Source: Kiritimatiellia bacterium (lineage in GTDB: Bacteria > Verrucomicrobiota > Kiritimatiellia > RFP12 > UBA1067). Taken from it: a stretch of 64,000 bases of DNA. Position numbers and translations under genes: made by a program. The DNA lies in NCBI GenBank assembly GCA_045636065.1, contig JAZTWW010000049.1, forward strand, positions 5,168-69,167. The letters run 5' to 3'. This document shows, piece by piece, positions 1 to 64,000 of the stretch. Within the stretch, counting starts at the first letter, position 1; each line of letters begins with the position of its first letter. Below the pieces are notes generated by a model. That model was not told the DNA's origin and searched no databases. It saw nothing but the letters and a program-made list of their open reading frames with translations.

Positions 1-1079
1 GCGTTCGCTATAGGCTGCGCCTCGAAGCTGACGGCGTATTTGGCGCCCTTCTTGCGGAGAATGGCGATTGTACCCTTCTTGAGCTCGCCCTTCAAGGCGG
101 CCTCGACGGCCTTTGCGCCCGCAAGGCGCGCTTCGCGGCAGTCGCTCGCGGAGGCGATTCCCGGGAAGCTCCTCTGGAGGTAGCCGAAAGTATCGGCCCT
201 GACGCGCTTTATGCCGGAATTGGCCTTGAGGTACGTTGCAAGCGCATCGCCGAGCGCGCCCGTGCCGGAAAGCTGGAGGTTGCCGTGGCTATCCCTCTCG
301 CCGTTCGCGAAGCGCGCGGCGATGGGAGTGCCGTCCTTGTCGCGGATGCCCTCGGAGACGGCGACTACGCAGCGCCCTTCCTTCTCCATCACGGCCTTGA
401 CGTCCTCCACGAAGCCCTCAAGCGAGAACGGACGCTCGGGAAGGTATATGAGGTGGGGACCGTCGCCCCTGTTCTCGCGGGCAAGCGCGCTAGCAGCCGT
501 CAGATAGCCGGCATCGCGCCCCATTATGATGTCGATCTTGACGCCGCCGAGCGCGCGGTTGTCGAGATCGTCACCCTTTATGGCGCACGCGACGAAACGC
601 GCGGCCGAGCCGTATCCCGGCGTGTGGTCGCACGTTCTGAGATCGTTGTCGATAGTTTTGGGGATGTGGTAGCATACGAGCGGATAGCCTTCCTTCTCGG
701 CCTCCTCGGCGACGATGCGCGCGGCATCGGCGGAGTCGTTGCCGCCGATGTAGAAGAAATAGCCCACCTGGCGCTTCTTGAACGCCTCGAAGATCGCCTT
801 GCAATCCTCTGCGGTGGGCTTGCGCCTTACGCTGCCGAGAGCGGAGCTGGGAGTCTGGGCGATGGCGTTGAGCTTCTTGAGGTCAACCTTCCTCAAGTCG
901 ACGTATTCGCCGCCGAGTATGCCGGCTATGCCGTGCTTCGCGCCGAGGATCCAGCCGATCTTCTTCGACGCGGCGGCCGTGCGGGCCTTCAGTACGGCGC
1001 CTACGAGGCTCTGGTTTATGACCATCGAAGGTCCGCCCGACTGGGCGATCACCATGTTGTTGTATGCAGTCTTTTTCAT
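1..1079 (-). CDS. pfk: 6-phosphofructokinase family protein, probably the long PPi-dependent type. N-terminal 359 aa are present; the gene runs off the window start.
   Basis: Manual minus-strand translation from ATG (complement 1077-1079): MKKTAYNNMVIAQSGGPSMVINQSLVGAV..YIGGNDSADAA..YHIPKTIDNDL..IIMGRDAGYL. These are PFK motifs (GGxDS, PKTIDND, MGR). Open to position 1. Missed by the ORF track because there is no stop in the window. Confidence 0.8.
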   Translation of the reverse strand, partial: MKKTAYNNMVIAQSGGPSMVINQSLVGAVLKARTAAASKKIGWILGAKHGIAGILGGEYVDLRKVDLKKLNAIAQTPSSALGSVRRKPTAEDCKAIFEAFKKRQVGYFFYIGGNDSADAARIVAEEAEKEGYPLVCYHIPKTIDNDLRTCDHTPGYGSAARFVACAIKGDDLDNRALGGVKIDIIMGRDAGYLTAASALARENRGDGPHLIYLPERPFSLEGFVEDVKAVMEKEGRCVVAVSEGIRDKDGTPIAARFANGERDSHGNLQLSGTGALGDALATYLKANSGIKRVRADTFGYLQRSFPGIASASDCREARLAGAKAVEAALKGELKKGTIAILRKKGAKYAVSFEAQPIAN

Positions 1080-1127
1080 TGCATTTCCGTGATGGCTCTT
1101 TTCCACGCTCCACATCCCCAGGCGATA

Positions 1128-1985
1128 TCACCTGATCTCGCGCAAGAGACCTTCAGTCATCTTCAAGATCATTTCACGCTCGCCAGCCGATGCATTCTTG
1201 AATTCCTTGAGGCTCCTCTGGATCTCGGACTCGCTCGGAGAGCCCATGATTCTCGCCCCTTCGCGGAGCAGGCTCTCGTACTTCTTCAAGCCGGGAACAG
1301 ATTCATCGCCACCCTTCTTGGAGCTCTTCTGCGGCGCATCCAAGCTCTTCTGCAGCTGCGAAATGCCCTTTTCCATCGCCTTTCTGATCTGACGGGCCTG
1401 GAAACCTTCCATAAAGTAGGTCATCATGCTGCCGTACATGGCTGCGGCGAGCACGGCCAGGAGAACTACAAGCATAGAGAACCAGGGCTTCACGGTAGCA
1501 GGGGCTTCATCGGCATCGCCCTTCGCGGGAAGGAAACCAAACGCGACGACTGCGCCAATGCTCGCGAATGCGAACCAGGGGCACGGGAACGCCACTACGG
1601 CGATAGGCGCCAACGCGAACCATGCGCTGAATCTGGCGTCATTCAGACGGCGAACCGTGACAGGGAACATCGCAAGGACGGCTGCGACAAGGTTCGTCGT
1701 CGCCAATGCGGTAAAGAACGCCATCGGATACGACACCATACCCGACGTAGCACTGGGGTCGAGGACGAGCGCAATGATTGTACACACCAGGGACAGCACA
1801 AAAAGCGGCACGAACAGCAGGATGGCGGTCGACCAGTATTCGCCCGCGGACGCCTTTCCGCAAAGCGAGAAGAAGCTTCCAAGATCCTTCAGTTTTGCAA
1901 ACACCGCGCCAAAATCCAACAACTTGACGGGATTCTCCGCTTTGGCGGTTACGGGTTCTTCAACCTTCGTGTTTTCGTCGCTCAT
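1128..1985 (-). CDS. DUF805 (YhaH-like) family inner-membrane protein
   Basis: 285-aa ORF with multiple TM helices. Motifs GKASAGEYWSTAILLF and VRRLNDARFSAWFAL match the DUF805 signatures GR.SR.EYW and RRLHD.G.SGWW. Confidence 0.55.
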   Translation of the reverse strand: MSDENTKVEEPVTAKAENPVKLLDFGAVFAKLKDLGSFFSLCGKASAGEYWSTAILLFVPLFVLSLVCTIIALVLDPSATSGMVSYPMAFFTALATTNLVAAVLAMFPVTVRRLNDARFSAWFALAPIAVVAFPCPWFAFASIGAVVAFGFLPAKGDADEAPATVKPWFSMLVVLLAVLAAAMYGSMMTYFMEGFQARQIRKAMEKGISQLQKSLDAPQKSSKKGGDESVPGLKKYESLLREGARIMGSPSESEIQRSLKEFKNASAGEREMILKMTEGLLREIR

Positions 1986-2118
1986 TTTGCATTCCTTTCG
2001 CCCCTAGTTGCAGATCCACGGCCAGAGAACCGGGCCAGCCCTCATTCCGTGATCGTTAATGAAGTCTGTCGCGGGTGATATTATACCACTTTCCACGCAC
2101 CGATGGAAGCAAAAAGGT

Positions 2119-2877
2119 TTATTTGTGGGAGCCGAGGCGGCGTTCGCGGTGCGAATACGATTCGAGGGCGGCGTTGAAGTCGGCCTCGCTGAAATCGGGC
2201 CAGAGAACGTCGGTGATGTAGAATTCGCTGTAGGCGCATTCCCAGAGAAGGAAGTTCGATACGCGGAATTCGCCGGAGGTGCGGATTATGAGATCTGGAT
2301 CCGGGACGTCCGGGAGGTAGAGGCAGCTCGCGAAAAGCTCCTCGCGCTCCTTTGCACCCAAGCCAGCGCCTTCTCCCGCTTTGGAACCTGCATCCCCGCC
2401 GGGTTCAGCACCCGCATTCGCGGTGCGCATTTGAGCGAGCTTTGCGGCGTACCTCTCGGCGGCATCGACTATCTCCGCGCGACCGCCGTATGAAAGGCAC
2501 ACTATAAGCTCCCACTCGCCATTCCTGGTGGACTCCTCCAGATCGGCAATGAGCTTCTGGACCGATTCAGGGAGATCGCTTTTCCTGCCCATAACGCGGA
2601 AACGGACATTGTCCTTGAGAAGCTGCTTCTTCTTGCGCCTTATGTACCAGCCGAGAAGCTTCATAAGCCCATCGACCTCGACTTTGGGCCTGCGCCAGTT
2701 CTCCGTCGAAAAGGCGTAGACGCTGAGGTACTTGACCCCTGCGGCCCTTGCATAGTGCATCACCCTGTCGAGCGTCTCGACGCCGGCGCGATGCCCCTTG
2801 AGGCGGGGCTCGCCGCGCTTTATCGCCCAGCGGCCGTTGCCGTCCATTATGATGGCTATGTGCCTTGGCGCTTCCAT
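2119..2877 (-). CDS. uppS: Undecaprenyl-diphosphate synthase (isoprenyl transferase). Carries a Gly/Ala-rich internal insertion.
   Basis: MEAPRHIAIIMDGNGRWA..GH..G.ETL..YAFSTENW.RP..EV..LM..SYGGR.EI..RTSGE.R.SNFLLW. Start chosen at internal Met (2877) matching the UppS N-terminus. The ORF track extends to 2919 through the upstream gene. Confidence 0.9.
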   Translation of the reverse strand: MEAPRHIAIIMDGNGRWAIKRGEPRLKGHRAGVETLDRVMHYARAAGVKYLSVYAFSTENWRRPKVEVDGLMKLLGWYIRRKKKQLLKDNVRFRVMGRKSDLPESVQKLIADLEESTRNGEWELIVCLSYGGRAEIVDAAERYAAKLAQMRTANAGAEPGGDAGSKAGEGAGLGAKEREELFASCLYLPDVPDPDLIIRTSGEFRVSNFLLWECAYSEFYITDVLWPDFSEADFNAALESYSHRERRLGSHK

Positions 2878-2887
2878 TTGAATCCCC

Positions 2888-3583
2888 CTACTCGGCCGTC
2901 TCTTCGGCAGGTTCGCCATCGTCTGTCTGGGCGCTCAGGATGAACGAGGCCGTCTCCCACGAGGGGTGGCTCTTGTCCTTGAACACCTCCCTTATGATCG
3001 GCATCTTGACTTCATCGGACCTGTTGAGGATATCGGACATGATGAGATCGAGTATCTCGGGATCTTCGGTCGTATCGAGAAGGATCCCCGCAAGAAGCAT
3101 CACATGCTCGTCGGGGAGGAGATTGAGCGCGACATGTATCTCCTCTTCGCGGTTCTCCTTGTGGACACGGGCGAAAGCGGCCTTGAACGCGTCGATGTCC
3201 TCCTCGGTGACGCCGCCCTCGCGCTCGTCGCGCCAATCCTCGACGAAAGCGTCGAAAGCCTCCACGGCCTCGCGAGCAGCGACTGTCTCGGGATCCTCGG
3301 GCTCGTTCTCCGAGATCGGCTCCCCGTCTTCCGGCTCCTCCGCATCATCGCCCTCGGCCGGCTCTACGGCCTCGACGGCCCCCTTGGCTTCCTCCGCAGC
3401 GGCCTTTGGCGCTTCAACGGCCTTGGGAGCCTCCTCCGCGGCCTCGACTGCGGCAGGCTCATCCGCCGGCCCTTCAAGCTCGATTGTCGCAACATCCTTG
3501 GGGATGAAGAAGAATACGACCGCCGCCGCGGCAGCGAGAACGGCCGTCATCAATACCAGCTTAACTCTTGGATTCATTCCCAT
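2888..3583 (-). CDS. Hypothetical signal-anchored protein with an acidic Ala/Glu/Pro-rich low-complexity region
   Basis: 231-aa ORF. N-terminal hydrophobic segment (LVLMTAVLAAAAAVVFFFI), then an AEEAPKAVEAPKAAAEEA acidic repeat. No recognisable domain. Confidence 0.4.
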   Translation of the reverse strand: MGMNPRVKLVLMTAVLAAAAAVVFFFIPKDVATIELEGPADEPAAVEAAEEAPKAVEAPKAAAEEAKGAVEAVEPAEGDDAEEPEDGEPISENEPEDPETVAAREAVEAFDAFVEDWRDEREGGVTEEDIDAFKAAFARVHKENREEEIHVALNLLPDEHVMLLAGILLDTTEDPEILDLIMSDILNRSDEVKMPIIREVFKDKSHPSWETASFILSAQTDDGEPAEETAE

Positions 3584-4001
3584 CCCTCCTCATGAGCCAT
3601 ATTGCAGGGACTATCATTATTACGTCCCTTAGGATATCAAGCATTATCGCGACGCGCCCGGTGGGGGCGGACTCGTCGAAGCCGAAGCAGCCGCAGTCGA
3701 TATCGAGATCGCGTATCGCGGCCTGCGTCAGGGCGACGAGAAAGATAGCCAGCATCGCCGTCACGAGAAACGCGGCCTCGCGCCTCCACGGAGTTGCGAT
3801 AAGCATCACACCGGCGATAAGCTCGAGCATCGGCATTCCAAGCGCCAGCGGGCCGATGGCGAATCCGGGGAGCATGTCGAACTTCTCGATTGCATCCGCG
3901 AAGACGGCCGGATCGTCTATCTTCGAGATGGCCGCATAGATGAAAACGCCTCCAAGCGCGAGCCTTAGCACCCACTGGAGGATCTTTGCCTTCTTTGACA
4001 T
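3561..4001 (-). CDS. DoxX/MauE-family membrane protein
   Basis: 146 aa with 4 predicted TM helices. KILQWVLRLALGGVFIYAAISKI resembles the DoxX signature. A CGCFG motif is present in the last helix, as in MauE-like DoxX proteins. Confidence 0.55.
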   Translation of the reverse strand: MSKKAKILQWVLRLALGGVFIYAAISKIDDPAVFADAIEKFDMLPGFAIGPLALGMPMLELIAGVMLIATPWRREAAFLVTAMLAIFLVALTQAAIRDLDIDCGCFGFDESAPTGRVAIMLDILRDVIMIVPAIWLMRRDGNESKS

Positions 4002-4020
4002 TTCAACACCGCCTTAGCGT

Positions 4021-4203
4021 TCAGTCGTCAACGTATTCGTCGATGTCGCCGTCGTCATCGGCCCCGGATGCGCACGATGGCGCATCCCAGAGGCCGAAGA
4101 CGCTCACGCGCCGCTCCTCGTAGACCCTCATGTTGTTGAGGATCCCGAGGACCGCCGCCAATATGACGGCGGATATTATGACCTTGACCTTCATCGGTCT
4201 CAT
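4021..4203 (-). CDS. Small hypothetical secreted peptide (60 aa), possibly spurious
   Basis: ORF with signal-like N-terminus (MKVKVIISAVILAAVLGIL) and acidic C-terminus. Sits between the DoxX gene and the large He_PIG gene. No homology recognised. Confidence 0.2.
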   Translation of the reverse strand: MRPMKVKVIISAVILAAVLGILNNMRVYEERRVSVFGLWDAPSCASGADDDGDIDEYVDD

Positions 4204-7200
4204 TCCGGCATGACGGCGTTAGGGTCGTTGAGGGAGTAGCCCTCTTTGCCCTGGAGAAGCTCCATCACGAACGAGGTGACGCTCTTCTTGGCGACGACCT
4301 TGACGTAATTGAGCACGAACGTGCCGTCCCACTCCTTGAAGCTATTGGCCTCGGAGAAGTACATCACCGTGCTGCCGCTGACGGCAACGCCGTTGTACTT
4401 GCCGCTGAACGTCGCCGTTCCGGCCGCCGCCACCTTGACGGTGAGCGTGTCGAGCTTGTACGTTCCGACGGCCGCCTTCACGAGAGGCGTCGCCTCGGCC
4501 TTGGTGTCCGTCGCCTTGACGGCATCGCGCTGGGCCGTCAGGAGGACGGTCTCTCCGTCCTTCTTGATGAGCGTACCCTGCATCTGGAACGCCGTCGCCG
4601 GGGCGGTCGTATCGAGGACGAGTTCGAGCACGTCGCCCGCCTTCGTCTCGAGCTCCGCAAAGAGCATGCCCTTGCCGTCAAGCTCGTCCCACGACGCGGC
4701 CGAGAACGAATACGTGGCGTCCTGGAGAGTGACCTTCGCCGTGATCTTGCCGGCGGCAGTCACGCTCGCCGTGAAGAGGCCCTTGACATTCTCGGGATCG
4801 ACGTAGTCGCAGTCGGGGCCGTCGCCGCATCCGGCGAGCACCTTGCCCTCGGTGTACGCGAAGCCGTTGAACGTGCCGACGGACGTGGGAAGCGCATTTA
4901 CGGTGATGTTGATGTTGAACACGCTAGAGGTCTTTCCGGCTGTCGTGGTGGCCGTGATCTTGACGGCGGAGGGGGTCGTAAGACCGCTCTTGGCGTTGAC
5001 CTTGGACGGCGTGGTGGGCGTTCCGGAGATGCTGTACTCCTTCGTCTCCTTGTCCTGGACGAGCTTGAGGCCGGCGGGAAGACCTGTCGCCTTCAAGGTG
5101 TTGGCGCCGATGCTCCACGCCTCAACCGGGAACGTCACGGGGACGCCGCTGTAGACGGAGAGTTCAATGGGGTCGGCATCGGGGGCATACGATTCGCCGT
5201 TGAACCAGAAGGCGTAGGGGGCGTCCTCGGTCTTCGTGCAGAAGACGGCCCTGTAAGTCACGTCCTCGGTGCCGGTCGTGAAGGTGTAGGATACGTTTCC
5301 GGAGACGAGCTCTACGCCCTGGTACCAGCCTGTGAAGACGCTGTTCTTCGCGGCCGTGGCCTTGATGGTGACCTTCTTGTTGGCCGGATAGGAGCCGGCG
5401 CCTGTCACGGTACCTGTGGCGGAGGGGTCGTCGTAGCTCCCCGTTTCGAGCGTCACCGTCACGTTCTTCACGAGAATGAAGATCGTCGCGACCTCGGTGG
5501 CGGCGCCGGCCATCTTGGCGGTGAGCGTCACCGTGTAGCCGCCAGCCTTGGTGGGCGTACCCGCGATGCCGGTCGTCTTGTTGTACTTGAGGCCCGTGGG
5601 AAGGCCAGCGACCGTAAGGTTGTACCCCTTCTCGACTTCGGGGACGATAGGATCGATGGCAACTCCGGCCACGTACACGTAGGCGTCCATCTCAGGCGAA
5701 ATGCCTCTGATCTTCTCGCTCGTCATGTTCGGGAACTTGATCGAGACCGTCTTCTTGACGGGGTCCTTGTTCGTCACATTGGTGGCGGAAATCTCGAACG
5801 TGTATTCGCCAGGGGTCGAAAGCGTGCCGGTGACGGTAAGAGACGCCGCATTGAACGTGAGCCCCTTGGGAAGGCCGGTGACGGTCACGTTGGGAAGCGA
5901 AACGGACGTGACGCCGATCTCGACATTGACCTCGCCCGCGTCGCCCGTCGTGAACTCGTCCTCCATGTCGATGGAAAGAGCGTCCTCTTCGGAGTCCGCG
6001 AACGTCGCCTGCCAGGTGGCAGGCGAATCGGCCGCCAGCAGGAAGGTGAACGAGGGCGTACGGTAGTCGAAGCCTTCAATATCCACTGCGTCGCCGTTCT
6101 GGTCGAGCCAGCCGGAGAAGACGCTTCCCTCGGCGGGAGTCGCTGTGACGGTGACCTTCGCGAGAGGCGCATAGGCTCCCTCGCCCGACACCTCGCCCTT
6201 GCCCGTACCGTTCTCCGAGACGGACACGTCGACGTACCTGTACTCGCCGGACTTCACGTAGACGGTCCTGGAGAAGCTTTCAGTCTTGAGCTTGTCGTCG
6301 TCGTTGTAGTAGGCGCCCTTGCCGGTGATCGTGAACGGGCCCTCCTTGCTGGGCGTACCGTATGCGGTGTAGACGGTGGCTCCGTCAATTGTCGTCTTCT
6401 TGAGCGTAAGCCCGGTGGGAAGCCCGGAGATGGCCGTGGGGCCGGTCTTCTCGTAGTACTCGCCGAGAGTGACGCCATCCTCGCCGAGCGATTCGCCGAC
6501 GGAAAGGTTCTCAAGACCGCCGAGATCTACTCCAAGATCGTCCGGGCTGAAGGGATCGACTATCACGAGCGAATTGGCCGTCTCCTTGGAACCGTCCTCG
6601 AATGTGACGGTTGCCGTGGCGACGAACGTGCCGGCCTTCTTGGGGGCGCCCTTGATGAAGTAGCTCCTGTCGCCGTCCTCGCTCTCCTTGGCGAGGCTGA
6701 GGCCGGAAGGAAGCCCCTTCACGGAGATGCTCTTTATGTCGGCGCTGATGCCGAAAAGCGCGTCGATGGGCTCGTCGCCCACATCCTCGCCGTAGGAGCA
6801 GTAGAAGTCGTTCGGCGTGATGTTGCCGGACGCCGTGGGCCTTCCGGAGACCGTCATGACAGCGTAGTCGCTGTACTTGAAGCCGTTGGCGTTCGTGGCC
6901 GTGGCCTTGACGGTGTACACGCCGAGCTTAGAGGGCGTGCCGGAGATGATGCAGACGGGCTCATCCTCTTCATCTACGCCCATCTCGCTCACGAGACCGG
7001 CGGGGAGCCCGGTGAAGGAGACCGTCGGATCGGAGCCGGAATCGAGCGCGAAGACGATCCTGTTGTCTACCTCGACCTCCCTCTTCTCTCCTGTTTCCGG
7101 ATCCTCCTCCTCATAGGTGTAGTAAAGGCTTTCACCCTCTGTAAGCGTCTGGCTCAGCGAAAGCGATGCGTCGAACCTGAGGAAGTCGTCCTTCGCCTCA

Positions 7201-7259
7201 ACATCGGCAAACGACGTCGCGCAGGCGAGAGCGCCCGCAATAGCCATAAGTTTTTTCAT
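4200..7259 (-). CDS. Giant secreted protein with repeated 'putative Ig' (He_PIG / dystroglycan-type cadherin-like) domains and InlB-B-repeat-like modules
   Basis: Start set at MKKLMAIAGALACATSFA (signal peptide; ATG complement 7257-7259, RBS-like AAAGGAAAAGAGG upstream). At least 5 repeats of the motif GLP.GL....TG.ISGTP.K.G.YT. Two G.V.G.G.Y..G..V.L.A.P..G..F.GW modules. Confidence 0.75.
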   Translation of the reverse strand: MKKLMAIAGALACATSFADVEAKDDFLRFDASLSLSQTLTEGESLYYTYEEEDPETGEKREVEVDNRIVFALDSGSDPTVSFTGLPAGLVSEMGVDEEDEPVCIISGTPSKLGVYTVKATATNANGFKYSDYAVMTVSGRPTASGNITPNDFYCSYGEDVGDEPIDALFGISADIKSISVKGLPSGLSLAKESEDGDRSYFIKGAPKKAGTFVATATVTFEDGSKETANSLVIVDPFSPDDLGVDLGGLENLSVGESLGEDGVTLGEYYEKTGPTAISGLPTGLTLKKTTIDGATVYTAYGTPSKEGPFTITGKGAYYNDDDKLKTESFSRTVYVKSGEYRYVDVSVSENGTGKGEVSGEGAYAPLAKVTVTATPAEGSVFSGWLDQNGDAVDIEGFDYRTPSFTFLLAADSPATWQATFADSEEDALSIDMEDEFTTGDAGEVNVEIGVTSVSLPNVTVTGLPKGLTFNAASLTVTGTLSTPGEYTFEISATNVTNKDPVKKTVSIKFPNMTSEKIRGISPEMDAYVYVAGVAIDPIVPEVEKGYNLTVAGLPTGLKYNKTTGIAGTPTKAGGYTVTLTAKMAGAATEVATIFILVKNVTVTLETGSYDDPSATGTVTGAGSYPANKKVTIKATAAKNSVFTGWYQGVELVSGNVSYTFTTGTEDVTYRAVFCTKTEDAPYAFWFNGESYAPDADPIELSVYSGVPVTFPVEAWSIGANTLKATGLPAGLKLVQDKETKEYSISGTPTTPSKVNAKSGLTTPSAVKITATTTAGKTSSVFNINITVNALPTSVGTFNGFAYTEGKVLAGCGDGPDCDYVDPENVKGLFTASVTAAGKITAKVTLQDATYSFSAASWDELDGKGMLFAELETKAGDVLELVLDTTAPATAFQMQGTLIKKDGETVLLTAQRDAVKATDTKAEATPLVKAAVGTYKLDTLTVKVAAAGTATFSGKYNGVAVSGSTVMYFSEANSFKEWDGTFVLNYVKVVAKKSVTSFVMELLQGKEGYSLNDPNAVMPE

Positions 7260-7310
7260 AGCTTGCCTCTTTTCCTTTAAAACCTTGTTGCGTTGCTGCC
7301 TTGCCATAAC

Positions 7311-8138
7311 TCATTCTTCGAGATCGGTGGCGTTTTCGTTGACCCAGGTGCGCGCCGCACCTGCGTTCTGGTACTCGTCGCCCGTCCAGTCCTCGTACTT
7401 GGCGCGGCCTGTCTCCTGGCCCACGACATTGCCGTTCTCGATGACATCGATGATCGTCTCCATGATGAGCCTTTCATCGTCGAGCTGGTCGAGCTGGTCG
7501 AGCATGAACTCGCAGTTGTCCTTTTCCATCACCGTCTTGGCGATGCGGGCGATGTCGGAGGCGAACTGCGCCGCATCGTCGCTGTCCTCAAGATCGTAGT
7601 TGTTCGGATCCATGACGAGCTGTTCGATCTGCTCCTGGGCGGAGAGGGCGACATTCTCGTCAGCGTCGGCGAGGGCCGCCGCAAGCTCCGGGAGGGCCTT
7701 GCGGCCGAAGGAGCCAAGCCCCTGGACGGCGTTCACCCTTACGCGGGGATCGGCCGATGCAAACGCCTGCGACGCCGCGTCAAGCGCGCTTTCAAACGTC
7801 TCCTCGCTCACAGCCCTCTCAATGGCATCGTTTATCGCCATATCCTCGGCGGTATACGGCGCAAGTTCGGGATCGGCCGAAACCTTAGGTTCGGCATTGT
7901 TGCCGCCCTCCTCCTGGACGGGCTGGGCCTCGGCCGACTTTGCGGCCTCCTCCTTGGCCTTCCTCCTAGCCTCGCGCTGGGCCTTTGCCTCGCGGCGCTT
8001 TTCGGCATAGGTCTTCTTCTTCGGCGTTTCGCCGGCCTGCGGCTTTTCCGCCGGGGCGTCGTTCAGATACCAGACGACCCCTGCCGCGCACGCCGCAATG
8101 ACGGCCGCTGCCGCAAGAAGCTTTGCACTTGCCTTCAT
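7311..8138 (-). CDS. Hypothetical signal-anchored protein with a Lys/Glu-rich linker and HEAT-like repeats
   Basis: 275 aa. N-terminal hydrophobic anchor, KKKTYAEKRREAKAQREARRKAKEE charged segment, PRVRVNAVQGLGSFG..ALPELAAALADADENVAL HEAT/PBS-lyase-like repeats. Confidence 0.45.
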   Translation of the reverse strand: MKASAKLLAAAAVIAACAAGVVWYLNDAPAEKPQAGETPKKKTYAEKRREAKAQREARRKAKEEAAKSAEAQPVQEEGGNNAEPKVSADPELAPYTAEDMAINDAIERAVSEETFESALDAASQAFASADPRVRVNAVQGLGSFGRKALPELAAALADADENVALSAQEQIEQLVMDPNNYDLEDSDDAAQFASDIARIAKTVMEKDNCEFMLDQLDQLDDERLIMETIIDVIENGNVVGQETGRAKYEDWTGDEYQNAGAARTWVNENATDLEE

Positions 8139-8157
8139 CTTCTCTCCTTTCTCCGTT

Positions 8158-9312
8158 CTACAGCGAAGCGTCCTCGTCGGGATCCGCCGATACGCCAGAT
8201 GGATCCTCGCTCGGCTTGCTTACCTCTCCGCCGTATGATTCACCTTTTACGACAAGCGTTATCTTACGCTTGACGACCGTCTTGGCAGGGTCGGAACCCG
8301 TCACCGAGACCTCAATCTCATACTTGCCCCTGTCATCGGGGCTGCCCCAGAGGAGACCTCCAAGGCCACTGAGGAAGAGCCCGTCGGGAAGATCCCTGTC
8401 GGTCGTGAACGTGACCGGCCTCGAATCGTCCGAAACGGGAATCCTGATTCTCATGGGTTCGTCAACCCTCACTACAAGCTGCGTCTCTGCGGGGAAATCG
8501 ACGATCGGCGGCTTGACGAGCGCGGCGTCCCTGAAGACGGCCGTGTACATCCCGCATTTCATGTCGTCCTTGACAACGAGCTTCGTGTTCCATCCGGCCA
8601 TCTCTCCGTCAGGATCGCGCCACATGTAGAAGACGCTTCCTTCAGCAGGCTTGGCGATGGCCGTTACATTGCCGCCGTTGTGCAGAAGCCCGTCCTTGGG
8701 CTCCATGCTCACCGTACCTTCGCCCTCGACCTTCGTTTCGACCCTCTTGGCGGTGGCGGACATCATGTCCTTTATGGTCTTGTGCTCGCCCAACGCGAGA
8801 TAGCCTGCAAGAGGCTTGTCGAGGGCCGTAAGAAGCTCCTCTATCGTCTCCTGGAACTTCCCGACCTTCATAAGGCCGCGCCTGCCCATGAAGGCATAGC
8901 GTGAAACTTTGCCTTCCTTGTCAGTGTAGGTCACGACCATCTGCGGATACCCGTGGAGGTTCCACTCGCCCTGATCCTTCAAGGCCGCATCGAGAAGCCC
9001 GGCTGCAAAATGATTACGGTCGATCTTGCCTTTTACGTTCATGTACGCGAGATACGGTTTCCTGTCCTCGCACCAGAGACGGAACGCCTCGCCCTCCATC
9101 ACCTTCTTGAGGCGCGTGCAGTATACGCATGCGTCGGAGGGGCGGGAGAGGAAGAGAACCATAGGTACGCCGTCGCGCTTGGCGGCCGCGAAGACCTCCT
9201 CGACGTTGACGTTCCACTGGCCGGTCTTCACATCGCCCTTCGATATCGTGAAGGCGCAAAGCTGCATGGCGGCGAAAAACGCCGCAGCGGCCGTCAGGGC
9301 AATCCTCTTCAT
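8158..9312 (-). CDS. Secreted protein with an N-terminal thioredoxin-like CxxC module and a C-terminal Ig-like/InlB-B-repeat-like module
   Basis: Start set at MKRIALTAAAAFFAAMQLCA (signal peptide; ATG complement 9310-9312 preceded by GGAGG). The ORF-track N-terminal extension overlaps the upstream gene and is Arg-rich junk. DGVPMVLFLSRPSDACVYCTRL parallels the Trx-like modules of the adjacent giant gene. AKPAEGSVFYMWRD motif. Confidence 0.55.
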   Translation of the reverse strand: MKRIALTAAAAFFAAMQLCAFTISKGDVKTGQWNVNVEEVFAAAKRDGVPMVLFLSRPSDACVYCTRLKKVMEGEAFRLWCEDRKPYLAYMNVKGKIDRNHFAAGLLDAALKDQGEWNLHGYPQMVVTYTDKEGKVSRYAFMGRRGLMKVGKFQETIEELLTALDKPLAGYLALGEHKTIKDMMSATAKRVETKVEGEGTVSMEPKDGLLHNGGNVTAIAKPAEGSVFYMWRDPDGEMAGWNTKLVVKDDMKCGMYTAVFRDAALVKPPIVDFPAETQLVVRVDEPMRIRIPVSDDSRPVTFTTDRDLPDGLFLSGLGGLLWGSPDDRGKYEIEVSVTGSDPAKTVVKRKITLVVKGESYGGEVSKPSEDPSGVSADPDEDASL

Positions 9313-9338
9313 CTTCCCCCTCCTTTCAAACCGGTTGA

Positions 9339-12300
9339 TCACTCTTCCGTAATCACGTTGAGATCGACGGGGATCGACCTCTTGATCTGAAGTCCGCTTA
9401 CAGGCTCCTTCTCGGTGAAGTAGAGCGTACCGCTCGCGAAGGGCCTCGTGACGATATCCTCCGTGCCGTCGCCGCAGCCGCAGTCGTCCCAGCCGGGGAG
9501 AAGCGCGCACTTGTAAGTGCCTGTAAGGTACTTGCCGCTTGAGAACGTGACGCGGGCCGTGCCGGAGACGATGCCTGTCGCCTTGGCGTAGGACATCGTT
9601 ATGACGCCCACCTTGCCGGAAAGGCTGAATCCGCTCGACTTGGCCGTTGCAACGGCGCTCGGGACCGATGCTATCGATCCGTTGATGCCGTCCGCGGCGT
9701 AGCTCGGGTCGATCGAGACCGCGAACTTGCGCGACAGGTAGAGATCCTCGTAGTCGAACATCTCGCATATCTTAAGGGGCGAAAGGCTCTTCGTGAAGTA
9801 CCCGCCGTAGGCGAGAAGCGTCACCGCATACTCGTACCTGCCGTTCGTCTCCCTGTGGAGCATGTAGTTGACGAAGCCGGGGATGTCCTTAATGACCTGG
9901 AGCTGCGATGTGTCGTCGCACGTCTCGGCGGCATCGGCGCAGATCGTGACGGCTATGCCCGTCACATCCTTCTGGGCGCGCTTGAAGATGTAGAGCTTCG
10001 CCTTCTTCGCGTTCTCGGGATTGGCCGTCAAGGACACGGAGCCGTTCACGTACTGGCCGTCGGGGAGATAGCCGACATACGTGACACGCCCGTTTCTGAC
10101 GGCGGCGGTGGATGTCATCGTAAAGGTGATGTATCCCGTGCCGTGAGGCTCATAGATGCTTCCCGCCTCGGCCTCGCCCGCGCAGATGTCCCTGTTGGGG
10201 AGCGTCACCGTGTAGTAGCCCGTGAAGGACTTCCACACACCGGTCTCCTTGGCAGGCGTCTCGTTTACGGTGAGCGGGCCTTCAAAGTAGTTGGAGACGC
10301 CTTCGAGCGCGCCGGAGATCGTTCCCTCGGTGTCAAGGCTGAGGACAAGGGTGGATCCCTTGGAGTTCTTGAGCATCGCAAGGGCCGTCCCCGTTTCGGA
10401 TTCTATGTCCTCCCACGCGCCGGTGAAGGTCGTCACGGTGCTCTCGGTGCTCTGGAACTTTGCGGTGATCCTGTTCTTGGCGGTTACGCTCACCGTGAGC
10501 TCGCCCACGACTATCGTGCCGTCCTCATGGTCGTGGATGACTGCGCACGTGTTGTTGTACGCCTTGTTCGTGTAGGGGTTCTTCTCGGCGGGGTCGTCCA
10601 CGGTGAGGGTGAACGTGGTGGGCGTACCGGTCGTCTTCTTGCCGCCGACAGTCGTCGTGATAGTGAACGAGGCGGTGAACGTACCCTTCACGGTGGGCGT
10701 ACCGGAAAGGACGACAGCCTTCTTGACGCTATCGTACTTGAGCGTCACCCCGGCGGGAAGAGCGCCTGACTTCTTCGTGAGAGTCACCGTGCCGTTCGTG
10801 ACGTTGTAGACGCCGAACTCCACACCAGATGCGAAGTTCTGGTACAGCCCGACATCGTACTCCGTCTCTTCGAAGACGGGGTCGGTGGAGTCGCTTACCG
10901 TAAGCTTGTGGTCAGTTTCGTCGTCAAGCGTCGCGCCGGTGGGGAGCTTCACGGCCTCAAGGCCGAATACGGTGTACTCCGAAGGCGAGAACTGCTGGTT
11001 GTCGAAGAGCGTTACCGTTATCGACTTCTCGCCCGACTCGCCGTCGTTCCACGAGAGGGTGAGATCCTGCGGGATCGTGACGCGGCCCTCCTCGATCGTG
11101 CCGCCCTGCTCCTTTACGGTGAGCTTGACGGACGCAGCTCCGCTCGAACCGCCCGTTCTCTGGACGGCGACGGTGGCTGCACCGTTGAAGCTGAACGCCG
11201 TCTGCTCGGTCTTGACGAACTCGAATTCGCCAGGCTGCCAGATCTGGTACGTGACGACCGTCGCCTCGCCGGCGCCGTACTGCGTGGGAACTACGACATC
11301 GCCGGAATCGGTAGCCCTGAAGTAGAGGCCCTTTCCGTCGACGTCTTCAAGCCCTTCGACGCCTGTTATGTCGCCGATTCCCTGGATGCGGTAGATTTCG
11401 TCCTCGACGACGCGGATCGCAAGGAATCCGGACGACGTCGTGTAGCTCTTGGACGACTCCGCGGGGATCACGAGAACGGACGAGGAGAGCGTGTACGGTG
11501 CCGTTGCGTCGCCAGGATAGGCGAGCGCGAAAAGGTTGGTCTTGTTCGTCGCCGCAGGACGGGTGGCCCTAACGGTCACGTAGTACTCGGCCTCTCCGTC
11601 AACCTCGCAGTCGAGAGCGATATAACCCTGGGAGAGATCGCCAGTCGCCGTCGCAATCTCCTCAAGGTAGTCTTCGCCGTCTTCGTCTTCGGCGACTACG
11701 GAAAGGGCGAGCGTCACCTCGGCAGGGGCGGCAAGCTCGCTGCTGGGCGAAAGCGTCAGTTTCGCCATCGCATCGGCGCCCACCTCCATCTCGTACATGT
11801 CGATCGTATCGGCGCCGGAGAGCGTACCCTTTACGGACTCTTCAAGCTCGAACGAGTTCTCGCACATCGCAAGCTCTGTATCCTCCTCGGCATCGTCTTC
11901 CTTGAGGGCGAGAAGCTCCTCAAGGCGCAGGATCGTCGGGGCGACGCCCGCATTCTTGATGTAGCTGCTCGAGGTGGTGTACTCCGTTATGCGCCCGGCG
12001 ACGGTGCCGTCGTCCCTCACCGCAAAGAACGTGGGAACGCCCGTGCGCTCCTGGTCTGAAAGCTTCCAGTCCTCGTAGGCAAGCTGGTGGTTGCGATCAT
12101 AGATATCCTTCGCATCGGCGCTTGAGATCCCCTTGCGGCTCAGGTACTTTGCTCCCCCTTCAGATGCATAGGAGAGGAGCGTATTGTTGGGATCCTTCCT
12201 GCTGGGAAGATCGATCGTGACGAGCGTAACCTTGGTGTCTCTCGCCCACTCGATGAATTCATCCTGGTACTGGAGATACGACTTCACGTTCGCGCAGTCC

Positions 12301-13637
12301 GTGCACCAGAGAGTGCCTTCCGTTGCGGCGAGGATCCTCCCGCCCTTTGCAAGCGCGGCGTCGAGATCCATCGTCCACTCGCCGTAATCGAAATCCTCGC
12401 CGATCCACTTGGGGTTGTCGATCGATGTGGCGACGGGCGCGATGAACTCGATATCCGTCTCGCCGACGGTTTCGTCGCCGTCCTTGAGAGCGATGGAGAC
12501 CTTGTTGCCGGCCGTCTTGTCGGCATCGGCGAACTCGACAGTCACGACCTTGTTTGTGACATCCTTCGCCCAATCGACGGCGACGACCTTCTCGACCGTA
12601 TCACTTCCAGGGTTGCCTGCAAGAGTCCTTCCCGATGTACCTGCAAGGACCGCGGGAGCCTTCTTGTAGGTGACGACGATAGTCTGGGAGAATGTGTCCT
12701 TCACGTCACGGACGAGATCGAGGTCGAGCGAATCGACCGTAGGCTCGGCCTCAAGGACGCCAGGCTCAACCACAAAGCTGCCGCCGAGATACGGGGCCTC
12801 GACAAAGCCAAGCTCAGCCTCGTCAAGGACTGCGCCCTTCGCGTTGAACGCCCTGAAGGTGACGTTCGACCCAGGCACGTATTCGCTTCTCTTGATCGAG
12901 ATCTTGAGCGTCTTGGACGTTTCGGAAGCCGCCCAGGCAACAACGTTCGTCTCGACTTTGCCAGAGGGATACGTGACCGTCAGATTCTGGTTCGTGGCGC
13001 CGACCTTTTCGCGCACAAGCTCAAGCTCCACGTCCCTCGCCTGGTCGGTGGACTGGTTCGGGAAATACATGAACTCGGGATCGACGGACTCAATCGTTCC
13101 GCCCGGGAACACGTCGACCTCATACTCGCCTGCGTACATGTCGCAGACGTTTATGAACTGCTGCGCAAGAGTACCTTTCCTCGCCGCCGCAGGAATCGTG
13201 GGATCGCTCGAGCGGCCCGTGAACCTGATAAGAGTCTTGCCCTTCCAGTACACGGCGCAATAGGGCCACCTCGTGCTGTCCGGCGGCTTCGCGAACGCCT
13301 TTATGGTCGAACCCTCTCCGCCTTTGCCGTATCCGAACACGAAAACGTACTTCTTCGCTTCCTGCCAGTTTATTATCGTCGAGGTGGCACAGGCCGTCTC
13401 TAGCTTCTTGCACTGGCCGCAGCTCGGGTCGGCCCAGAAGACGATCATCGGAATGCCGTTCTCGTCCGCCAATTTCTTCGCGGCGGAGAAATTCGTGTTC
13501 CAGACGCCCGGCTCGACGGGAAGGTCGTCTGAGATGATCATTCCTGGCGCATTCGGAAGCGTCAGGGCGTTAACGGCAAACGATGCCGCCATTGCAAGCG
13601 CCGCAAGGACGCCGCGTATACTCGTCTCTCTCGTCAT
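9339..13637 (-). CDS. Giant (1432 aa) secreted protein with two thioredoxin-like CxxC modules plus beta-sandwich/Ig-like repeats
   Basis: Signal peptide MTRETSIRGVLAALAMAASFAVNA. Module 1: NGIPMIVFWADPSCGQCKKLE. Module 2: GGRILAATEGTLWCTDCANVKSYL. Remainder is Thr/Ser/Val/Gly-rich beta-strand repeats. No sorting signal recognised. Confidence 0.7.
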   Translation of the reverse strand: MTRETSIRGVLAALAMAASFAVNALTLPNAPGMIISDDLPVEPGVWNTNFSAAKKLADENGIPMIVFWADPSCGQCKKLETACATSTIINWQEAKKYVFVFGYGKGGEGSTIKAFAKPPDSTRWPYCAVYWKGKTLIRFTGRSSDPTIPAAARKGTLAQQFINVCDMYAGEYEVDVFPGGTIESVDPEFMYFPNQSTDQARDVELELVREKVGATNQNLTVTYPSGKVETNVVAWAASETSKTLKISIKRSEYVPGSNVTFRAFNAKGAVLDEAELGFVEAPYLGGSFVVEPGVLEAEPTVDSLDLDLVRDVKDTFSQTIVVTYKKAPAVLAGTSGRTLAGNPGSDTVEKVVAVDWAKDVTNKVVTVEFADADKTAGNKVSIALKDGDETVGETDIEFIAPVATSIDNPKWIGEDFDYGEWTMDLDAALAKGGRILAATEGTLWCTDCANVKSYLQYQDEFIEWARDTKVTLVTIDLPSRKDPNNTLLSYASEGGAKYLSRKGISSADAKDIYDRNHQLAYEDWKLSDQERTGVPTFFAVRDDGTVAGRITEYTTSSSYIKNAGVAPTILRLEELLALKEDDAEEDTELAMCENSFELEESVKGTLSGADTIDMYEMEVGADAMAKLTLSPSSELAAPAEVTLALSVVAEDEDGEDYLEEIATATGDLSQGYIALDCEVDGEAEYYVTVRATRPAATNKTNLFALAYPGDATAPYTLSSSVLVIPAESSKSYTTSSGFLAIRVVEDEIYRIQGIGDITGVEGLEDVDGKGLYFRATDSGDVVVPTQYGAGEATVVTYQIWQPGEFEFVKTEQTAFSFNGAATVAVQRTGGSSGAASVKLTVKEQGGTIEEGRVTIPQDLTLSWNDGESGEKSITVTLFDNQQFSPSEYTVFGLEAVKLPTGATLDDETDHKLTVSDSTDPVFEETEYDVGLYQNFASGVEFGVYNVTNGTVTLTKKSGALPAGVTLKYDSVKKAVVLSGTPTVKGTFTASFTITTTVGGKKTTGTPTTFTLTVDDPAEKNPYTNKAYNNTCAVIHDHEDGTIVVGELTVSVTAKNRITAKFQSTESTVTTFTGAWEDIESETGTALAMLKNSKGSTLVLSLDTEGTISGALEGVSNYFEGPLTVNETPAKETGVWKSFTGYYTVTLPNRDICAGEAEAGSIYEPHGTGYITFTMTSTAAVRNGRVTYVGYLPDGQYVNGSVSLTANPENAKKAKLYIFKRAQKDVTGIAVTICADAAETCDDTSQLQVIKDIPGFVNYMLHRETNGRYEYAVTLLAYGGYFTKSLSPLKICEMFDYEDLYLSRKFAVSIDPSYAADGINGSIASVPSAVATAKSSGFSLSGKVGVITMSYAKATGIVSGTARVTFSSGKYLTGTYKCALLPGWDDCGCGDGTEDIVTRPFASGTLYFTEKEPVSGLQIKRSIPVDLNVITEE

Positions 13638-14743
13638 TTATCTGCCTCCTGCCCACGATTCGCGGGCGGGTTCAATTTCTCGTTTAAAATCTGCTTGCCG
13701 TACGGGTATTCAAGCCTGGCCTTAACCACAAGATCCCTGATGCGTTCGTTGAGAAGCTTGGCCCTGTACTCCTTCATCTCCTCGGCCATGACCGTCTCGG
13801 CCGTCGGGATCTCGAGAAATTCCGGAAGCTGGAAGAATACCCTTGAAATCTCATACCTCTGGGGCTCGGTATCGGTGACGTTCATAAGCTTCATGATCAT
13901 AAGGCCGTTGTCGCCTTCGATGGGCGGAGAGAAATCCCCGGGCTTCATCTCTTTGAGGAGCCTTACTACCTCATCGTCACCTGCGAGCTGCCCGAGCTCG
14001 AAAAGCCCCCACTCGCCACCGCAGCCTTTGCCGTCGTCGTCCTCGGTGTATTTTTCGGCAATCTGCGCGAAATCGGCGCCTGCACTGATCTCCTCCCAGA
14101 CGTTCGTTGCACGCGCAAAGACGAGCGTATTCGTGGCCTGGGCGATTTCATTGTATCTTTCAGCAGTTGAAATTCTTTCCTCCACAAGCTCCTCGGGGAT
14201 CTCCAAGGGGCTCTTTTCATATTCCGCCTCATCGATCGCCGCCACAAGGGCCTCCATAGCGATCTGCGCGTCAAGAACTCCCTGAAGCTCCACGGGGAGA
14301 GACGCCTTCAAATCATCATATCCCTTCTGCGGAGGTTTTCTGTACATCTTGAAAGCCCTCTCCCTGTATTTTGCGAGGCTTTCTTCACTCGGGACAAGTC
14401 CACTCTTGAGCGCATATCCTTCAATTGCGGCCATCTGCACGAGACCGGCCGGAGCCTGGCTTCTTATGGTACGCTCGATTCTCGCCCTCTCCTGATCGTC
14501 CATGGCGCCTTTGCGCCTATTGGACTGCAGAAGAACCCTCAAAGCAACGCTTCTTTCAAGCACGCCCTTCGTAATGGGCGTTCCGTCAACTACTATGACG
14601 GCATCGGTATCTTTAAGGCCATCGTATGTTGCACCTTCAACAGGCGTCTGTTCCGGAAGGGCGTTTGAGCTGCCTCCCGCATCCCTTTCGCCGCACCCGG
14701 CCAGAATCCCTGCAACTAGAATCGCCGCAAATATCCTCTTCAT
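13634..14743 (-). CDS. Parvulin-type peptidyl-prolyl cis-trans isomerase lipoprotein (SurA/PrsA-like)
   Basis: Start at MKRIFAAILVAGILAGCG (lipobox; ATG complement 14741-14743). C-terminal parvulin motif FAQIAEKYTEDDDGKGCGGEWGLFELGQL..DFSPPIEGDNGLMIMKL. Confidence 0.7.
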   Translation of the reverse strand: MKRIFAAILVAGILAGCGERDAGGSSNALPEQTPVEGATYDGLKDTDAVIVVDGTPITKGVLERSVALRVLLQSNRRKGAMDDQERARIERTIRSQAPAGLVQMAAIEGYALKSGLVPSEESLAKYRERAFKMYRKPPQKGYDDLKASLPVELQGVLDAQIAMEALVAAIDEAEYEKSPLEIPEELVEERISTAERYNEIAQATNTLVFARATNVWEEISAGADFAQIAEKYTEDDDGKGCGGEWGLFELGQLAGDDEVVRLLKEMKPGDFSPPIEGDNGLMIMKLMNVTDTEPQRYEISRVFFQLPEFLEIPTAETVMAEEMKEYRAKLLNERIRDLVVKARLEYPYGKQILNEKLNPPANRGQEADK

Positions 14744-14872
14744 CTTTTCCAGCCTTTCGGTAGGGTGCCTTTTTTTGCTAATGAGAAGGCTACGGAGCTT
14801 ATCACTACCGTAGCCTTCCATTGTCTACGGCTTTCGCCGTATCAACCAACGGTTGTTACACCGTAATCAGCT

Positions 14873-15649
14873 TCAGACATCGGAGCCGCTAGCCGACGTG
14901 AACTTCTTGGGAAGGATCGCGGAGAGGCCACCCTTCTTGGCGAACTTCTTGGCAGCGGACTTGTCCCACTTGAGGGACCAGGTGCCGTAAGCGGCGGTGA
15001 GCTCGGTCTGGCCGGCATCGTCGGTGCAGATCATGAACGTACCGACTTCCGTCGTGACAGGATCAGAGCAGGAAACCTCGGTCTCGCAGTCAGCCTTGGT
15101 CTTGGTGCCGGCGAAGTTGCCGGAGAGGCTCTTCACGAGAGCGCTCTTCTTGTCCCAGCTGCCGAAACCGGCGAGGCGGAGAGCATAGTTGTCGCTCGTG
15201 TAGGTACCAACGGCCTCAACGACCTTGCTCTTCTCAGTGGTCTTGCCACCGATGCGGTCAACGAAATCCCAAGCGAGAGCGGCGCCAGTGTCCTCCTCGT
15301 AGGTCTTGCCATCCCAGAAGATGGGCGTGAGACCTTCGAACGCCTCAACGCACTCGCAAGCATCGCTGCAAGCTTCGGCGTCGGTCACGAGGCTCCAGGC
15401 ACCATCAGCACCCTCGGTGCCGGCATAGAGGTAACCAGCGACCTTGGCGGAGGCCTTCTTGCGGTAGCAAACGACCTCGGGATCGCTGCAGGAGACTTTC
15501 GTCTTCTTGGCGATGGGAGCCGTGGTCTTGATGCTGAACGAAACCTTGTACACGCTAACGCAGGTGTAGGTCGTAGGATCGCTGCAGTTGTCGCTAGCGA
15601 AAGCACCAACAGTGGCGGCCATCGCAGCTGCAATCATGAGCTTCTTCAT
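14873..15649 (-). CDS. Hypothetical Cys-rich secreted protein
   Basis: 258 aa. Signal peptide MKKLMIAAAMAATVGAFA. About 14 Cys in CSDP/CxxxC contexts (NCSDPTTYTC, VSCSDPEVVC, CSDACEC, VSCSDPV). Confidence 0.5.
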   Translation of the reverse strand: MKKLMIAAAMAATVGAFASDNCSDPTTYTCVSVYKVSFSIKTTAPIAKKTKVSCSDPEVVCYRKKASAKVAGYLYAGTEGADGAWSLVTDAEACSDACECVEAFEGLTPIFWDGKTYEEDTGAALAWDFVDRIGGKTTEKSKVVEAVGTYTSDNYALRLAGFGSWDKKSALVKSLSGNFAGTKTKADCETEVSCSDPVTTEVGTFMICTDDAGQTELTAAYGTWSLKWDKSAAKKFAKKGGLSAILPKKFTSASGSDV

Positions 15650-15796
15650 TGTTCTTCTTTCCTTTTTTGTTTTACTCCCAACGGCTCGGCCACCCGGCCT
15701 CGCCGCTAGGAGCGGTTAACCTGTTCCAAACAACTCGAGGCCAACTTCTTTTATGCCCGGTTTTCCCTAGGCCCGGACACACCGTCCGAAAACCTC

Positions 15797-16426
15797 TTAT
15801 TGCTTGAAAGCGGTGCGTATTGTACCATATCCCGGAGCGAAAGTCAACAATGATTTTAAAAAAATTTCAACTTCTTTTAAGGCGCGTCCCCTGTGCGAAA
15901 TCGCGTTCTTCTCTTCAGGATCAAGCTCCGCAAAGGTTTTCTCATATCCATCGGGTATAAACAGGGGATCGTATCCAAAGCCGCCTGCTCCTGAATTTTT
16001 TTTCGCAATGCGCCCAGAGCTGCGCCCCTCTATATCATACACCTTGCCATCAGGTGCCACGAGCGCAATCGCGCAGGTGAAATGGGCCGATCTATCTTCA
16101 ACGCCTTCGAGGTTCTTTAGAAGAAGGGCGTTGTTCGCGGCCGAGTCTCCATCAAGTCCCGCATAGCGCGCGCTGTATACGCCCGGCGCGCCGCCGAGCG
16201 CATCCACCGAAAGGCCTGAATCGTCGGCCATTATCCAAGCGCCTGGATGGCGGGGCGCGATTGCAAGCGCCTTCAAGCGCGCATTGCCGCAGAACGTCTT
16301 TTCAGTCTCCTCGACGTCGGGGCTGTCCGGCACAATCGTCCATCCGGGAAGGATCTCTGAGATCTCCCTCAGCTTGTGGGCGTTATGCGTTGCAACCACA
16401 AGCATAAAAGAGGAAGAGGCGGGCAT
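15797..16426 (-). CDS. rdgB: Non-canonical purine NTP pyrophosphatase (RdgB/Ham1, dITP/XTP pyrophosphatase)
   Basis: LVVATHNAHKLREI..FCGNARLKA..ADDSGL.VDALGGAPGVYSARY..C.IALV..GFGYDP.F.P.G...TFAE....K...SHRG.A. Start chosen at ATG 16424-16426 because of a strong AAGGGGAGG RBS. An alternative ATG lies at 16405. Confidence 0.85.
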   Translation of the reverse strand: MPASSSFMLVVATHNAHKLREISEILPGWTIVPDSPDVEETEKTFCGNARLKALAIAPRHPGAWIMADDSGLSVDALGGAPGVYSARYAGLDGDSAANNALLLKNLEGVEDRSAHFTCAIALVAPDGKVYDIEGRSSGRIAKKNSGAGGFGYDPLFIPDGYEKTFAELDPEEKNAISHRGRALKEVEIFLKSLLTFAPGYGTIRTAFKQ

Positions 16427-16467
16427 AGACCCGCCTCCCCTTTTTTGCTCCTTTGACAGGGAAGTTC

Positions 16468-16731
16468 TCACTTCGCCGCCGAGCCGTCGTCGCCGTACCC
16501 CTTGGATGTGAGGTAGTCGATGACTTTACCAACCGTGGTGAGCTTCTCCGCATCCTCTTCAGGGATCGCGGCGCCGAACTCCTCTTCGAAAGCCATGATA
16601 AGTTCAACGCTGTCGAGAGAGTCAGCGCCGAGGTCGTCAATGAAGGAAGCTTCAACCGTAACCTGCTCTGCATTGACGCCGAGCTGGTCGACGATTATCT
16701 CTTTCACGCGGTCTTCGAGTTTACCTGCCAT
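16468..16731 (-). CDS. acpP: Acyl carrier protein
   Basis: 87 aa. Canonical [21 protein letters not shown] phosphopantetheine-attachment motif. RBS AAGGAG. Confidence 0.95.
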
Positions 16732-16760
16732 TTTAAGTCTCCTTTGTTGTGGACGGTTGT

Positions 16761-16766
16761 ATTATA
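16761..16766 (-). promoter_or_regulatory. Putative sigma70 -10 element (TATAAT on minus strand) upstream of acpP
   Basis: Minus strand reads tttagTATAATac, about 30 nt upstream of the acpP ATG. Same motif class recurs upstream of several other minus-strand genes in the window. Confidence 0.35.
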
Positions 16767-16793
16767 CTAAATTCCGATGGAAATTGCAAGCCC

Positions 16794-18077
16794 CTATAAT
16801 CCAACTCCTAAATTTTCAAGCATAACTCGAAAATCGGGAAAGGATTCATCGAGAATTTGCGCATTCCTTACGGTTACATGCGCCCGCAACCCTGCGAGCG
16901 CCATTGACATTGCAAGACGGTGGTCGCCCGAGGCGTCAAGCTGGCCACCTTTCAAGGTTCCGCCTTCGATGGCGAAACCGTCTTCAAATCCACGCGCCTT
17001 TACGCCGAGCGAAGAGAGCTTCGAAACTATCGCCTCGATGCGGTCCGTCTCCTTGAACCTAAGCTCCTTTGCGCCTCTTACCGTCGTCTCGCCCTCGGCG
17101 AACGATGCGGCGACGGCTATCGCGGGAAACTCGTCTATCGATCTTACCACGAGATCCCCGCCTATTTCGATGCCCTTGAGCGGCTGGGCATTGAGCCTTA
17201 CGCACCCGACCTCTTCGCCAAACATTTCACCTGTTGTCTCGACCTCTAGAGCCGCTCCCATCTGCGAGAGGACATCAAGTATTCCCGTTCTCGTTCCGTT
17301 CAAGAGGACGTCACGTATTTCGATTTCGCTCCCGGGGACTATGGCCGCCGCCACAAGGATGAACGCGGCGCTTGAAATGTCGCCAGGAAGATCTCCTGAA
17401 AGCGGCTTTAAAGGCGATGAAAGCGGCTTTACGCGGACCGTAGCGCCAACGCTTTCGATTTGAGCGCCCATAGAGCGGAGCATGCGCTCGGTATGGTCGC
17501 GCCCGGGGCCAGGCTCGGAGATGGTGGATTCGCCGTCCGCGCCAAGCGCTGCAAGTATGACGGCGCTTTTCACCTGGGCGCTTGCAACGGGAAGCTTCCA
17601 GTCTATGGCCTTGAGGGGATAAGTCCCCCTTCCAATCGCAATCGGGGCCTTGCCGTCAGATGTGGCGACTTTCGCCCCCATCGCCGCAAGCGGATCTGCG
17701 ACGCGGCCCATCGGCCTCGATCTCAAACCTTCGCTTCCGTCCAGCACGGCTTCGCTTCCCGTCCCCGCGATTGCACCTGCAAGAAGACGCATCGTCGTCG
17801 CTGAATTGCGGCAGTCTATGCGCCCATAATCCGGAAACGCCTTGAAGCCGCAGCCCTCGACCCTCAATGTTCCATCTTCGAGGCTTGATCTCACTCCAAG
17901 CGACGAAAGCGCTTGAAGCATTGCGCGCGAAACGCCCGTCGAGGGGAAATTGCCTATGACGCTTACGCCATCCGCCAAAGAAGCGAAAAGCGCCGCGCGG
18001 TGCGCAAGCGACTTGTCGCCTTTAAGACGGACGCACCCCTTGAGGGGGCGCGTCGCAACTGGAAGCGTCATATCCAA
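16794..18077 (-). CDS. aroA: 3-phosphoshikimate 1-carboxyvinyltransferase (EPSP synthase)
   Basis: 427 aa. LKGDKSLAHRAALFASLA, LDGSEGLRSRPM, RVKETDR-like (RFKETDRI) and GDHRLAMS motifs typical of AroA. Confidence 0.95.
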   Translation of the reverse strand: MDMTLPVATRPLKGCVRLKGDKSLAHRAALFASLADGVSVIGNFPSTGVSRAMLQALSSLGVRSSLEDGTLRVEGCGFKAFPDYGRIDCRNSATTMRLLAGAIAGTGSEAVLDGSEGLRSRPMGRVADPLAAMGAKVATSDGKAPIAIGRGTYPLKAIDWKLPVASAQVKSAVILAALGADGESTISEPGPGRDHTERMLRSMGAQIESVGATVRVKPLSSPLKPLSGDLPGDISSAAFILVAAAIVPGSEIEIRDVLLNGTRTGILDVLSQMGAALEVETTGEMFGEEVGCVRLNAQPLKGIEIGGDLVVRSIDEFPAIAVAASFAEGETTVRGAKELRFKETDRIEAIVSKLSSLGVKARGFEDGFAIEGGTLKGGQLDASGDHRLAMSMALAGLRAHVTVRNAQILDESFPDFRVMLENLGVGL

Positions 18078-18082
18078 TATCG

Positions 18083-20470
18083 TCAGTCCTCGTCGTCGGC
18101 GAGGTCCTTCTGCACGGGCTTGTCGCCGGATGCGGTCTTGCCGCTTGTGCGCTTTACGCCGCCTGGGGCGTAGGGTGAGTAGCCGTGCTTCGGCGAGTAG
18201 CCGTAGCCGCCGTACTTGGAGTAGCCGTACGTGTTGCCGGTCTGCGAGAACGCGCTGCCGCCAAGCTCCACGTCGTTGACGATGACGCCGATAACCGTGG
18301 CGCCGGCCTCCGCGAGACTGCGGCTTGCGTGGCGGATCGGTTTGAAGCGCGTCCTGTCCGGGCAGCAGAGGATCATGACGCTATCCACCATGGATGCGAG
18401 CGTCATGACGTCGCCGACGATGCCGTAAGGCGGCGAGTCGATGATTACGCGGTCGTAGTTGGCCCTGGCCCACGCGAAGAACTCGGGAACGACATGGCTT
18501 CCCATGATGCTCGCGGGGTCGACGCCCTCAGGAGGAAGCGAGCAGATGATGTCGAGGTTCTGCACGCCGCTCGGGTTCACGATCGACTGGAAATCGACCT
18601 TCTGCAGGTCGGTCGCCTTCTGGAGGCAGTGCGAGAACGAATGCGCCTCATCGATGTTGATGTTCCAGACGCGCTGGATGCGGGGACGGCGAAGGTCGAA
18701 GTCGACGAGAAGCGTCTTCTTCGCGGCCTGCGCGCTTGACGTTGCAAGCGAGCAGCTTGTGATCGTCTTGCCTTCGCCAGGCTGCGTGCTCATGAGAAGA
18801 AGCACCTGGCTCGAACCGCGGTAGCGCGGCGAGTCGAGGAGGTTTCTCAAGCCGGCGACGGCTTCTGCGAACTGCGAATACTTCTCCTCGGAGATGAAGC
18901 GCGCAACCTGCTCGCGCTTCTTGCGCCTGACGTGCGGAAGGACCGCGAGCACCTTGAGCGAGAGACGCCCTTCGATGTCGTGGAGGCTGACGATCGTATC
19001 TTCGAGGTGGTCGAGGACGAGAACGAAGAGAAGCCCGAAGCCGAGGCTGAGGACGATGCCGACGGCGAAGATGAGGATCGGGTTGGGGAGAACCGGCTTC
19101 GTGGGCGTCGTCGCGGGGCGCCCGATGCGCACGATCTCGTTGTTCTGCTCGGCGCGGATGCGCGCCTCGTTCTCGCTCTGGAGGAGGCTCTTGTAGAGCG
19201 TGTCGGCGACCTCCTGCTCGCGGGTCAGCTGCTGGAAGCCGCTTTCGGCCGCGATGATGCGCTGCGCAAGGGCGGCGCTCTCCGCGCGGACGCGCTCGGA
19301 CTTGCCGCGGAACTCGGCGAGCTGGTTCTTGTACGCCTGAAGGTTGCCCTTCGCCGTTGCAAGCGCGCGGACGACCGCATCGACGAACTGCTGCTTGTAG
19401 ACGTCGAGCTGCTTCTGCTTGAGGATCACCTCAGGGTGCTGCTTCGTGAGCGTCGTAAGAAGCGAGTTGCACTCCATCTGCGCCGTCTGGTACGTGTCGT
19501 ACGCCTTGGCGATTTCGCTTGAACGCGGAACTGCCGTAGGAAGCGCGCCGAAGTCCTCGGGCGTCTCCTGCGCGGCTTCGAGAACCTTCACCCACTCCTC
19601 GCCGGCCGTGACTTCGCTTTCAAGCCTCAGGATCTCGGCCGTCGTCTTGGAGAGGGTCTGGTTGAGAAGCTCCTGCTCGGCGCGCATGTTGTCGAGCTTG
19701 TTCGCGGTGCGGAAATCGAGGAGCTGCTTGGATACGCGCTCGACGGTACGCCTCTGCTTCTCGACCTGCTCGTGCACCTGCGTGACGGCCTTGTCGCACC
19801 TGAGCTTGTTCTCCTCGTCGGTGAAGGCCTCGATCGCCTGCGCATACGAGTTCGCAAGGCTCGCCGCGAGGTTGGCGGAGGGGCTTCTCACGGCGATCGT
19901 GATAAGCCTCGAGTGGCGGACGAGTTCAAGTACGCTGTCGGCGAGCGTCGTCATGAGTTCGCCGTCTGTGACGGTGCTCGCGGGGTAGTCCGCACGGTAC
20001 TGCTGGATGATCTTCGTGAGGATCTTATCGCTGCGCCAGTCGGAAAGGCGGGTGTTGAAGACTTCCTCGTAGCTGTTGCCGAAGTCCGGCGTATCGACCA
20101 TGCCGACGCCGGCGAGGCCGCCGGACTGCTGGGGACGGCGCATGTCGATCGTGAACTCGCTCTTCGCCTCGTATACCGTCTCGGAGATGCGGTAGACGGC
20201 GAATGCGGCAACAAGGCCGATAAGAAGGAACACGAGAATCGATATCCACCTCTGGCCGACGACCCTCAGAATGCGCCCGATCGTGATCGTACCGACGAGC
20301 GAATCGGGATCCTGGTCCTGGTTAGCGCCGCCGCCGTAGTAGTACGGTGCGGCCTTACCGCCGGAGCTGCCGTAGTAGTACGGAGCCTTGGTGCTCCCGT
20401 AGTAGATCGGGGAGTTCTTTGATGTGCCGTAGTAGAGCGGTTTCTGTCCGTATGTCGAATCAGCGGCCAT
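18083..20470 (-). CDS. Polysaccharide co-polymerase / tyrosine autokinase (Wzc/GumC-like). Has both N- and C-terminal Tyr-rich clusters.
   Basis: 795 aa. Wzz-like N-domain with TM (ILVFLLIGLVAAFAVY), coiled-coil, second TM, then C-terminal P-loop kinase domain (MSTQPGEGKTITSCSLA; VIIDSPP). C-terminal YGYSKYGGYGYSPKHGYSPY. N-terminal PLYYG/PIYYG/PYYYG/PYYYG repeats. Confidence 0.85.
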   Translation of the reverse strand: MAADSTYGQKPLYYGTSKNSPIYYGSTKAPYYYGSSGGKAAPYYYGGGANQDQDPDSLVGTITIGRILRVVGQRWISILVFLLIGLVAAFAVYRISETVYEAKSEFTIDMRRPQQSGGLAGVGMVDTPDFGNSYEEVFNTRLSDWRSDKILTKIIQQYRADYPASTVTDGELMTTLADSVLELVRHSRLITIAVRSPSANLAASLANSYAQAIEAFTDEENKLRCDKAVTQVHEQVEKQRRTVERVSKQLLDFRTANKLDNMRAEQELLNQTLSKTTAEILRLESEVTAGEEWVKVLEAAQETPEDFGALPTAVPRSSEIAKAYDTYQTAQMECNSLLTTLTKQHPEVILKQKQLDVYKQQFVDAVVRALATAKGNLQAYKNQLAEFRGKSERVRAESAALAQRIIAAESGFQQLTREQEVADTLYKSLLQSENEARIRAEQNNEIVRIGRPATTPTKPVLPNPILIFAVGIVLSLGFGLLFVLVLDHLEDTIVSLHDIEGRLSLKVLAVLPHVRRKKREQVARFISEEKYSQFAEAVAGLRNLLDSPRYRGSSQVLLLMSTQPGEGKTITSCSLATSSAQAAKKTLLVDFDLRRPRIQRVWNINIDEAHSFSHCLQKATDLQKVDFQSIVNPSGVQNLDIICSLPPEGVDPASIMGSHVVPEFFAWARANYDRVIIDSPPYGIVGDVMTLASMVDSVMILCCPDRTRFKPIRHASRSLAEAGATVIGVIVNDVELGGSAFSQTGNTYGYSKYGGYGYSPKHGYSPYAPGGVKRTSGKTASGDKPVQKDLADDED

Positions 20471-20477
20471 AGTTGTC

Positions 20478-21905
20478 TCATTTCTTTTTGGGGCGCGGGA
20501 ATGACGCTGCCGAAAGCGCCATTGGCACGGCCAGCGTGAACAGGAACGACTTCAGCTGGAAGACGGAACTCCAGAGCGCATCGGTCGCCATGGTTGCAAG
20601 AACGAGCGGAGCCACCCACGCAAGGGGTGATACCGCAAACGGGAAGATGTCGATGTCGCTTTCACCCTTGAGTGCGATGACGCCCATAACAAGGCGGTAG
20701 CCCCAGGTGCAAAGAAGGAATGCGACGATGGTTGCCAGAACTCCTGCGCCGACGATTCCCCGCTCGGAGAGGAGCGCCCAGTACGAGTTCGAGGGAAGCC
20801 CCGGGGTAGGCGGGAGATGCTCCCAGTCCTCCTCGGTGGCGAAGAAAGGAAGGTGCAGCCTGTACGCGCCGTCGCCTGCACCGCACCACGGGGACTTGAG
20901 CCAGACCTTCTGGGCGATTCCGTCGAGAACTGCCTCGACGGCCTCAGCCTTCGCGGCCGCCTCCATGGTCTTTTTCGATTCGACGTCGAGCTGCGCGGTC
21001 TTGTCGGCTATAACCCGCTCGTTGGCCGCAAGCATGTAGGAAAGCACTGGAACAAGAATGGAGAAGACGAGAATCACGAGAATGCGCGCCATCGCTCCCT
21101 TGGAGACTGATCTCATGACGTATACAACCGAGAAAAGCGAAAAGACGAGTACGGCGCCAAGGATCGACAAGGCTTCGATCGGGGGCATGAAAAGCGCGAT
21201 CGCCCCGATGTTTCCGCCCATCCCGAGCCAGAAGGGAAACCTTGCGTACCCCCACTTGTACGTTTCGGCCTGGGCCGCCGCAGCAATCTGGACAAAGGCC
21301 CAACCGGCGAAAACGCTACCCATGTACGGCGCATCGCCATACCTTGCAAGGGCCTCCTTCTCGAACCCCTCGACTCCAACGAGGGCGAGAATCGTGAGCG
21401 CAAGGCCGCCTGCGCCGACGACCGTGGATGCGGCGATTGAGAACCAGGCGCGCCCCTTGGGACCTAGACCGTGCCTTATGCCCTGGACCGTAAGGGCTAC
21501 GCCGAGCGCTACGGCGAAGGGAAGATAACCTGTCCCATCCACGCCGCCAGGCATGTTTTCAAGAGCGCGGTCCTTAACGAGCCACAGAGTCTGTTCGGCA
21601 TCGTAGAAAAGCGAGATGCCGCTATTGAGCCATCTTATCGCGGCGATGACGATGGCAGTCATGAAGAGCCACGTGAAGGGATCCTTCACAAGGGCCAAAA
21701 GAACGCGCTTTCGCGCGTCCGTCAGGCCCTCGCCGCTATGAAGAGCCGGCTCCATAAGAAGCCAGATCAATGAAAATGCGCAGAGCCACAAAACCGTTCC
21801 TGCAAGGGCATCGCCCCCCAAGAACGGCGTAAGGGCCACCGGCAGCGACGCTAGAAGCGCCAGGTGCGCGGCGAGCCCATACTTGGTTACTATCCTGAGA
21901 AACAT
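20478..21905 (-). CDS. O-antigen ligase / Wzy-like polymerase family integral membrane protein
   Basis: 475 aa with about 10-12 TM helices and a periplasmic loop. Position within the Wza/Wzc locus. Assignment is from topology and context, not a strong motif. Confidence 0.5.
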   Translation of the reverse strand: MFLRIVTKYGLAAHLALLASLPVALTPFLGGDALAGTVLWLCAFSLIWLLMEPALHSGEGLTDARKRVLLALVKDPFTWLFMTAIVIAAIRWLNSGISLFYDAEQTLWLVKDRALENMPGGVDGTGYLPFAVALGVALTVQGIRHGLGPKGRAWFSIAASTVVGAGGLALTILALVGVEGFEKEALARYGDAPYMGSVFAGWAFVQIAAAAQAETYKWGYARFPFWLGMGGNIGAIALFMPPIEALSILGAVLVFSLFSVVYVMRSVSKGAMARILVILVFSILVPVLSYMLAANERVIADKTAQLDVESKKTMEAAAKAEAVEAVLDGIAQKVWLKSPWCGAGDGAYRLHLPFFATEEDWEHLPPTPGLPSNSYWALLSERGIVGAGVLATIVAFLLCTWGYRLVMGVIALKGESDIDIFPFAVSPLAWVAPLVLATMATDALWSSVFQLKSFLFTLAVPMALSAASFPRPKKK

Positions 21906-21941
21906 CTTACGCTAACAGAGGATAGGAATCCACCAGTCGCA

Positions 21942-23135
21942 TCAATAGTGGAACTGGAGACCGACCGTGCCGCGGAAGCGGTCATAGTCGTACGACGTCC
22001 CGCGCTGATACCACTCCTTCTCCCAGGTGAGAGTCGTGAAGACGCTGACCCAGCGGTTGATGGTATACTGGCCGCCGACGCGGAAGGAGACGGTGTCCTC
22101 GTCCGCATTCTTGGAGCCGGTGTAGTAGCAGTTCTCCTCATGACGGTACATCACATCGCCGGTGAGCCTCAGGTGGTCGCCGAGCGTGAGATAGGAAAGA
22201 CCCGTCGAGAGAGCGTAGATCTTGCTGGCGTTGCCGGCGTAGCGCTCGCTGGGCTGATAGTAGCTGGAACCGCGTACGGAGAAGTTGAGCGTACGGGTGA
22301 TCTTCCAGTTGCCGTCGAGCTGATACGTCCAGCCGCTGTCAGAACGGTTGTGGCCGCCGTAGTTGAGCCAGCTGGCACCGGCGAGGGCGCGGTACTCGAT
22401 GCGGCGGGTGGCACGCGTGCCGAGACCGGCCATGACCGTGTAGCTCTCGGACGTGTTCTTGGTGGCGGAGGTGCCTTTCTGCTTGTAGTGGCTGTAGCCG
22501 CCCGCGAGGAGGACGTCCGTCCAAGGCGTGATGGCGTAGCCGCCTTCAAGCTGGGTGCTCCAGCTGCTCCAGCCGTAGAGGGGAGCGTAACCGGAACCGT
22601 TCTTGTAATCGAGCCAGTCGTACTGACCCATCACGCCCATGTGGAAGCGGCTGGAGAAGCGCCGCTCGAGGGCGGCGGTGGCGTTTATGCGCTCACGATC
22701 GCGCCAGATGCCGCGGCCGTCACCGGAGTTGATCGAGTCGGACGCGCTGATGTTCTGGTAGCGCTCGGCGAGCATAAGGCTCCAGCCCTTCTGGTTGGGC
22801 TCGCTCGAAGCGAACTTGTAGGTGAGGCCTTCGCCGTAGCTGTCCTCGCCCATCTCGCTATTGTTCTTCGCGTAGTGCTTGTAGCGGTACCAGGCGTTGC
22901 CGGAGAGGCTCCAGCGGTCTCCCTTCCACTCGGCGTTGGCGCCGGGGGTGACGGAGAAGATGCTGTCGTCCTCGCCGTGGTGCGTGGTATCGAGGTTGCT
23001 GTCGTACGTGTAGGCGACGTTCAAGTAGGGCTTGATGGTGAGGTGCTCACCAAAGCGGAAGCCCGTGGGAAGGCCCGCCTGGGCGCCGAGGGCGAGAGCC
23101 GCCGCGCCGACGAATGCTGTTGTACGCTTGTTCAT
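21942..23135 (-). CDS. Putative outer-membrane beta-barrel protein of the EPS locus
   Basis: Signal peptide MNKRTTAFVGAAALALGAQA. Alternating aromatic/polar beta-strand pattern, abundant Tyr/Trp/Gly. C-terminal aromatic terminus ...GLQFHY typical of OMPs. Confidence 0.55.
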   Translation of the reverse strand: MNKRTTAFVGAAALALGAQAGLPTGFRFGEHLTIKPYLNVAYTYDSNLDTTHHGEDDSIFSVTPGANAEWKGDRWSLSGNAWYRYKHYAKNNSEMGEDSYGEGLTYKFASSEPNQKGWSLMLAERYQNISASDSINSGDGRGIWRDRERINATAALERRFSSRFHMGVMGQYDWLDYKNGSGYAPLYGWSSWSTQLEGGYAITPWTDVLLAGGYSHYKQKGTSATKNTSESYTVMAGLGTRATRRIEYRALAGASWLNYGGHNRSDSGWTYQLDGNWKITRTLNFSVRGSSYYQPSERYAGNASKIYALSTGLSYLTLGDHLRLTGDVMYRHEENCYYTGSKNADEDTVSFRVGGQYTINRWVSVFTTLTWEKEWYQRGTSYDYDRFRGTVGLQFHY

Positions 23136-23163
23136 TTCTTTCTACTCTCTTTCAAGTTGGAAA

Positions 23164-24123
23164 TCAGTACGTCGCCTGGCCGTTATAGGTGGCGTTGCCG
23201 CGCCTGCGGCTGTACCACTCGCTGTCCTTGTCGCTGACGGCTTCACGGGGGATCTGGGGGCTGATGCCGGCGCCCATGTTCTCCTGGATCTCGGCTGCGA
23301 GAGGATCGAAGCCGACGGCCTGGTAGAAGCCACCGACGGCGTCGGTCGCATCAGCGGAGGAGAAGTTCTCGCTGGCCATCGAAGCGAGCATCGAGCCACC
23401 CGTGGAGAGCGGAGGCGTAAGGATGTTCACGAAAGCGTGGTTGGGCTCCGTACCGGCACGGGCGACGCCGAGCATCGGATCGTACGTCTGGACCTGGTCG
23501 ACGCCGAGCGCCGCGGGGATCCAGACCTCGCCGGCCGTCTCCTGATAGTTCTCGGGAAGGACGTTGACGAGCTTGTCGGTGAGACCCTCGGGGGTGCCGC
23601 CGGATGCGCGCACGAACGAGAGAAGCGCGAACGTCGAGCGGACGGCGCCCTCATCGCTGTCGCCGGCGCGCTCTGCTACCGCACGGACCGCAGCTTCGGC
23701 GATGTCCTGGAACTGCTCGTCGGTGACGCCCTGGGCACCATCGGCGGAACGGTTGAAGACGTCAGTGGCGAGGCGCTCGTTAACGTCGGTGAGGTACTCG
23801 GTCGGGATCGTGGCGAAGATTTCGGCGATCACGGAATTGACGTCCGAGGAGCCCTCGATGGCGGCCTTCGCGGCTGCGATGTAGGCTGCCGCCCTCTGCT
23901 CGTTCGAACCGGGCATCTTGGATATCGCCTCGTTCACCTCGGAGACGAAGGACTTCTGATCGGCGGCGGAGAGCTGGACGATCGTGGACTTCAATGCGCT
24001 GGCATTCTGGGCGCACTCGCTCACGAGCCCATGCCATTCGCTGCGCGGCATCTCGGCCGTGGCACCTGCTGCAAGAAGCGCGAGCGCGCAACCTGCGACT
24101 ATCTTCAACGTTTTAACGTTCAT
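23164..24123 (-). CDS. Hypothetical secreted protein
   Basis: 319 aa. Signal peptide MNVKTLKIVAGCALALLAAGATA. Ala-rich helical protein. No recognisable domain. Confidence 0.45.
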   Translation of the reverse strand: MNVKTLKIVAGCALALLAAGATAEMPRSEWHGLVSECAQNASALKSTIVQLSAADQKSFVSEVNEAISKMPGSNEQRAAAYIAAAKAAIEGSSDVNSVIAEIFATIPTEYLTDVNERLATDVFNRSADGAQGVTDEQFQDIAEAAVRAVAERAGDSDEGAVRSTFALLSFVRASGGTPEGLTDKLVNVLPENYQETAGEVWIPAALGVDQVQTYDPMLGVARAGTEPNHAFVNILTPPLSTGGSMLASMASENFSSADATDAVGGFYQAVGFDPLAAEIQENMGAGISPQIPREAVSDKDSEWYSRRRGNATYNGQATY

Positions 24124-24149
24124 TTTTTATCCTCCTGAAGTTTTGAAAA

Positions 24150-24839
24150 TCAATACCATGACATCGGAACCCACACGACATCCCCTGCCCTGAGGATGAT
24201 GTCGCGGTCGGGGCGGCCCTCTTCGCCGATTTCGACGAGATCGACCCTGGTCTTCGTCTTGGTGCCGTCCTTCTCGCAATGGGTTACGCGAATGCGGCGC
24301 TTGTCGGCGATGTTCGTGACCCCGCCCGCGAGCTGGAGAGCGCGCGTGACGCGCAGATCCTGCGTGGAGGGGACGTCAACCGGGCCGGGGCGCTGGACTT
24401 CGCCCATCACCGTGACCGTGCCCCAGGGGCTTACCATGTTCTGGCCGCTCTGATAGATGAAGACGGCCGTAACATGCGGGTCGATGTAATACTGCTTGTA
24501 GGCTTCCGTGATCTTCTGCTGGAGCTCGATGAGGGAGAGCCCGTCGCACTTGACCTGGCCGACGAGATCCATCGTGATGTATCCCTCGGCATCGACGAAA
24601 TACTGCTTCTGCTCGCGGCCCGAGGCGCCGGTGGCCGTCACCGAAATGGCGAGCGCCACGCCCGGCCTTACGACAGGACCTTCGAAATAGACGGCTTCCG
24701 GCTCGTTCACCTCTTTGCCCTGCTCTTCGCCGAAGAGGCTGTTCCACGCATGGGACAAGCCCTCCATGATGCATCCCGACGAGCAGGTCAGGATCACCGA
24801 AAGCGCCATATAGGCGGAAATCTTGTGCATGATGTTCAT
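24150..24839 (-). CDS. Polysaccharide export outer-membrane lipoprotein (Wza/OPX family)
   Basis: Lipobox LTCSSGC. Poly_export-like segment (YFEGPVVRPGVALAISVT...YITMDLVGQVK..GLSL.ELQ..I...Y..YY..P.V.V). SLBB-like end (DIILRAGDVVWVP). Confidence 0.8.
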   Translation of the reverse strand: MNIMHKISAYMALSVILTCSSGCIMEGLSHAWNSLFGEEQGKEVNEPEAVYFEGPVVRPGVALAISVTATGASGREQKQYFVDAEGYITMDLVGQVKCDGLSLIELQQKITEAYKQYYIDPHVTAVFIYQSGQNMVSPWGTVTVMGEVQRPGPVDVPSTQDLRVTRALQLAGGVTNIADKRRIRVTHCEKDGTKTKTRVDLVEIGEEGRPDRDIILRAGDVVWVPMSWY

Positions 24840-24962
24840 GTTAAAGTTTTTTCAGGGCATAGTCCCCCCGAAAATCGGACCATAGTATATCACATTTTTC
24901 TTGCGTCTGCAATACCAAAATGCGACGGTCTTTTTCGGGGGGATGGAACCCTCTCCCTTTGT

Positions 24963-26381
24963 TTATTTCTTCTTGAAGTAGGCCTCGATCTCCTCAAGCG
25001 TCTTGCCCTTCGTCTCAGGCATGAAGAACGCTGCGGTGATGAAGTAGATTACGGTGAAGCCGGCGAGCGTGAAGAAGATGCTCTCGTATCCGAACTTGTC
25101 CGCCCAGGGGAGGAAGACGGATGCGATCGTCGTGGAGACGCCCTGGTTTATGAGAAGCGCTATCGACATGCCGTTTGCGCGGATGCGGTTGGGCATGAGC
25201 TCGGACAGGGCGAGCCACACGCAGACGCCCGGGCCGACGGCGTAGAACGCGATGAAGATGACGAAGCCGACCATGACGGTGATGCCGGTCGCGAGGCTGG
25301 CAGCCGCCCAGCCGCGGGAGATGGCGAGGAACGTGGAACCGACTATCGCAAGGCCAGCGATGATTCCGCTCGTTCCAAGCTTGAGGAGGAACGTGCGGCC
25401 CTTCTTGTCGACGAGCGCGACGGCGACAACCGTCATTATGACATTGACGATCTTGAAGCCGAGGTCCGCCCAGTTGGCGAATTCGCCCTGGAAGCCGGCC
25501 TCCTGGAAGATCTTGACGGAGTAGTTGAGCGCCGAGTTGACGCCCGTGGCCTGCGTGCATGCGAGGACTACGACTGCGAGGATGAAGGGAACGACGTACT
25601 TCCTCTGGAGAAGCGAATCCTTGGAGGCGGCATTCTTCGCCTTCTCCGCGGCCTCGGCCTCGTCGGCCTTGATCATCTCGTCGAGGATCTCCTTCGCCTT
25701 CTCTTCGCCGTTGTTCGCGGCAAGGCTCTCAAGGGCCTCGTCCCTGCGGCCGCGCCTGTAGAGCCAGCGGGGGGACTCCTTCAGCTTGAACGCGCCGAAG
25801 AAGAGGATGAGTCCGGGAACGGCGGAGCACCAGAAGATCGTCTGCCAGGCGATTATCTTCGAGGAGGCGGAGACGGCTTCGCTGTCGGCAGGGCCGACGC
25901 CGTACGCAACCACAAGACCGACGACAGCCGCAAAGACGAGACCTATCGTAAGAAGGAGCTGGAACATGCCCGTACCCTTGCCGCGCGAGTTGGCGTCAAG
26001 GCACTCGGCGAGATACATGGGAACGACGACTCCGACGAGACCGGCGGATGCGCCCTGGAGAATGCGGCCAGCCGTAAGGCAGAAGAAGCCGTTGTCGAAG
26101 AGGACGCTCGCGCAGATGATCGGAATGGAAAGCGTGAAGCAGAGCGCGGAGATGAGAATCACCTTCTTGCGGCCGAGCCACTCGGCGAGCGCACCGGCGA
26201 AAAGCGATGAAAGGACGCTGCCGAAAAGAACCGCGCTCACCACGAACGACAGCTGCTGGCTCGAATAGCTGCTCGTCTTTTCGATGTACGGAAGCGCGGC
26301 TGCAATAACGCCCACGTCTATTCCGTAGAGAAGCCCGCCTAGGCCGGCCATTATAAGGAGATACCTTGCGTAGTTCTTCAT
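24963..26381 (-). CDS. MFS sugar porter family transporter
   Basis: 472 aa, 12 TM helices. GR..G.RK motifs (WLGRKKV; PESPRWL; KGRTFLL; PETKGKTLEEIE), diagnostic of the sugar-porter subfamily. Confidence 0.85.
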   Translation of the reverse strand: MKNYARYLLIMAGLGGLLYGIDVGVIAAALPYIEKTSSYSSQQLSFVVSAVLFGSVLSSLFAGALAEWLGRKKVILISALCFTLSIPIICASVLFDNGFFCLTAGRILQGASAGLVGVVVPMYLAECLDANSRGKGTGMFQLLLTIGLVFAAVVGLVVAYGVGPADSEAVSASSKIIAWQTIFWCSAVPGLILFFGAFKLKESPRWLYRRGRRDEALESLAANNGEEKAKEILDEMIKADEAEAAEKAKNAASKDSLLQRKYVVPFILAVVVLACTQATGVNSALNYSVKIFQEAGFQGEFANWADLGFKIVNVIMTVVAVALVDKKGRTFLLKLGTSGIIAGLAIVGSTFLAISRGWAAASLATGITVMVGFVIFIAFYAVGPGVCVWLALSELMPNRIRANGMSIALLINQGVSTTIASVFLPWADKFGYESIFFTLAGFTVIYFITAAFFMPETKGKTLEEIEAYFKKK

Positions 26382-26466
26382 CGCTTGTCCTTTCCTTGGT
26401 TTGGAATCGTCAATCTACCACATATCGTTTCCGTAGTCAACCGTTTTGCTACGGCAAAAATCGGCC

Positions 26467-26934
26467 CTACCAACCGGAGCGCTCCATGTCGCGCCTGACG
26501 GCCTTCTCCTTTAGGGAATCGCGCTTGTCGTGCAGGTTCTTGCCGCGCGCCACGCCAAGCTCCAGCTTTACGCGCCCCTTCTTTAGATACAGCCTCAAAG
26601 GTATCAGCGTAAGGCCCTTCGCCTCCGTCTTCATCTTTAGAAGCTGTATCTCCTTCGCGTGCACGAGGAGCTTCCTGTTCCTTTTCGGGTCGTGGTTGAA
26701 CCTGTTGCCGAAGGCGTATACGGGGATGTTCATCTGCACGATGAAAAGCTCGCCCCCGAGAACGGCACCATAAGCTCCGGCAAGGGAGGCCTCGCCCCTT
26801 CTCACCACCTTGACCTCGGTGCCAGTCAACGCAATACCGCACTCGATCTTTTCGAGTACGGTATAGTCGTGCCACGCCCTGCGGTTTACGGCGAGGTCGC
26901 CCACTTCAGGGGCCTTCTTTCCGCTTGCCGCCAT
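26467..26934 (-). CDS. smpB: SsrA-binding protein
   Basis: 155 aa. AVNRRAWHDYTVLEKIECGIALTGTEVKVVRRG.ASL..AY... and C-terminal KKGRVKLELGVARGK.LHDKRD are typical of SmpB. Confidence 0.95.
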   Translation of the reverse strand: MAASGKKAPEVGDLAVNRRAWHDYTVLEKIECGIALTGTEVKVVRRGEASLAGAYGAVLGGELFIVQMNIPVYAFGNRFNHDPKRNRKLLVHAKEIQLLKMKTEAKGLTLIPLRLYLKKGRVKLELGVARGKNLHDKRDSLKEKAVRRDMERSGW

Positions 26935-27210
26935 TTACAGCGTGAATATGGACTTGCTCGCCGCGTGCTTGTTCCACTTCGTCTTGGCATCCTCCGCGCG
27001 GGCGATCGCGTCGAAGTCAATCTCGGAGATGAGCTTGCCTTCCGCGACCTCCCTCAAAGCGATGTCAACCTTGTCCTCATCCGAAGAATGAGGCTTGACG
27101 AGCGGCTTTTCGCCGTTTATAAGCTGCTTGGCGCGCTTTGAAATGAGATTGACGAGCACAGGAACCGAAGGGACGCGCTCGTGGGCCTGCTTAAGCAATT
27201 CTGTATCCAT
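26935..27210 (-). CDS. rpoZ: DNA-directed RNA polymerase subunit omega (probable)
   Basis: VLVNLISKRAKQLINGEKPLV matches the omega core motif (LV..A..RARQL..G..PLV). Start set at the ATG MDTELL (27208-27210) with GAGAGGAAAG RBS. The ORF-track start at 27228 is a TTG. Confidence 0.6.
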   Translation of the reverse strand: MDTELLKQAHERVPSVPVLVNLISKRAKQLINGEKPLVKPHSSDEDKVDIALREVAEGKLISEIDFDAIARAEDAKTKWNKHAASKSIFTL

Positions 27211-27240
27211 GATGAACTTTCCTCTCAAAAGGGAAGTGGT

Positions 27241-27246
27241 ATTATA
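27241..27246 (-). promoter_or_regulatory. Putative -10 element (TATAAT on minus strand) for rpoZ-smpB
   Basis: Minus strand reads atttagTATAATaccac, about 30 nt upstream of the rpoZ ATG. Confidence 0.35.
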
Positions 27247-27293
27247 CTAAATATCTCGGCAAAAATCAAGCCCCTTGCAAATTTTGGTGGCGT

Positions 27294-27377
27294 GTCACGC
27301 TCATGTCACGCTCATGTCACGTTCATGTCACGCTTTTGTCACGCTTTTGTCACGTTCATGTCACGCTCATGTCACAC
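27294..27377. repeat. Tandem array of 7.6 copies of an 11-bp unit (GTCACGCTCAT, with variants GTCACGTTCAT and GTCACGCTTTT) in a divergent intergenic region
   Basis: Read directly: gtcacgctcat gtcacgctcat gtcacgttcat gtcacgctttt gtcacgctttt gtcacgttcat gtcacgctcat gtcacac. The period is about one helical turn. The array ends 19 bp upstream of the TATAAT at 27397. Confidence 0.9.
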
Positions 27378-27393
27378 AAGGAAAACGGAAATC

Positions 27394-27402
27394 TGCTATA
27401 AT
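27394..27402 (+). promoter_or_regulatory. Extended -10 promoter (TGcTATAAT) for the + strand two-gene cassette
   Basis: ctgcTATAATctcg with TG at -15/-14. No good -35; that position is occupied by the last TGTCAC repeat units. Followed by AAGGAG RBS 7 nt before the ATG at 27444. Confidence 0.5.
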
Positions 27403-27443
27403 CTCGGGCGCAAGGCGCTTAAGGCGCAGAAAGGAGATGAACG

Positions 27444-27785
27444 ATGATCACCGAAGAGATCGCAGAAGAGCAGTCGAGGTTCCCGGAGACGCTTCCGTAC
27501 CCCACGAGAAAGGTGGATGTCGCGGGGGAAATGATCGAGGAATACATCATACCCGAAAGCGACAGAGGGGAGGTGCTGGACATGCTCTACCCCTTCAGCC
27601 CCGTGCCGTCGCTTGACGACACCTTCCTCGATCTCCACGAGAACAGGCGCTTTCTGGTGAGGGACTTCAAGGTCATACAGGGCATCGGCATGCCCTTTCT
27701 GATGAGCCCCTACTGGGAGCATAGCGGAGGGTCAGTCATAGACTGGGTATCAAGAAGGTCATGCCGCAAGGGGCGGGTCCGCTGA
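27444..27785 (+). CDS. Hypothetical protein (113 aa)
   Basis: ATG with perfect AAGGAG RBS. Only + strand coding region in the window. No recognisable domain (MITEEIAEEQSRFPETLPYPTRKVDVAGEMIEEYIIPESDRGEVLDMLYPF...). Confidence 0.5.
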   Translation: MITEEIAEEQSRFPETLPYPTRKVDVAGEMIEEYIIPESDRGEVLDMLYPFSPVPSLDDTFLDLHENRRFLVRDFKVIQGIGMPFLMSPYWEHSGGSVIDWVSRRSCRKGRVR

Positions 27786-28060
27786 TGGGCTGGGTGCACA
27801 TAATGGGCACCTACATCCTTATGGGCAGGGAGGTCACCCTGCCCATGTCCCGGCGCATCGACTCCGTCGAGCGCGCACGGGCGTATGAAGACGGGTATGC
27901 CGTAGGCTACGACGACGGATGGCACGGCATACCCGAGGGGCGGCACAACATAGCCGCCGCGAGCGGTCTCGGCGACAGGTACGACAGGACGTACCAGGAC
28001 GGATACTGGAAAGGATATGAAAGCGGCCGCCGCACGGCGGCCGACTGCGCCGTCATGTGA
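27785..28060 (+). CDS. Hypothetical protein (91 aa) with YxDGY-type short repeats
   Basis: Starts at an ATG overlapping the upstream stop (TGATG), suggesting translational coupling. The ORF track lists a longer version from 27761. Repeats [13 protein letters not shown] / [12 protein letters not shown]. The 3' end overlaps the convergent infA by 8 nt. Confidence 0.4.
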
Positions 28061-28304
28061 ACTGGCGCGGGGCGGCGGCGTCTTTATGGCGGTATGTGAT
28101 GCGCCCCTTCTGGAGATCGTAGGGGCTGATCTCGACATCCACCTTGTCGCCGATTGCGATCTTGATGAAGAACTTGCGCATCTTTCCCGAGATGTGCGCG
28201 AGAATCTGGTGGCCGTTCTCAAGCTGGACAGTGTACATCGTCGCAGGAAGCACCTTTATGACGGTGCCGGTAACTTTAATCGCCTGGTCTTCTTCTTTGG
28301 CCAT
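28053..28304 (-). CDS. infA: Translation initiation factor IF-1
   Basis: [62 protein letters not shown] is the canonical IF-1 S1-like fold sequence. Has a short C-terminal extension. Confidence 0.9.
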
Positions 28305-28394
28305 ACAAGCCTTTCGTATCGTATTTGCAATTTAGCCGGCAGCCGTCGGAAAAGGCGGCCGCCGGACCAGTAATCGAATCTGGCCTGATTCGAC

Positions 28395-28844
28395 TCAGTT
28401 GATCGAGCCGAGGGCGATCAGCGTAAAGACCATCGTGAAGATTGCGACGGTCTCGACGATGCCGAGCGCGGCGAGATAGTTCGTGAAGCCCTGGTTCGTC
28501 TCGGCCTGGCTATCGCATGCGGATGCACCGGCGCGGCCCTGGAAGAGGGCCGAAAGGCCGATTCCGAGACCGGCGAAGATGCCGAGAAGAAGGCACGCAA
28601 GACCCGTACCCGGTACGGTTCCCTGCTTGCCGAGCATGATGAACATGAGAATCATTCCGTAGAGCGTCTGGGTGATGGGCGCACCGACGAAGGAGAGGAG
28701 AAGGAAGGGAGCGGGCTTGTTGGCCGCATAGCACTTCTTCCACGCCCCGACGGCAGCGGCCGCGGCGAAACCAGTACCGAACGCCGAACCGGCGGCGCTC
28801 AAACCCAAGCAGGCGATTGCGCCCGCGACAATCATCGGATCCAT
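28395..28844 (-). CDS. ntpK: V/A-type ATPase proteolipid subunit K (c subunit)
   Basis: 149 aa, 4 TM helices, Gly/Ala-rich (GAIACLGLSAAGSAFGTG..; GLSALFQGRAGASA). Directly downstream of the subunit I gene. Confidence 0.75.
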   Translation of the reverse strand: MDPMIVAGAIACLGLSAAGSAFGTGFAAAAAVGAWKKCYAANKPAPFLLLSFVGAPITQTLYGMILMFIMLGKQGTVPGTGLACLLLGIFAGLGIGLSALFQGRAGASACDSQAETNQGFTNYLAALGIVETVAIFTMVFTLIALGSIN

Positions 28845-28872
28845 TTTATTCTTGCTCCTTTTGTTGTTGAAG

Positions 28873-30708
28873 TTAGTGTTTTCTGAAAGGCGAGAAATCG
28901 TAGCCGCTCCAGCTCACGCCCTTGTGGTTGGAGAACTCTAGCGTGTTGAGACGCACCGCGTGGACGAGGACGGATAGCCCCGCCATGGCGAAGTTGAGAA
29001 CGTGGCCTATAAGGAGGATCGCGAGCGTCCCCAGGAAGAGGAGCGCGTTCATCCAGAGGGCGTTCTCGCTTGAAAGAAGCCCGAGAGCCATGTTGTTGAA
29101 GTTGACGGCGACCTGGACGCTCGCAAGCCCCACCGCGAAAAGACGCACGTACGAGATGATGTCACCGAGCGCGCTCATGATGTTGAGAGGCAGCATGCCA
29201 AGCTCAGCCCCGCGCGTCTTGAGCTCCTTGAAGGGAACGGTGAAGAGGAACACCGCCACGATGGATGTTATGAATACGGGGGAGAACCACCCCGGCTTGC
29301 TCGGGATCGAGGCGAGCGTGGCTGCCTGCGGCGTAAGCGCGGCGAGAGCCTCCTCGCTTACCGGCCCCTGGAAGATGCCCACGATGCCGCACGTTATCCA
29401 GTACATGCAAAGGAGTATCCCCGCCCAGGCGAACTCGGATAGGCAGGTGAGCGAATTGATCTTGCAGACTCCGTTCCAGATGCGCGCGAGCATAAGATGC
29501 GACACGCCTATCGTGAAGCAGAGGAACATCATCGTGTGGTAGCTCGGATCAGCGAGCCATTCGACCGTGGGCCACTTTGCGGCGAACGGGAGGTTGGCGC
29601 CGAACCAGGTGTTGGAGAGGACGCCCCAGAGAACCGTAGCCGAGCTGAAGACGGTCATCAGTATGAGCCAGGGTCTTGCGACGGGGCTCTTCCCCGCCTT
29701 CTTCCATCCAAGGAGCGTAAGGGCGAGTATGATCGCACCGTATCCGCCGTCTCCAACCAGCATCGCGAAGAAGACGCTGAAGTAGCACATGAAAGGAACG
29801 GAAACGTCCGACTCCCTGTAGCCGGGGGCGACTCCGAGCCCCTTGAAGAGGGAAACGACCGGCTGGAAGATCTTCGGTGGGCGTATGAGCGTGGGGGGAT
29901 TCTCGCCGGGGGCGGGATCCCTCATCATGACACCCCAGCTCCGCGCCTTGGCCTCCTCGACGAGACCGGCTGCCTTGTCGGAGGGGACCCACCCCTCTAT
30001 CCACGACACGGCGCCTTCGCTTGAAAGCTTCTCCCTGGCGGCGGCGAACGAGAGCCTGTCGGCAAGGGCCGGCGCCGAAGCCTTGATGCTCTCGACGAGC
30101 GGCATGCTGGAGGCGAGGCGGAACGTTATCGCCGCCGCATCGGCCTCGGCATCCGCGAGGGCGCGCCTCATCTCCCCGAGGCGCATCGCCGGCATCTGAA
30201 CGGGCTCGACGCCATCGGCTTCCTTCACCTCTCCGCCGACGGCTGCAAGGTAGTCCGTTTTCCCGTCGCTTCCAAGAAGCTGCGTGTAGCCGCCTTCAAC
30301 CTCGACCTTCGTCTTGGCTTTGGCCTTAAGGAGGGAGACCTTTAGCCCCTTCGCGCCGAGCTGCGCGGCAAGGGCGGGATCGAAATCGCCGAAAGGCTCG
30401 TAGGCCGTGATGGAGCGCCTCAGGGACTGGGCCTTCTGCAGGGACTCCGTGCGGCGGGCGTCCGCCGCTATAACGGCAGCTGCGTCGGCGTATCCTTCAC
30501 CCCTTCCGGTGCACTCGGCCGCGGCCTTGGAGATTATCATGGCGGCCGTCTCCGCGACGGTGCCTTCACCCTTCACTTCCATGAAGGCCTCGCCGGCCGC
30601 TCCGCTCAGATCCACATGCACGCATCCAAGCTCCCTGAGCTTCTCAAGAGTGCTGTCGCCTTCGCTCTTGACGCAGAGGAGCGTAAGATGTTTCATCGGC
30701 ACTATCAT
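28873..30708 (-). CDS. ntpI: V/A-type ATPase subunit I (a subunit, 116-kDa family)
   Basis: 611 aa. Soluble N-terminal half (MIVPMKHLTLLCVKSEGDSTLEKLRELGCVHV) and a C-terminal half with about 7-8 TM helices. Contains the essential Arg in a conserved context. ATGA overlap with the upstream D gene. Confidence 0.8.
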   Translation of the reverse strand: MIVPMKHLTLLCVKSEGDSTLEKLRELGCVHVDLSGAAGEAFMEVKGEGTVAETAAMIISKAAAECTGRGEGYADAAAVIAADARRTESLQKAQSLRRSITAYEPFGDFDPALAAQLGAKGLKVSLLKAKAKTKVEVEGGYTQLLGSDGKTDYLAAVGGEVKEADGVEPVQMPAMRLGEMRRALADAEADAAAITFRLASSMPLVESIKASAPALADRLSFAAAREKLSSEGAVSWIEGWVPSDKAAGLVEEAKARSWGVMMRDPAPGENPPTLIRPPKIFQPVVSLFKGLGVAPGYRESDVSVPFMCYFSVFFAMLVGDGGYGAIILALTLLGWKKAGKSPVARPWLILMTVFSSATVLWGVLSNTWFGANLPFAAKWPTVEWLADPSYHTMMFLCFTIGVSHLMLARIWNGVCKINSLTCLSEFAWAGILLCMYWITCGIVGIFQGPVSEEALAALTPQAATLASIPSKPGWFSPVFITSIVAVFLFTVPFKELKTRGAELGMLPLNIMSALGDIISYVRLFAVGLASVQVAVNFNNMALGLLSSENALWMNALLFLGTLAILLIGHVLNFAMAGLSVLVHAVRLNTLEFSNHKGVSWSGYDFSPFRKH

Positions 30709-31331
30709 GACGCCACCTCCAGGATATCATCGGCCTCGGAGCTCTTGCTGCGCCCCTTGGCGATCTTGCCGCGCGTGACGGCGGCCGTCTGCTCGTCGCC
30801 GATGGCGATTTTTATGACGCGGATGTTCTCGCGGCATTCGGGGATCTTCACCTTCTCGAAGAGGTTCACGCGCTGGCTCGTCGTCTGAAGCTCCGCGGCT
30901 ATAAGCTCGCGCTGGCGGGAAAGTATCTCGCGCTCGCTCCTGAGCGCAAGCATCTCTACGGCCGCATCGGCGAGATTGTCGGCCCACGGGGGCGTGGCCC
31001 AGAGATCGATGTCGCGCATTTCTGTTTCAATGCCCTTGTAGACGGGGATGGAGACGCCGGCGATATTGGCCGTCGCGGTCTCCACGCGCTTGAGCGTGAC
31101 GATACCGTCCGCGAACGAGGGATCGGCCGCAACAAGCCCGACCCACGCATCAAGCCTCTCATGGGCCTCGCGTTCGCGCGCGGCTACAGCCTCCACCTTC
31201 GCGACTATGCCTGCGATCTCGGCCTGGAGCTGCTGCTTCTTCAACTGCAGCATGGGAAGGAACCTGCGGAAGCGCTTGAGCGCGTCCGTCTGGGCCTTCA
31301 GTTCGGTCTTTGTAAGTTTAATCTTTGCCAT
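30705..31331 (-). CDS. ntpD: V/A-type ATPase subunit D (probable)
   Basis: Start at MAKIKLTKTELKAQTDALKRFRRFLPMLQLKKQQL (ATG complement 31329-31331). Coiled-coil stalk protein, about 208 aa. Matches the subunit-D N-terminal pattern (P/KT..EL...K.RL..A.RG..LLK.K). Confidence 0.55.
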   Translation of the reverse strand: MAKIKLTKTELKAQTDALKRFRRFLPMLQLKKQQLQAEIAGIVAKVEAVAAREREAHERLDAWVGLVAADPSFADGIVTLKRVETATANIAGVSIPVYKGIETEMRDIDLWATPPWADNLADAAVEMLALRSEREILSRQRELIAAELQTTSQRVNLFEKVKIPECRENIRVIKIAIGDEQTAAVTRGKIAKGRSKSSEADDILEVAS

Positions 31332-31365
31332 CGCCTGAAACCTACCGTAGGAAATTACCCTTATT

Positions 31366-31394
31366 ATTATACTTTCCCGCACGCCAAAAAGCAA
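31366..31394 (-). promoter_or_regulatory. sigma70-like promoter (TTGCTT-N17-TATAAT on minus strand) for the ntpD-I-K mini-operon
   Basis: Minus strand: TTGCTT (comp. 31389-31394), a 17-nt spacer, then TATAAT (comp. 31366-31371). Sits about 35 nt upstream of the ntpD ATG. Confidence 0.45.
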
Positions 31395-31463
31395 CCATGA
31401 TTTTAATATTTTTTCAAGGTGCCGTTTTAAAGGGCGGCTTTACCGGCTTTTAGACAAAGAAAA

Positions 31464-31486
31464 GCGCGCGGCCTTAAGCCGCGCGC
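31464..31486 (-). terminator. Rho-independent terminator-like hairpin 3' of tRNA-Leu
   Basis: GCGCGCGGC-cttaa-GCCGCGCGC perfect 9-bp GC stem. Followed on the minus strand by T-rich ttttctttgtctaaaa. Confidence 0.5.
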
Positions 31487-31490
31487 CTTC

Positions 31491-31572
31491 TGGTGGGCAC
31501 GGAGGGACTTGAACCCTCACTCTTTCGAACTGGAACCTAAATCCAGCGTGTCTGCCATTCCACCACGTGCCC
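31491..31572 (-). tRNA. tRNA-Leu (anticodon TAG), type II with long variable arm, CCA encoded
   Basis: Reverse complement GGGCACGTGGTGGAATGGCAGACACGCTGGATTTAGGTTCCAGTTCGAAAGAGTGAGGGTTCAAGTCCCTCCGTGCCCACCA. 7-bp acceptor, anticodon loop TTTAGGT, long variable arm, T-loop GTTCAAGTC. Confidence 0.9.
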
Positions 31573-31592
31573 GTCAAGGGCATTCATGCCCC

Positions 31593-31994
31593 TCAGGCCT
31601 GGGCTTCCGCGGCGGGAGCGGCCTCGGGGGCCTTCTCTGCGACGCTGACCCACTGGAGGATCGCCATCTCGGCGCCGTCGCCCCTGCGGGCTCCGACCTT
31701 GAGGATGCGCGTATATCCGCCCTTGCGGCCGTCCAGCGCGGGGACGATCTTGTCGAAGAGCTTCTGCACGGCCTTGGGCTGCGCGAGGCGGCTTGCGGCG
31801 AGACGGCGCGCGGCGAGCGTACCCTTGCGGGCGATCGTTACCATGCGCTCGGCGTCCTTGCGGGCCTCCTTGGCCTTGGGAAGCGTAGTCTTGATGGACT
31901 CTTCGATGATGAGATTCGTGACAAGGCTCTTCATGAGCGCCTTGCGGTGCTTCATGGAGCGGCCAAACTTCTTCATAACTCTCTGGTGACGCAT
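31593..31994 (-). CDS. rplQ: 50S ribosomal protein L17
   Basis: MRHQRVMKKFGRSMKHRKALMKSLVTNLIIEESIKTTLPKAKEARK..ERMVT.AR.G.L..RR. Typical L17. Ala/Pro-rich C-terminal tail. Confidence 0.95.
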   Translation of the reverse strand: MRHQRVMKKFGRSMKHRKALMKSLVTNLIIEESIKTTLPKAKEARKDAERMVTIARKGTLAARRLAASRLAQPKAVQKLFDKIVPALDGRKGGYTRILKVGARRGDGAEMAILQWVSVAEKAPEAAPAAEAQA

Positions 31995-32015
31995 TTCGGG
32001 TGTCTCCTAAAATTT

Positions 32016-33014
32016 TTACTTCTTCGATTCCAGAAGGTCGGCATCGAACTTGTAGCCGAGGCAGAGTCCTAGATCCTTGAGCTTGTCCTTGATCTCGTTC
32101 AGCGACTTCTTGCCGAAGTTGCGGTACTTGAGCATGTCGGACTCCGTCTTCTGCGCGAGCTCGCCGACGGTGGCGATGTTCGCGTTGTTGAGGCAGTTCG
32201 CCGCACGGACGGAAAGTTCGATCTCGTTGACGGACATGTTGAGCAGCTTCCTCAGACGCTCGCGCTCGTCGGCGCCCTTCTTCTCGGAATCCTCGAATTC
32301 GAGCGACTCCTCGTTGGAGTAGTCGACGAAGACGTCGAGATGGCGGCGGAGAACGGCGGCGGCCGTCTTCAGCGCATCGTCAGGCGTGACGCGGCCGTCG
32401 GTCCACACGTCGAGGACGAGCTTCTCGTAGTCGGTGCGCTGACCGACGCGGGTGTTCTCGACGAGGAAGTTGACCCTCGTGACAGGTGAGAAGATGGAGT
32501 CGATCGCGATGCGCCCGATCTCCTGCTCGGCGGTCTTGTTGCCCTCGGCGAGGCAGAAGCCGCGACCCGTCCTCAGCTCGCACTCCATGTCGATGGAGCC
32601 GTCGGATTCGAGGGTGCAGATCTCCTGGCGGGGGTTGAGGACCTCCACGGCGTTGTCCGCTGCGAAATCGCCTGCGGTCACGACGCACGGGCCCTGCTTC
32701 TTCAACGTGATGCGCCCGGCATCCCTGCTGTACGTTTTGAGGAGTACGCGCTTAAGATTCAGGATGATGTCAGTCACGTCCTCGGCGCAGCCGGGGATCG
32801 TTGAAAACTCATGGTGCACGCCCGCGATCCTCACGCTCGAGATGGCACAGCCTTCGATGGAGGACAGGAGCACGCGCCTGAGGGAGTTGCCAATGGTGCG
32901 CGCATAACCGATCTCAAACGGCTCGGCGACGAAACGCGCATACGTTCCGGTTGCGGCGGAATCATCCTTGCGGACGGCACGCGGCATCTCGAAACGGCTA
33001 AGACGAATCGGCAT
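32016..33014 (-). CDS. rpoA: DNA-directed RNA polymerase subunit alpha
   Basis: Start at MPIRLSRFEMP (ATG complement 33012-33014). GYARTIGNSLRRVLLSSIEGCAI..V.I.GV.HEF..IPG. C-terminal domain NMSVNEIELSVRAANCLNNANI.TVGEL. Confidence 0.95.
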   Translation of the reverse strand: MPIRLSRFEMPRAVRKDDSAATGTYARFVAEPFEIGYARTIGNSLRRVLLSSIEGCAISSVRIAGVHHEFSTIPGCAEDVTDIILNLKRVLLKTYSRDAGRITLKKQGPCVVTAGDFAADNAVEVLNPRQEICTLESDGSIDMECELRTGRGFCLAEGNKTAEQEIGRIAIDSIFSPVTRVNFLVENTRVGQRTDYEKLVLDVWTDGRVTPDDALKTAAAVLRRHLDVFVDYSNEESLEFEDSEKKGADERERLRKLLNMSVNEIELSVRAANCLNNANIATVGELAQKTESDMLKYRNFGKKSLNEIKDKLKDLGLCLGYKFDADLLESKK

Positions 33015-33092
33015 TGTAGATCTCCTTAAACTTTGCCGCACCCGCCCCCAAGGCATCCGCCCGGGGCAGGCCGGCATTGTACAGCGCAACGA

Positions 33093-33695
33093 TTAGCGCG
33101 AGTAAAGTTCGACGATTGCCTGAACGTTGATGTTCTCCGGGATCTCGGAGCGTTCAGGCACGCTGACCAGGGTGCCGGTCATCGTGGCGGCATCCCAGGT
33201 GAGCCAGTTCACGGAAGCCTTGCTGTGCTCCAGCGAAGCTATCACGGCGCTCATCTTCTGGGCCTTCTCGCGAAGACCGATCGTCTCACCCGGGCGGACC
33301 GTGTAGGACGGGATGTTGCAGAGCTTGCCGTTGACCGTGACGTGGCGGTGCGTGACGAGCTGGCGGGCCGCCGCGCGCGTCGGGGCGATCCCGAGGCGGT
33401 AGACGACGTTGTCAAGGCGCGTCTCGCAGAGCTGGAGGAGAATGTCGCCCGTGACGCCCTGCTTGGCGCGTGCGCGCTCGAAGAAGAGGCGGAACTGCTT
33501 CTCCAGCATTCCGTAGATGTACTTGGCCTTCTGCTTCTCGCGAAGCTGCTCACCGTATTCGGAGAGCTTGCGGGCGCGCTTGGCGCCATGCTGGCCGGGC
33601 TTGTTGGGACGGCGCTCGAGAACCTTGTCGGGCCCGTAGATGGGTTCGCCGAAGCGGCGGGATATCTTTGAGCGGGGACCTGTGTAGCGTGCCAT
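33093..33695 (-). CDS. rpsD: 30S ribosomal protein S4
   Basis: MARYTGPRSKISRRFGEPIYG...EYGEQLREKQKAKYIYGMLEKQFR.FFERA. Canonical S4. Confidence 0.95.
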   Translation of the reverse strand: MARYTGPRSKISRRFGEPIYGPDKVLERRPNKPGQHGAKRARKLSEYGEQLREKQKAKYIYGMLEKQFRLFFERARAKQGVTGDILLQLCETRLDNVVYRLGIAPTRAAARQLVTHRHVTVNGKLCNIPSYTVRPGETIGLREKAQKMSAVIASLEHSKASVNWLTWDAATMTGTLVSVPERSEIPENINVQAIVELYSR

Positions 33696-33697
33696 TG

Positions 33698-34156
33698 TTA
33701 GACCCTCCGGCGCTTGCGTGGACGGCAGCCGTTGTGGGGAACCGGCGTCGTGTCCGTTATCATAGTTACGCGAATGCCCGCGGCCTGTATCGCGCGGACG
33801 GCGCTCTCACGGCCGGCCCCCGCGCCCTGCATGCGGACCTCACATTCGTGCATGCCCTTGGCGTATGCCGTGCGGGCCGCGTCCTGCGCAACCATCGTTG
33901 CCGCGAACGCCGTGCACTTGCGGCTGCCCTTGAAGCCGGCCTTACCTGCCGAGCTCCATGCGATCACGCCGCCGCGGGCGTCTGCGATGGACACCTGCGT
34001 GTTGTTGAATGTCGAACGGATGAAGGCGATGCCGGCCGGGATCGATTTTCCCGGACGCTTCTTGGCGGCACCCGCTTCGCCCTCTGCGGCAGGCGCCGCA
34101 GCACCGTCACCGGCAGCTACCGGTGCGGCTTCATTTGCTTTGATTTCTTCGCTCAT
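33698..34156 (-). CDS. rpsK: 30S ribosomal protein S11
   Basis: [44 protein letters not shown]...[26 protein letters not shown]. Has a low-complexity N-terminal extension. Confidence 0.95.
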
Positions 34157-34193
34157 GAACGGTTTTCTTCTTTCTTGGCTTCTTCAACAGGCC

Positions 34194-34583
34194 TTACTTC
34201 TTGGCCGGCGCCGCCGCACGGATGACTGCCGCGCTTCCGCGACGGCCGTTCTTGCGGGTGGAGGCGTTGGTCTTCGTGCGCTGGCCGCGAACCGGCAGCC
34301 CGCGCTTGTGCCTCAGACCCCTGTACGTGCCGATCGAAATCAGGCGACGGACGTTCTGAGACACCTCGCGGCGGAGGTCACCCTCCACGCGATAGTGGTC
34401 CTGGATGAACGTGGTGATGGCGTGGATCTCATCCTGGGAGAGATCGTCGGCCTTCTTCATCACGTCAATGTTGCATGCGGCCAGCACGTCGTCTGCGCGC
34501 TTGGGCCCGATACCATGGATATAGCGGAGAGCATAGCGGATATGCTTCTTGCCCGGAATATCCACACCCATCAGTCTCGGCAT
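34194..34583 (-). CDS. rpsM: 30S ribosomal protein S13
   Basis: MPRLMGVDIPGKKHIRYALRYIHGIGPKRA...YRGLRHKRGLPVRGQRTKTNA.TRKG. Confidence 0.95.
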   Translation of the reverse strand: MPRLMGVDIPGKKHIRYALRYIHGIGPKRADDVLAACNIDVMKKADDLSQDEIHAITTFIQDHYRVEGDLRREVSQNVRRLISIGTYRGLRHKRGLPVRGQRTKTNASTRKNGRRGSAAVIRAAAPAKK

Positions 34584-34599
34584 GGTCTTCTTCCTTACT

Positions 34600-34713
34600 T
34601 TAGCCCTGGCGCTGCTTATGGCGCGGGTTTGTGCAAATTACACGCACCACTCCCTTGCGGCGAATGATGCGGCAGTTCTCGCAAATGCGTCTAACAGAAC
34701 TACGAACTTTCAT
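34600..34713 (-). CDS. rpmJ: 50S ribosomal protein L36
   Basis: Not in ORF track (37 aa). Manual translation of the minus strand: [37 protein letters not shown], stop TAA at complement 34600-34602. Has the CxxC...C..H zinc-ribbon of L36. Conserved position after rpsM. Confidence 0.9.
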
Positions 34714-34795
34714 GGTAAACACTCTTTCCTGTGGACAAACGAAAGCATATTATCGCATATTTCGCGCGATTTTGCAAGAGGAAATTTTAAAATTT

Positions 34796-35968
34796 TCAAT
34801 TGCGGCCTAAATCCCGTGTAAAAAGGGAATCTGACGGCGCCGCTACGCATGATGGATCCTCCCCTGAAAGGCTGCCTGTCGCGGCTTCGGCGCGTGCGCG
34901 GAAGCTTCCGCCGCACATTTGAAGCCACTTGCATGAAAGGCATTTAGCCGGGAGAAGCGAGCGGTTGCGGTATTTGAAGAGGATGCTCCCTTCGGGGGGG
35001 CTATCCCATATTTCGGCGAACGGCCGCTCGCGCACGCTCCCCACCGGACGGGTGCGCGAGAACTGGTCGGGGTACACCGAGCCGTCCCACGATATGGCAG
35101 CTATCCCCGTTCCGCTAGAGCTTCCGCCGTTTCTCGTTAGAAGCTCGCGGGCCTCGGCCGCCCTCGGGTTCCCTCCCCTCTCCATCCTCTCCACGAGCCA
35201 CGGTCCGTCGGAGGGGTTGTCCACCGTAAGAACCTCCACCGGGTGGCCGGATGCGTGCGAGCGGACCGTCTCGGCGAGGATGGTCTCAAGCGCCGCGCGC
35301 GTCGAGTCGACGCCTAGGCCCATGTCCTTTATCCCCGCGCCGCGCCCGGACGGGACAAGATGGTAGAGGCATATCCTCGGGATGCGCATTTTACGGACGA
35401 GGGCGAATATCTCCGGCAAGGCATCTACGTTCGCCTTGGTAAGGGTCACCCTAAGTCCCGTCCTGACGCCTTCTGCAAGAAGCCTCCCAATCGCATCGAC
35501 GGCAAGGCCGTAAGCACCTTCCATCCCCCTGAACGAATCATGCATCTTTTCGCCGCCGTCGATGGATACGCCCACATAGCCCACCTTGAGCCTCGCTATC
35601 TCGCGAGCGAGCCGTCCGTCTATAAGCGTTCCGTTCGTCGAGAATGTGACCCCCATCCCCCTTGAGCGCGCGCGAGAGGCGATATCCATCACATCAGGCC
35701 GCATGAAAGGCTCGCCTCCCGAAAGGAGAAGGACGGGAACGCCATAGTCAGCCAGCGAATCGACGAGCCCCAAAGCCTCGGAGCGGGAAAGCTCGTCTTC
35801 GGCGGGGCGCCCCTTGAGCGCCGAAGCGTAGCAGTGTACGCACGAGAGGTTGCACGCGCGCGTCACGTTCCAGACGACGACCGGCTTCGAATGGACGCCT
35901 TGACGGGCATACCGGAGCCTGTCCCCGGAAGCGGCGGCGCCTAGATAGAGCCTGGAAATGCCAACCAT
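34796..35968 (-). CDS. Radical SAM protein with C-terminal SPASM-like Cys cluster (AhbD/NirJ-like, possibly a heme-biosynthesis maturase)
   Basis: CNLSCVHC CxxxCxxC motif near the N-terminus. Gly-rich SAM-binding (LLLSGGEPF). C-terminal CLSCKWLQMCGGSF and C-terminal Cys auxiliary-cluster pattern. Adjacent to hemL. Confidence 0.65.
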   Translation of the reverse strand: MVGISRLYLGAAASGDRLRYARQGVHSKPVVVWNVTRACNLSCVHCYASALKGRPAEDELSRSEALGLVDSLADYGVPVLLLSGGEPFMRPDVMDIASRARSRGMGVTFSTNGTLIDGRLAREIARLKVGYVGVSIDGGEKMHDSFRGMEGAYGLAVDAIGRLLAEGVRTGLRVTLTKANVDALPEIFALVRKMRIPRICLYHLVPSGRGAGIKDMGLGVDSTRAALETILAETVRSHASGHPVEVLTVDNPSDGPWLVERMERGGNPRAAEARELLTRNGGSSSGTGIAAISWDGSVYPDQFSRTRPVGSVRERPFAEIWDSPPEGSILFKYRNRSLLPAKCLSCKWLQMCGGSFRARAEAATGSLSGEDPSCVAAPSDSLFTRDLGRN

Positions 35969-35994
35969 GCCTTAAGTCCGCCCCCGGCCGCGCC

Positions 35995-37260
35995 CTAGAC
36001 GCGCCTGAAGGCGGCAAGGAGCCTCGCGGCGTCGCCCTCGGAATGCGCCGCGCTCACGAAATTGACCTCGAACTGGCTGGGGGCGATGTATACGCCGTTC
36101 GAGTATAGAGTATGGAATATGCGCGCGTAGAGGGCCGTATCGCACCCTTTGGCATCATCGAGGCACGAAACGGGCGAAGCGCTCGCGAAAAGGGTGAAAA
36201 CTCCCCCTTCGCGGGCGACCGTAACGGGAAGGCCTATCTCCCGCGCACGGGAATTGACGCCGTTCTCGATCATCTCCGCAAGTTTCGACATGCGCCAGTA
36301 CGGCTTTTCGCGGATGAGAATTTCAATCGTCTTCATTCCGGCCGCCACGGCAAGCGGGTTCCCGGAAAGCGTACCCGCCTGGTATACCGGCCCCTCGGGG
36401 GCGAGAAGATCCATGTATTTCGCCTTGCCGCCGAACGCCGCAAGGGGAAGGCCGCCGCCTATCACCTTTCCGAGCGTGACGAGATCGGGGTCTATCCCGC
36501 CGAAGGCGGAAGTCCATGTCGTAGGCGCGAAACGGAAGCCGTCGATCACCTCGTCGCATATGAGAAGCGCGCCAGATTCGCGCGTCACCTCCCTCAAGGT
36601 CTCGAGAAAGCCCTTGCACGGCATCACAAGCCCCATGTTGCCGGCCACGGGCTCGACTATGACGGCCGCTATAGAGTCGCCGCGCGAGGCGAAAAGCGAG
36701 CGGACGGCCTCGGAATCGTTGTAGCGGACGACTATCGTGTCGGCCACGGCCCCAGGAGGGACGCCCTTCGACGAGCTTTCGCCCATCGTCAGTATTCCGC
36801 TTCCGCTTTTAACGAGCATCGCGTCCGAATGGCCGTGGTAGCATCCGTCGAACTTTACTATGGTGTTCCTGCCCGTAAAGCCGCGGGCAAGCCTTATTGC
36901 GCCCATCACCGCCTCGGTGCCGCTTGAAACGGCGCGGACCTTTTCAAGACCTGGGACAAGAGAGGTCAGCCTTTCGGCGAAAGCGACCTCGTCTTCCGTA
37001 GCGATTCCGAACGTGGTGCCGCGCGCGGCGCGCGCCGATATGGCCTCTACCACCTCTGCGCGGGCATGGCCGAGGATCATCGCACCCCAGCTGCAGCAGA
37101 AATCGACGAGTTTACGGCCATCCGACGCCGTGACGCTCGAGCCGAGCCCCTCCTTGACGAAAAGAGGCGTCCCCTTGACGCCCGTGAAGGCCCTTACCGG
37201 CGAATTGACCCCGCCGGGAATGACTTTCTCAGCCCTTGAATAAAGCTCGCCGTCGGTCAT
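35995..37260 (-). CDS. hemL: Glutamate-1-semialdehyde 2,1-aminomutase
   Basis: 421 aa class-III aminotransferase. IPGGVNSPVRAF...DG..L.D...SWG..ILGHA, ...FDEV..GFR and conserved PLP-lysine context (AxLxKVIGGG-like: TLGKVIGGGLPLAAFGG). Confidence 0.95.
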   Translation of the reverse strand: MTDGELYSRAEKVIPGGVNSPVRAFTGVKGTPLFVKEGLGSSVTASDGRKLVDFCCSWGAMILGHARAEVVEAISARAARGTTFGIATEDEVAFAERLTSLVPGLEKVRAVSSGTEAVMGAIRLARGFTGRNTIVKFDGCYHGHSDAMLVKSGSGILTMGESSSKGVPPGAVADTIVVRYNDSEAVRSLFASRGDSIAAVIVEPVAGNMGLVMPCKGFLETLREVTRESGALLICDEVIDGFRFAPTTWTSAFGGIDPDLVTLGKVIGGGLPLAAFGGKAKYMDLLAPEGPVYQAGTLSGNPLAVAAGMKTIEILIREKPYWRMSKLAEMIENGVNSRAREIGLPVTVAREGGVFTLFASASPVSCLDDAKGCDTALYARIFHTLYSNGVYIAPSQFEVNFVSAAHSEGDAARLLAAFRRV

Positions 37261-37264
37261 CGCC

Positions 37265-37834
37265 TCACCTGTACTCGATCTTTGCGGACGATCTCAGCTC
37301 GGCAACGAAAGCGTCGATTGCGCGGCCCCTCATGGTGTGCCTGAGAAGATCCCTTATCGTATCGGCGACATCGACTATCGTCTTGCCGCCGTCCTTTGCG
37401 AAACTCTCGCGGTGGGCCTCGTAGTACGCCGCGACATCCTCCTCGGTTGGTTCGTCGACCCCGGTGCAGGCCTGCGAGACGAGCCTGTCGACCCGGCAGC
37501 TCCTTTCAAGGTCCTTCCTGAGGTGAGATTCGTCCATCTTCTGGGCGGCCAGAGCCTTCTCGAAGCTTTCGCGGCCGCCTATCTCCTTGACGATCTTCTC
37601 TATCTGGGCGTCGACCTCGGCGTCGGAGACCGGAATCTCAAGCTGGGCGGCCCTGTCGAGAAGGAGCCTGAAGCCGATGGCCTGCTCCTGCGCACGCTCC
37701 AGGAGCTTTTCAAGGTTGGCCTTTATCTCGTCCGCACCCACACCGTGGCTTGCGTAGAACTTCACGAGCCTGTCCAGCTCGAACTGGACCGCCTCACGCG
37801 GAATCGGAACGCCGTTTACGTATGCCTGCTTCAA
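37265..37834 (-). CDS. SurA N-terminal-domain-like periplasmic chaperone (no PPIase domain)
   Basis: 189 aa helical protein. Resembles the SurA_N/PpiD N-terminal chaperone module (E...L...I......G....I...L....). Confidence 0.4.
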   Translation of the reverse strand: MKQAYVNGVPIPREAVQFELDRLVKFYASHGVGADEIKANLEKLLERAQEQAIGFRLLLDRAAQLEIPVSDAEVDAQIEKIVKEIGGRESFEKALAAQKMDESHLRKDLERSCRVDRLVSQACTGVDEPTEEDVAAYYEAHRESFAKDGGKTIVDVADTIRDLLRHTMRGRAIDAFVAELRSSAKIEYR

Positions 37835-37891
37835 GGTTGGCCCCTTTCAAACGAAAAGCCTCAACGCCATCGGCATTGAGACTCTCAAAAT

Positions 37892-37968
<77 letters not shown>

Positions 37969-37983
37969 ATCTGGTGTCTTCAA

Positions 37984-38060
37984 TGGCGCGCCCAGCAGGA
38001 GTCGGACCTGCAACCCTCAGATTCGTAGTCTGATACTCTATCCAGTTGAGCTATGGGCGC
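37984..38060 (-). tRNA. tRNA-Arg (anticodon ACG)
   Basis: Reverse complement GCGCCCATAGCTCAACTGGATAGAGTATCAGACTACGAATCTGAGGGTTGCAGGTCCGACTCCTGCTGGGCGCGCCA. Anticodon loop CTACGAA. CCA encoded. Confidence 0.9.
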
Positions 38061-38076
38061 AATCGAAAACGGCGAA

Positions 38077-38085
38077 TATTATACC
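38077..38085 (-). promoter_or_regulatory. Putative extended -10 (TGGTATAAT on minus strand) driving tRNA-Arg/tRNA-Met
   Basis: Minus strand reads gatttGGTATAATattcgcc, about 17-25 nt upstream of the tRNA-Arg 5' end. Same gaTATTATACCa motif as at 54925 and 57927. Confidence 0.4.
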
Positions 38086-38102
38086 AAATCCCGCACCCTA
38101 AA

Positions 38103-39689
38103 TCAAGCCGTTATTTCAAAAATTTTAGGCCGGTAGGCGTTGAGGGTTGCGGAGGCGATAGATTCACCGTCAAGCGATATGGTGCAGGAGAAGGCCGATG
38201 TCGTATCGTCGCCGAACTCGCGCTTCGCCTTTACGGTGTATCTCCTCCCGGGCTCGAAGCGCTCAAGCCCGAGATCGAGCCGCCTCGTGCCGAGCAGAAA
38301 CCCGATCCTGGGGGGCTCGCCCGGGCTTCGCGCCATATCGGCCGCGCCTGTCAACGCCGCGCACGCCTGAGCCATGAATTCGATGGCCGCCCAGCCCGGC
38401 ACCCCTTTCCCGTCCCAGAGGATATGGTCCTTCGATACCGTGAACGAAACAATTACCGATTCATCCGCAAGATCGACTGACTCCACCCTGTCAAGGAATG
38501 ACATCGCCCCCCTATGCGGCACAAGACGGGAAATACCGGGGACAGTCCCCACGTTTTTGGGGACAGTCCCCGAAAAAACGACGCTTGCGTTCGAACCGCC
38601 GAAGGCGAAAGAGTTCGAGATGGCCGCCCTGGCCTTTCCGGATTCGATCTTGAGAAGGCATATCGCCGCCTCGACCGCGCCCGCCGCGCCAAGGCAGTGA
38701 CCCGTAAGATCCTTGGTGCTTTCGGCCTTGCGCAAAGCCCCGCTTCCCGGATGACCGGCCGGCGAGCCGAAGACTCCTTCCTTAAATGGTCCAAAGACCG
38801 TCTTGAAGGCCTTCATCTCCATATCGTCGTTCGCGACGGTGCCCGTGCCGTGGAAATTGACGTAATCGATATCATCCGGCTTGAGGCCCGCATCCTCGAG
38901 GGCAAGCCTCATCGCATCGGCCGCGCCTCGCCCCGACGGATCGGGTGCAGTCGGGTGGTACGCATCGCTCGTCTCGCCCGCGCTAAGGAAATTGAGCGCG
39001 CCCTCGCCCTTCTCAAGTACGAAAAGCGCCACCCCCTCGCCCAGGTTTATCCCGTCGCGATCCGGCGCGAAAGGCCGCGTCTCGCCCTGCGAAAGTGCGC
39101 CCAGCGCGCTAAAGCCGTTCATCGCGAAGCGGCATCTTGAATCTACGCCGCCTACGATGGCCGCATCGGCGAAGCCGGCCTCGACAAGCCTTCTCGCGCT
39201 TGCAAACGCCTTCGCGCCTGAGCTGCATGCTGTCGAAATGGCGAATGACGGCCCCTCGATTCCAAGCTCCCTCTTGAGCCAGTCGGCGGGAGTCCCGAGC
39301 TCGATCATCGAAAAATCGAACCCTTCCGGCCTTGTTCCGGAGGAAAGCCACCCCTCAATGCATTTCTGCGCCTCGTCGATCCCGGTCGTGCTGTCTCCAA
39401 GAACGACGGCGACGCGCCTGGCGCCATACTTCTCGACAAGCCCCTTCGCCGCTTCGCCGAAGCCGTCTGACATGAGCGCGTGCTTCAAGAGGCGGCACGA
39501 CCTGAAGTCGAACTCCTTTTCGCCGATTGCGGGAAGCTCCCCCGGGACCATCCCGAACCTGATGGTCCGCCCCTTGATGTCGCCATCGAGCTCAGTCATC
39601 CCGATCGCGCAACGCTTTTCAAGATTCGCGGCAACCTCGGCTTTGTCGCGCCCGAGAGCGCAGGCGACAGTGAAAGCGGATATCTTCAT
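38103..39689 (-). CDS. Beta-ketoacyl-ACP synthase fused to a C-terminal FabA/FabZ-like hotdog dehydratase domain
   Basis: Start at MKISAFTVACALG (ATG complement 39687-39689, ATGA overlap with the rsmI stop). KS active-site context ISTACSSG, HGTGT, N.GH. Duplicated linker GTVPKNVGTVPGI. C-terminal HILWDGKGVPGWAAIEFMAQACAAL hotdog motif. Confidence 0.8.
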   Translation of the reverse strand: MKISAFTVACALGRDKAEVAANLEKRCAIGMTELDGDIKGRTIRFGMVPGELPAIGEKEFDFRSCRLLKHALMSDGFGEAAKGLVEKYGARRVAVVLGDSTTGIDEAQKCIEGWLSSGTRPEGFDFSMIELGTPADWLKRELGIEGPSFAISTACSSGAKAFASARRLVEAGFADAAIVGGVDSRCRFAMNGFSALGALSQGETRPFAPDRDGINLGEGVALFVLEKGEGALNFLSAGETSDAYHPTAPDPSGRGAADAMRLALEDAGLKPDDIDYVNFHGTGTVANDDMEMKAFKTVFGPFKEGVFGSPAGHPGSGALRKAESTKDLTGHCLGAAGAVEAAICLLKIESGKARAAISNSFAFGGSNASVVFSGTVPKNVGTVPGISRLVPHRGAMSFLDRVESVDLADESVIVSFTVSKDHILWDGKGVPGWAAIEFMAQACAALTGAADMARSPGEPPRIGFLLGTRRLDLGLERFEPGRRYTVKAKREFGDDTTSAFSCTISLDGESIASATLNAYRPKIFEITA

Positions 39690-40384
39690 CCCTCTGCACC
39701 TCCGCGGGCGAATTTTGGGTTCGAGCCAGCTATCACTATCGCAACCTCGCCCTTGACCTCCTTGCCGGCAAACTCGGCCGAGAGGTCCTTCAAGTATCCG
39801 CGCGAGACCCGCTCGTGCATCTTGGTAAGCTCGATGCATACGGCGGCCTCGCGGTCGCCAAGGACATCATATGCGGCCTGAAGCGTAGCCCCGACGCGGT
39901 ACGGGCTTTCGTAGAGGATAAGCGTATGCTCCTTGTCGGCATCCTCGCGGAACCAGTTCCTGAGAGCGCCAGGTCCGCGCGGCGGGAACCCCCTAAAGGT
40001 GAAGCTCGATGTGGAAAGCCCGCTCATGAGAAGCGCGACCTCCACTGCACTAGCCCCGGGGATGACCTCGTACGCTATCCCCTCCTTCGCGCAGCGCCTT
40101 ACGAGCCTATATCCGGGATCGGATATGGCTGGATAGCCGCCGTCGCTCACGAGCGCAACGGCCTTGCCGGCATTCAAGGCGGCGACAACCACGTCCCCCG
40201 TCCTCTCCTCGTTCCCCTGCCTGTACGAAACCATCTCGGGGCGCGGTATCTGGAAATGCGAGAGAAGCTGCCATGTCCTGCGCGTATCTTCGCACGCTAT
40301 CATGTCGGCCGACCTGAGCGCGGCCAAGGCCCTTTCACTCATGTCGCCGAGATTCCCTATAGGGGTGGCAACTACGCTAAGCAT
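39686..40384 (-). CDS. rsmI: 16S rRNA (cytidine1402-2'-O)-methyltransferase
   Basis: Start at MLSVVATPIGNLGDMSERAL. TP-methylase family (tetrapyrrole methylase fold): PIGN..D.S.RA...L...D.I.CEDTR....LL. Confidence 0.8.
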   Translation of the reverse strand: MLSVVATPIGNLGDMSERALAALRSADMIACEDTRRTWQLLSHFQIPRPEMVSYRQGNEERTGDVVVAALNAGKAVALVSDGGYPAISDPGYRLVRRCAKEGIAYEVIPGASAVEVALLMSGLSTSSFTFRGFPPRGPGALRNWFREDADKEHTLILYESPYRVGATLQAAYDVLGDREAAVCIELTKMHERVSRGYLKDLSAEFAGKEVKGEVAIVIAGSNPKFARGGAEG

Positions 40385-41174
40385 CCTTTCCCCCTCCCTT
40401 TCCGTAGAACACCTTCCAGAGGAAGAGCCCCCTGCCAGTCGCCGTAGGGACACGCGCCGTCCTCGGGGGATGTTTTTCAAGAAGTTCGGTGACCGCCTCG
40501 GGCTTTTCGTCCCCGAGGCCCACCCTTACAAGGAAACCGACCATGGACCTCACCTGCTTGTAGAGGAAGCCGTCCCCCCTGACGATGAAAGTTATCCTTG
40601 GGCCGCTCTTCCTCACCTCGAACGAGCGTATCGTCCTCACTGTCGAGGCGATCGGCCTTCCTGGAAGGGCCGCGAACGAAACCATGTCGTGCGTGCCGAC
40701 GAAACGCCCGGCCGCATCGCGCATCGCGCCTACATCGAGCGGCCTATGGTGCCAGCCCCAGAACGGCGCAAGATGCGGCGGCAGGATGGGGGCGTTGTAG
40801 AGGAAGTACCTGTACTCCTTGCCTTTGGCCTCGTACTGCGGGTTGAAGTCAGCGCGCGCGCGGGACACCTTCATTATCCTGACCGACAGGGGAAGCCTTG
40901 TGTTCATCCCGCGCCTTAGACCGTCCAACGGGATCCTGCACGGAAGGTCGAAAGCGACGACCATCCCTTTCGCATGGACGCCCGCATCTGTCCTGCTGCA
41001 GCCGTTGACCCTTACTGGCGCCATCTCCTTGCCGAGGTTGCGAAGAGCCGGACCTGCAATCTCGCCCAGGACGCGCTCAAGCTCGCCCTGCACGGTGACG
41101 CCATTCTGCTGGAGCTGGTATCCGCTGAAGTTCGTGCCGTCGAACGCGACGACGGCCCTGTACCTGAATGCCAC
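40377..41174 (-). CDS. truA: tRNA pseudouridine(38-40) synthase
   Basis: GTG start (complement 41172-41174) overlapping the upstream TAG stop. VAFRYRAVVAFDGTNFSGYQ.Q......VQG.LE..L and catalytic-Asp context RTDAGVHA. Confidence 0.85.
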   Translation of the reverse strand: MAFRYRAVVAFDGTNFSGYQLQQNGVTVQGELERVLGEIAGPALRNLGKEMAPVRVNGCSRTDAGVHAKGMVVAFDLPCRIPLDGLRRGMNTRLPLSVRIMKVSRARADFNPQYEAKGKEYRYFLYNAPILPPHLAPFWGWHHRPLDVGAMRDAAGRFVGTHDMVSFAALPGRPIASTVRTIRSFEVRKSGPRITFIVRGDGFLYKQVRSMVGFLVRVGLGDEKPEAVTELLEKHPPRTARVPTATGRGLFLWKVFYGKGGGKDA

Positions 41175-42226
41175 TACCTGCTCTCCATCTTGGCGAGAAG
41201 CTTCTTCATGTCCTCGACGCGGCTCTTGGCGGCGACTAGAATCCCTTGCGCCGTGGAAACGACCACGACATCCTTTAGCCCCATCGCCGCGATCTTCGGC
41301 CCGCCGCTCTCTATTGCGACGATCCCCTCGCAATCGAGCTCCGTGGCCTCGCCCTTCATGACATTCCCGTTCTCATCCGAAGGAAGGTGCTTCCCGGCCG
41401 CTGCCCACGTGCCGACATCGTCCCAGCCGAAATCGCCGGCTCCGACGATTATCCCGCCAAAGCGCTCCATCACGGCATAGTCGATCGAAATCCGCCTCAA
41501 GGCCGGATATTCCCTTTCAAGCGCTTCGTCAATATCCTCGCACGATTCGAGAAGGGATTCGAGCCTTGCGAGCGGCGGCTCGAGCTTCAAGGCCTCCTTC
41601 ATCGTCGATACGCGCCAGACGAACATGCCGGCGTTCCAGACGTATCCGCCGTTTTCAAGGTAGAGCGCGGCCTTTTCCGCGTTGGGCTTCTCGACGAACC
41701 TTTTCGCCTTCCTGAATATGGTCGACGTCCCGAGATCGAGGACTTCCCCGGCCTCGATGTACCCGAAACCGGTGGCCGGATACGTGGGTTTCACCCCCAT
41801 CGTGACGATGGAATCAGTCCTCGAAGCGGCAATGGCCGAATCGGAAAGGACCTCTCTAAAGGCGGGAACGTCCTTCATCAGCTGATCTGCGGTAAGTATC
41901 GCGACAACGGCCCCGTCGCCGCCGCGCCTTGCGGCCATTGCGCATGCCACCGCGACGGCCGCACCGGTATCGCGCCTCATTGGCTCGCCAGCGATGTTGC
42001 CCTCGGGCAATTCGGGAAGCTCCGATCTCGTAGCCTCCACGAGCGCCGCCGCCGTCACTACGATTATGCGCTGAGGCGGAACGAGCCCGGAAAGCCTGTC
42101 CACCGCCTGTCTTATGAGCGAGCGGCCGCCAAAGACGTCAAGGAACTGCTTCGGGCGCTCTGGGGTGGAAAGAGGCCAGAACCTCTCGCCGCTTCCGCCC
42201 GCTAGAATGGCTGCATAGAAATCCAT
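41174..42226 (-). CDS. manC: Mannose-1-phosphate guanylyltransferase (GDP-mannose pyrophosphorylase, no PMI domain)
   Basis: Start at MDFYAAILAGGSGERFWPLS (ATG complement 42224-42226). GxGxRxxPxS nucleotidyltransferase motif, FVEKP, GYVWNAGMFVW. Confidence 0.8.
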   Translation of the reverse strand: MDFYAAILAGGSGERFWPLSTPERPKQFLDVFGGRSLIRQAVDRLSGLVPPQRIIVVTAAALVEATRSELPELPEGNIAGEPMRRDTGAAVAVACAMAARRGGDGAVVAILTADQLMKDVPAFREVLSDSAIAASRTDSIVTMGVKPTYPATGFGYIEAGEVLDLGTSTIFRKAKRFVEKPNAEKAALYLENGGYVWNAGMFVWRVSTMKEALKLEPPLARLESLLESCEDIDEALEREYPALRRISIDYAVMERFGGIIVGAGDFGWDDVGTWAAAGKHLPSDENGNVMKGEATELDCEGIVAIESGGPKIAAMGLKDVVVVSTAQGILVAAKSRVEDMKKLLAKMESR

Positions 42227-42248
42227 TTCACATCCCTTCCGGGGCGCA

Positions 42249-45200
42249 TCACTCAAACTGGTGGTAGAAGAGGACCCTTGTTCTGTGCGGTACGCGATTG
42301 AGGCCCGAGCCTGGCGTAGTGCCTGGCGGCGGAAGAGGATCGCGCCAGACGAGCGCCACCGCCCTCGCCCCGAGCTGGCTCGGCGTCGCCGATTCGCCAG
42401 CGCCTCCGAGCGCCGCCGACTCCGCTCTCAGGAACACAAGGAAGAGCTGCTGCCTGTTGCCGAAGCAGTTGCGCCAGAAGCTGTAGAGATACTTGCGGTC
42501 GGCGCCGGTGATCGTGCAGCTTTTAAGGGGGACTCCCAGAAGCTCGTTCTCGCCGTCGCTATCAAACGCCTCGGCCCACATGTCGTCGTATACCTCGGTC
42601 CAGTCGCCAGACGATCCGGACTTGAACTTCTCGCGCATCTTCTGGCATATCTTCACGATCTCGTCCCTTGTGATCTTTGAGGACGTGCCATTGTCATTGA
42701 AAGCGCAGTTCCAGCCTTCGGAAAGCTTCATTTCCGATTCGGTGAGCATGTTGGTGCAGGCCGCCCACCAGTCGTAGGGCGTGTTGGCGACGGCCGCCGC
42801 CATGATGAGATCCGAATCGGTGTACGGATTCACCTTCGCGCCGCCGCCATCGTCGTCGGCTACGCCCCTGTCGAAGAGCTCGTCGGACGTCGCTGAACCG
42901 GAATCGAAGAGGCGGTAGCTCTTCCAGGCGAACTTGTGGTGGGCCGTCTGGGTGTAGGCCGTACGGCTTTCAAGCGTGCCGGTGACGCTCGAATACGTGT
43001 TGAAGCTTCCCGATTCGCCGCCCGTTATGACGCGGGGAAGGAACGCAAGCTCGCCCATCGACTGGAGCCATTCGCTGTCGCTCGTGTTCATGAACACGTC
43101 CGTGTCGCGCCCGTCCTGGCCGAGGAAATTGTCATAGCTCGCGAAAAGCGACTGTTTCGAGATCGTGCCGTTCGGGGAAAGGGTGTACCAGTCCTCGGGG
43201 GCCCAGTTGTAGCGCGGATCGCAGCAGGCGAGACCGAGCCTCAAGTCCTTCGTCTTAGCGCGGACGACCTCGATCTTGTCTTCACCCGAGCCGGCGCCCG
43301 TGATCTTCGACTTGTACTCCGCGCTCCACTTGGACATGTCGTACGCGAGAAGCCCCTCCTGCCCTTCTGCGGAGATGTTGAAGTCCATAAGCGGCGCGCC
43401 GCTTCCGGTCTTGTCGGTATTGTCGAGGCACCACGTGCTCTCCTGCCCGAGGTACGTCTTGTCGTCAAGCGCGCCTGCGGGGACGAGATCCACCGTATTG
43501 TTGCTCGAATCCGTCACGCGAAGCCAGATGGCAAGATGAACCGAATACTCCTTCGTGGCCGGGGTGAGATCGTTCTCGCCGTCCTTAGTGAATGGCCAGA
43601 ACGTCGTGTTGCCGTTGTCGATCGCGAAGTCCGTCCTGTTCCATGTGCCGCCGCCGCCCGGGTTGGACTTGTACTCGGCGTTGTACTTCACCCCGATCGC
43701 GTTGTCGAGAGTAAGCGCAAAAGAAAGGTTCACCTTCTGCGTGGCGCGAAGCGTATCCTCGCCGGACTCGGGATCGACGGGGATGGATATGTTCTGCGCC
43801 GTTCCGGCTAGCGTCACGGCACCCCTATCCTTCACCGAAGAGGCCGATGCGCTCTTTCCGAGGTTCCAGTAGCCCTTGTCGGCGACGCGCAGCTTGCTCT
43901 GGTCGCTCTGCCTCAGTGTGACGTCCTTGGGGGCGAGGTAGAGCCTTGCCATCGGCTGGATCCTGAACGTTGCGTTGCCGCCGTGGTCGTGCTTGAACGG
44001 GAAGATCACGAACGGCTCGATCTCGGCGTTTATGTTGTTGATGACGATCGAACCTTTGGACCTTACGCTTCTGAAGGTCTGCGCGCCCTGCGGCAGGGGA
44101 AGCTCGAGCTGGCCGTTCTTGAGGTCGTTCTCTATCTCGATCGAGACGGCGCCCTGCTCGACGTCTATGTTGAGGCCGGCCACCATGGGAATCCTCTCGA
44201 CGCTCGGTATCGCAAGCGAAAGCGGGATGTAGTCCTCGTCGAGGTAGTCGTAGAGAAGGCCCCATCCCATTTCGGGGATGAACTGGAAGTTGCCGTCGTT
44301 CAAAGCGTCGAAGAAGTCCTTCTGGATGTTGCTGTAGCTCAAGAGCTCATCCCTGAAGACGGTCATCGAGTACCTCTTGAACGGCTGGTACTTTCCGGAT
44401 TCGTCGTTGAGGTTCGGCCTTTCTCCGCTGGAGGAGCTTGAAGACTGCTTTGACCCGGATGCGGTCGATGCCGTATTCGTCCCCGGGAACCAGCTGTCGG
44501 TGACGAAGAGCTGGTTCGCGACGGTGTTCGTTCCGCCCACGCGCCCGTAGAAGCTTGCCGCCGGGCTTGAGCCGCTTGCAAGCGCCCAGAAAGGCGAGAG
44601 CATCCCCTTGTCGTTCCCCTCGAGCGCGAGATGGACGTCAAGAAGGCTCGTATAGGGGACATCCCCCTCCGAGACGGGATTCTCGACGAAATCGGCGAGC
44701 TTCTCAGCGCGGGTCTCGGCATCCGTTCCGGCGAACGAGGAAGTCGAGGTGCTGAAAAGGTGCGCGTACGATATCCGCCCTTCGGGGGCGCTTGAGCGCC
44801 TTGCGTCCGGGACGCCTCTATTGATGTCGAAGAAATCGCTGACGTTCAAGGCTACGTAGGCATACCTGCCCGCATCGTAGTTGAAGTCCTTCCACTTGGC
44901 GGACCACGTTCTGCGGCTCAGGAAGCGCGCGTCGTTGACGAGCGGCGCAGGGATGTACCCGAGAGCCTCGAGCGTCAGGACGCTCACCGTATCCTCGATG
45001 CCGGCGATGCGGCCCGTGGTGCCCGAGCCATCCTTCACCCTTGCGGGATCCGGCGGGAAGAAGACGCGTGCGCGCCAATAGTCGTAATGTCCGGTGAAGG
45101 CGGTGTCTGTCGAAAGAGCCGTATCGACCTCTGCTGAGCCGCCAGACGAGGACGACGACTGCGACGAACCCGATGAGAGGGAGTCGTTTACCGTGGGGCT

Positions 45201-45452
45201 TGCGCCCGAGCCGGACTTGACGACGCCCGGATACGGGTCATCCTGTATGGCGTAGTCGAGCTCGGATATGACCTCGGCGAGCGCGGCCTTGGCGAGATGC
45301 CTTGAACCGACGGCGCGCTTCAAGGCGGAGCTCGGCATGCGCTCGGAGCGCATCCAGAGCGAGAACGCCACGGCGCTCACGACCATGAAGCTCAGAAACC
45401 CGAGCACTATAAGAAGCGCGCTTCCGCGCCTGTCCTTAAAGCAGTCTGACAT
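42249..45452 (-). CDS. Giant (1067 aa) GspK-like pseudopilin-domain protein (minor pseudopilin N-terminus fused to a large extracellular region)
   Basis: Start at MSDCFKDRRGSALLIVLGFLSFMVVSAVAFS (ATG complement 45450-45452, ATGA overlap with the upstream pseudopilin stop). GspK-type leader (Gly at -1, no Glu+5). Large Ser/Gly/Asp-rich body. The ORF-track N-terminal extension is overlap junk. Confidence 0.6.
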   Translation of the reverse strand: MSDCFKDRRGSALLIVLGFLSFMVVSAVAFSLWMRSERMPSSALKRAVGSRHLAKAALAEVISELDYAIQDDPYPGVVKSGSGASPTVNDSLSSGSSQSSSSSGGSAEVDTALSTDTAFTGHYDYWRARVFFPPDPARVKDGSGTTGRIAGIEDTVSVLTLEALGYIPAPLVNDARFLSRRTWSAKWKDFNYDAGRYAYVALNVSDFFDINRGVPDARRSSAPEGRISYAHLFSTSTSSFAGTDAETRAEKLADFVENPVSEGDVPYTSLLDVHLALEGNDKGMLSPFWALASGSSPAASFYGRVGGTNTVANQLFVTDSWFPGTNTASTASGSKQSSSSSSGERPNLNDESGKYQPFKRYSMTVFRDELLSYSNIQKDFFDALNDGNFQFIPEMGWGLLYDYLDEDYIPLSLAIPSVERIPMVAGLNIDVEQGAVSIEIENDLKNGQLELPLPQGAQTFRSVRSKGSIVINNINAEIEPFVIFPFKHDHGGNATFRIQPMARLYLAPKDVTLRQSDQSKLRVADKGYWNLGKSASASSVKDRGAVTLAGTAQNISIPVDPESGEDTLRATQKVNLSFALTLDNAIGVKYNAEYKSNPGGGGTWNRTDFAIDNGNTTFWPFTKDGENDLTPATKEYSVHLAIWLRVTDSSNNTVDLVPAGALDDKTYLGQESTWCLDNTDKTGSGAPLMDFNISAEGQEGLLAYDMSKWSAEYKSKITGAGSGEDKIEVVRAKTKDLRLGLACCDPRYNWAPEDWYTLSPNGTISKQSLFASYDNFLGQDGRDTDVFMNTSDSEWLQSMGELAFLPRVITGGESGSFNTYSSVTGTLESRTAYTQTAHHKFAWKSYRLFDSGSATSDELFDRGVADDDGGGAKVNPYTDSDLIMAAAVANTPYDWWAACTNMLTESEMKLSEGWNCAFNDNGTSSKITRDEIVKICQKMREKFKSGSSGDWTEVYDDMWAEAFDSDGENELLGVPLKSCTITGADRKYLYSFWRNCFGNRQQLFLVFLRAESAALGGAGESATPSQLGARAVALVWRDPLPPPGTTPGSGLNRVPHRTRVLFYHQFE

Positions 45453-45940
45453 CAGTCGGCCTCCCCCGCACGGCGGCGCCAGAAGTTGGGCACGGCTACG
45501 CCGGTCGTTTTGGTTGCGTTGAGCATGGCGTTGTCGGCGACATCCATCGTCCCCTGGCGCACCGTCACCATGTAGGGCTTGCCCCATGGATCGACGATGT
45601 GCTCGCCCTTGAACGTGGCGTTGTAGAGGACGGGGATCTTGTTTCCGCTTGCATCCGTCTCGCCGCCTCCGGTGATGAAGCCGAGGTTCGATCTGGTGGC
45701 GTCCTGCCAGCTCTCCATCACATGGCCCGAGAGGTCGTGCGTGGACGCGTAGTTCTCGTACATCAGTATCGCGTGCGTCATTTCGCGCGCGGCGACCGTG
45801 GCCGCCGTGACCTTCGCCCTTTCGCGGGCTCCGGAGACGCTTGAGGTGATGGCCCCTGCGAGAATCATGATCATCCCGAGAACGACCATAAGCTCAATGA
45901 GGGTGAATCCCCTCTTCCCGATAAGGTCTTTTCTCGTCAT
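45452..45940 (-). CDS. Prepilin-type N-terminal cleavage/methylation domain protein, GspG-like major pseudopilin
   Basis: Start MTRKDLIGKRGFTLIELMVVLGMIMILAG. G-FTLIEL prepilin peptidase site with Glu+5. C-terminal DPWGKPY matches the GspG DPWG.PY motif. Confidence 0.75.
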   Translation of the reverse strand: MTRKDLIGKRGFTLIELMVVLGMIMILAGAITSSVSGARERAKVTAATVAAREMTHAILMYENYASTHDLSGHVMESWQDATRSNLGFITGGGETDASGNKIPVLYNATFKGEHIVDPWGKPYMVTVRQGTMDVADNAMLNATKTTGVAVPNFWRRRAGEAD

Positions 45941-46422
45941 TGCTTCTTCTCCGGGAGTGTTGTTATGTCGTCGCTCGTGTCCCAGAGGCCGTCCGGGCCG
46001 GCTGATTTGACGCCAACCTTGTATGTGGACGCGCCGCCGCCGGACGACGCCGAGCCGGTGACGGAGACGTTGGCCGCGGCAGGGTGCGTCCAGACGTTCG
46101 CCGGAAGCGTTATCGGCTTCTCGTCCGAAAGGTTGCCGACGGATCTCTTCCTCAAAGTCGAGGAGGTGGGGCTCCACGCGCCTGTCACGTAGTAGCCGGT
46201 GGCCGTCTCCTGCCCGTCGCGCTTGAGCCTGGGCAGGGCGTTCTCGGCCTGGTGCTGGAGCTTGGACATCCCGATGCGCCTCGAATCGAGGTCTGCAACG
46301 GAAGCCTTGCCCGTGCGCCATGCCATGGAGCTTGAGTTGAAGACCATCGTGAGAATCGTGATGAGGATTCCCATCAGGAGGCTCGCGACGAGCATCTCTA
46401 TAAGAGTGAAACCCTTCTTCAT
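45937..46422 (-). CDS. Prepilin-type N-terminal cleavage/methylation domain protein (pseudopilin)
   Basis: Start MKKGFTLIEMLVASLLMGILITIL (ATG complement 46420-46422). ATGA overlap with the downstream gene. Confidence 0.75.
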   Translation of the reverse strand: MKKGFTLIEMLVASLLMGILITILTMVFNSSSMAWRTGKASVADLDSRRIGMSKLQHQAENALPRLKRDGQETATGYYVTGAWSPTSSTLRKRSVGNLSDEKPITLPANVWTHPAAANVSVTGSASSGGGASTYKVGVKSAGPDGLWDTSDDITTLPEKKQ

Positions 46423-47024
46423 TTCGCAGGATCCCCCTGGAAGCGGACTTCCGTATAGTATACCGGCGCAGCCAGAAGCTGCCCTGGACGATTGACTACG
46501 CGCATGCAAAGAAGTATGCGCTGGAGATCAGGCTCCTTCGCGTGGGTCGAGGGGTTGTATCTCGTACCGTAGCTCGCAACGAGCGCGTACCTGAGGCCGT
46601 CCTTCTCTCCTGGTGCCGAGAAGGAGTCGTACTCGCTTGAGCCGGATGTGCATTTCGAATACAGATCCTGAGCCACGTCGCTCGCGAGGTTGGTCATGTT
46701 GCGCTTGGGGCGCTCGAAGCGGTCCGGAAGGTCGAAATACGCGCGCCATCCGCCTGCCGGATTGGAATAGGCGTCGCTTGCGGACGTGGAGCAGAGCTCC
46801 TTCCATACGCTCCAGGCGACGTTCGTCGAGGAGAGGGCCGCCGCCACCGGATTGAGGACGCTGTCGGCGAGCGCGGCGCCGGCCACGTCCTCGATCGACT
46901 GCTCGTTCTCGCGGAATCCGAGCGGATAGAGCGCCACCATCGTGAGGATGCCTCCCGCCATGATGAACACGGCGAGGTTCACCTCCATCAGCGTAAATGC
47001 GCTTTTCAAACGTGAAAATGACAT
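46419..47024 (-). CDS. Pseudopilin-like protein with atypical leader
   Basis: MSFSRLKSAFTLMEVNLAVFIMAGGILTMVALY. Pilin-like hydrophobic helix with Glu, but Ser rather than Gly at -1. ATGA overlap with the downstream gene. Confidence 0.55.
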   Translation of the reverse strand: MSFSRLKSAFTLMEVNLAVFIMAGGILTMVALYPLGFRENEQSIEDVAGAALADSVLNPVAAALSSTNVAWSVWKELCSTSASDAYSNPAGGWRAYFDLPDRFERPKRNMTNLASDVAQDLYSKCTSGSSEYDSFSAPGEKDGLRYALVASYGTRYNPSTHAKEPDLQRILLCMRVVNRPGQLLAAPVYYTEVRFQGDPAK

Positions 47025-47036
47025 TTCTTGGCCTCG

Positions 47037-47810
47037 CTAGTTGCTGTTGTTTTCGCTGTCGGCTTCGCTCGTCCTGCCGACCGTGCGGACCTGCCCGCCG
47101 GATGTGAGCGCCGAGATCGTCCTTGCCTGAGGCGTTGAATCGTCTCCGGGAAGGAAAAAGAGGTCTGACTCGCCCTTTACCTCCTTGCCAGGCTCCGTGG
47201 GGGCGCTTGAGCCGAAGAAGTAGCCGTTCGGGAGCGTGGTGGTGGCGATCTCGAAGGCGTATGCGTCGCCCGTCTTCCAGCTTGCGCCGCCTTTGTCGAT
47301 AAAGCCGAACTGCTCATCCTCGACAGTTGCGCCAAGCCCGATCATCTCCTCGGTGACGCCTGTGGGGACCTCCTCGACGTATGTGCTCACCTTCCCCGGG
47401 GTGACGCCGTTCGAGTCGAACTTGTAGAGGCGCATCGTCGATGTCGAGCCGGAGACGGCGTTCGTGGGGTAGCTCCGCCCGAGATCCGCAAACTCGTCGA
47501 AGAGATGCCCGTCGGAGACGCGGGAGAATCTCCCGGCCATCCTGATCGCGACGGCCCTCGCCTGGATCACGTCGGCGGAATCGTCGCCTCCATTGCGGAG
47601 CTTCATGTTGTAGAATATGACGGCCGTGGGCATGTGGTCCGCCGTGGCGCGCTGCTGCGCAACGCGTATGAGGCTTCTCACGTCCGTCAAGGCGCCCCTG
47701 TCGGCCATGCCCCTTGAGGCGGCGAAGTAGCCCGAGACGGCAACCGTGGAGAGCATCCCCATGATGCCCACGGTGACGAGAAGCTCTACGAGTGTGAAGC
47801 CCTTTTTCAT
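47037..47810 (-). CDS. Prepilin-type N-terminal cleavage/methylation domain protein (pseudopilin, 257 aa)
   Basis: Start MKKGFTLVELLVTVGIMGMLSTVAV (ATG complement 47808-47810). Confidence 0.75.
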   Translation of the reverse strand: MKKGFTLVELLVTVGIMGMLSTVAVSGYFAASRGMADRGALTDVRSLIRVAQQRATADHMPTAVIFYNMKLRNGGDDSADVIQARAVAIRMAGRFSRVSDGHLFDEFADLGRSYPTNAVSGSTSTMRLYKFDSNGVTPGKVSTYVEEVPTGVTEEMIGLGATVEDEQFGFIDKGGASWKTGDAYAFEIATTTLPNGYFFGSSAPTEPGKEVKGESDLFFLPGDDSTPQARTISALTSGGQVRTVGRTSEADSENNSN

Positions 47811-48391
47811 TTCTTGACGCTCACCTTGTCGGTATCGTAGTTGTAGACGATCGTGAAGCGGCGGAACCGCCCCTCCTCCTTGCCGGCGTAGCCAAAGCAC
47901 ATCTCATCGATCCCCATGGGCTGGTTGTGGTCGCCGCCCCTGTAGGCCGTGTCGAAGTCCATGCCGTAGGAGCAGTTCCTGTTCCCGCAGTAGTCGGACT
48001 TGGACTTGTCGGTGTGGTTGTCGTTGCAGGCCTTGGCGCCCTTGCGCGCGACGACGAGCACGGAGGGCTCCACGAGCTGGCTGCCGCCCGAGTCCTCTAC
48101 GCTCATCTTTACGATCTCGCGGAAGACGGGATCGGCCTCCTCGCCGGTAAGCTCCATCGTGGAGCCGGAGGAGGTGTTGGAGTCGGCTGCGGATTCGATC
48201 GCCGCCGGCCACTTGCCCTTCTGCGTGTGGTACATCTGGATCGCGTTCTCGAGGGCGACGCGGATCGCCTCGCCCTTCGTTTCGCGGGCGGACTTGATGG
48301 CACCGCTTGCCGCAAAGGTGACGATCGTCATGAGGATTGAAAGAATGCCCACCACAATCATCAATTCGACTATCGTAAATCCCTTTTTCAT
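47807..48391 (-). CDS. Prepilin-type N-terminal cleavage/methylation domain protein (pseudopilin, 194 aa)
   Basis: Start MKKGFTIVELMIVVGILSILMTIV (ATG complement 48389-48391). ATGA overlap with the downstream gene. Confidence 0.75.
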   Translation of the reverse strand: MKKGFTIVELMIVVGILSILMTIVTFAASGAIKSARETKGEAIRVALENAIQMYHTQKGKWPAAIESAADSNTSSGSTMELTGEEADPVFREIVKMSVEDSGGSQLVEPSVLVVARKGAKACNDNHTDKSKSDYCGNRNCSYGMDFDTAYRGGDHNQPMGIDEMCFGYAGKEEGRFRRFTIVYNYDTDKVSVKK

Positions 48392-48468
48392 CTTCTTCTC
48401 CCTCTTAAGAATGCTTTCCAGGGTATCCACCCCGCCGCGCCTGCCTGTTCACTACAACCTGAAACCTG

Positions 48469-49101
48469 TTACTTGACAACCTGTCCTGCCTGCCAGCTGT
48501 AGACGTCGTCGCACCTGCCGACCTCCGTCCACGGCTGCACGACGCCGTCCTTGCCGCAGCTCCATACGCACACCTTAGCGCGCACCTTCACGCTGCCGAT
48601 CCCTTCGGCGTTGATCTCCACGATACCGTCGTCGTCATCGTCGATCGCGTACCAGAGGATGTGGTCCTTGACTGTGCCGCCAGCGGGATCCGCCTTCATG
48701 GAAGAATCGGAGGAGCCGCTTTTCGTGCTGCGCTTTTTAAGGGCGTTCTCTCCCCAGTGGTCGACTATGCCGCAGCGGTCGCTGCCCGTCAAGGTGATGG
48801 TGCCGTTCTCATAGTCGTTCTTGTCGTAGGCTAGCGACATGAGGTTGTGCTTTACGAAAGGCCTGCAGGCCTTCTCGTCGAGCTGGCCGTTGTTGTTCTC
48901 CTGGAGGGACTTGGGCCACATGCCGCCGGCCTTCTGGAGGACGATGTTGAGCGCCGTCGCCGTTTCGCTCACGAGGTTCTGCACCTTCGCCGTCTCGGCC
49001 GAATCCTTCGCCCCTCCCATGCTTACCGCAAAGACGCCCATAAGGACGGCGAGAATGCCGATTACGACCATAAGTTCAATGAGCGTGAAACCTTTTTTCA
49101 T
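48469..49101 (-). CDS. Prepilin-type N-terminal cleavage/methylation domain protein (pseudopilin, 210 aa)
   Basis: MKKGFTLIELMVVIGILAVLMGVFAV. C-terminal Cys pairs (CVWSCGKDG...GRCDD). Confidence 0.8.
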   Translation of the reverse strand: MKKGFTLIELMVVIGILAVLMGVFAVSMGGAKDSAETAKVQNLVSETATALNIVLQKAGGMWPKSLQENNNGQLDEKACRPFVKHNLMSLAYDKNDYENGTITLTGSDRCGIVDHWGENALKKRSTKSGSSDSSMKADPAGGTVKDHILWYAIDDDDDGIVEINAEGIGSVKVRAKVCVWSCGKDGVVQPWTEVGRCDDVYSWQAGQVVK

Positions 49102-49118
49102 TTCATTCCCCTTTCAAA

Positions 49119-50243
49119 TCAGTTCGAGAGATGCTTTACGTCGTCCGCAATCCACTTGAGGGCGACCTCCTTTTCGGACGGAGTGAGAGTATCCAGGTCG
49201 ATCCACGGAGGGAACGTCTTTCCGTCGGGGCCGGAGCTCCAGATTATGTAGCTCTGGTACGGCGGCGGAGAGTAGTAGTAGAAGTCGTTGCCCCATCCGT
49301 CGTGTACCGTCACCACCTTGAGGACGTACGGATTCGCGTGCCCGCCCGAGGAGTACACGTCAGGATACGGCTGGGGATAGAGCGACGCCTCGCCGCTTGA
49401 GGTGTTGACGCCGTAGAACTTGCCGCCGCCGCATACGATCCCCTCCAGGTTCGGCATCCACCTTGCGGTGACGCGCTGGCTGGGCTGGTTCGATATGACG
49501 TAGGACTGCGATCCCTTGCCGCTGTCGCCCCAGAGCTGCATGACCTCGCTCCACGAGTAGTCGTCGCCGTTGTCGAGGCTCTTGAGCTTGCGGTTGTTGG
49601 CCGTCCACTGCGCGAAGCCGCCCTCGTAGAAGTCCTGGTCCGCGTTCATCATGAAGAGATAGCGCGGCAGAAGGAACGACATGAGCCCGAACTGGAACAT
49701 CTGGACCTTGCGCCAGTCCGACTCGCCCTTGAGCGCGCCGAACTGCCCGGCGTTCTCGCATCCGTCGAAGTTGTAGATCGTGGGATCCGCATCGAGGGCC
49801 TTGCTGTAGTCTTCGTACTTGTCGCTTCCGCTCTGGGCGCGCTTCTTGCACGTTTCCGCAACCGCCTTCACGAACGAGGATTCGCTCTGAGGATACGGGA
49901 ACTGCGCCGCCAGGGGCTGCGCACGGCAGGCGAGCCTTACGCGCCTCCAGCAATCGGAGTTGTCGGTTATGGGCGAGTTGTCGATGTCGTCAAGGCTCTG
50001 CACGCCGAACGTCTCGGGCTTGAGCGAAATGTCCTGCACGCCGTGGAGCGGCACGGGAGGATAGCTCCCGTACGCCGCGTAGTAGCCCGAAAGGGCGTTC
50101 TCGATCTTCTGCATCCTGAGAACGGTCTTGTTCTTCTTCGTCGCGTCGTCGCCGACGCCGGCGAGGCGGAAGGTCATCGACATCAACGTGACGATGACCG
50201 CAACCGTTATCAGAAGCTCAAGGAGTGTAAATCCCTTTTTCAC
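49119..50243 (-). CDS. Prepilin-type N-terminal cleavage/methylation domain protein (large pseudopilin, 374 aa)
   Basis: MKKGFTLLELLITVAVIVTLMSMTF. C-terminal WSSGPDGK resembles the GspG-family S.GPDG motif. Confidence 0.8.
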   Translation of the reverse strand: MKKGFTLLELLITVAVIVTLMSMTFRLAGVGDDATKKNKTVLRMQKIENALSGYYAAYGSYPPVPLHGVQDISLKPETFGVQSLDDIDNSPITDNSDCWRRVRLACRAQPLAAQFPYPQSESSFVKAVAETCKKRAQSGSDKYEDYSKALDADPTIYNFDGCENAGQFGALKGESDWRKVQMFQFGLMSFLLPRYLFMMNADQDFYEGGFAQWTANNRKLKSLDNGDDYSWSEVMQLWGDSGKGSQSYVISNQPSQRVTARWMPNLEGIVCGGGKFYGVNTSSGEASLYPQPYPDVYSSGGHANPYVLKVVTVHDGWGNDFYYYSPPPYQSYIIWSSGPDGKTFPPWIDLDTLTPSEKEVALKWIADDVKHLSN

Positions 50244-50272
50244 CTTGTCGTCTCCTCAAATGCACGCCCTCA

Positions 50273-51580
50273 TCAGCCGCCCGCTCCGGAGACGTTGCTG
50301 ATGATCTTGACCATAGGCATGAACATGGCGATGACGATCGTGCCGACGACTGCGGCGAGGAAGATGATGAGCGCAGGCTCGATGGCGGCGGTAAGGCCGC
50401 TCACGGCGTTGTCGACCTCGTCGTCGTACGTGTTGGCGACGCGGGTGAGCATGTCCGCCAGCGCGCCCGTCTCCTCACCGACCTGCACCATCGAAACGAC
50501 CATGGGCGGGAAGACGCCGCACGCGGCGAGGGGATCGGTCATCGACTCGCCTTCCTTGACGGCGTCGTGGACGCTCTGGATGGCGTTGCGGATGACGAGG
50601 TTTCCGGTCGTGTCGCGCACGATGGAGAGAGCCTGGAGGATCGGAACGCCCGATCCGAGAAGCGTACCCAGAGTGCGCGTCACCTGCGAGACGGCAGAGC
50701 GCTGCACGAGCGTACCCGTAACGGGCATCTTAAGGCGCATATGGTCCAGCATCAGCGCGCCCTTCTTCGTCTTTCCTATCATCTTGTAGAGGACCACGAA
50801 GGCGACGAAGCCGATCGCGATCTGCCCGCCGTTGTGCTGGACGAATTCGGATGCGTCCATGACGAACTGCGTCACAGGCGGCAGCTCCTCTCCGCCGAGG
50901 ATGTCGTTGAACACCTGCTGGAACTTCGGGATGACCGTCACGAGCAGGAAGGCCGTGATGCCGACCGCGGCCGTCAGAACGACCATCGGGTAGATCATCG
51001 CGCCCTTGACCTTGTTCTTGATCTTCTCGGCCTTTTCGGCGAACTCGGCAAGCCTTGCGAGAACGACTTCGAGAACGCCGCCCGCCTCGCCGGCCTTGAC
51101 CATGTTCACGTAGAGGTTGTTGAAGATCTTGGGATAGCCTGTCAGGGCCTCGGAGAACGTGCCGCCTCCCGAGATCGACTCGCTTATGCCCTCAAGGCAG
51201 TCCTGCAGGGCCGGCACGCGGTTCTGCTTCTTGACGACCTCGATGCATCGCATGAGAGGAAGGCCTGCGTTGACGAGCGTCGCAAGCTGGCGCGTGAAGG
51301 CCGTAAGGTCCTTCGTCTTCACCTTGCCGCGCATGAAGCTCGGAAGCTTGATGTTGAAGTTGAGGCCGCCCTTCTTCTTGCCGCCGCCAGCCGGGGCGGG
51401 TGCGCCGCCCTTCTTCTTCGCGGGGGCAGGCTGCGATGAGCCTTTGACCTCACCTATGGCCGTGGGCATCAACCCGCCGGCGCGGATTGCGGCTATCGCC
51501 TGGGAGCGGTCCGCCGCATCGATCGTTCCGCGCTGCTCCTGACCGGCGCTGTCGCGCGCGATGTACTGAAATTTAGCCAT
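50273..51580 (-). CDS. gspF: Type II secretion / type IV pilus platform protein F (GspF/PilC family)
   Basis: Start MAKFQYIARDSAGQEQRGTIDA. Two T2SSF domains (LATLVNAGLPLMRCIEVV...; TRTLGTLLGSGVPILQALSIV...), three TM helices. Low-complexity KKKGGAPAPAGGGKKKGG insert. Confidence 0.9.
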   Translation of the reverse strand: MAKFQYIARDSAGQEQRGTIDAADRSQAIAAIRAGGLMPTAIGEVKGSSQPAPAKKKGGAPAPAGGGKKKGGLNFNIKLPSFMRGKVKTKDLTAFTRQLATLVNAGLPLMRCIEVVKKQNRVPALQDCLEGISESISGGGTFSEALTGYPKIFNNLYVNMVKAGEAGGVLEVVLARLAEFAEKAEKIKNKVKGAMIYPMVVLTAAVGITAFLLVTVIPKFQQVFNDILGGEELPPVTQFVMDASEFVQHNGGQIAIGFVAFVVLYKMIGKTKKGALMLDHMRLKMPVTGTLVQRSAVSQVTRTLGTLLGSGVPILQALSIVRDTTGNLVIRNAIQSVHDAVKEGESMTDPLAACGVFPPMVVSMVQVGEETGALADMLTRVANTYDDEVDNAVSGLTAAIEPALIIFLAAVVGTIVIAMFMPMVKIISNVSGAGG

Positions 51581-51646
51581 TATGCTCGCCTCGTCTTGTG
51601 GCCGCACACCCTCTAATGGACGCTCGGCCGGATTCTGATGTTCAAA

Positions 51647-51652
51647 TTATAC
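51647..51652 (-). promoter_or_regulatory. Candidate -10 (TATAAT on minus strand) upstream of gspF
   Basis: Minus strand reads ggTATAATttgaac, about 67 nt upstream of the gspF ATG. Weak, motif-only evidence. Confidence 0.25.
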
Positions 51653-51671
51653 CGCAAACCGACCCGCCTTG

Positions 51672-52847
51672 TCAATACGCAAGGACTTTCGCCAGCGCGG
51701 CGACGGATGCGCGCGTCTCGGCGGAAAGCGCTCCCTTGAGCGTCACGACAGGCTCCGCGAAGGTGATCTCCTTGGACTTCTCGAACATCCCCTTGATGAT
51801 TCTCGCCGCCTGCGGCGCCCACGATCCGTTCTCCACTATCGCGACGGTGCGCTTCTGGTAGAGGCGCTCGACGAGCGCGAGGACGAACTCCTCCATCTTC
51901 GGGAAGACGCCCGCGTTGTACGTGGTGGTGGCGAGAACGAGCTTCCCGTAGCGGAACGCATCCTCAACCGCCTCGTGGAAATCCTCGCGCGCGAGATCGG
52001 CCATCGACACCTTCGGGCAGCCCGCCTTGACGAGCTCGTCCTTCAAAAGCTCCGCGGCCTCCTTCGTGTGGCCGTAGACGCTCGTGTAGGCGATGAAGAC
52101 GCCTTCCGTCTCGACTCCGTACGACGACCACACGCCGTACTTCGCGAGCGCGTTTGCGAGGTCCCCGCCTTTGAGGACGTATCCGTGCAGAGGGCAGACA
52201 GTCTCGATTGCGAGCGCCGCGGCCTTCTTGAGAACGGCCTGCACCTGCATGCCGTACTTGCCGACGATGCCAAAGTAGTACCTGCGCGCCTCGCAGTCCC
52301 ATCCCTCGTCGTCCTCGACGTCGTTAGCGCCGAACTTGCCGAACCCGTCGGCGGAGAAGAGCGTGCGGCTCTTGGCGTCGTAGGTCATCACCACCTCGGG
52401 CCAGTGCACCATCGGGGCGGCGATGAACGAGAGGACGCGCCCTGCTCCAAGGTCGAGCGTCTTCCCTTCGCCAACGACAACGCGCCTCCCGGCGAAATCG
52501 GTGCCGAAGAACTGCGCCATCATCTTGAACGCCTGGACGCTCGAGACGATCTGCGCGTTGGGGTACGCCTGGGCGAACGCGGCGATGCCAGAGGAGTGGT
52601 CGGGCTCCATGTGCTGGACGATAAGGTAGTCCGGCTCGACGGACGCGGCCTTGATGTTATCGAGCCACACATCGGCGAAGCGGCCGTCCACCGCGTCCAT
52701 CACCGCAGTCTTCTCGCCCCTTATAAGGTAGCTGTTGTACGCCATACCGTTGGGAACGGCGAACTGCCCTTCAAAGAGATCGATCTTGTGATCGTTGACT
52801 CCGACGTACTCGATGCCCTCTGCAACCGTCATGTCGTAGAAATTCAT
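51672..52847 (-). CDS. fprA: Flavodiiron protein (FprA family A-type flavoprotein; O2/NO reductase)
   Basis: 391 aa. Metallo-beta-lactamase-like diiron site H.EPDH (VQHMEPDHSSG). C-terminal flavodoxin-like domain (LVLATTTYNAG). Confidence 0.85.
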   Translation of the reverse strand: MNFYDMTVAEGIEYVGVNDHKIDLFEGQFAVPNGMAYNSYLIRGEKTAVMDAVDGRFADVWLDNIKAASVEPDYLIVQHMEPDHSSGIAAFAQAYPNAQIVSSVQAFKMMAQFFGTDFAGRRVVVGEGKTLDLGAGRVLSFIAAPMVHWPEVVMTYDAKSRTLFSADGFGKFGANDVEDDEGWDCEARRYYFGIVGKYGMQVQAVLKKAAALAIETVCPLHGYVLKGGDLANALAKYGVWSSYGVETEGVFIAYTSVYGHTKEAAELLKDELVKAGCPKVSMADLAREDFHEAVEDAFRYGKLVLATTTYNAGVFPKMEEFVLALVERLYQKRTVAIVENGSWAPQAARIIKGMFEKSKEITFAEPVVTLKGALSAETRASVAALAKVLAY

Positions 52848-52848
52848 C

Positions 52849-54459
52849 TCAAAACTCCAGTTCTCTTTCCATCTTTGCGATAAATGCGTCGATCGTCATG
52901 CGCTCCTGCTGCATGGAATCGCGCTCGCGCACAGTAAAGGTGCCGTCCTTCACGCCCTCGGGATCGACCGTGATGCACCACGGCGTTCCGATCTCGTCCT
53001 GGCGGCGGTAGCGCCTGCCGATCTGGCCGCTTTCGTCCCAGAAGACGTTCACCTTCTTCCTCAGCTTGAGGAATATGTCGCGCGCCATCTTCATCGACGT
53101 CTCGTCCTTCTTGACGAGCGGGAATACGGCCACCTTGACGGGGGCCACCTTCGGATGGAACCGGAGGACCGTGCGGACGTCCTCCTTGCCCTTGGCGTCC
53201 ACAAGCTTCTCCTCCTCGTAGGCCTCGCAGAGAAGAGCGAGCATGAGCCTGTCGACACCGGCGGAGGGCTCTATCACATGGGGGATGTAGCGGCCGTTGA
53301 AAAGATCCTCGCAGAAGCTCTTCGCCTCGGCCTCGACCTGCTCCTTCGCCTCGTGCGTCTGGGGCTTCTTGCGCGCCACCCATTCGGCCTGCGTCTTCGC
53401 GATGAACGCCGCGCGCGCCGCATCGTCCATCCCCTTCGCCGCCTGCTTGAGCGGATCGTCGAAGACGCTCTGCGGTTCGCCGGAGTGGATCTGGTGCTGC
53501 CTCAGGTCGAAGTCGCTTCTGGCGGCGATGCCCTCAAGCTCCTGCCTGCCGAACGGGAAGTCGTACTCGATGTCGACGCAGGCCCTGGCGTAGTGCGCGA
53601 GCTCGTCGGGCTTCTGCCAGTATTCGACGAAACGCTCGGGCGGAAGGCCGACGGCCGTAAGGAAGCGCTTGCGCTGCTCGACCCAGTACTTGTGCCAAAC
53701 CTCCCAGCCCCAGTCGTCCTGCGGCTCGCCGGCGAGGTCGGGGTTGTCCGCAAGCGTGACGACATGGCCGTGGAGGATCTCGACGGCCTCGTCGGGGCGG
53801 ATGAAGAACTCTAGCTCCATCTGCTCGAACTCGCGGCTCCTGAAGGTGTAGTTCCTCGGAGTCACCTCGTTGCGGAAGCTCTTGCCCATCTGCGCTATGC
53901 CGAAGGGAACCTGGAAGCGGCTCGTGGAGACGACGTTCGTGAACTGCGCGAAGATGGCCTGCGCCGTCTCGGGGCGGAGGTACGCGACGTTCGAGGGGTC
54001 GTCGATCGGGCCGACGACCGTCTTGAACATGAGATTGAAGGGCTTGGGCTCGGTCATCTCGCCGCCGCAGTACGGGCAGGAGAGCGTCCCTTCCGGGTTG
54101 TGCGGCTTGGGCTTATGCTTCTGCTCGGCGAGGATGTCGCCGATCTGGTCGGCGCGCATGAGCTTCTTGCACTCCTTGCACATCGTCATCGGATCCGAGA
54201 ACGTGTCGAGGTGGCCCGACGCCTTCCAGATCTTCGGGTGCATTATGATCGTCGCATCGAGGCCGGCAACGTCCTCGCGGCCCCTCACGGTGAACTGCCA
54301 CCAGGCGTCCTTCACGTTGCGCTTGAGTTCGCATCCAAGCGGGCCGTAGTCCCAGAAGCCCGGCATTCCGCCGTATATCTCCGAAGAGTGGTAGATGAAT
54401 CCGCGCCGCTTGCAGAGCGATGCCAGCGGGTCGAGAGTGGATTTGTTCTCCTCTGCCAT
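52849..54459 (-). CDS. glyQS: Glycine--tRNA ligase (dimeric alpha2 type)
   Basis: 536 aa class-II aaRS. RRGFIYHSSEIYGGMPGFWDYGPLG..LK.N...W. Zn-binding CPYCGG. Anticodon-binding C-terminal domain. Confidence 0.95.
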   Translation of the reverse strand: MAEENKSTLDPLASLCKRRGFIYHSSEIYGGMPGFWDYGPLGCELKRNVKDAWWQFTVRGREDVAGLDATIIMHPKIWKASGHLDTFSDPMTMCKECKKLMRADQIGDILAEQKHKPKPHNPEGTLSCPYCGGEMTEPKPFNLMFKTVVGPIDDPSNVAYLRPETAQAIFAQFTNVVSTSRFQVPFGIAQMGKSFRNEVTPRNYTFRSREFEQMELEFFIRPDEAVEILHGHVVTLADNPDLAGEPQDDWGWEVWHKYWVEQRKRFLTAVGLPPERFVEYWQKPDELAHYARACVDIEYDFPFGRQELEGIAARSDFDLRQHQIHSGEPQSVFDDPLKQAAKGMDDAARAAFIAKTQAEWVARKKPQTHEAKEQVEAEAKSFCEDLFNGRYIPHVIEPSAGVDRLMLALLCEAYEEEKLVDAKGKEDVRTVLRFHPKVAPVKVAVFPLVKKDETSMKMARDIFLKLRKKVNVFWDESGQIGRRYRRQDEIGTPWCITVDPEGVKDGTFTVRERDSMQQERMTIDAFIAKMERELEF

Positions 54460-54471
54460 TTTGTCCCTGTC

Positions 54472-54900
54472 CTATTTCTGCTTTGTTGCCTGGATGCGTC
54501 CCTGCGCATCGCGGTACGTCGTCTTCCCGTAGCTGTCGGTGGTGGAAGTCCCCGTTATGCGGCCCATGGCGTCGCGGTATGTGGTCTTCCCGTAGCTGTC
54601 GGTGGTGGAAGTCCCCGTTATGCGGCCCATGGCATCACGGTATGTGGTCTTCCCGTAGGAGTCGGTTGTGGCAGTTCCCTGCTGGCGGCCCATCGCGTCG
54701 CGGTACGTGGTCTTTCCGCGGGAGTCGGTGTCGGCGGTTCCCTGCTTGCGGCCCATTGCGTCGCGGTACGTGGTCTTCCCGCGGGAGTCCGTGTCGGCAG
54801 TCCCCTTCTGGCGGCCCATCGCATCGCGGTAGACCTCCTTCGAACCTGCAAACGAGACCGCCGACATGGCGGCAAGCGCAACAACGAGGATGTTATTCAT
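54472..54900 (-). CDS. Small secreted protein made of 21-aa tandem repeats (YRDAMGRxxGTxxTDSxGKTT x5 plus a partial copy)
   Basis: Start at MNNILVVALAAMSAVSFAGS (ATG complement 54898-54900; AAGGAG RBS). The ORF-track 5' extension is unsupported. Protein is almost entirely repeats. Confidence 0.6.
   Translation of the reverse strand: MNNILVVALAAMSAVSFAGSKEVYRDAMGRQKGTADTDSRGKTTYRDAMGRKQGTADTDSRGKTTYRDAMGRQQGTATTDSYGKTTYRDAMGRITGTSTTDSYGKTTYRDAMGRITGTSTTDSYGKTTYRDAQGRIQATKQK
54507..54880. repeat. 63-bp tandem repeat, about 5.9 copies (coding repeats of the small secreted protein)
   Basis: Repeat-initiating cat(g/c)gcg recurs at 54565, 54628, 54691, 54754, 54817 (exact 63-bp spacing). Units are about 85-95% identical. 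Confidence 0.85.
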
Positions 54901-54927
54901 GCCACACTCCTTTCTTACAGGCTTGAT

Positions 54928-54936
54928 ATTATACCA
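54928..54936 (-). promoter_or_regulatory. Putative extended -10 (TGGTATAAT on minus strand) for the repeat-protein gene
   Basis: Minus strand reads ggggTGGTATAATatcaagcc, 28 nt upstream of the ATG. Confidence 0.4.
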
Positions 54937-55427
54937 CCCCCAAGCCCCCAAATCAAGCCGTAAATCGCACTCGGCGGATTTAGGGGGAAGGAGGATCAAT
55001 GGAGAAAGCGAATTAGGGGAAGGGATACAAGGGATCAAAGGGATCTAAGCGATAAATCCGATGAATGGACTGTGAATGGGCGCGGCACCTCCTCGCTTCC
55101 CCGTCTATGCCTCCATCCTCCATCCGAGCGGAGCCAAGGGTGAAGCCGCTCAGTTTAGCCGCATGGGGTGGCAATATGGGGGTGGCAGAGGCGAAATATA
55201 GTCCATAGAGCTTGGAGGCCTTTCGCCCCGGCGACGTTTCGCCGAGCCGGTGCGGCACTAACGCATGTAATCAAACTCTCTTGGCGAGGCGAACCGAGCG
55301 AGGGCCCGAATTATTCTCTCAAGCTAATAAACTTATGGGCCCGAGCGTTCGCCGGGGCGAGAAAGGCCGGAAAGCCCCGAAGATCATTGCGCAGCCTGCC
55401 ACCAAAACTGCGCGAGCCCCATGCGCG

Positions 55428-55556
55428 CTATGAGCGGTTCCCGCCCATTGCGGAGCGCAAACCGATGTATGTCGCCCCGAAGACCCGCCCTTCACCATAT
55501 TCCGCCACTAGCATCTGGGCGATTACTTTGGGGACAGCCTCTGATAAAATCCTATG
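55428..55556 (-). pseudogene. Remnant duplicating the 3' end of gene 58205..59320 (encodes ...ILSEAVPKVIAQMLVAEYGEGRVFGATYIGL...)
   Basis: ORF 55428..55697 C-terminus aligns with the C-terminus of the 58205..59320 product (ILSEAVPNEIAQMLVAEYGEGRIFAPPYIGL). Lies within the left direct repeat. No intact upstream coding region. Confidence 0.5.
55462..55551. repeat. Left copy of a ~90-bp direct repeat flanking the R-M cassette (partner 58239..58328)
   Basis: Shared ccgatgtatg...cgcccttcaccatattccgccactagcatctgggcgat(t/a)(t/c)(c/t)(a/t)ttggggacagcctctgataaaatc. 66-bp core with 3 mismatches, plus a 10-bp upstream match. Confidence 0.85.
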
Positions 55557-57207
55557 AGAATGCAAAATACTGCTCGACCATTTTCTGGCAACGTCTGCCG
55601 CCTGCCCTTGAAACGACGCGTTCCACACATGTATCGATTTTCGCAATATCACGCTCTCCATAAAGCCCGACAAGAGAATCAATGTCTTGCGCATCAAGGC
55701 TGTCCCATGCCGGTATGTGTACGCTCCTGAGATTCTGCGCCTGATAGCGAATGCTTCCGCCTCGCATCTGTGTCGAAAAGCGCCTCACTTGATCCGTGAC
55801 AAAGGAGCTTCGCAATATGACGCACAGTGCCTTCATATTCCACGAATTAGATGTTATCCAATACACGTTATGGTGCGGATAATATTCGCCATGTTCATCT
55901 AGCGCCACATTGCCGCCCTTCTGGATGTCAGGCAAAAGTATCTTTACGGATTTGAGCGTGCTGTACTTGATTCTGTCAAGTGTCCTATACCATGAGTCAG
56001 GATGTTTCCGCGCGCAGTAGCGGGATTTCAGCTTTTCGGCATTATTGTTCAAGTATGCCCTGGCTTTGGGGAACCTGTCCAAATCAAGCATAAGTCTGTC
56101 GTCAAAATGATCGTATGGATTAAGCATGTATCTGCTGTTCCATTCGATACATCCATCCCTAATGTCATCTGACGTTACAAGCGGCAGAAGACAAGATTCC
56201 TCTATTTCCGCATTTTTCTGGGGATCCAGGTAGATTTCATCGGCCCCTGACGCGACGCCTATGCCGACATGCGTGCCGACGCCAGATTCCTCGATTGTAG
56301 GGAATCTGCCGGCAATATCCTCCAGCCGCGCCTTTTCGTCTCTGTCGGTGCTCGCCCAAGGCTCACCATGTCGATACCATTTGTCGAAGCGGCACAAGCA
56401 TGATTTTGCAACGCCTGTCATGCACATAGACAAAGCATCGCCCTCGATTGACGAAATCTCTCCGGCATATGTCTCTCGCCCGACATGACGATCAATTACG
56501 TATATCGCCGGATATGCCGACACTGCGGTCTCAAAAGGCTGCGAATGCTCCATGTTCAAGTAAAGCGCCACATGGAAATCCTCGCCTATCATATGTCTCA
56601 GACGCTTCCCGTAGTTGGTTCTGACGAACCTATTGGAGCAGATGAACGAGAGAACGCCGCGTTTCGACAAAAGCGATAGTGACCGCTCGAAAAACGGCAC
56701 GTAAATGTCGCACCGTTCAGTGAACGTGGCATACCGCGCCTTGTACCATTTTTGCTTATCGGTTGATAGATTGTCAAAGCGTATATATGGCGGATTGCCA
56801 ATCACCACGTCGAAATGGGCACCTTCAAAATCGTAAAGAAGAAAATCCTCGCAGAAGAACCAGCGATCGACAAGCCTTTCGCAAACATCTTCCGGACAGC
56901 CAGCACAGACAAGTTTTGCCTTTACGGACTTGCGGACCAGCGAAATACTTTCACTGGAAATATCGAATGCTGCAAGAAAGCCGTCAAGTGATTCATCGCG
57001 CCAGTCGGGCGTCTCGGAAATAAGCGAGTCAACAATTGGCAACACAAACGCACCATCCCCGCAACTTGGCTCAAGAATCCGCAGCCCGCTCCATTTGCTA
57101 AAGCCGCCGGCGCGTCTGGTCTCGTGCATCATGTATAAAACGACCTCCGGGCGCGTGAATACGGCGCCTGTCGTTCGATGAGTAGGGACTGAGATGCCGA
57201 GTTTCAC
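55552..57207 (-). CDS. Gamma-class N6-adenine DNA methyltransferase, TaqI-like family (size and architecture as in M.PaeR7I/M.XhoI)
   Basis: 551 aa. N-terminal TGAVFTRPEVVLYMM (TaqI-like T.PEVV motif), SCGDGAF (motif I), VIGNPPYIRFDNL (motif IV NPPY). GTG start overlapping the upstream stop (GTGA). Visibly AT-richer codon usage than neighbours. Confidence 0.8.
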   Translation of the reverse strand: MKLGISVPTHRTTGAVFTRPEVVLYMMHETRRAGGFSKWSGLRILEPSCGDGAFVLPIVDSLISETPDWRDESLDGFLAAFDISSESISLVRKSVKAKLVCAGCPEDVCERLVDRWFFCEDFLLYDFEGAHFDVVIGNPPYIRFDNLSTDKQKWYKARYATFTERCDIYVPFFERSLSLLSKRGVLSFICSNRFVRTNYGKRLRHMIGEDFHVALYLNMEHSQPFETAVSAYPAIYVIDRHVGRETYAGEISSIEGDALSMCMTGVAKSCLCRFDKWYRHGEPWASTDRDEKARLEDIAGRFPTIEESGVGTHVGIGVASGADEIYLDPQKNAEIEESCLLPLVTSDDIRDGCIEWNSRYMLNPYDHFDDRLMLDLDRFPKARAYLNNNAEKLKSRYCARKHPDSWYRTLDRIKYSTLKSVKILLPDIQKGGNVALDEHGEYYPHHNVYWITSNSWNMKALCVILRSSFVTDQVRRFSTQMRGGSIRYQAQNLRSVHIPAWDSLDAQDIDSLVGLYGERDIAKIDTCVERVVSRAGGRRCQKMVEQYFAFS

Positions 57208-57923
57208 GATTGTGCAACTAGATGATTGTAGAGCGACGAGAAGAAACGCATGGCACCAACAGCCTCACCTCCATCGCACACCGAAGCTGTCGCCTTGTCA
57301 GATACCAGAAGCGCCGTGGCCGTATAATCGCGTTCTAGCACAAGTCGTTCGCAAAGAATCTCGTATCGCCTGAGATAGCTTGTGCCTTCAAACACGGGAA
57401 GCGGCGGCAACGGGCTTTTGGCAATATTGACGGCACGATCTGAAGCAGGGGAATTTTCCAAGAAAAACAGATAACCAAGCCAAGGTGCAGGCACGACGCC
57501 AAAAACGCGCTCACGGTATGCCGTCCAAAAATCCCGTGACACGCCAAGCACTTCTTCTGAACGGTTGTTGAAATTATTCCCGAAACTGCCGCTTTGAGAC
57601 TTCAACTCTATCGCCGCGACGAGCTTGCCTTCACGAAGCACTACAATGTCCCAGTTTTTCTGCGGCCGATAATATCCCGGAACTGGAACAGCCCTGTCGA
57701 AAAATATCTCAGTTTTTGCGAACCCTGCCATTACGCAAATTTCCTCGATTAGCTTGGCAAAGCCATCGAGATGGCGGCCACCCGTAACTTGGCCTCGCGT
57801 TCCAGCATCGGAAGTGCCACGCTTTTTCTGCGCTGACGCCTGCTGTTGCCGCGTTTTCCAGTAAAACTTGGCCGCTTTCTTCAGCTTTTGCTGGAATTCA
57901 GTTTCTGTATAAGGAAATGACAT
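57204..57923 (-). CDS. Putative type II restriction endonuclease (size and context suggest XhoI/PaeR7I family)
   Basis: 239 aa from MSFPYTETEF (ATG complement 57921-57923; the ORF track extends to 57965). Immediately upstream of and overlapping the MTase. No recognisable family match otherwise. Acidic/Lys active-site candidates (DIVVLREGKLVAAIELKSQ). Confidence 0.5.
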   Translation of the reverse strand: MSFPYTETEFQQKLKKAAKFYWKTRQQQASAQKKRGTSDAGTRGQVTGGRHLDGFAKLIEEICVMAGFAKTEIFFDRAVPVPGYYRPQKNWDIVVLREGKLVAAIELKSQSGSFGNNFNNRSEEVLGVSRDFWTAYRERVFGVVPAPWLGYLFFLENSPASDRAVNIAKSPLPPLPVFEGTSYLRRYEILCERLVLERDYTATALLVSDKATASVCDGGEAVGAMRFFSSLYNHLVAQS

Positions 57924-57929
57924 GCTGAT

Positions 57930-57938
57930 ATTATACCA
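57930..57938 (-). promoter_or_regulatory. Putative extended -10 (TGGTATAAT on minus strand) for the R-M operon. Predicts a leaderless or near-leaderless endonuclease mRNA.
   Basis: Minus strand reads aaaaTGGTATAATatcagcATG. The -10 ends 7 nt before the ATG at 57923. Confidence 0.35.
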
Positions 57939-58204
57939 TTTTCCTTTCTGGGACTGCAACTGCAACTTTTCTTAAAAGCTCCGCAATGGGCGCAACGCTC
58001 ATAATCCGCATGGGGGGCGCGCAGTTTTGGGTGGCAGGGTTCGCAAATGGTTCGGGGCTTTTCGGCCTTTTTCTCGCCCCGGCGATCGCGAGGAAGCATT
58101 TTTAGGGGATGTGCCCGAGCCGGGGCAGCTCTCGGGCAACGCTTACGCACATCCAATCCGCCATAATGCTTCTGTAATCGTCGGGGCGAAAAGGCCTCCA
58201 AGCC

Positions 58205-59320
58205 TTATGGGCTATGGGGGAATGATGCGGGCTTAAGGCCGATGTATGGGGGCGCGAAAATGCGCCCTTCACCATATTCCGCCACTAGCATCTGGGCGAT
58301 TTCATTGGGGACAGCCTCTGATAAAATCACAATTGCGCCGTGATTCTGGATAAAATTTGCAATTTCACCAAAGAGAGACTGACAAGCAGGATTTGATGCC
58401 AAAGAGGGCTGTCCCCGATTCTCAAGGGGCTGTCCCCAATTTAGATGGCGGAAAACCGCATTATTTTGGGCTACTTCGGCAAATATCCGCTTCTGGAAGA
58501 CTGTTGCGGATGGGTTGGCGGTGGTGAAACGGCATTTCCAGGCGGAGACCTCCTCTTCGGTATTGAGCACCCTCCCTTGGGCTGGCGACCATAGGCCCAT
58601 ATCCACATCAAATCCGAGCTCTTCAAACCAGAACACCGCAACAGCCATCCGCCCGGTTCCCACCTTCTTCGTGAGCATTGGGAGATTTGGGGCCGTGGAA
58701 CCGCCTGAGGATTGGGAGAGACTTGGAACGTCAGATGCGGGCTGCGGCGGTTCTGCGCTTTTCGCCGATGGCCACCAGTGGGGGAGGCCGTTCTGGGCGA
58801 TGAAGTTGCGCATAAGGGCGCGCGGCTCTTCGATATTGCCGGTAAGCACATGATCCCAGAGGGGAGGCGAATCGACGCCGGCAATATCGGCGAACGGCCT
58901 CGTGAACGTCTTTAGAACATGTTTCGGAACGGCCGGCGAAAGGATCACATAGGTGCCAGACTCCTTTACGACCCCTGCGAGAAAACTCGCCATTTTCCCG
59001 GAATCCGCATCAATTTCGCTAAATTCAACCGTTTCACTTGGGGACTGTCCCCAATTCCCGCATGGTGCCAGACTCCCTTCTGAGGGAAATGTTGCCAATG
59101 TGGAAATGTTGCCAGGTCCAATACCAATGTTGCCAATTGGATATTGTGAACTGGAATTGGCAACACTGGCAACATTGGCAACATTTTCAGATGGAACCGC
59201 CGAAATAGCATATGCACCATTCTGGCGCGATACGCACAGATATGGCACTTCGCCAAGCGCGAAATAGGCGTACATCACATTCCGTCCCACATGCGGGATG
59301 CTTACTGTCTCAGATAGCAT
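58205..59320 (-). CDS. Hypothetical protein (371 aa). The 3' end is duplicated at 55428..55556. Contains several internal DNA repeats and palindromes.
   Basis: No recognisable domain. N-terminal ENVANVASVAN...IGNIGIGPGNI region encoded by a symmetric repeat array. WGQSP/WGQP/EAVP segments encoded by GGGGACAGYCCC motifs. Confidence 0.5.
   Translation of the reverse strand: MLSETVSIPHVGRNVMYAYFALGEVPYLCVSRQNGAYAISAVPSENVANVASVANSSSQYPIGNIGIGPGNISTLATFPSEGSLAPCGNWGQSPSETVEFSEIDADSGKMASFLAGVVKESGTYVILSPAVPKHVLKTFTRPFADIAGVDSPPLWDHVLTGNIEEPRALMRNFIAQNGLPHWWPSAKSAEPPQPASDVPSLSQSSGGSTAPNLPMLTKKVGTGRMAVAVFWFEELGFDVDMGLWSPAQGRVLNTEEEVSAWKCRFTTANPSATVFQKRIFAEVAQNNAVFRHLNWGQPLENRGQPSLASNPACQSLFGEIANFIQNHGAIVILSEAVPNEIAQMLVAEYGEGRIFAPPYIGLKPASFPHSP
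58239..58328. repeat. Right copy of the ~90-bp direct repeat (partner 55462..55551)
   Basis: See left copy. This copy forms the 3' coding end of gene 58205..59320. Confidence 0.85.
59085..59190. repeat. Symmetric array: 3x AATGTTGCCA followed by 3x TGGCAACA(T/C) (its inverted complement), inside the CDS
   Basis: Read directly: aaatgttgccaatg..aaatgttgccaggt..caatgttgccaatt ... attggcaacac tggcaacat tggcaacat ttt. Forms a ~100-bp imperfect palindrome centred near 59145. Confidence 0.8.
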
Positions 59321-59426
59321 GGCGGATTCCTTAAATTCGATTCCCAGATATTCCTATAATATGCCATGATAATGAAAGCGGCGGGCGGTTGCCCGCCCGC
59401 CGCTTTGTGCCGGATTGGATGGGTGG

Positions 59427-62400
59427 TTACTCGGCGGGATACGCGGGGATCCCGTCCTCATAGGCGCTTACCGCAATCTTGAAGTAGCGCACGCCACTGT
59501 CGACCACTGGAGCCTGGAGTGAGGTGGAGCTTGTTTCAGCCTGCACAACATTGCCGCTTTCAACCTTCATGGTTCCATCAGCCGTAGCGCCATAAACAAC
59601 ACCATAGTAAAGGCCAGGAATTGTCTTTACGGTGAATGTCGTATTGGCCGAAGCTACAGCCATTGGAGTTGTCGCAGTGTCAACCTCTGGCTTTACACTT
59701 ACGCCGTTCACGGATTTACTCTCATCAAGCATAAACTTCACTTTGTATGTACCGTCGCCCATATCGATCAGATACTTTCCTGTAGTATCCTGACCTATCT
59801 TCTGGGCATCCACAAAAGCCTGAGTGACATTTGCGCCGTTACTCCCGGATGTCCAAATCTGCACATTATTCAAAGTGCCAATGTTGGATACCGTAATTCC
59901 AGTGAAAGTTGTTTCATCGCTTGTCGGAGTCACTTTGATGAGCGTTGCAGAAGATGGAATGGAGATTTCCGAAGTCGTATTGGTAATTACCGCAGTACTT
60001 CCATCCATGTAGCCATACGAGACGAGCTTGAGGGCACCAGCGACAGGCGTAACGTTGTAAAGTCCGTTGGCAACGGTCACCTTGGAAACATTAGTCTCCG
60101 TCGTAATTGAGCTCGAGGAGAGAATTGTAACTTCGTCGGCATCAAGACCGGTAGCATCAATCGTAAGCGTCTCACCTGCTCCTGTTGGCAGCGTGACCGT
60201 GCCAGAAACGGTAAGCGCAGTATCAGCGGCCTTGAAGGTTGCGCCATCGCTGAACGTCAGGTTGCCAGTGAGCGTGCCTGTGCCGCCGAACGTACCAGAA
60301 ACCGTCGTCGCACCAACCCACGTGCCGGTCAGGTTAACGGAACCGCTAATCGTAGCGGGGATGGTTACATCCTGCGTACCAGACAGCGTGAGCGTACCGC
60401 CCGTTCCGCCGACATTGAACTGCGTGATGCGGTTCGAGACGAACTTGCCGCTCCATTCGGTATCCTTCGACTGCGTGACCGTGAGGGTTCTGTCATTCGC
60501 ACCACCGCTCGTGGCGTTCCAGTCGGAACGGATATTCTTTGAACCAGCCAGATTGCCGATGGTAGTTGTGCCGTTATTGTTCTTCGTGATAATCAGCGAG
60601 TCCGCAAGCTCAACCTGAACTGTCAGCGTCGTAGCAGGCATCTTCGCATCATCGCTTGGGAACGTACGCCATCCAGCCGTGGATGAATACTTGATCATAC
60701 CTGTGCCGGTGACGGTTGAATAATCTGAATAGTCTTCAGCGTTTGCCGTGCTTGTCAGCTCGAGAACGCCGGTGTCGCCAAGCGTCATGTTCGTGCCGCC
60801 GCCCCATCTGTCACGGCCAGTTGTTGTGAATGTTCCATCAACTACAATGCCACCGGTCGTCCAAAGGAATCCTGAGTCTTTAAGAATAACATTACCTCCT
60901 TCGTCAATGAACAAACCACCGGCAGGGCCATTGTTGAAATTACCAAGGCTGAGAACTTTCCCATTCCCCACAACAACCGAGCTGGCGACAAACTCACGAC
61001 TTGTAGAGCCAACCACAAAGCGGCTATTGTCTCCACCTGCTGAAAGGTATCCATCAAACTCGGAAAGATCGCCCGTAAGATACACCGTCTTCTTGGCAAT
61101 GCCTGTAGTTGCCAGATTGTATGTGCCAGATCCAGTCACTTTGCTGGGAACAGTAATAGATACATCAGACGATGTATAATTGCCATCCTGCGTAAACCCA
61201 CCGGAGCCGATAATCAGCTCGCCGATGTTGTGGGCGTCGTTCCCAAGGGCGAGATATGCCTCGGTTCCATTCATGCAAACTTTAGAGCCCGTGTTGCCAT
61301 ATAACGCAAGTTGAATATTTGCGTTGAAATTATGATTCTTGATTTCCACTGTTCCCGCCCAGTTGGCATTCTTCCACCACGCATCTGCAGTTGGGGAGGG
61401 AGCCTTGCCGTCAAACACGACCGTGCCGGAGCCCTTGACGAGCGAAGTCGATGTGGAACCGGTCGTCGCCGCCATGCTTCCCGTTGCGGTAAGCGTGCCA
61501 TTCACTATGAAGCCGTTGTTCACGCTCCAGGTCTTTCCGCTGGGAATCTCGACCGAAGAGCCGGAGTTCACGACGACGTAGCCACCGCCGCTAACCGTTG
61601 CCTGCGTCGGTAGCGACGACCCAAAGACGACAATCTTGTTATTCAACTCGAACGAGCCACTGAAGTTGTCCCATTTCTTTACAAGAAGCAATACGTTCGG
61701 CGCCGAATCAGATCCCTTCAACAGACCGCTGCCCTTGAGTTCGCGAAGCTGCGTACGACTGCCATTATTGGAATTGTAACCGTTACCATTGCTGAGCCAC
61801 AATGCATACTCGCAATCACCATCCAGTTCAAGCGCAGGGGCGACATCCGTAGTGCCAGTATTTATCCAGCCCTTGAGCATACTAACCTTCAACGTCGAAC
61901 TATTGTTGCCATATTCGTTCATGTCAAAGGATGAACCAACGAGGTTGCTGATGTTCTTGACCCAGACCGTGCCGGACCAGCCAATGGCCGTCCAACCCTT
62001 GCCAGTGACAGGGGCGGAACCATTGTACACAACCATGCCTGCGCCGGTGAAGGTGGTGGCGTCGAGGCGATCGGCGTTGACGTTAAGAACGACGTCCTTG
62101 GCAACGTCGATGGTGGCGGCGGTGATCTTCTCGCTGCCGGAAAGCGTCAGCGTACCAGAACCAGTCAAGTAAACCGTGCCGGACAGATTCTTTTCTTCAT
62201 TAACAGCATATTCCGTGGCGCCATCGACAGCAATCTCGAGGTCGTTCTCGCCGACTTCCGGCACATACTCAACGACCTGAATAGCAGCAAAGCATCCGCG
62301 GGCGGACGGGGTACCTCCGCCAATACGGTGCGCTACCATAGTAACGGTATCGCCGGTAAGGACGGCGGAGACGAGTGTATTCACGCCTTCCTCAATCGGT

Positions 62401-63740
62401 TCTGCACTATTAGACGCGCCAGCGTTGCCCCAGGATGTTGTACCTGTCTGCTGAACTCCATTAACATATGTGAAGTTGAAGCCGTTGATGGTATCGTAGC
62501 CGAACTGGGCTCCATCCTGATCAGTGGAGTGATAGACGATAACGCGATAATGCTCGTAAGGGATGCCTGTGATTGTAACAGTCGGGGTAGGCCCGCCAGC
62601 ACTTTCGTCGATATAGCCGTGGAGCGGATTGCTCGCTGGTGTGAGGTTGGCGCAGTTCCAGTGTCCGCGAGTGCCAGAAATCGAGACGCTAACGCCGGAA
62701 GCCACGGAGGCCGCGCCGGTGGAATCGATGGCGTTGACGGTGTTGAACGTTGCATTGTCGGCCACAACAAAATTGTTCCAGGAAGTTCCGGGGACTGCAT
62801 AACCATCAAGACCGACATCGGCAGAGGTCGTGAGGCCGTTGCCCGCATCGTTCGTGAAGTTGATGTTGATGGACGGGGTGTAGGCCGCTTCTGCTGGATC
62901 GCCATCGACATAGTAGAGAACGATGCCAGTTGAGGTCTGGACGAGTTCGCAAGTGCCGACCTTCTCGCTTCCAGTAAGCGTGGTAGAGCCAGAGGTGACG
63001 GACGAAAGAGCTTTGGTGCAGACAAGATTTCCTTCAGAATCCTTTATCTTGATTGACGCATCAGCTGTGAAGGTGGGCGTAGAAGAGGTGAAGGAAACGA
63101 GCGTCTTGGACGACACCTGCGAAGTGCCGGTAAGCGTGACATCCGCCATCTTGATCTTGTGGTAGGCGGCGGAAACGGCCTGGTACGAGACGCTGCCCGC
63201 ACCCTTCAGGTAATATTCAAATGTGTTGTTGGCATTGACAGACGTGAGGTCAACATTCCACGCAATGCCGTTCGCTCTGGCCACGGAAAGCTTGATTGCC
63301 TGACCATCGGTAATATTGCCGCCGCCAAAGCCGCCTATCGTCAACTGCGAGGTTTCGTCAACGGTCATCCACATCGTAGTGTCGCCCTGATACTTGACGA
63401 AGGTGTTCATCGTGACGTTGGCGCCGTTGTAGAGACCCATGCGAAGGTTCCAGCCCTCAACCGACATCGTGGCGTTGATGTTGATGGTGTCGCCGTCAAA
63501 AAGGATTGGATCCCATGTGTTTTCGCCGGACTTCGCGGGTGTGCCAGACGGATTAGCACCGCTGGAATCCTGCCAATTTCCCGTGCCATTCCACGCATCA
63601 GTGCCGACGAACTTCCACGTGTAGTTCTCAGTTTCACCGGTGACGGGGTTCGGCTTCGCAAAGTCCGCCCATGCGCCTCCATATGCCGCGACTGCCAAGA
63701 GCAGCGCGAACGCTTTGATTCTACTCATTAATGATTTCAT
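59427..63740 (-). CDS. Giant (1437 aa) secreted beta-helix repeat protein with autotransporter-associated (PATR-like) beta-strand repeats. Putative adhesin.
   Basis: Signal peptide MKSLMSRIKAFALLLAVAAYGGAWA. Strong GAAGGAG RBS. Recurrent G.GTLTL.G...T....V..G.L-type segments (GSGTLTLSGSEKITAATIDVAKDVVLNVN; GGTGGTLTLSGTQDVTIPATISGSVNLTG). Thr/Ser/Gly/Asn-rich. Confidence 0.7.
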   Translation of the reverse strand: MKSLMSRIKAFALLLAVAAYGGAWADFAKPNPVTGETENYTWKFVGTDAWNGTGNWQDSSGANPSGTPAKSGENTWDPILFDGDTININATMSVEGWNLRMGLYNGANVTMNTFVKYQGDTTMWMTVDETSQLTIGGFGGGNITDGQAIKLSVARANGIAWNVDLTSVNANNTFEYYLKGAGSVSYQAVSAAYHKIKMADVTLTGTSQVSSKTLVSFTSSTPTFTADASIKIKDSEGNLVCTKALSSVTSGSTTLTGSEKVGTCELVQTSTGIVLYYVDGDPAEAAYTPSININFTNDAGNGLTTSADVGLDGYAVPGTSWNNFVVADNATFNTVNAIDSTGAASVASGVSVSISGTRGHWNCANLTPASNPLHGYIDESAGGPTPTVTITGIPYEHYRVIVYHSTDQDGAQFGYDTINGFNFTYVNGVQQTGTTSWGNAGASNSAEPIEEGVNTLVSAVLTGDTVTMVAHRIGGGTPSARGCFAAIQVVEYVPEVGENDLEIAVDGATEYAVNEEKNLSGTVYLTGSGTLTLSGSEKITAATIDVAKDVVLNVNADRLDATTFTGAGMVVYNGSAPVTGKGWTAIGWSGTVWVKNISNLVGSSFDMNEYGNNSSTLKVSMLKGWINTGTTDVAPALELDGDCEYALWLSNGNGYNSNNGSRTQLRELKGSGLLKGSDSAPNVLLLVKKWDNFSGSFELNNKIVVFGSSLPTQATVSGGGYVVVNSGSSVEIPSGKTWSVNNGFIVNGTLTATGSMAATTGSTSTSLVKGSGTVVFDGKAPSPTADAWWKNANWAGTVEIKNHNFNANIQLALYGNTGSKVCMNGTEAYLALGNDAHNIGELIIGSGGFTQDGNYTSSDVSITVPSKVTGSGTYNLATTGIAKKTVYLTGDLSEFDGYLSAGGDNSRFVVGSTSREFVASSVVVGNGKVLSLGNFNNGPAGGLFIDEGGNVILKDSGFLWTTGGIVVDGTFTTTGRDRWGGGTNMTLGDTGVLELTSTANAEDYSDYSTVTGTGMIKYSSTAGWRTFPSDDAKMPATTLTVQVELADSLIITKNNNGTTTIGNLAGSKNIRSDWNATSGGANDRTLTVTQSKDTEWSGKFVSNRITQFNVGGTGGTLTLSGTQDVTIPATISGSVNLTGTWVGATTVSGTFGGTGTLTGNLTFSDGATFKAADTALTVSGTVTLPTGAGETLTIDATGLDADEVTILSSSSITTETNVSKVTVANGLYNVTPVAGALKLVSYGYMDGSTAVITNTTSEISIPSSATLIKVTPTSDETTFTGITVSNIGTLNNVQIWTSGSNGANVTQAFVDAQKIGQDTTGKYLIDMGDGTYKVKFMLDESKSVNGVSVKPEVDTATTPMAVASANTTFTVKTIPGLYYGVVYGATADGTMKVESGNVVQAETSSTSLQAPVVDSGVRYFKIAVSAYEDGIPAYPAE

Positions 63741-63840
63741 TGGATTACTCCTTCTCTCTCTTTTGAATTAAAGTTGATTGTTGGAAATGGATTGTCTTTG
63801 GACGCGGGCATGTGCAGCCAAGTCCATTACCAGCGTCTCC

Positions 63841-63893
63841 CACTGAACACTGAACACTGAATACTGGATACTGGATACTGGATACTGAATACT
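63841..63893. repeat. Heptanucleotide tandem repeat (3x CACTGAA, 3x TACTGGA, 1x TACTGAA, plus a partial copy) about 100 bp upstream of the giant PATR-like gene
   Basis: Read directly: cactgaa cactgaa cactgaa tactgga tactgga tactgga tactgaa tactc. Lies in the 5' region of the minus-strand gene starting at 63740. Confidence 0.9.
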
Positions 63894-64000
63894 CTCCCCG
63901 CCTCCGCGCCTCTGCGTCTCTGCGCGAGAATAAAACAACGCGATCTCCGCGCGCCATTCAAACGGCGGCGCGCGCGAAGCGTATCTGGCCTATTGGCCCT

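Follow-up and report, generated by a model that had tools for sequence, protein, structure and literature searches.

An intact restriction–modification (R-M) gene pair of the XhoI/PaeR7I family sits as an insertion at the 3′ end of another gene in what is probably a gut or rumen bacterium of Kiritimatiellota-like affiliation. The locus lies in a 64-kb stretch of DNA (the window), and its best explanation as a whole, comprising the R-M insertion, its entry through homology and the function of the pair, has in our estimate a probability of roughly 60%. Read from sequence, the identity of the pair, the insertion itself and the polarity of the flanking repeats, with the left copy ancestral, appear highly probable, and homology-based entry taken separately is a tentative proposal with slightly less than even odds. 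The insertion is real and well supported, and it is a new example of a known mode of R-M movement rather than a new type of system. The features of the locus are as follows:

55124–55197, no strand assigned: native flanking sequence past X, collinear with the relative that has the empty site
55198–55456, minus strand: X, a conserved non-coding element natively 3′ of the target gene
55462–55551, minus strand: D1, the ancestral 3′ coding end of gene 58205..59320, displaced and orphaned downstream of M
55552–57207, minus strand: M, gamma-class N6-adenine DNA methyltransferase, 551 aa, intact
57204–57923, minus strand: R, XhoI/PaeR7I-family Type II restriction endonuclease, 239 aa from its ATG, intact
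57930–57938, minus strand: TGGTATAAT, a conserved extended −10-like box and putative promoter, 6 nt before the R ATG
57978–58215, plus strand: X′, a diverged copy of X in inverted orientation within the insert, between D2 and R
58216–58238, minus strand: spacer s, 23 nt, without counterpart at the empty site
58239–58328, minus strand: D2, the 90-bp copy now joined to gene 58205..59320 as its replacement end
58205–59320, minus strand: target gene, 371 aa, with its last 10 residues replaced

The original prediction of a TaqI-like methyltransferase (551 aa) and a 239-aa endonuclease overlapping by GTGA holds in its open reading frames, motifs and junction, and profile searches bear out its assignment to the XhoI/PaeR7I class. 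R matches the Pfam XhoI family (PF04555) at 8e-68 (228 bits, cutoff 25) and PADLOC REase_II over its full length (5.5e-68), and more than 340 homologues, mostly of 239 aa, are found at E ≤ 1e-60. An alternative TTG start would extend R to 57204–57965; the databases hold the 239-aa ATG form (P0004, 100% identical). M contains the motifs FTRPEVV, LEPSCGDGAF and GNPPY, matches PADLOC MTase_II at 6e-141 (residues 10–531 on model positions 19–548 of 563) and Pfam Eco57I at 7.8e-26, and has a weak TaqI_C match (9e-4) below cutoff; in the PDB it matches M.BseCI (1e-27) and M.TaqI (7e-6), and its length equals that of homologues on contigs L087–L090. At the junction the minus strand reads ...CAATCGTGAAACTC, in which the R stop TGA and the M start GTG share bases, giving the 4-nt overlap. 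The pair forms an intact Type II operon, R first, with M predicted to be translationally coupled to R through GTGA.

Plasmid-borne PaeR7I/XhoI pairs, on P. aeruginosa pHPA0698-3 (NZ_CP137509.1) and Methylocystis parvus pMpar-2, are similar in size (246/554 aa against 239/551 aa here), with genes that are likewise adjacent and co-oriented. Compared with the P. aeruginosa pair, R belongs to the same family, with 41% identity end to end, and M, an Eco57I/TaqI-like N6A enzyme, is 35% identical over 14–531, including the target-recognition region. The plasmid pairs run M then R, whereas here R precedes M with its 4-nt overlap, and the pair here lies on the chromosome and has a conserved −10-like box right next to the R ATG. 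The arrangement TG(G/A)TATAAT-N6-ATG precedes R on contigs L005, L006, L007, L008, L086/L087 and L092, whose flanks are otherwise unrelated, and similarity to other R-M cassettes ends at ~57941–57947; the box may be the promoter of a leaderless R-M transcript. The R-M family occurs in at least six unrelated contexts of related metagenome-assembled genomes (MAGs), which supports its mobility. M would methylate adenine in a recognition site, possibly CTCGAG, and R would cut unmethylated sites; CTCGAG occurs 22 times in the window against 39.7 expected under a Markov model (ratio 0.55), a depletion no greater than that of other palindromes.

The direct repeats proposed to bracket the pair are present: D1 and D2 are identical at 81 of 90 positions (BLAST E = 4e-29), with identical blocks at positions 1–24 and 28–66 in gene orientation and a sharp boundary on the side of the M stop codon at D1. 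The 64-kb window has no other significant repeat except the X/X′ pair and a 63-bp tandem array. Metagenome contigs L001–L003 have a ~93%-identical target gene with one copy of D and no R-M, and therefore represent an empty site, which upholds insertion into gene 58205..59320 at its 3′ end. Window positions 58239–59406 align to L001 11082–9916 and positions 55124–55551 to L001 11421–10993, the two alignments overlapping on a single 90-bp copy of D, and L001 has no match to window 55552–58238. On the left, window 55124–55461 is 98.2% identical to L001 11083–11421, and D1 abuts X just as D does at the empty site; synteny with L001–L003 stops at 55124, left of which the sequence is unrelated. On contig L004, which carries a 48%-identical homologue of the target gene, the gene, D and X are also contiguous, so that this short contig and essentially a single lineage (L001–L003, identical to one another there) supply the empty-site evidence. 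The added DNA amounts to 2,777 bp, one repeat copy included, and the insertion appears to postdate the split of the host lineage from its nearest sampled relatives. As predicted, the insert contains no integrase; an open-reading-frame listing and a domain search found no further ORF and no recombinase between D1 and D2, and the ORFs tested across 42–64 kb of the window showed no mobility domain.

The target gene matched no Pfam, NCBIfam or PADLOC family, and its protein has only four homologues among 5.8 billion proteins; this function-unassigned, lineage-restricted gene took the insertion in its last ~40 codons. Every homologue ends ...YIGLRSAMGGNRS, and the left remnant encodes the same ending, whereas the gene in the window now ends YIGLKPASFPHSP; D1 is therefore the displaced original end and D2 the replacement that had been anticipated. 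D1 encodes ILSEAVPKVIAQMLVAEYGEGRVFGATYIG, then LRSAMGGNRS*, matching P0001 and P0002; the D1-type tail is present in all of P0001, P0002 and P0003, and the native tail is kept in homologues at 93%, 69% and 48% identity. The tail RSAMGGNRS* is encoded by the first ~28 nt of X (gene orientation; stop codon 55428–55430), and the new one, KPASFPHSP*, by the spacer and the edge of X′ (stop codon 58205–58207), which leaves the reading frame open with 10 residues replaced by 10. The original view of the left copy as a decayed duplicate must accordingly be reversed, D1 having only two private changes, and ORF 55428..55697 does not stand as a gene, since upstream of D1 it overlaps the 3′ end of M in another frame. 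Up to D2 the target gene is native-like (93–97% identity per 60-nt block to the empty-site relative), so any foreign DNA begins inside D.

The cassette is framed, in addition, by the inverted repeat of X and X′ (E = 1e-23), which the earlier reading had overlooked. X contains an internal inverted repeat of 18–20 bp (55217–55234 and 55346–55366) and has no Rfam match; it is ~98% identical to its counterpart on L001, against 93.5% for the target gene, and lies in the same orientation 3′ of the 48%-identical homologue on L004. X′ matches X inverted over 55345–55456 (83%, E = 1e-23; best 116 nt) and 55198–55234 (87%), and is missing from the empty site in the L001–L003 alignment. Full-length identity between X′ and X is 68.9%, whereas X is 98.2% identical to L001, which makes X′ too diverged for a fresh target duplication; native X is 82.8% identical to X′ and 78.8% to the X of the distant L004 lineage, so that the two stand at a similar distance from it. 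The divergence of D2 agrees with that of X′: over positions 25–34 and 59–90, which lie outside a 24-nt patch shared by D1 and D2, D2 matches L001 at 35 of 42 positions (83%) and D1 at 40 of 42, and over the whole repeat D2 matches the single L001 copy at 72 of 90 positions, with D1 matching at 63 of 66 beyond the patch. Some 350 bp of the added DNA are thus a copy, in diverged form, of the 3′ region of the target itself (D2, 90 bp; spacer, 23 nt; X′, 238 bp), and the R-M pair probably came with a foreign copy of that region.

Short homology to the recipient is enough for foreign DNA to enter by Campbell-type or homology-facilitated illegitimate integration during natural transformation, and the homologous segment can end up duplicated, as D is here. 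Most likely, the R-M unit would earlier have resided at the equivalent locus in a more distant lineage, would have been taken up as circular or ends-in DNA and would have integrated inside the 90-bp D by host homologous recombination of either kind, needing no recombinase of its own. Such an event would form the direct repeat, leave the gene open with its new 10-residue tail and strand D1 behind M; an incoming molecule homologous to the target in D alone would yield the observed pattern. A donor search returned no contig with a D2-type tail and none with X′ adjoining R-M. Entry through homology does not explain the inversion of X′ relative to D2, and it must invoke a shared allele, gene conversion or a heteroduplex tract for the derived patch, which reads IAQMLVAEY in D1 and D2, against IASEMVARY in relatives, and is absent from L001 and P0002. 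Most simply, this patch says that D2 was copied from the lineage's own D.

That is the strength of the leading alternative, a true target duplication in which the host's own 90 bp were doubled by fill-in and D1 and D2 diverged afterwards, so that the patch would follow from common descent; we consider it a serious but distinctly less probable account. R-M ‘insertion with long target duplication’ has been described (Nobusato et al. 2000, Gene 259:99; Furuta, Abe & Kobayashi 2010, NAR 38:2428, PMC2853133), recombinase-free insertion between long direct repeats being among the precedents (PMC2853133), and it is the closest precedent of this locus. All published criteria of the class describe what we see: an insert of R and M only, shorter than 20 kb, flanking direct repeats of more than 30 bp, the absence of any mobility gene, a single repeat copy at the empty site of a related genome and insert GC under the genome average. 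The private changes of D2, among them two synonymous changes as well as V>I and G>A, also resemble ordinary coding divergence. However, the published repeats are 94–100% identical (PMC2853133), whereas those here are 90% identical to each other and 80–86% identical to the empty-site copy, and the insert adds an inverted, strongly diverged copy of the target-adjoining element, which points to an imported homologous segment rather than fill-in duplication. Target duplication gives no reason for an unrelated incoming fragment to bring such a homologue, X being present only twice in the 64 kb and found nowhere else, and the selected copy D2 would have changed more than the free copy D1 (seven private changes against two, an excess that is not statistically significant). 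The host, an uncultured PVC-group bacterium, also lies outside the taxa listed in PMC2853133.

The original claim on base composition holds only in part. The cassette is AT-richer than the window and the genes to its left, as predicted (GC 0.50, GC3 0.50–0.56, against 0.596 for the window and GC3 of 0.87–0.89 in the left-hand housekeeping genes), but its right-hand neighbours are equally low in GC (0.534 for gene 58205..59320 and 0.535 for a 1437-aa gene); low GC thus sets the cassette apart from the core genome and not from these neighbours.

It is unlikely that the cassette is the remnant or satellite of an integrase-mobilised island, with D as the att site, an attP carrying the gene 3′ end and an integrase acting in trans or since deleted. 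The architecture is that of islands at gene 3′ ends (a direct repeat derived from the gene end with 24- and 39-nt identical blocks, a restored ORF, the native end on the far side), and R-M-plus-integrase units in tRNA genes are known (PMC2853133). Unlike such islands, this element is only 2.7 kb, with no room for lost genes, and lacks an integrase both within the insert and in the ORFs tested on either side (~13 kb leftward, 5.5 kb rightward); typical att cores are shorter than its imperfect 90-bp repeat and less diverged. The nearest cassettes (77–85% R identity) lie in unrelated contexts without D rather than at the same target, which counts against the att-like site-specific integration first suggested.

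Very improbable is an ancient structure, in which R-M had long been enclosed by gene ends that were tandem or duplicated and was lost from the relatives when one D copy recombined with the other. The strong X′/X divergence implies age, and a deletion across 90-bp repeats would happen readily and make the ‘empty’ site look clean, but D1 and its flank to 55124 match L001 at 95–98% identity and have diverged no further than the rest, the native tail is retained in homologues at 93%, 69% and 48% identity, and 90% D1/D2 identity at the age of X′ would demand continual gene conversion. We give scarcely any weight to a transposon-like unit ending in X′ and X: R-M units between long inverted repeats are known (PMC2853133) and arms of ~240–260 bp do frame R-M-D1, but the X arm is native DNA at the empty site, a contradiction with the empty-site alignment, the arms are merely 69–83% identical, and there is neither a short target-site duplication nor a transposase. 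An assembly chimera over a short repeat is equally hard to credit, even though the window is probably a MAG contig and Logan contig L085, an independent assembly of the same strain (99.9%), ends within the 39-bp block common to D1 and D2, because a break there is expected where the repeat is genuine, the identical blocks (24 and 39 nt) are below assemblers' large k-mers, two independent mis-joins would be required and L085 confirms the order R–X′–s–D2 at 99.9%.

Once installed, the pair should behave as an ordinary defence or addiction module, and the 90-bp repeats expose the unit to RecA-dependent excision or amplification.

Two direct repeats of 90 bp, 81/90 identical (BLAST E 4e-29), bracket an insert in which the only genes are an endonuclease gene (R) and a methyltransferase gene (M), in agreement with the original prediction of a pair between ~90-bp repeats. 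The insert (55552-58238) measures 2,687 bp, or 2,777 bp when one copy of the repeat is counted in, and on the M side the repeat reaches exactly to the M stop codon. Comparison of the whole window with itself returned three significant repeats: a 63-bp tandem array, the direct repeats, and an inverted pair, X and X', that was absent from the original prediction.

Features of the locus, with genes from the ORF table and X and X' from the self-comparison
55198-55456: X, a conserved non-coding element natively behind the target gene
55462-55551: D1, left copy of the direct repeat (D)
55552..57207, minus strand: M, gamma-class N6-adenine methyltransferase gene
57204..57965, or 57204..57923 from ATG, minus strand: R, XhoI/PaeR7I-family endonuclease gene
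57978-58215: X', inverted and diverged copy of X inside the insert
58216-58238: s, 23-nt spacer
58239-58328: D2, right copy of the direct repeat
58205..59320, minus strand: target gene, 371 aa, whose 3' end carries D2

The target gene belongs to no known family, and among 5.8 billion proteins just four homologues turned up; a further profile search added one distant fragment, with a flank too short to show X. One homologue, P0001, is 93% identical and lies on three ENA metagenome contigs (L001-L003) that are identical at the locus and were therefore counted as one lineage. Window 58239-59406 aligns with L001 11082-9916 and window 55124-55551 with L001 11421-10993; both alignments overlap on a single 90-bp copy (L001 10993-11082), and 55552-58238 is unmatched in L001. 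The empty site that the original prediction proposed to look for is thus present in these contigs, with a single copy of D and no R-M. On L004, a short contig with a homologue 48% identical, the gene, D and X are contiguous and in native orientation. The window has two 536-aa ORFs that hinted at a segmental duplication, which a check ruled out.

Furuta et al. 2010 (PMC2853133) recognize such insertions by R and M homologues in an insert of <20 kb, a direct repeat of >30 bp that aligns to one empty-site copy, and no linked mobility genes or high-copy repeats. The window insert shows every one of these operational features and is a well-documented further case of a known type of R-M insertion, that with long target duplication, from which it differs in that its repeats are 90% identical and are accompanied by the inverted relic X'.

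By the family test used here, a full-length match to Pfam XhoI (PF04555) above the curated cutoff, R is a XhoI-family endonuclease (8e-68, 228.5 bits, cutoff 25; residues 46-228 of the 253-aa form against model positions 2-185 of 191), and it also matches PADLOC REase_II (5.5e-68, residues 8-234 aligning with positions 6-237 of the 247 in the model). Next to R lies its cognate gamma-class N6-adenine methyltransferase, as is expected in the family. M aligns end to end with the PADLOC Type II MTase model (6e-141) and matches Pfam Eco57I (7.8e-26, 91.6 bits, cutoff 25.3). The hallmarks of its family are motif I FxGxG, motif IV NPPY and a TaqI-like C-terminal recognition domain; M has LEPSCGDGAF and GNPPY, together with a weak TaqI_C match (19.9 bits, under the cutoff of 26.5), and it resembles N6-adenine methylases of solved structure (M.BseCI, CamA and M.TaqI). 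For R, no solved-structure relatives were found and no NCBIfam model names it. The R stop and the GTG start of M overlap as GTGA (minus strand CAATCGTGAAACTC). Both the overlap and the assignment to a TaqI-like methyltransferase plus endonuclease of the XhoI/PaeR7I class were part of the original prediction, and both hold, with TaqI_C below cutoff.

In a plasmid search, genes with the annotation 'PaeR7I family type II restriction endonuclease' matched R at ~41% identity, and full-length alignments with a P. aeruginosa plasmid pair gave 41% identity for R and 35% for M (over 14-531). PaeR7I-family plasmid pairs have the order M then R, whereas the window and the cassette relatives found have R then M. 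This order marks a variant; gene order is not defining for the enzyme family, and membership stands, so that the cassette is an XhoI/PaeR7I-family system with gene order opposite to the plasmid prototypes. It is a candidate Type II system, probably active, and possibly a CTCGAG isoschizomer; the observed/expected ratio of CTCGAG in the window, 0.55 with no site within 52541-60111, is like that of many other palindromes and is uninformative on specificity.

Relatives of the cassette are numerous. More than 340 R homologues in the protein database reach E<=1e-60, mostly 239 aa long and several labelled Kiritimatiellae, and one (P0004) is 100% identical to R; scanning GTDB with R yielded 80 loci. 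For the window's target gene, its GlyRS-like gene and M, exact-protein look-ups returned nothing on record. A phage origin of R-M is not supported, as GenBank phages gave no match and IMG/VR only R homologues 42-46% identical. A resemblance to 'IGLSAAM' in the N-terminal extension of one protein (P0007) was weak and proved to be chance.

The closest other cassettes (L086-L091, with 85% identity in R and 78% in M, and L005-L008, L092 and L093) share nucleotide similarity with the window only from ~55552 or 55694 to ~57941-57947. Their flanks are unrelated to the window's, although some of them, those of L008 and L086, are mutually related, and no direct repeats flank the cassettes. A search for a donor among eight inspected contexts (L005-L010, L086-L093) found only 55552-57947 in common with the window, and in no case D or X. 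At 70-77% coding identity non-coding flanks become unalignable, so that their similarity should be lost in any case; homology boundaries are therefore not read as element termini, and the edges of cassette homology (M stop codon, -10 box) were dropped as candidates. TG(G/A)TATAAT stands exactly 6 nt before the R ATG (window 57930-57938) in every inspected member of the R-then-M clade (L005-L008, L086-L087 and L092) despite unrelated flanks, which suggests a conserved putative promoter and a leaderless R-M mRNA. In L086, two genes for PIN-domain toxins, accompanied by small partners upstream (5248-6888), lie <5 kb from the 85%-identical cassette, which there sits in a toxin-antitoxin/defence neighbourhood.

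Which repeat copy is original can be read from the homologues. P0001, P0002 and P0003 (a diverged form) all end ...PPYIGLRSAMGGNRS, and D1 with the first bases of X encodes exactly this ancestral tail. The window's target gene now ends ...PPYIGLKPASFPHSP, read from D2, the spacer and the edge of X' (allele tail YIGLKPASFPHSP), and the new tail has the length of the old. Because the homologues all carry the tail encoded by D1 and the start of X, D1 is the displaced ancestral end and D2 its replacement. The original prediction was right that the cassette was inserted at the gene's 3' end and brought a replacement end, but it took the left copy for a decayed duplicate of the right. Two changes are private to D1, and both destroy a conserved PP; seven are private to D2 (two synonymous, V>I, G>A, KV>NE).

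Native X with 74 nt beside it is 98.2% identical to L001, against 93.5% for the gene and 93.0% for the upstream spacer, and X is kept at 78.8% over the part in common in the L004 lineage (X regions: window 55124-55456, L001 11083-11421 and L004 1100-1252; ~260-330 nt). Since its conservation exceeds that of the gene and persists in the L004 lineage, X looks functional and may be an uncharacterised RNA or regulatory element. It contains an inverted repeat of 18-20 bp (55217-55234 / 55346-55366) around a loop of ~110 nt. An Rfam search of 54900-58500 gave no match, and a consensus fold of three X sequences showed no covariation that could be used. Indels between X and X' interrupt their small ORFs, which match no Pfam family, and X is therefore treated as non-coding. 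Within the window, D and X were found only at this locus, and scans of JGI metagenomes and IMG/VR with X-family patterns returned nothing, or only chance matches of 25-32 nt. Over 18 nt, the loops of X (55242-55259) and X' (58115-58132) match directly (15/18, only ~2.4 sd above shuffles) and the arms match inverted; the loop may therefore be flipped relative to its stems.

X' bears on how the cassette entered. This inverted copy is 68.9% identical to X (83% over the best 116 nt), about as distant as the L004 copy, and on that divergence it cannot be a duplicate made when R-M arrived. D2 agrees: outside a 24-nt patch, at positions 25-34 and 59-90, it matches L001 at 35/42 and D1 does so at 40/42. 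The target gene stays native-like until D2 begins. The simplest reading of these sequences is a joint import, in which D2 (from about position 25), the spacer, X', R and M would have arrived together from a more distant lineage with R-M beside the equivalent gene, followed by recombination inside D. We favour host-mediated integration through the imported 90-bp homology, whether Campbell-type or homology-facilitated.

The main rival is a fill-in target duplication sensu Nobusato and Furuta, with the second repeat copy made at the target. Both D1 and D2 carry a derived patch, IAQMLVAEY, where relatives have IASEMVARY. Repeats that duplicate the recipient's own target should be nearly identical to it and to each other; here identity is 81/90 between the copies, and 77/90 (D1) and 72/90 (D2) to the single copy in L001, and the evidence points both ways. 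The patch fits local duplication better than import, which would otherwise need gene conversion, a heteroduplex tract or a shared allele; the last is not far-fetched, because the target gene is visibly mosaic between lineages. However, the private changes of D2 and the diverged X' adjoining it argue for import.

Site-specific integration in trans, towards which the att-like signature in the original prediction would point, would make the unit an integrase-mobilised island at a gene's 3' end. This is less likely: the genes between the repeats are R and M alone, and no recombinase, integrase or transposase was found there, as had been predicted, or in the tested ORFs across 42-64 kb (a class II aminoacyl-tRNA synthetase, a flavodiiron-like protein, T2SS components and unknowns). 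Nor was the same element found at the same target in other genomes, the nearest cassettes (L005-L008, L086-L093) having unrelated flanks and neither D nor X. A transposon-like R-M unit with terminal inverted repeats is also less likely, as the empty site contains one of the arms, X, at 98% identity and the only duplication is the 90-bp repeat rather than a short target-site duplication. Also less likely than joint import are an ancient structure, lost in the relatives that now show one repeat copy, and an assembly chimera; a Logan contig (L085, SRR18056064) that has 99.9% identity to window 57183-58292 reproduces R-X'-s-D2 in an independent assembly and stops within a 39-nt block common to D1 and D2.

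GC content is 0.596 in the window, 0.50 in R-M, 0.534 in the target gene and 0.535 in a 1437-aa gene, and GC3 is 0.87-0.89 in the left housekeeping genes and 0.50-0.56 in R-M. The cassette is atypical for the core genome, yet it lies within an already atypical, variable region, because the target and 1437-aa genes are also low in GC; the predicted lower GC therefore holds against the window and the left housekeeping genes but not against these two neighbours. Synteny with L001-L003 ends at 55124, together with a GC step (~55.2 kb), and this point, ~430 bp away from the cassette, is a second breakpoint of rearrangement. Genes for a repeat protein, a class II aminoacyl-tRNA synthetase and T2SS components (GC 0.60-0.65, GC3 ~0.87) occupy the window on its left, and at that point the relatives have a tandem-repeat tract, then rubrerythrin and peptidase M18 genes. 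The 63-bp tandem repeat (54422-54831; 5-6 copies, 62-86% identity) codes for 21-residue repeats, KTTYRDAMGRxxGTxxTDSxG, in the small protein of ORF 54472..55038 (minus), which has a signal-peptide-like start MNNILVVALAAMSAVSFA and no Pfam family. The target gene has a ~50-codon insertion (59087-59192), absent from P0002 and P0003, that consists of inverted repeats nested within one another, with the motif GTTGCCAAT / ATTGGCAAC; downstream of X, L001-L003 are filled with TTGGCAA(C/T) repeats that resemble them (L001 ~11450-12150). The 1437-aa protein (59427..63740, minus) has no Pfam domain and is hypervariable, matching its 1692-aa L001 counterpart (4819-9897) only in the first ~35 codons and upstream (window 63666-63771, 94%).

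A bolder and tentative reading, to which we give roughly three chances in ten, is that of a mobile R-M element which carries no recombinase and is addressed by homology, its 'address tag' being the diverged 3' end of one host gene with a relic of the element behind it. Such a unit would exit in circular form when its 90-bp repeats recombine and re-enter the equivalent gene of a related lineage through host RecA-type recombination, keeping that gene open. Excision would be expected to yield the circle junction ...TTCTCATAG + D + CCTTAAGCCCGC and the empty-site junction ...GCAATTGT + D + TTTGCGCTCCGC. Kobayashi and colleagues proposed a 'virus-like life cycle' of R-M systems, of which the excision and re-infection steps are, according to PMC2853133, short of evidence. 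If true, this reading would supply direct sequence evidence for both steps, and 'long target duplications' could be imported, not only made at the target.

The locus presents, at base-pair resolution and with the empty site in hand, the chromosome entry of a bare R-M pair without a mobility gene, in an uncultured gut/rumen lineage beyond the taxa in which such insertions have been described, and the system, in its R-then-M form, occurs widely among Kiritimatiellota-like MAGs. The inverted X' and the different degrees to which the two repeats have diverged bear on whether R-M units enter by fill-in duplication or by homologous capture via a carried segment. With more genomes or read-level data, X' and the shared patch could show how recombinase-free R-M units enter chromosomes.

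Follow-up and report, generated by a model that had tools for sequence, protein, structure and literature searches.

A heptanucleotide tandem array at positions 63841-63893 of the window, that is, of the whole stretch of 64,000 nucleotides analyzed here, is real and lies far beyond chance. We give a probability of roughly 55% to the reading that it is a simple-sequence array generated by slippage in spacer DNA, typical of its lineage, which changes only slowly in length and at most tunes the expression of the giant gene next to it. The main value of the array is that of a pointer to the Kiritimatiellae as a group unusually rich in intergenic arrays with 7-12-nt units and in palindromic array elements. 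Both kinds of element break assemblies, and the lineage-wide pattern is a modest lead.

A heptanucleotide array upstream of a gene for a giant secreted protein

On the + strand the array reads (CACTGAA)3(TACTGGA)3(TACTGAA)1 followed by TACT, which is exactly the composition given in the preliminary description of this DNA (three CACTGAA, three TACTGGA, one TACTGAA and a partial copy). On the - strand, which carries the giant gene, it reads (TTCAGTA)(TCCAGTA)3(TTCAGTG)3. It is located 101-153 nt upstream of the ATG of this gene, in agreement with the earlier estimate of about 100-150 bp upstream of a start codon at 63740. The tract is impure, as it is interrupted by the three unit variants CACTGAA, TACTGGA and TACTGAA, and its longest perfect period-7 run comprises 27 nt or 3.9 units (63861-63887).

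TRF detected the array at 63842-63893 with a period of 7, 7.4 copies, 93% matches and a score of 69, whereas in 100 dinucleotide-preserving shuffles of the window the highest score for arrays of period 5-12 was 46 and none scored 50 or more. With this distance from the shuffle maximum the array belongs to the long simple sequence repeats, which have a unit of 5-11 nt. The two-unit pattern YACTGRAYACTGRA occurs six times in the window, all six inside the array, against an expectation of 0.

The giant gene (59427..63740, - strand) encodes a protein of 1437 amino acids. Its start codon (ATG at 63740-63738) and the ribosome-binding site GAAGGAG (63748..63754, - strand), which stands 7 nt before the ATG, had both been proposed earlier and were confirmed. 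The N-terminus of the protein is a typical signal peptide, MKSLMSRIKAFALLLAVAAYGGAWA/DF, and residues 500-1250 were modeled from a 40-sequence alignment as an all-beta solenoid with a pLDDT of 86. The best PDB matches of the model are the autotransporter passenger beta-helices Hap, EspC, Hbp and Ag43, although these matches are weak (E = 0.016-0.05, TM about 0.2). Judged from the model it is reasonable to regard the protein as a secreted beta-solenoid, and together with the signal peptide this supports the earlier assignment to the secreted beta-helix type. The label "PATR-like", which had also been attached to the protein, is not backed by any profile, as the comparison with Pfam and NCBIfam gave no family match.

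Homologs with 45-67% identity come from Kiritimatiellae MAGs of rumen and gut, with several copies per genome. The organism of the window probably belongs to this group too. An identical copy of the giant protein is on record once (NCBI), and its 90% cluster consists of a single member. A strong terminator hairpin of the giant gene was seen at about 59370-59400.

Promoter candidates and leader around the array

No sigma-70-type site reached the scan threshold in the region 63500-64000. Under relaxed criteria, the best sigma-70-like candidate is TTGGCT-N19-GACAAT (63791..63821, - strand; 8 of 12 matches, over-long spacer), which is located wholly downstream of the array. A weaker alternative on the same strand combines TTCAGT (63854-63849), taken from the penultimate heptamer, with GGTAAT (63831-63826) at a spacing of 17 nt. 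The promoters of the homologs share the motif TTGnnn-N17-TGGTA(C/G/T)(A/G)AT, of which the window has only TGGTAAT, at 63832-63826. Judged by its letters, the pair TTCAGT-17 nt-TGGTAAT matches only weakly, and a change in heptamer copy number would leave its spacing unaffected.

A -35/-10 pair that brackets the array was not found, even in the relaxed scan, and therefore the array is not positioned between -35 and -10 elements. In the preliminary description the array had been put forward as a candidate for phase variation, with slipped-strand switching that acts through the spacing of promoter elements. This is not supported, though not refuted either, by the present results: the tract is short and interrupted (3.9 perfect units), lies outside every candidate -35/-10 interval, is not conserved upstream of the approximately 45 homologs and resembles arrays that are common in the intergenic DNA of the lineage.

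In the 107 nt that are visible upstream of the tract no promoter is recognizable. This part contains a terminator-like, GC-rich hairpin followed by TTGTTTTATT (63929..63986, - strand; inner stem 63974-63966/63956-63948), at which transcription of the preceding unit probably stops. Within the hairpin loop, at 63963-63961, lies the stop codon of one - strand frame. A coding origin of the array was considered and set aside as improbable. The + strand frames across the array are closed by TGA inside the units. The one - strand frame that is open from the window end through this array and the octamer array adjoining it (63827-64000, 58 codons, stop near 63827) is probably non-coding, because it is Arg-rich and a terminator-like hairpin precedes it.

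In the preferred reading of a lineage-typical simple-sequence array, the tract would be a long simple sequence repeat with a 7-nt unit, placed in the non-coding spacer between the terminator-like hairpin and the leader of the giant gene. Its effect on the giant gene may be nil or modest and would be exerted by shifting the terminator and the adjoining CGCAGAG repeats relative to the promoter.

The tract might also act at the RNA level, if it forms part of a long 5' UTR to which a translational regulator binds, as has been proposed for the TAACTGA repeats of Beggiatoaceae. TAACTGA direct repeats are found in intergenic regions of marine Beggiatoaceae, Cyanobacteria and Bacteroidetes (MacGregor, 2015, PMC4679880). 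They are often mixed with other heptamers and show indels in steps of 7 nt between close strains (PMC4679880). The array of the window is likewise an intergenic direct repeat of heptamers with an ACTGA core (PMC4679880), the leaders of the homologs are long (100-290 nt), and an ECF-like GAAT-N15-CGTT was read by eye at about 63962-63940. However, the unit is ACTGAAY/ACTGGAT and not ACTGATA, and controls with permuted units gave no preference for the unit (see below). The TAACTGA sets of the Beggiatoaceae BOGUAY genome mostly have 2-6 copies in forward orientation and stand a few nt from start codons (PMC4679880), whereas the array is separated from the ATG by 101 nt, so that it shares neither the unit nor the position of this family. 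A strong SD follows unique sequence here, the leader RNA fold is no more stable than that of shuffled sequences (z = -0.93), no Rfam family matched in the region, and the tract is preceded by the terminator-like hairpin. A role as RNA-level leader element thus appears extremely improbable.

Comparison with the heptanucleotide repeats of hmw1A and hmw2A

In Haemophilus influenzae the genes hmw1A and hmw2A carry (TGAAAGA)n tracts of 13-38 pure units at a distance of 69-106 nt from the start, located between the promoters P2 and P1; longer tracts lead to lower expression, and constructs with 14-24 units have been assayed (Dawid, 1999; PMC2651432; PMC8262952). The array of the window has the same unit length and stands at a similar distance (101 nt from the start codon) upstream of the gene for a large, secreted, beta-helical protein of the adhesin type, and whole-unit slippage has been proposed for it as well. 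It may be asked whether it is a contingency locus of the HMW type, in which slippage in the number of heptamers grades or switches the expression of the surface protein. The gene product of such a locus would be located at the surface or interact with the host, and this is indicated here by the signal peptide, the beta-solenoid model and the weak matches to autotransporter adhesins. In addition, the array may have expanded in the past, judging from its unit variants, and the arrays of the lineage change in length by whole units and cluster round the giant-gene family.

However, the hmw systems are defined by pure tracts of 13-38 units, a mapped promoter pair, variation between isolates and measured effects. 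The array of the window has 7.4 units in three variants, and instead of a long uninterrupted series of identical units it offers at most 3.9 perfect ones, which is also far below the 14-24 units of the constructs. It has no mapped promoter, with none recognizable in the 107 nt upstream of the tract, and it is conserved in no homolog. Similar arrays adjoin rpoZ and ribosomal-protein genes, and the organism would be a commensal polysaccharide degrader, in which selection of the immune type is not in evidence. We therefore consider a contingency locus of the HMW type unlikely. Should the array switch or grade expression after all, contingency regulation of this type would reach into a commensal and uncultured gut phylum, and switching would suggest that rumen polysaccharide degraders vary their surface repertoire.

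Short-unit arrays are frequent in the intergenic DNA of the lineage

According to the summary of the survey by Mrazek (2007) in PMC4679880, heptanucleotides outnumber the other classes of repeats with 5-11-nt units in most of the prokaryotic genomes surveyed and are attributed to polymerase slippage; the Kiritimatiellae are not named among the repeat-rich taxa in that summary. As far as the class is described there, the array of the window agrees with the long simple sequence repeats in being a 7-nt array beyond chance in an array-rich lineage with mainly non-coding arrays, and we see no difference in kind. A literature search for tandem repeats in Kiritimatiell* found no relevant paper.

Short-unit arrays were surveyed in the window and the related loci (457 kb in total) with thresholds of at least 3 copies and a TRF score of at least 40. 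The survey yielded 37 TRF rows, corresponding to about 35 distinct arrays, with periods of 7, 8 and 9 dominating, whereas shuffled sequence would be expected to give about 5 arrays at this score and none from 50 upwards. Non-coding DNA has at least 17 times the array density of coding DNA, even under a crude coding mask which overcalls genes. The lineage is thus enriched in arrays of 7-12-nt units, mainly in non-coding DNA, as expected for long simple sequence repeats. The units themselves are highly diverse and include AAGTAGG, GAGGGAA, TTTCGAT, AAGTGTA, TTGGAGC, GAAAAGTT, NNNNCTAGA and others.

A change in length was detected in one of these arrays. Three contigs from different samples (L171, L172 and L174), all of which encode the identical homolog P0004, contain a degenerate 9-mer NNNNCTAGA array in which L171 and L174 differ from L172 by an indel of 27 nt, i.e., three units, while the flanks are otherwise identical. 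Hence, even the impure arrays of the lineage change by whole units between strains, which makes the past expansion and contraction postulated for the heptamer array plausible. The heptamer array itself is absent from the 47 homolog loci and from the region upstream of the approximately 45 homologous genes, including those of the closest homologs. The homologs P0060, P0003 and P0096, each represented by 4-6 samples, have no upstream arrays, and their spacers are invariant. The contigs encoding P0073 and P0053 are identical copies across samples.

In the preferred reading the heptamer array would be one of these lineage-wide intergenic arrays of 7-12-nt units, which gain and lose whole units over evolutionary time. 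It may have originated by replication slippage or by unequal recombination, and its copy number would be expected to drift slowly and not to provide a fast on/off switch.

Two of the three clear short-unit arrays of the 64-kb window flank the giant gene. By inspection, the loci with a full-length homolog contain 14 arrays, of which about 10 are located in an intergenic region adjoining the homolog, a tally without a proper baseline, since the loci were picked around the giant-gene family and the gene calls are crude. These counts hint that array placement is non-random with respect to the giant-gene family. Arrays also adjoin housekeeping genes, namely an 11-mer array next to rpoZ/smpB and 9-mer arrays next to the S10 operon. 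The former, TGTCACGCTCA x7.5 (27293-27375, TRF score 124), occupies a divergent spacer, with rpoZ (RNA_pol_Rpb6)/smpB (- strand) on one side and an ORF of 113 aa (+ strand) on the other. With its near-helical period it could bend the DNA. Its end is about 20 nt before a TATAAT. The 9-mers are degenerate NNNNCTAGA arrays (L171:7263-7343 and 7982-8164; L172:7985-8191), which in L171 and L172 flank a gene of the 23S_rRNA_IVP family in direct orientation, between the giant-gene homolog and the S10 operon. A unit of the NNNNCTAGA type also follows the giant-gene homolog of a different species (L008:8957-9056).

Some of the arrays are arranged as inverted pairs. In the window, a nonamer-array palindrome of about 100 nt, (AATGTTGCC)n ... 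caattggatattg ... (GGCAACAYT)n, is located at 59087..59186, just downstream of the terminator hairpin of the giant gene, and overlaps the 5' part of a 371-aa ORF (58205..59320). Its self-complementarity is 77%, and it shares 80% identity with a palindrome in another MAG (L033:201-303), which abuts a TTGCAA-N17-TATAAT promoter. In L022, the inverted heptamer pairs GAGGGAA/TTCCCTC and AAGTAGG/CCTACTT surround GC hairpins (2711-2888 and 7995-8159) and stand on both sides of the giant-gene homolog. These arrays lead, directly or after the hairpin, into the promoters TTGACA-N17-TATGAT and TTGACA-N18-TAAAAT; (TTCCCTC)7 runs straight into the former.

Such pairs raise the question whether the heptamer array belongs to a palindromic element as one of its arms. 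The other arm, (TTCAGTR)n, would then be expected past the end of the window, and the long stem of the element would serve as terminator or insulator or form the ends of a small mobile element. Besides the pairs in L022, in L033 and at 59087-59186, inverted pairs are present in the metagenome loci L054 and L061, and the window ends 107 nt past the heptamer array on the side away from the giant gene, so that just these 107 nt beyond the tract are shown. However, no inverted (reverse-complement) copy of the array was found in the window, these 107 nt included, although the arms of the known pairs are separated by 37-95 nt. Moreover, solitary arrays (L002, L004, L171) are equally common. It is very improbable that the tract is an arm of such an element.

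In a wider sense, rumen Kiritimatiellae could carry an organized system of intergenic arrays, acting as insulators, regulator platforms or recombination sites, with the heptamer array as one module. Pointers in this direction are the inverted pairs round GC hairpins, the arrays that abut consensus promoters, the unit families shared between species (GGCAACAYT palindromes, NNNNCTAGA nonamers and CGCAGAGN octamers) and an apparent preference of the arrays for sites flanking the multi-copy giant genes. We regard such a system as distinctly unlikely. If it exists, the arrays would diversify or tune the repertoire of surface proteins.

An adjoining octamer array and possible protein binding

The heptamer array is directly adjoined by a degenerate octanucleotide array with the unit CGCAGAGN (63894..63925, - strand), which reads CGCAGAGA CGCAGAGG CGCGGAGG CGGGGAGA. 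With a TRF score of 36 against the shuffle maximum of 46, this octamer array taken alone is within chance. However, repeats of the CGCAGAGN type recur upstream of giant-gene homologs in L014 and L022, and the region may therefore be regulatory. Sites of the form CGCAGAG-N9/10-CGCAGAG are present at L014:1450-1473, L022:2427-2450 and 2562-2585, L029:38-61 and 63894-63925 of the window, and nowhere else in the 226 loci or the window. The pair in L029 precedes the promoter of another gene by about 20 nt, far from the homolog in this locus, and in L022 the motif forms the arms of a palindrome, TTTTTATCGCAGAGACTTGAGAGACGCAGAG. From its distribution the CGCAGAG pair may serve as a regulator site. 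The idea that CGCAGAG is a motif of the whole genome was rejected, because the window shows no enrichment (12 occurrences against 17.9 expected).

Contiguous 7-nt units are known as operators from the plasmid pSM19035, in which the ribbon-helix-helix repressor omega occupies uninterrupted series of 7-10 WATCACW heptads located upstream of promoters. By analogy, the heptads of the array, perhaps together with the CGCAGAG octamers, might form a putative operator that is cooperatively bound by a repressor or nucleoid protein. They are contiguous and stand just upstream of the likely promoter zone, as the omega operators do, and the recurrence of the CGCAGAG pair before homologs in L014 and L022 and before the L029 promoter would fit such a role. 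The unit does not match WATCACW, however, and neither a ribbon-helix-helix gene nor any other small DNA-binding gene was recognized in the neighboring ORFs, so that neither the unit nor the cognate repressor gene of an omega-type operator was found.

Other precedents come from arrays in further bacteria. A preprint on Nostoc reports that heptamer arrays affect the recO promoter. Geobacter metallireducens has intergenic arrays of 4 or 5 tandem 7-8-nt units (MTYCTGA, GTTGCTYN), which are often paired on opposite strands and have been proposed as sites for global regulators (PMC2700814). The inverted arrays in the relatives and at 59087-59186 resemble these pairs. However, the Geobacter arrays are dispersed multi-copy families with fixed units, whereas the YACTGRA array is single-copy in the window and the related loci, and its heptamer is absent from all 47 of the latter. 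The array units of the lineage are, in addition, too diverse to be explained by a single binding protein, and a period of 7 nt places successive sites on different faces of the helix, which few protein families tolerate. Taken together, binding of a regulator to the heptads seems quite improbable.

The YACTGRA unit in metagenomes

Four consecutive YACTGRA units occur in at least 120 metagenome contigs with GC contents from 0.28 to 0.70. Among the matches listed (at least 120), the flanks have nothing in common with the giant-gene locus and none encodes a homolog; several of the matches are eukaryotic satellites adjacent to telomeres. In viral contigs, (YACTGRA)4 gave 12 matches compared with 17, 15 and 6 for three permuted units. 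As permuted units are equally common, the abundance of YACTGRA reflects the general commonness of heptanucleotide arrays. The YACTGRA matches recall the STRR repeats of cyanobacteria. A cross-phylum family of heptamers with an ACTG core, uniting STRR, TAACTGA and MTYCTGA, was considered and discarded, since permuted units are as frequent, the flanks are unrelated and some of the matches are eukaryotic.

Three contigs of one metagenome (L064, L067 and L080) share a dispersed element whose flanks, tagacgcgaagcgtcaataaaaaacaagaaaatccacattctgaa ... tacttgcgggc-hairpin, are the same in all three and which contains 10, 4 and 6 heptamers at three different loci, arranged as TACTGAA runs that end in one TACTGGA. 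This is variation in YACTGRA copy number within a mobile or REP-like element of an unrelated organism.

Further features of the window and the related loci

The last approximately 8.5 kb of the window (55552-64000) have a GC fraction of 0.51-0.55, down from about 0.61. Encoded in this stretch are an XhoI-type restriction enzyme and an Eco57I-type methylase, and it also contains the giant gene and the unannotatable 371-aa ORF. On the left it is bordered (54460-55560) by a repeat region of about 1 kb after a class II tRNA synthetase gene, with a 63-nt repeat x5.4 (54494-54831), a 9-mer x4 (55020-55056) and CCTCCAT x2.3. The stretch 55552-64000 resembles an acquired island with repeats at its border.

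At L168:9985-10165 (identical to L015:8985-9165) three REP-like hairpin units gagaaatcaaggagatgcggcatcttgccgcgt are combined with an GAAAAGTT x4.5 array. Units and array are located just upstream of a gene (10191-10817) with a weak match to Y1_Tnp (IS200/RAYT type), and units and gene together may represent a REP/RAYT system in Kiritimatiellae.

In two subfamilies of the homologs a leader of about 110 nt is conserved (L227:1340-1500, L237:1340-1500, L240-L242:1-20). It follows a TTGTGG-N17-TGGTACAAT promoter and contains the inverted repeat tgtgtgca...tgcacaca. Three independent assemblies of homologs with this leader end precisely 20 nt before the ATG. This suggests that the leader is present in multiple copies.
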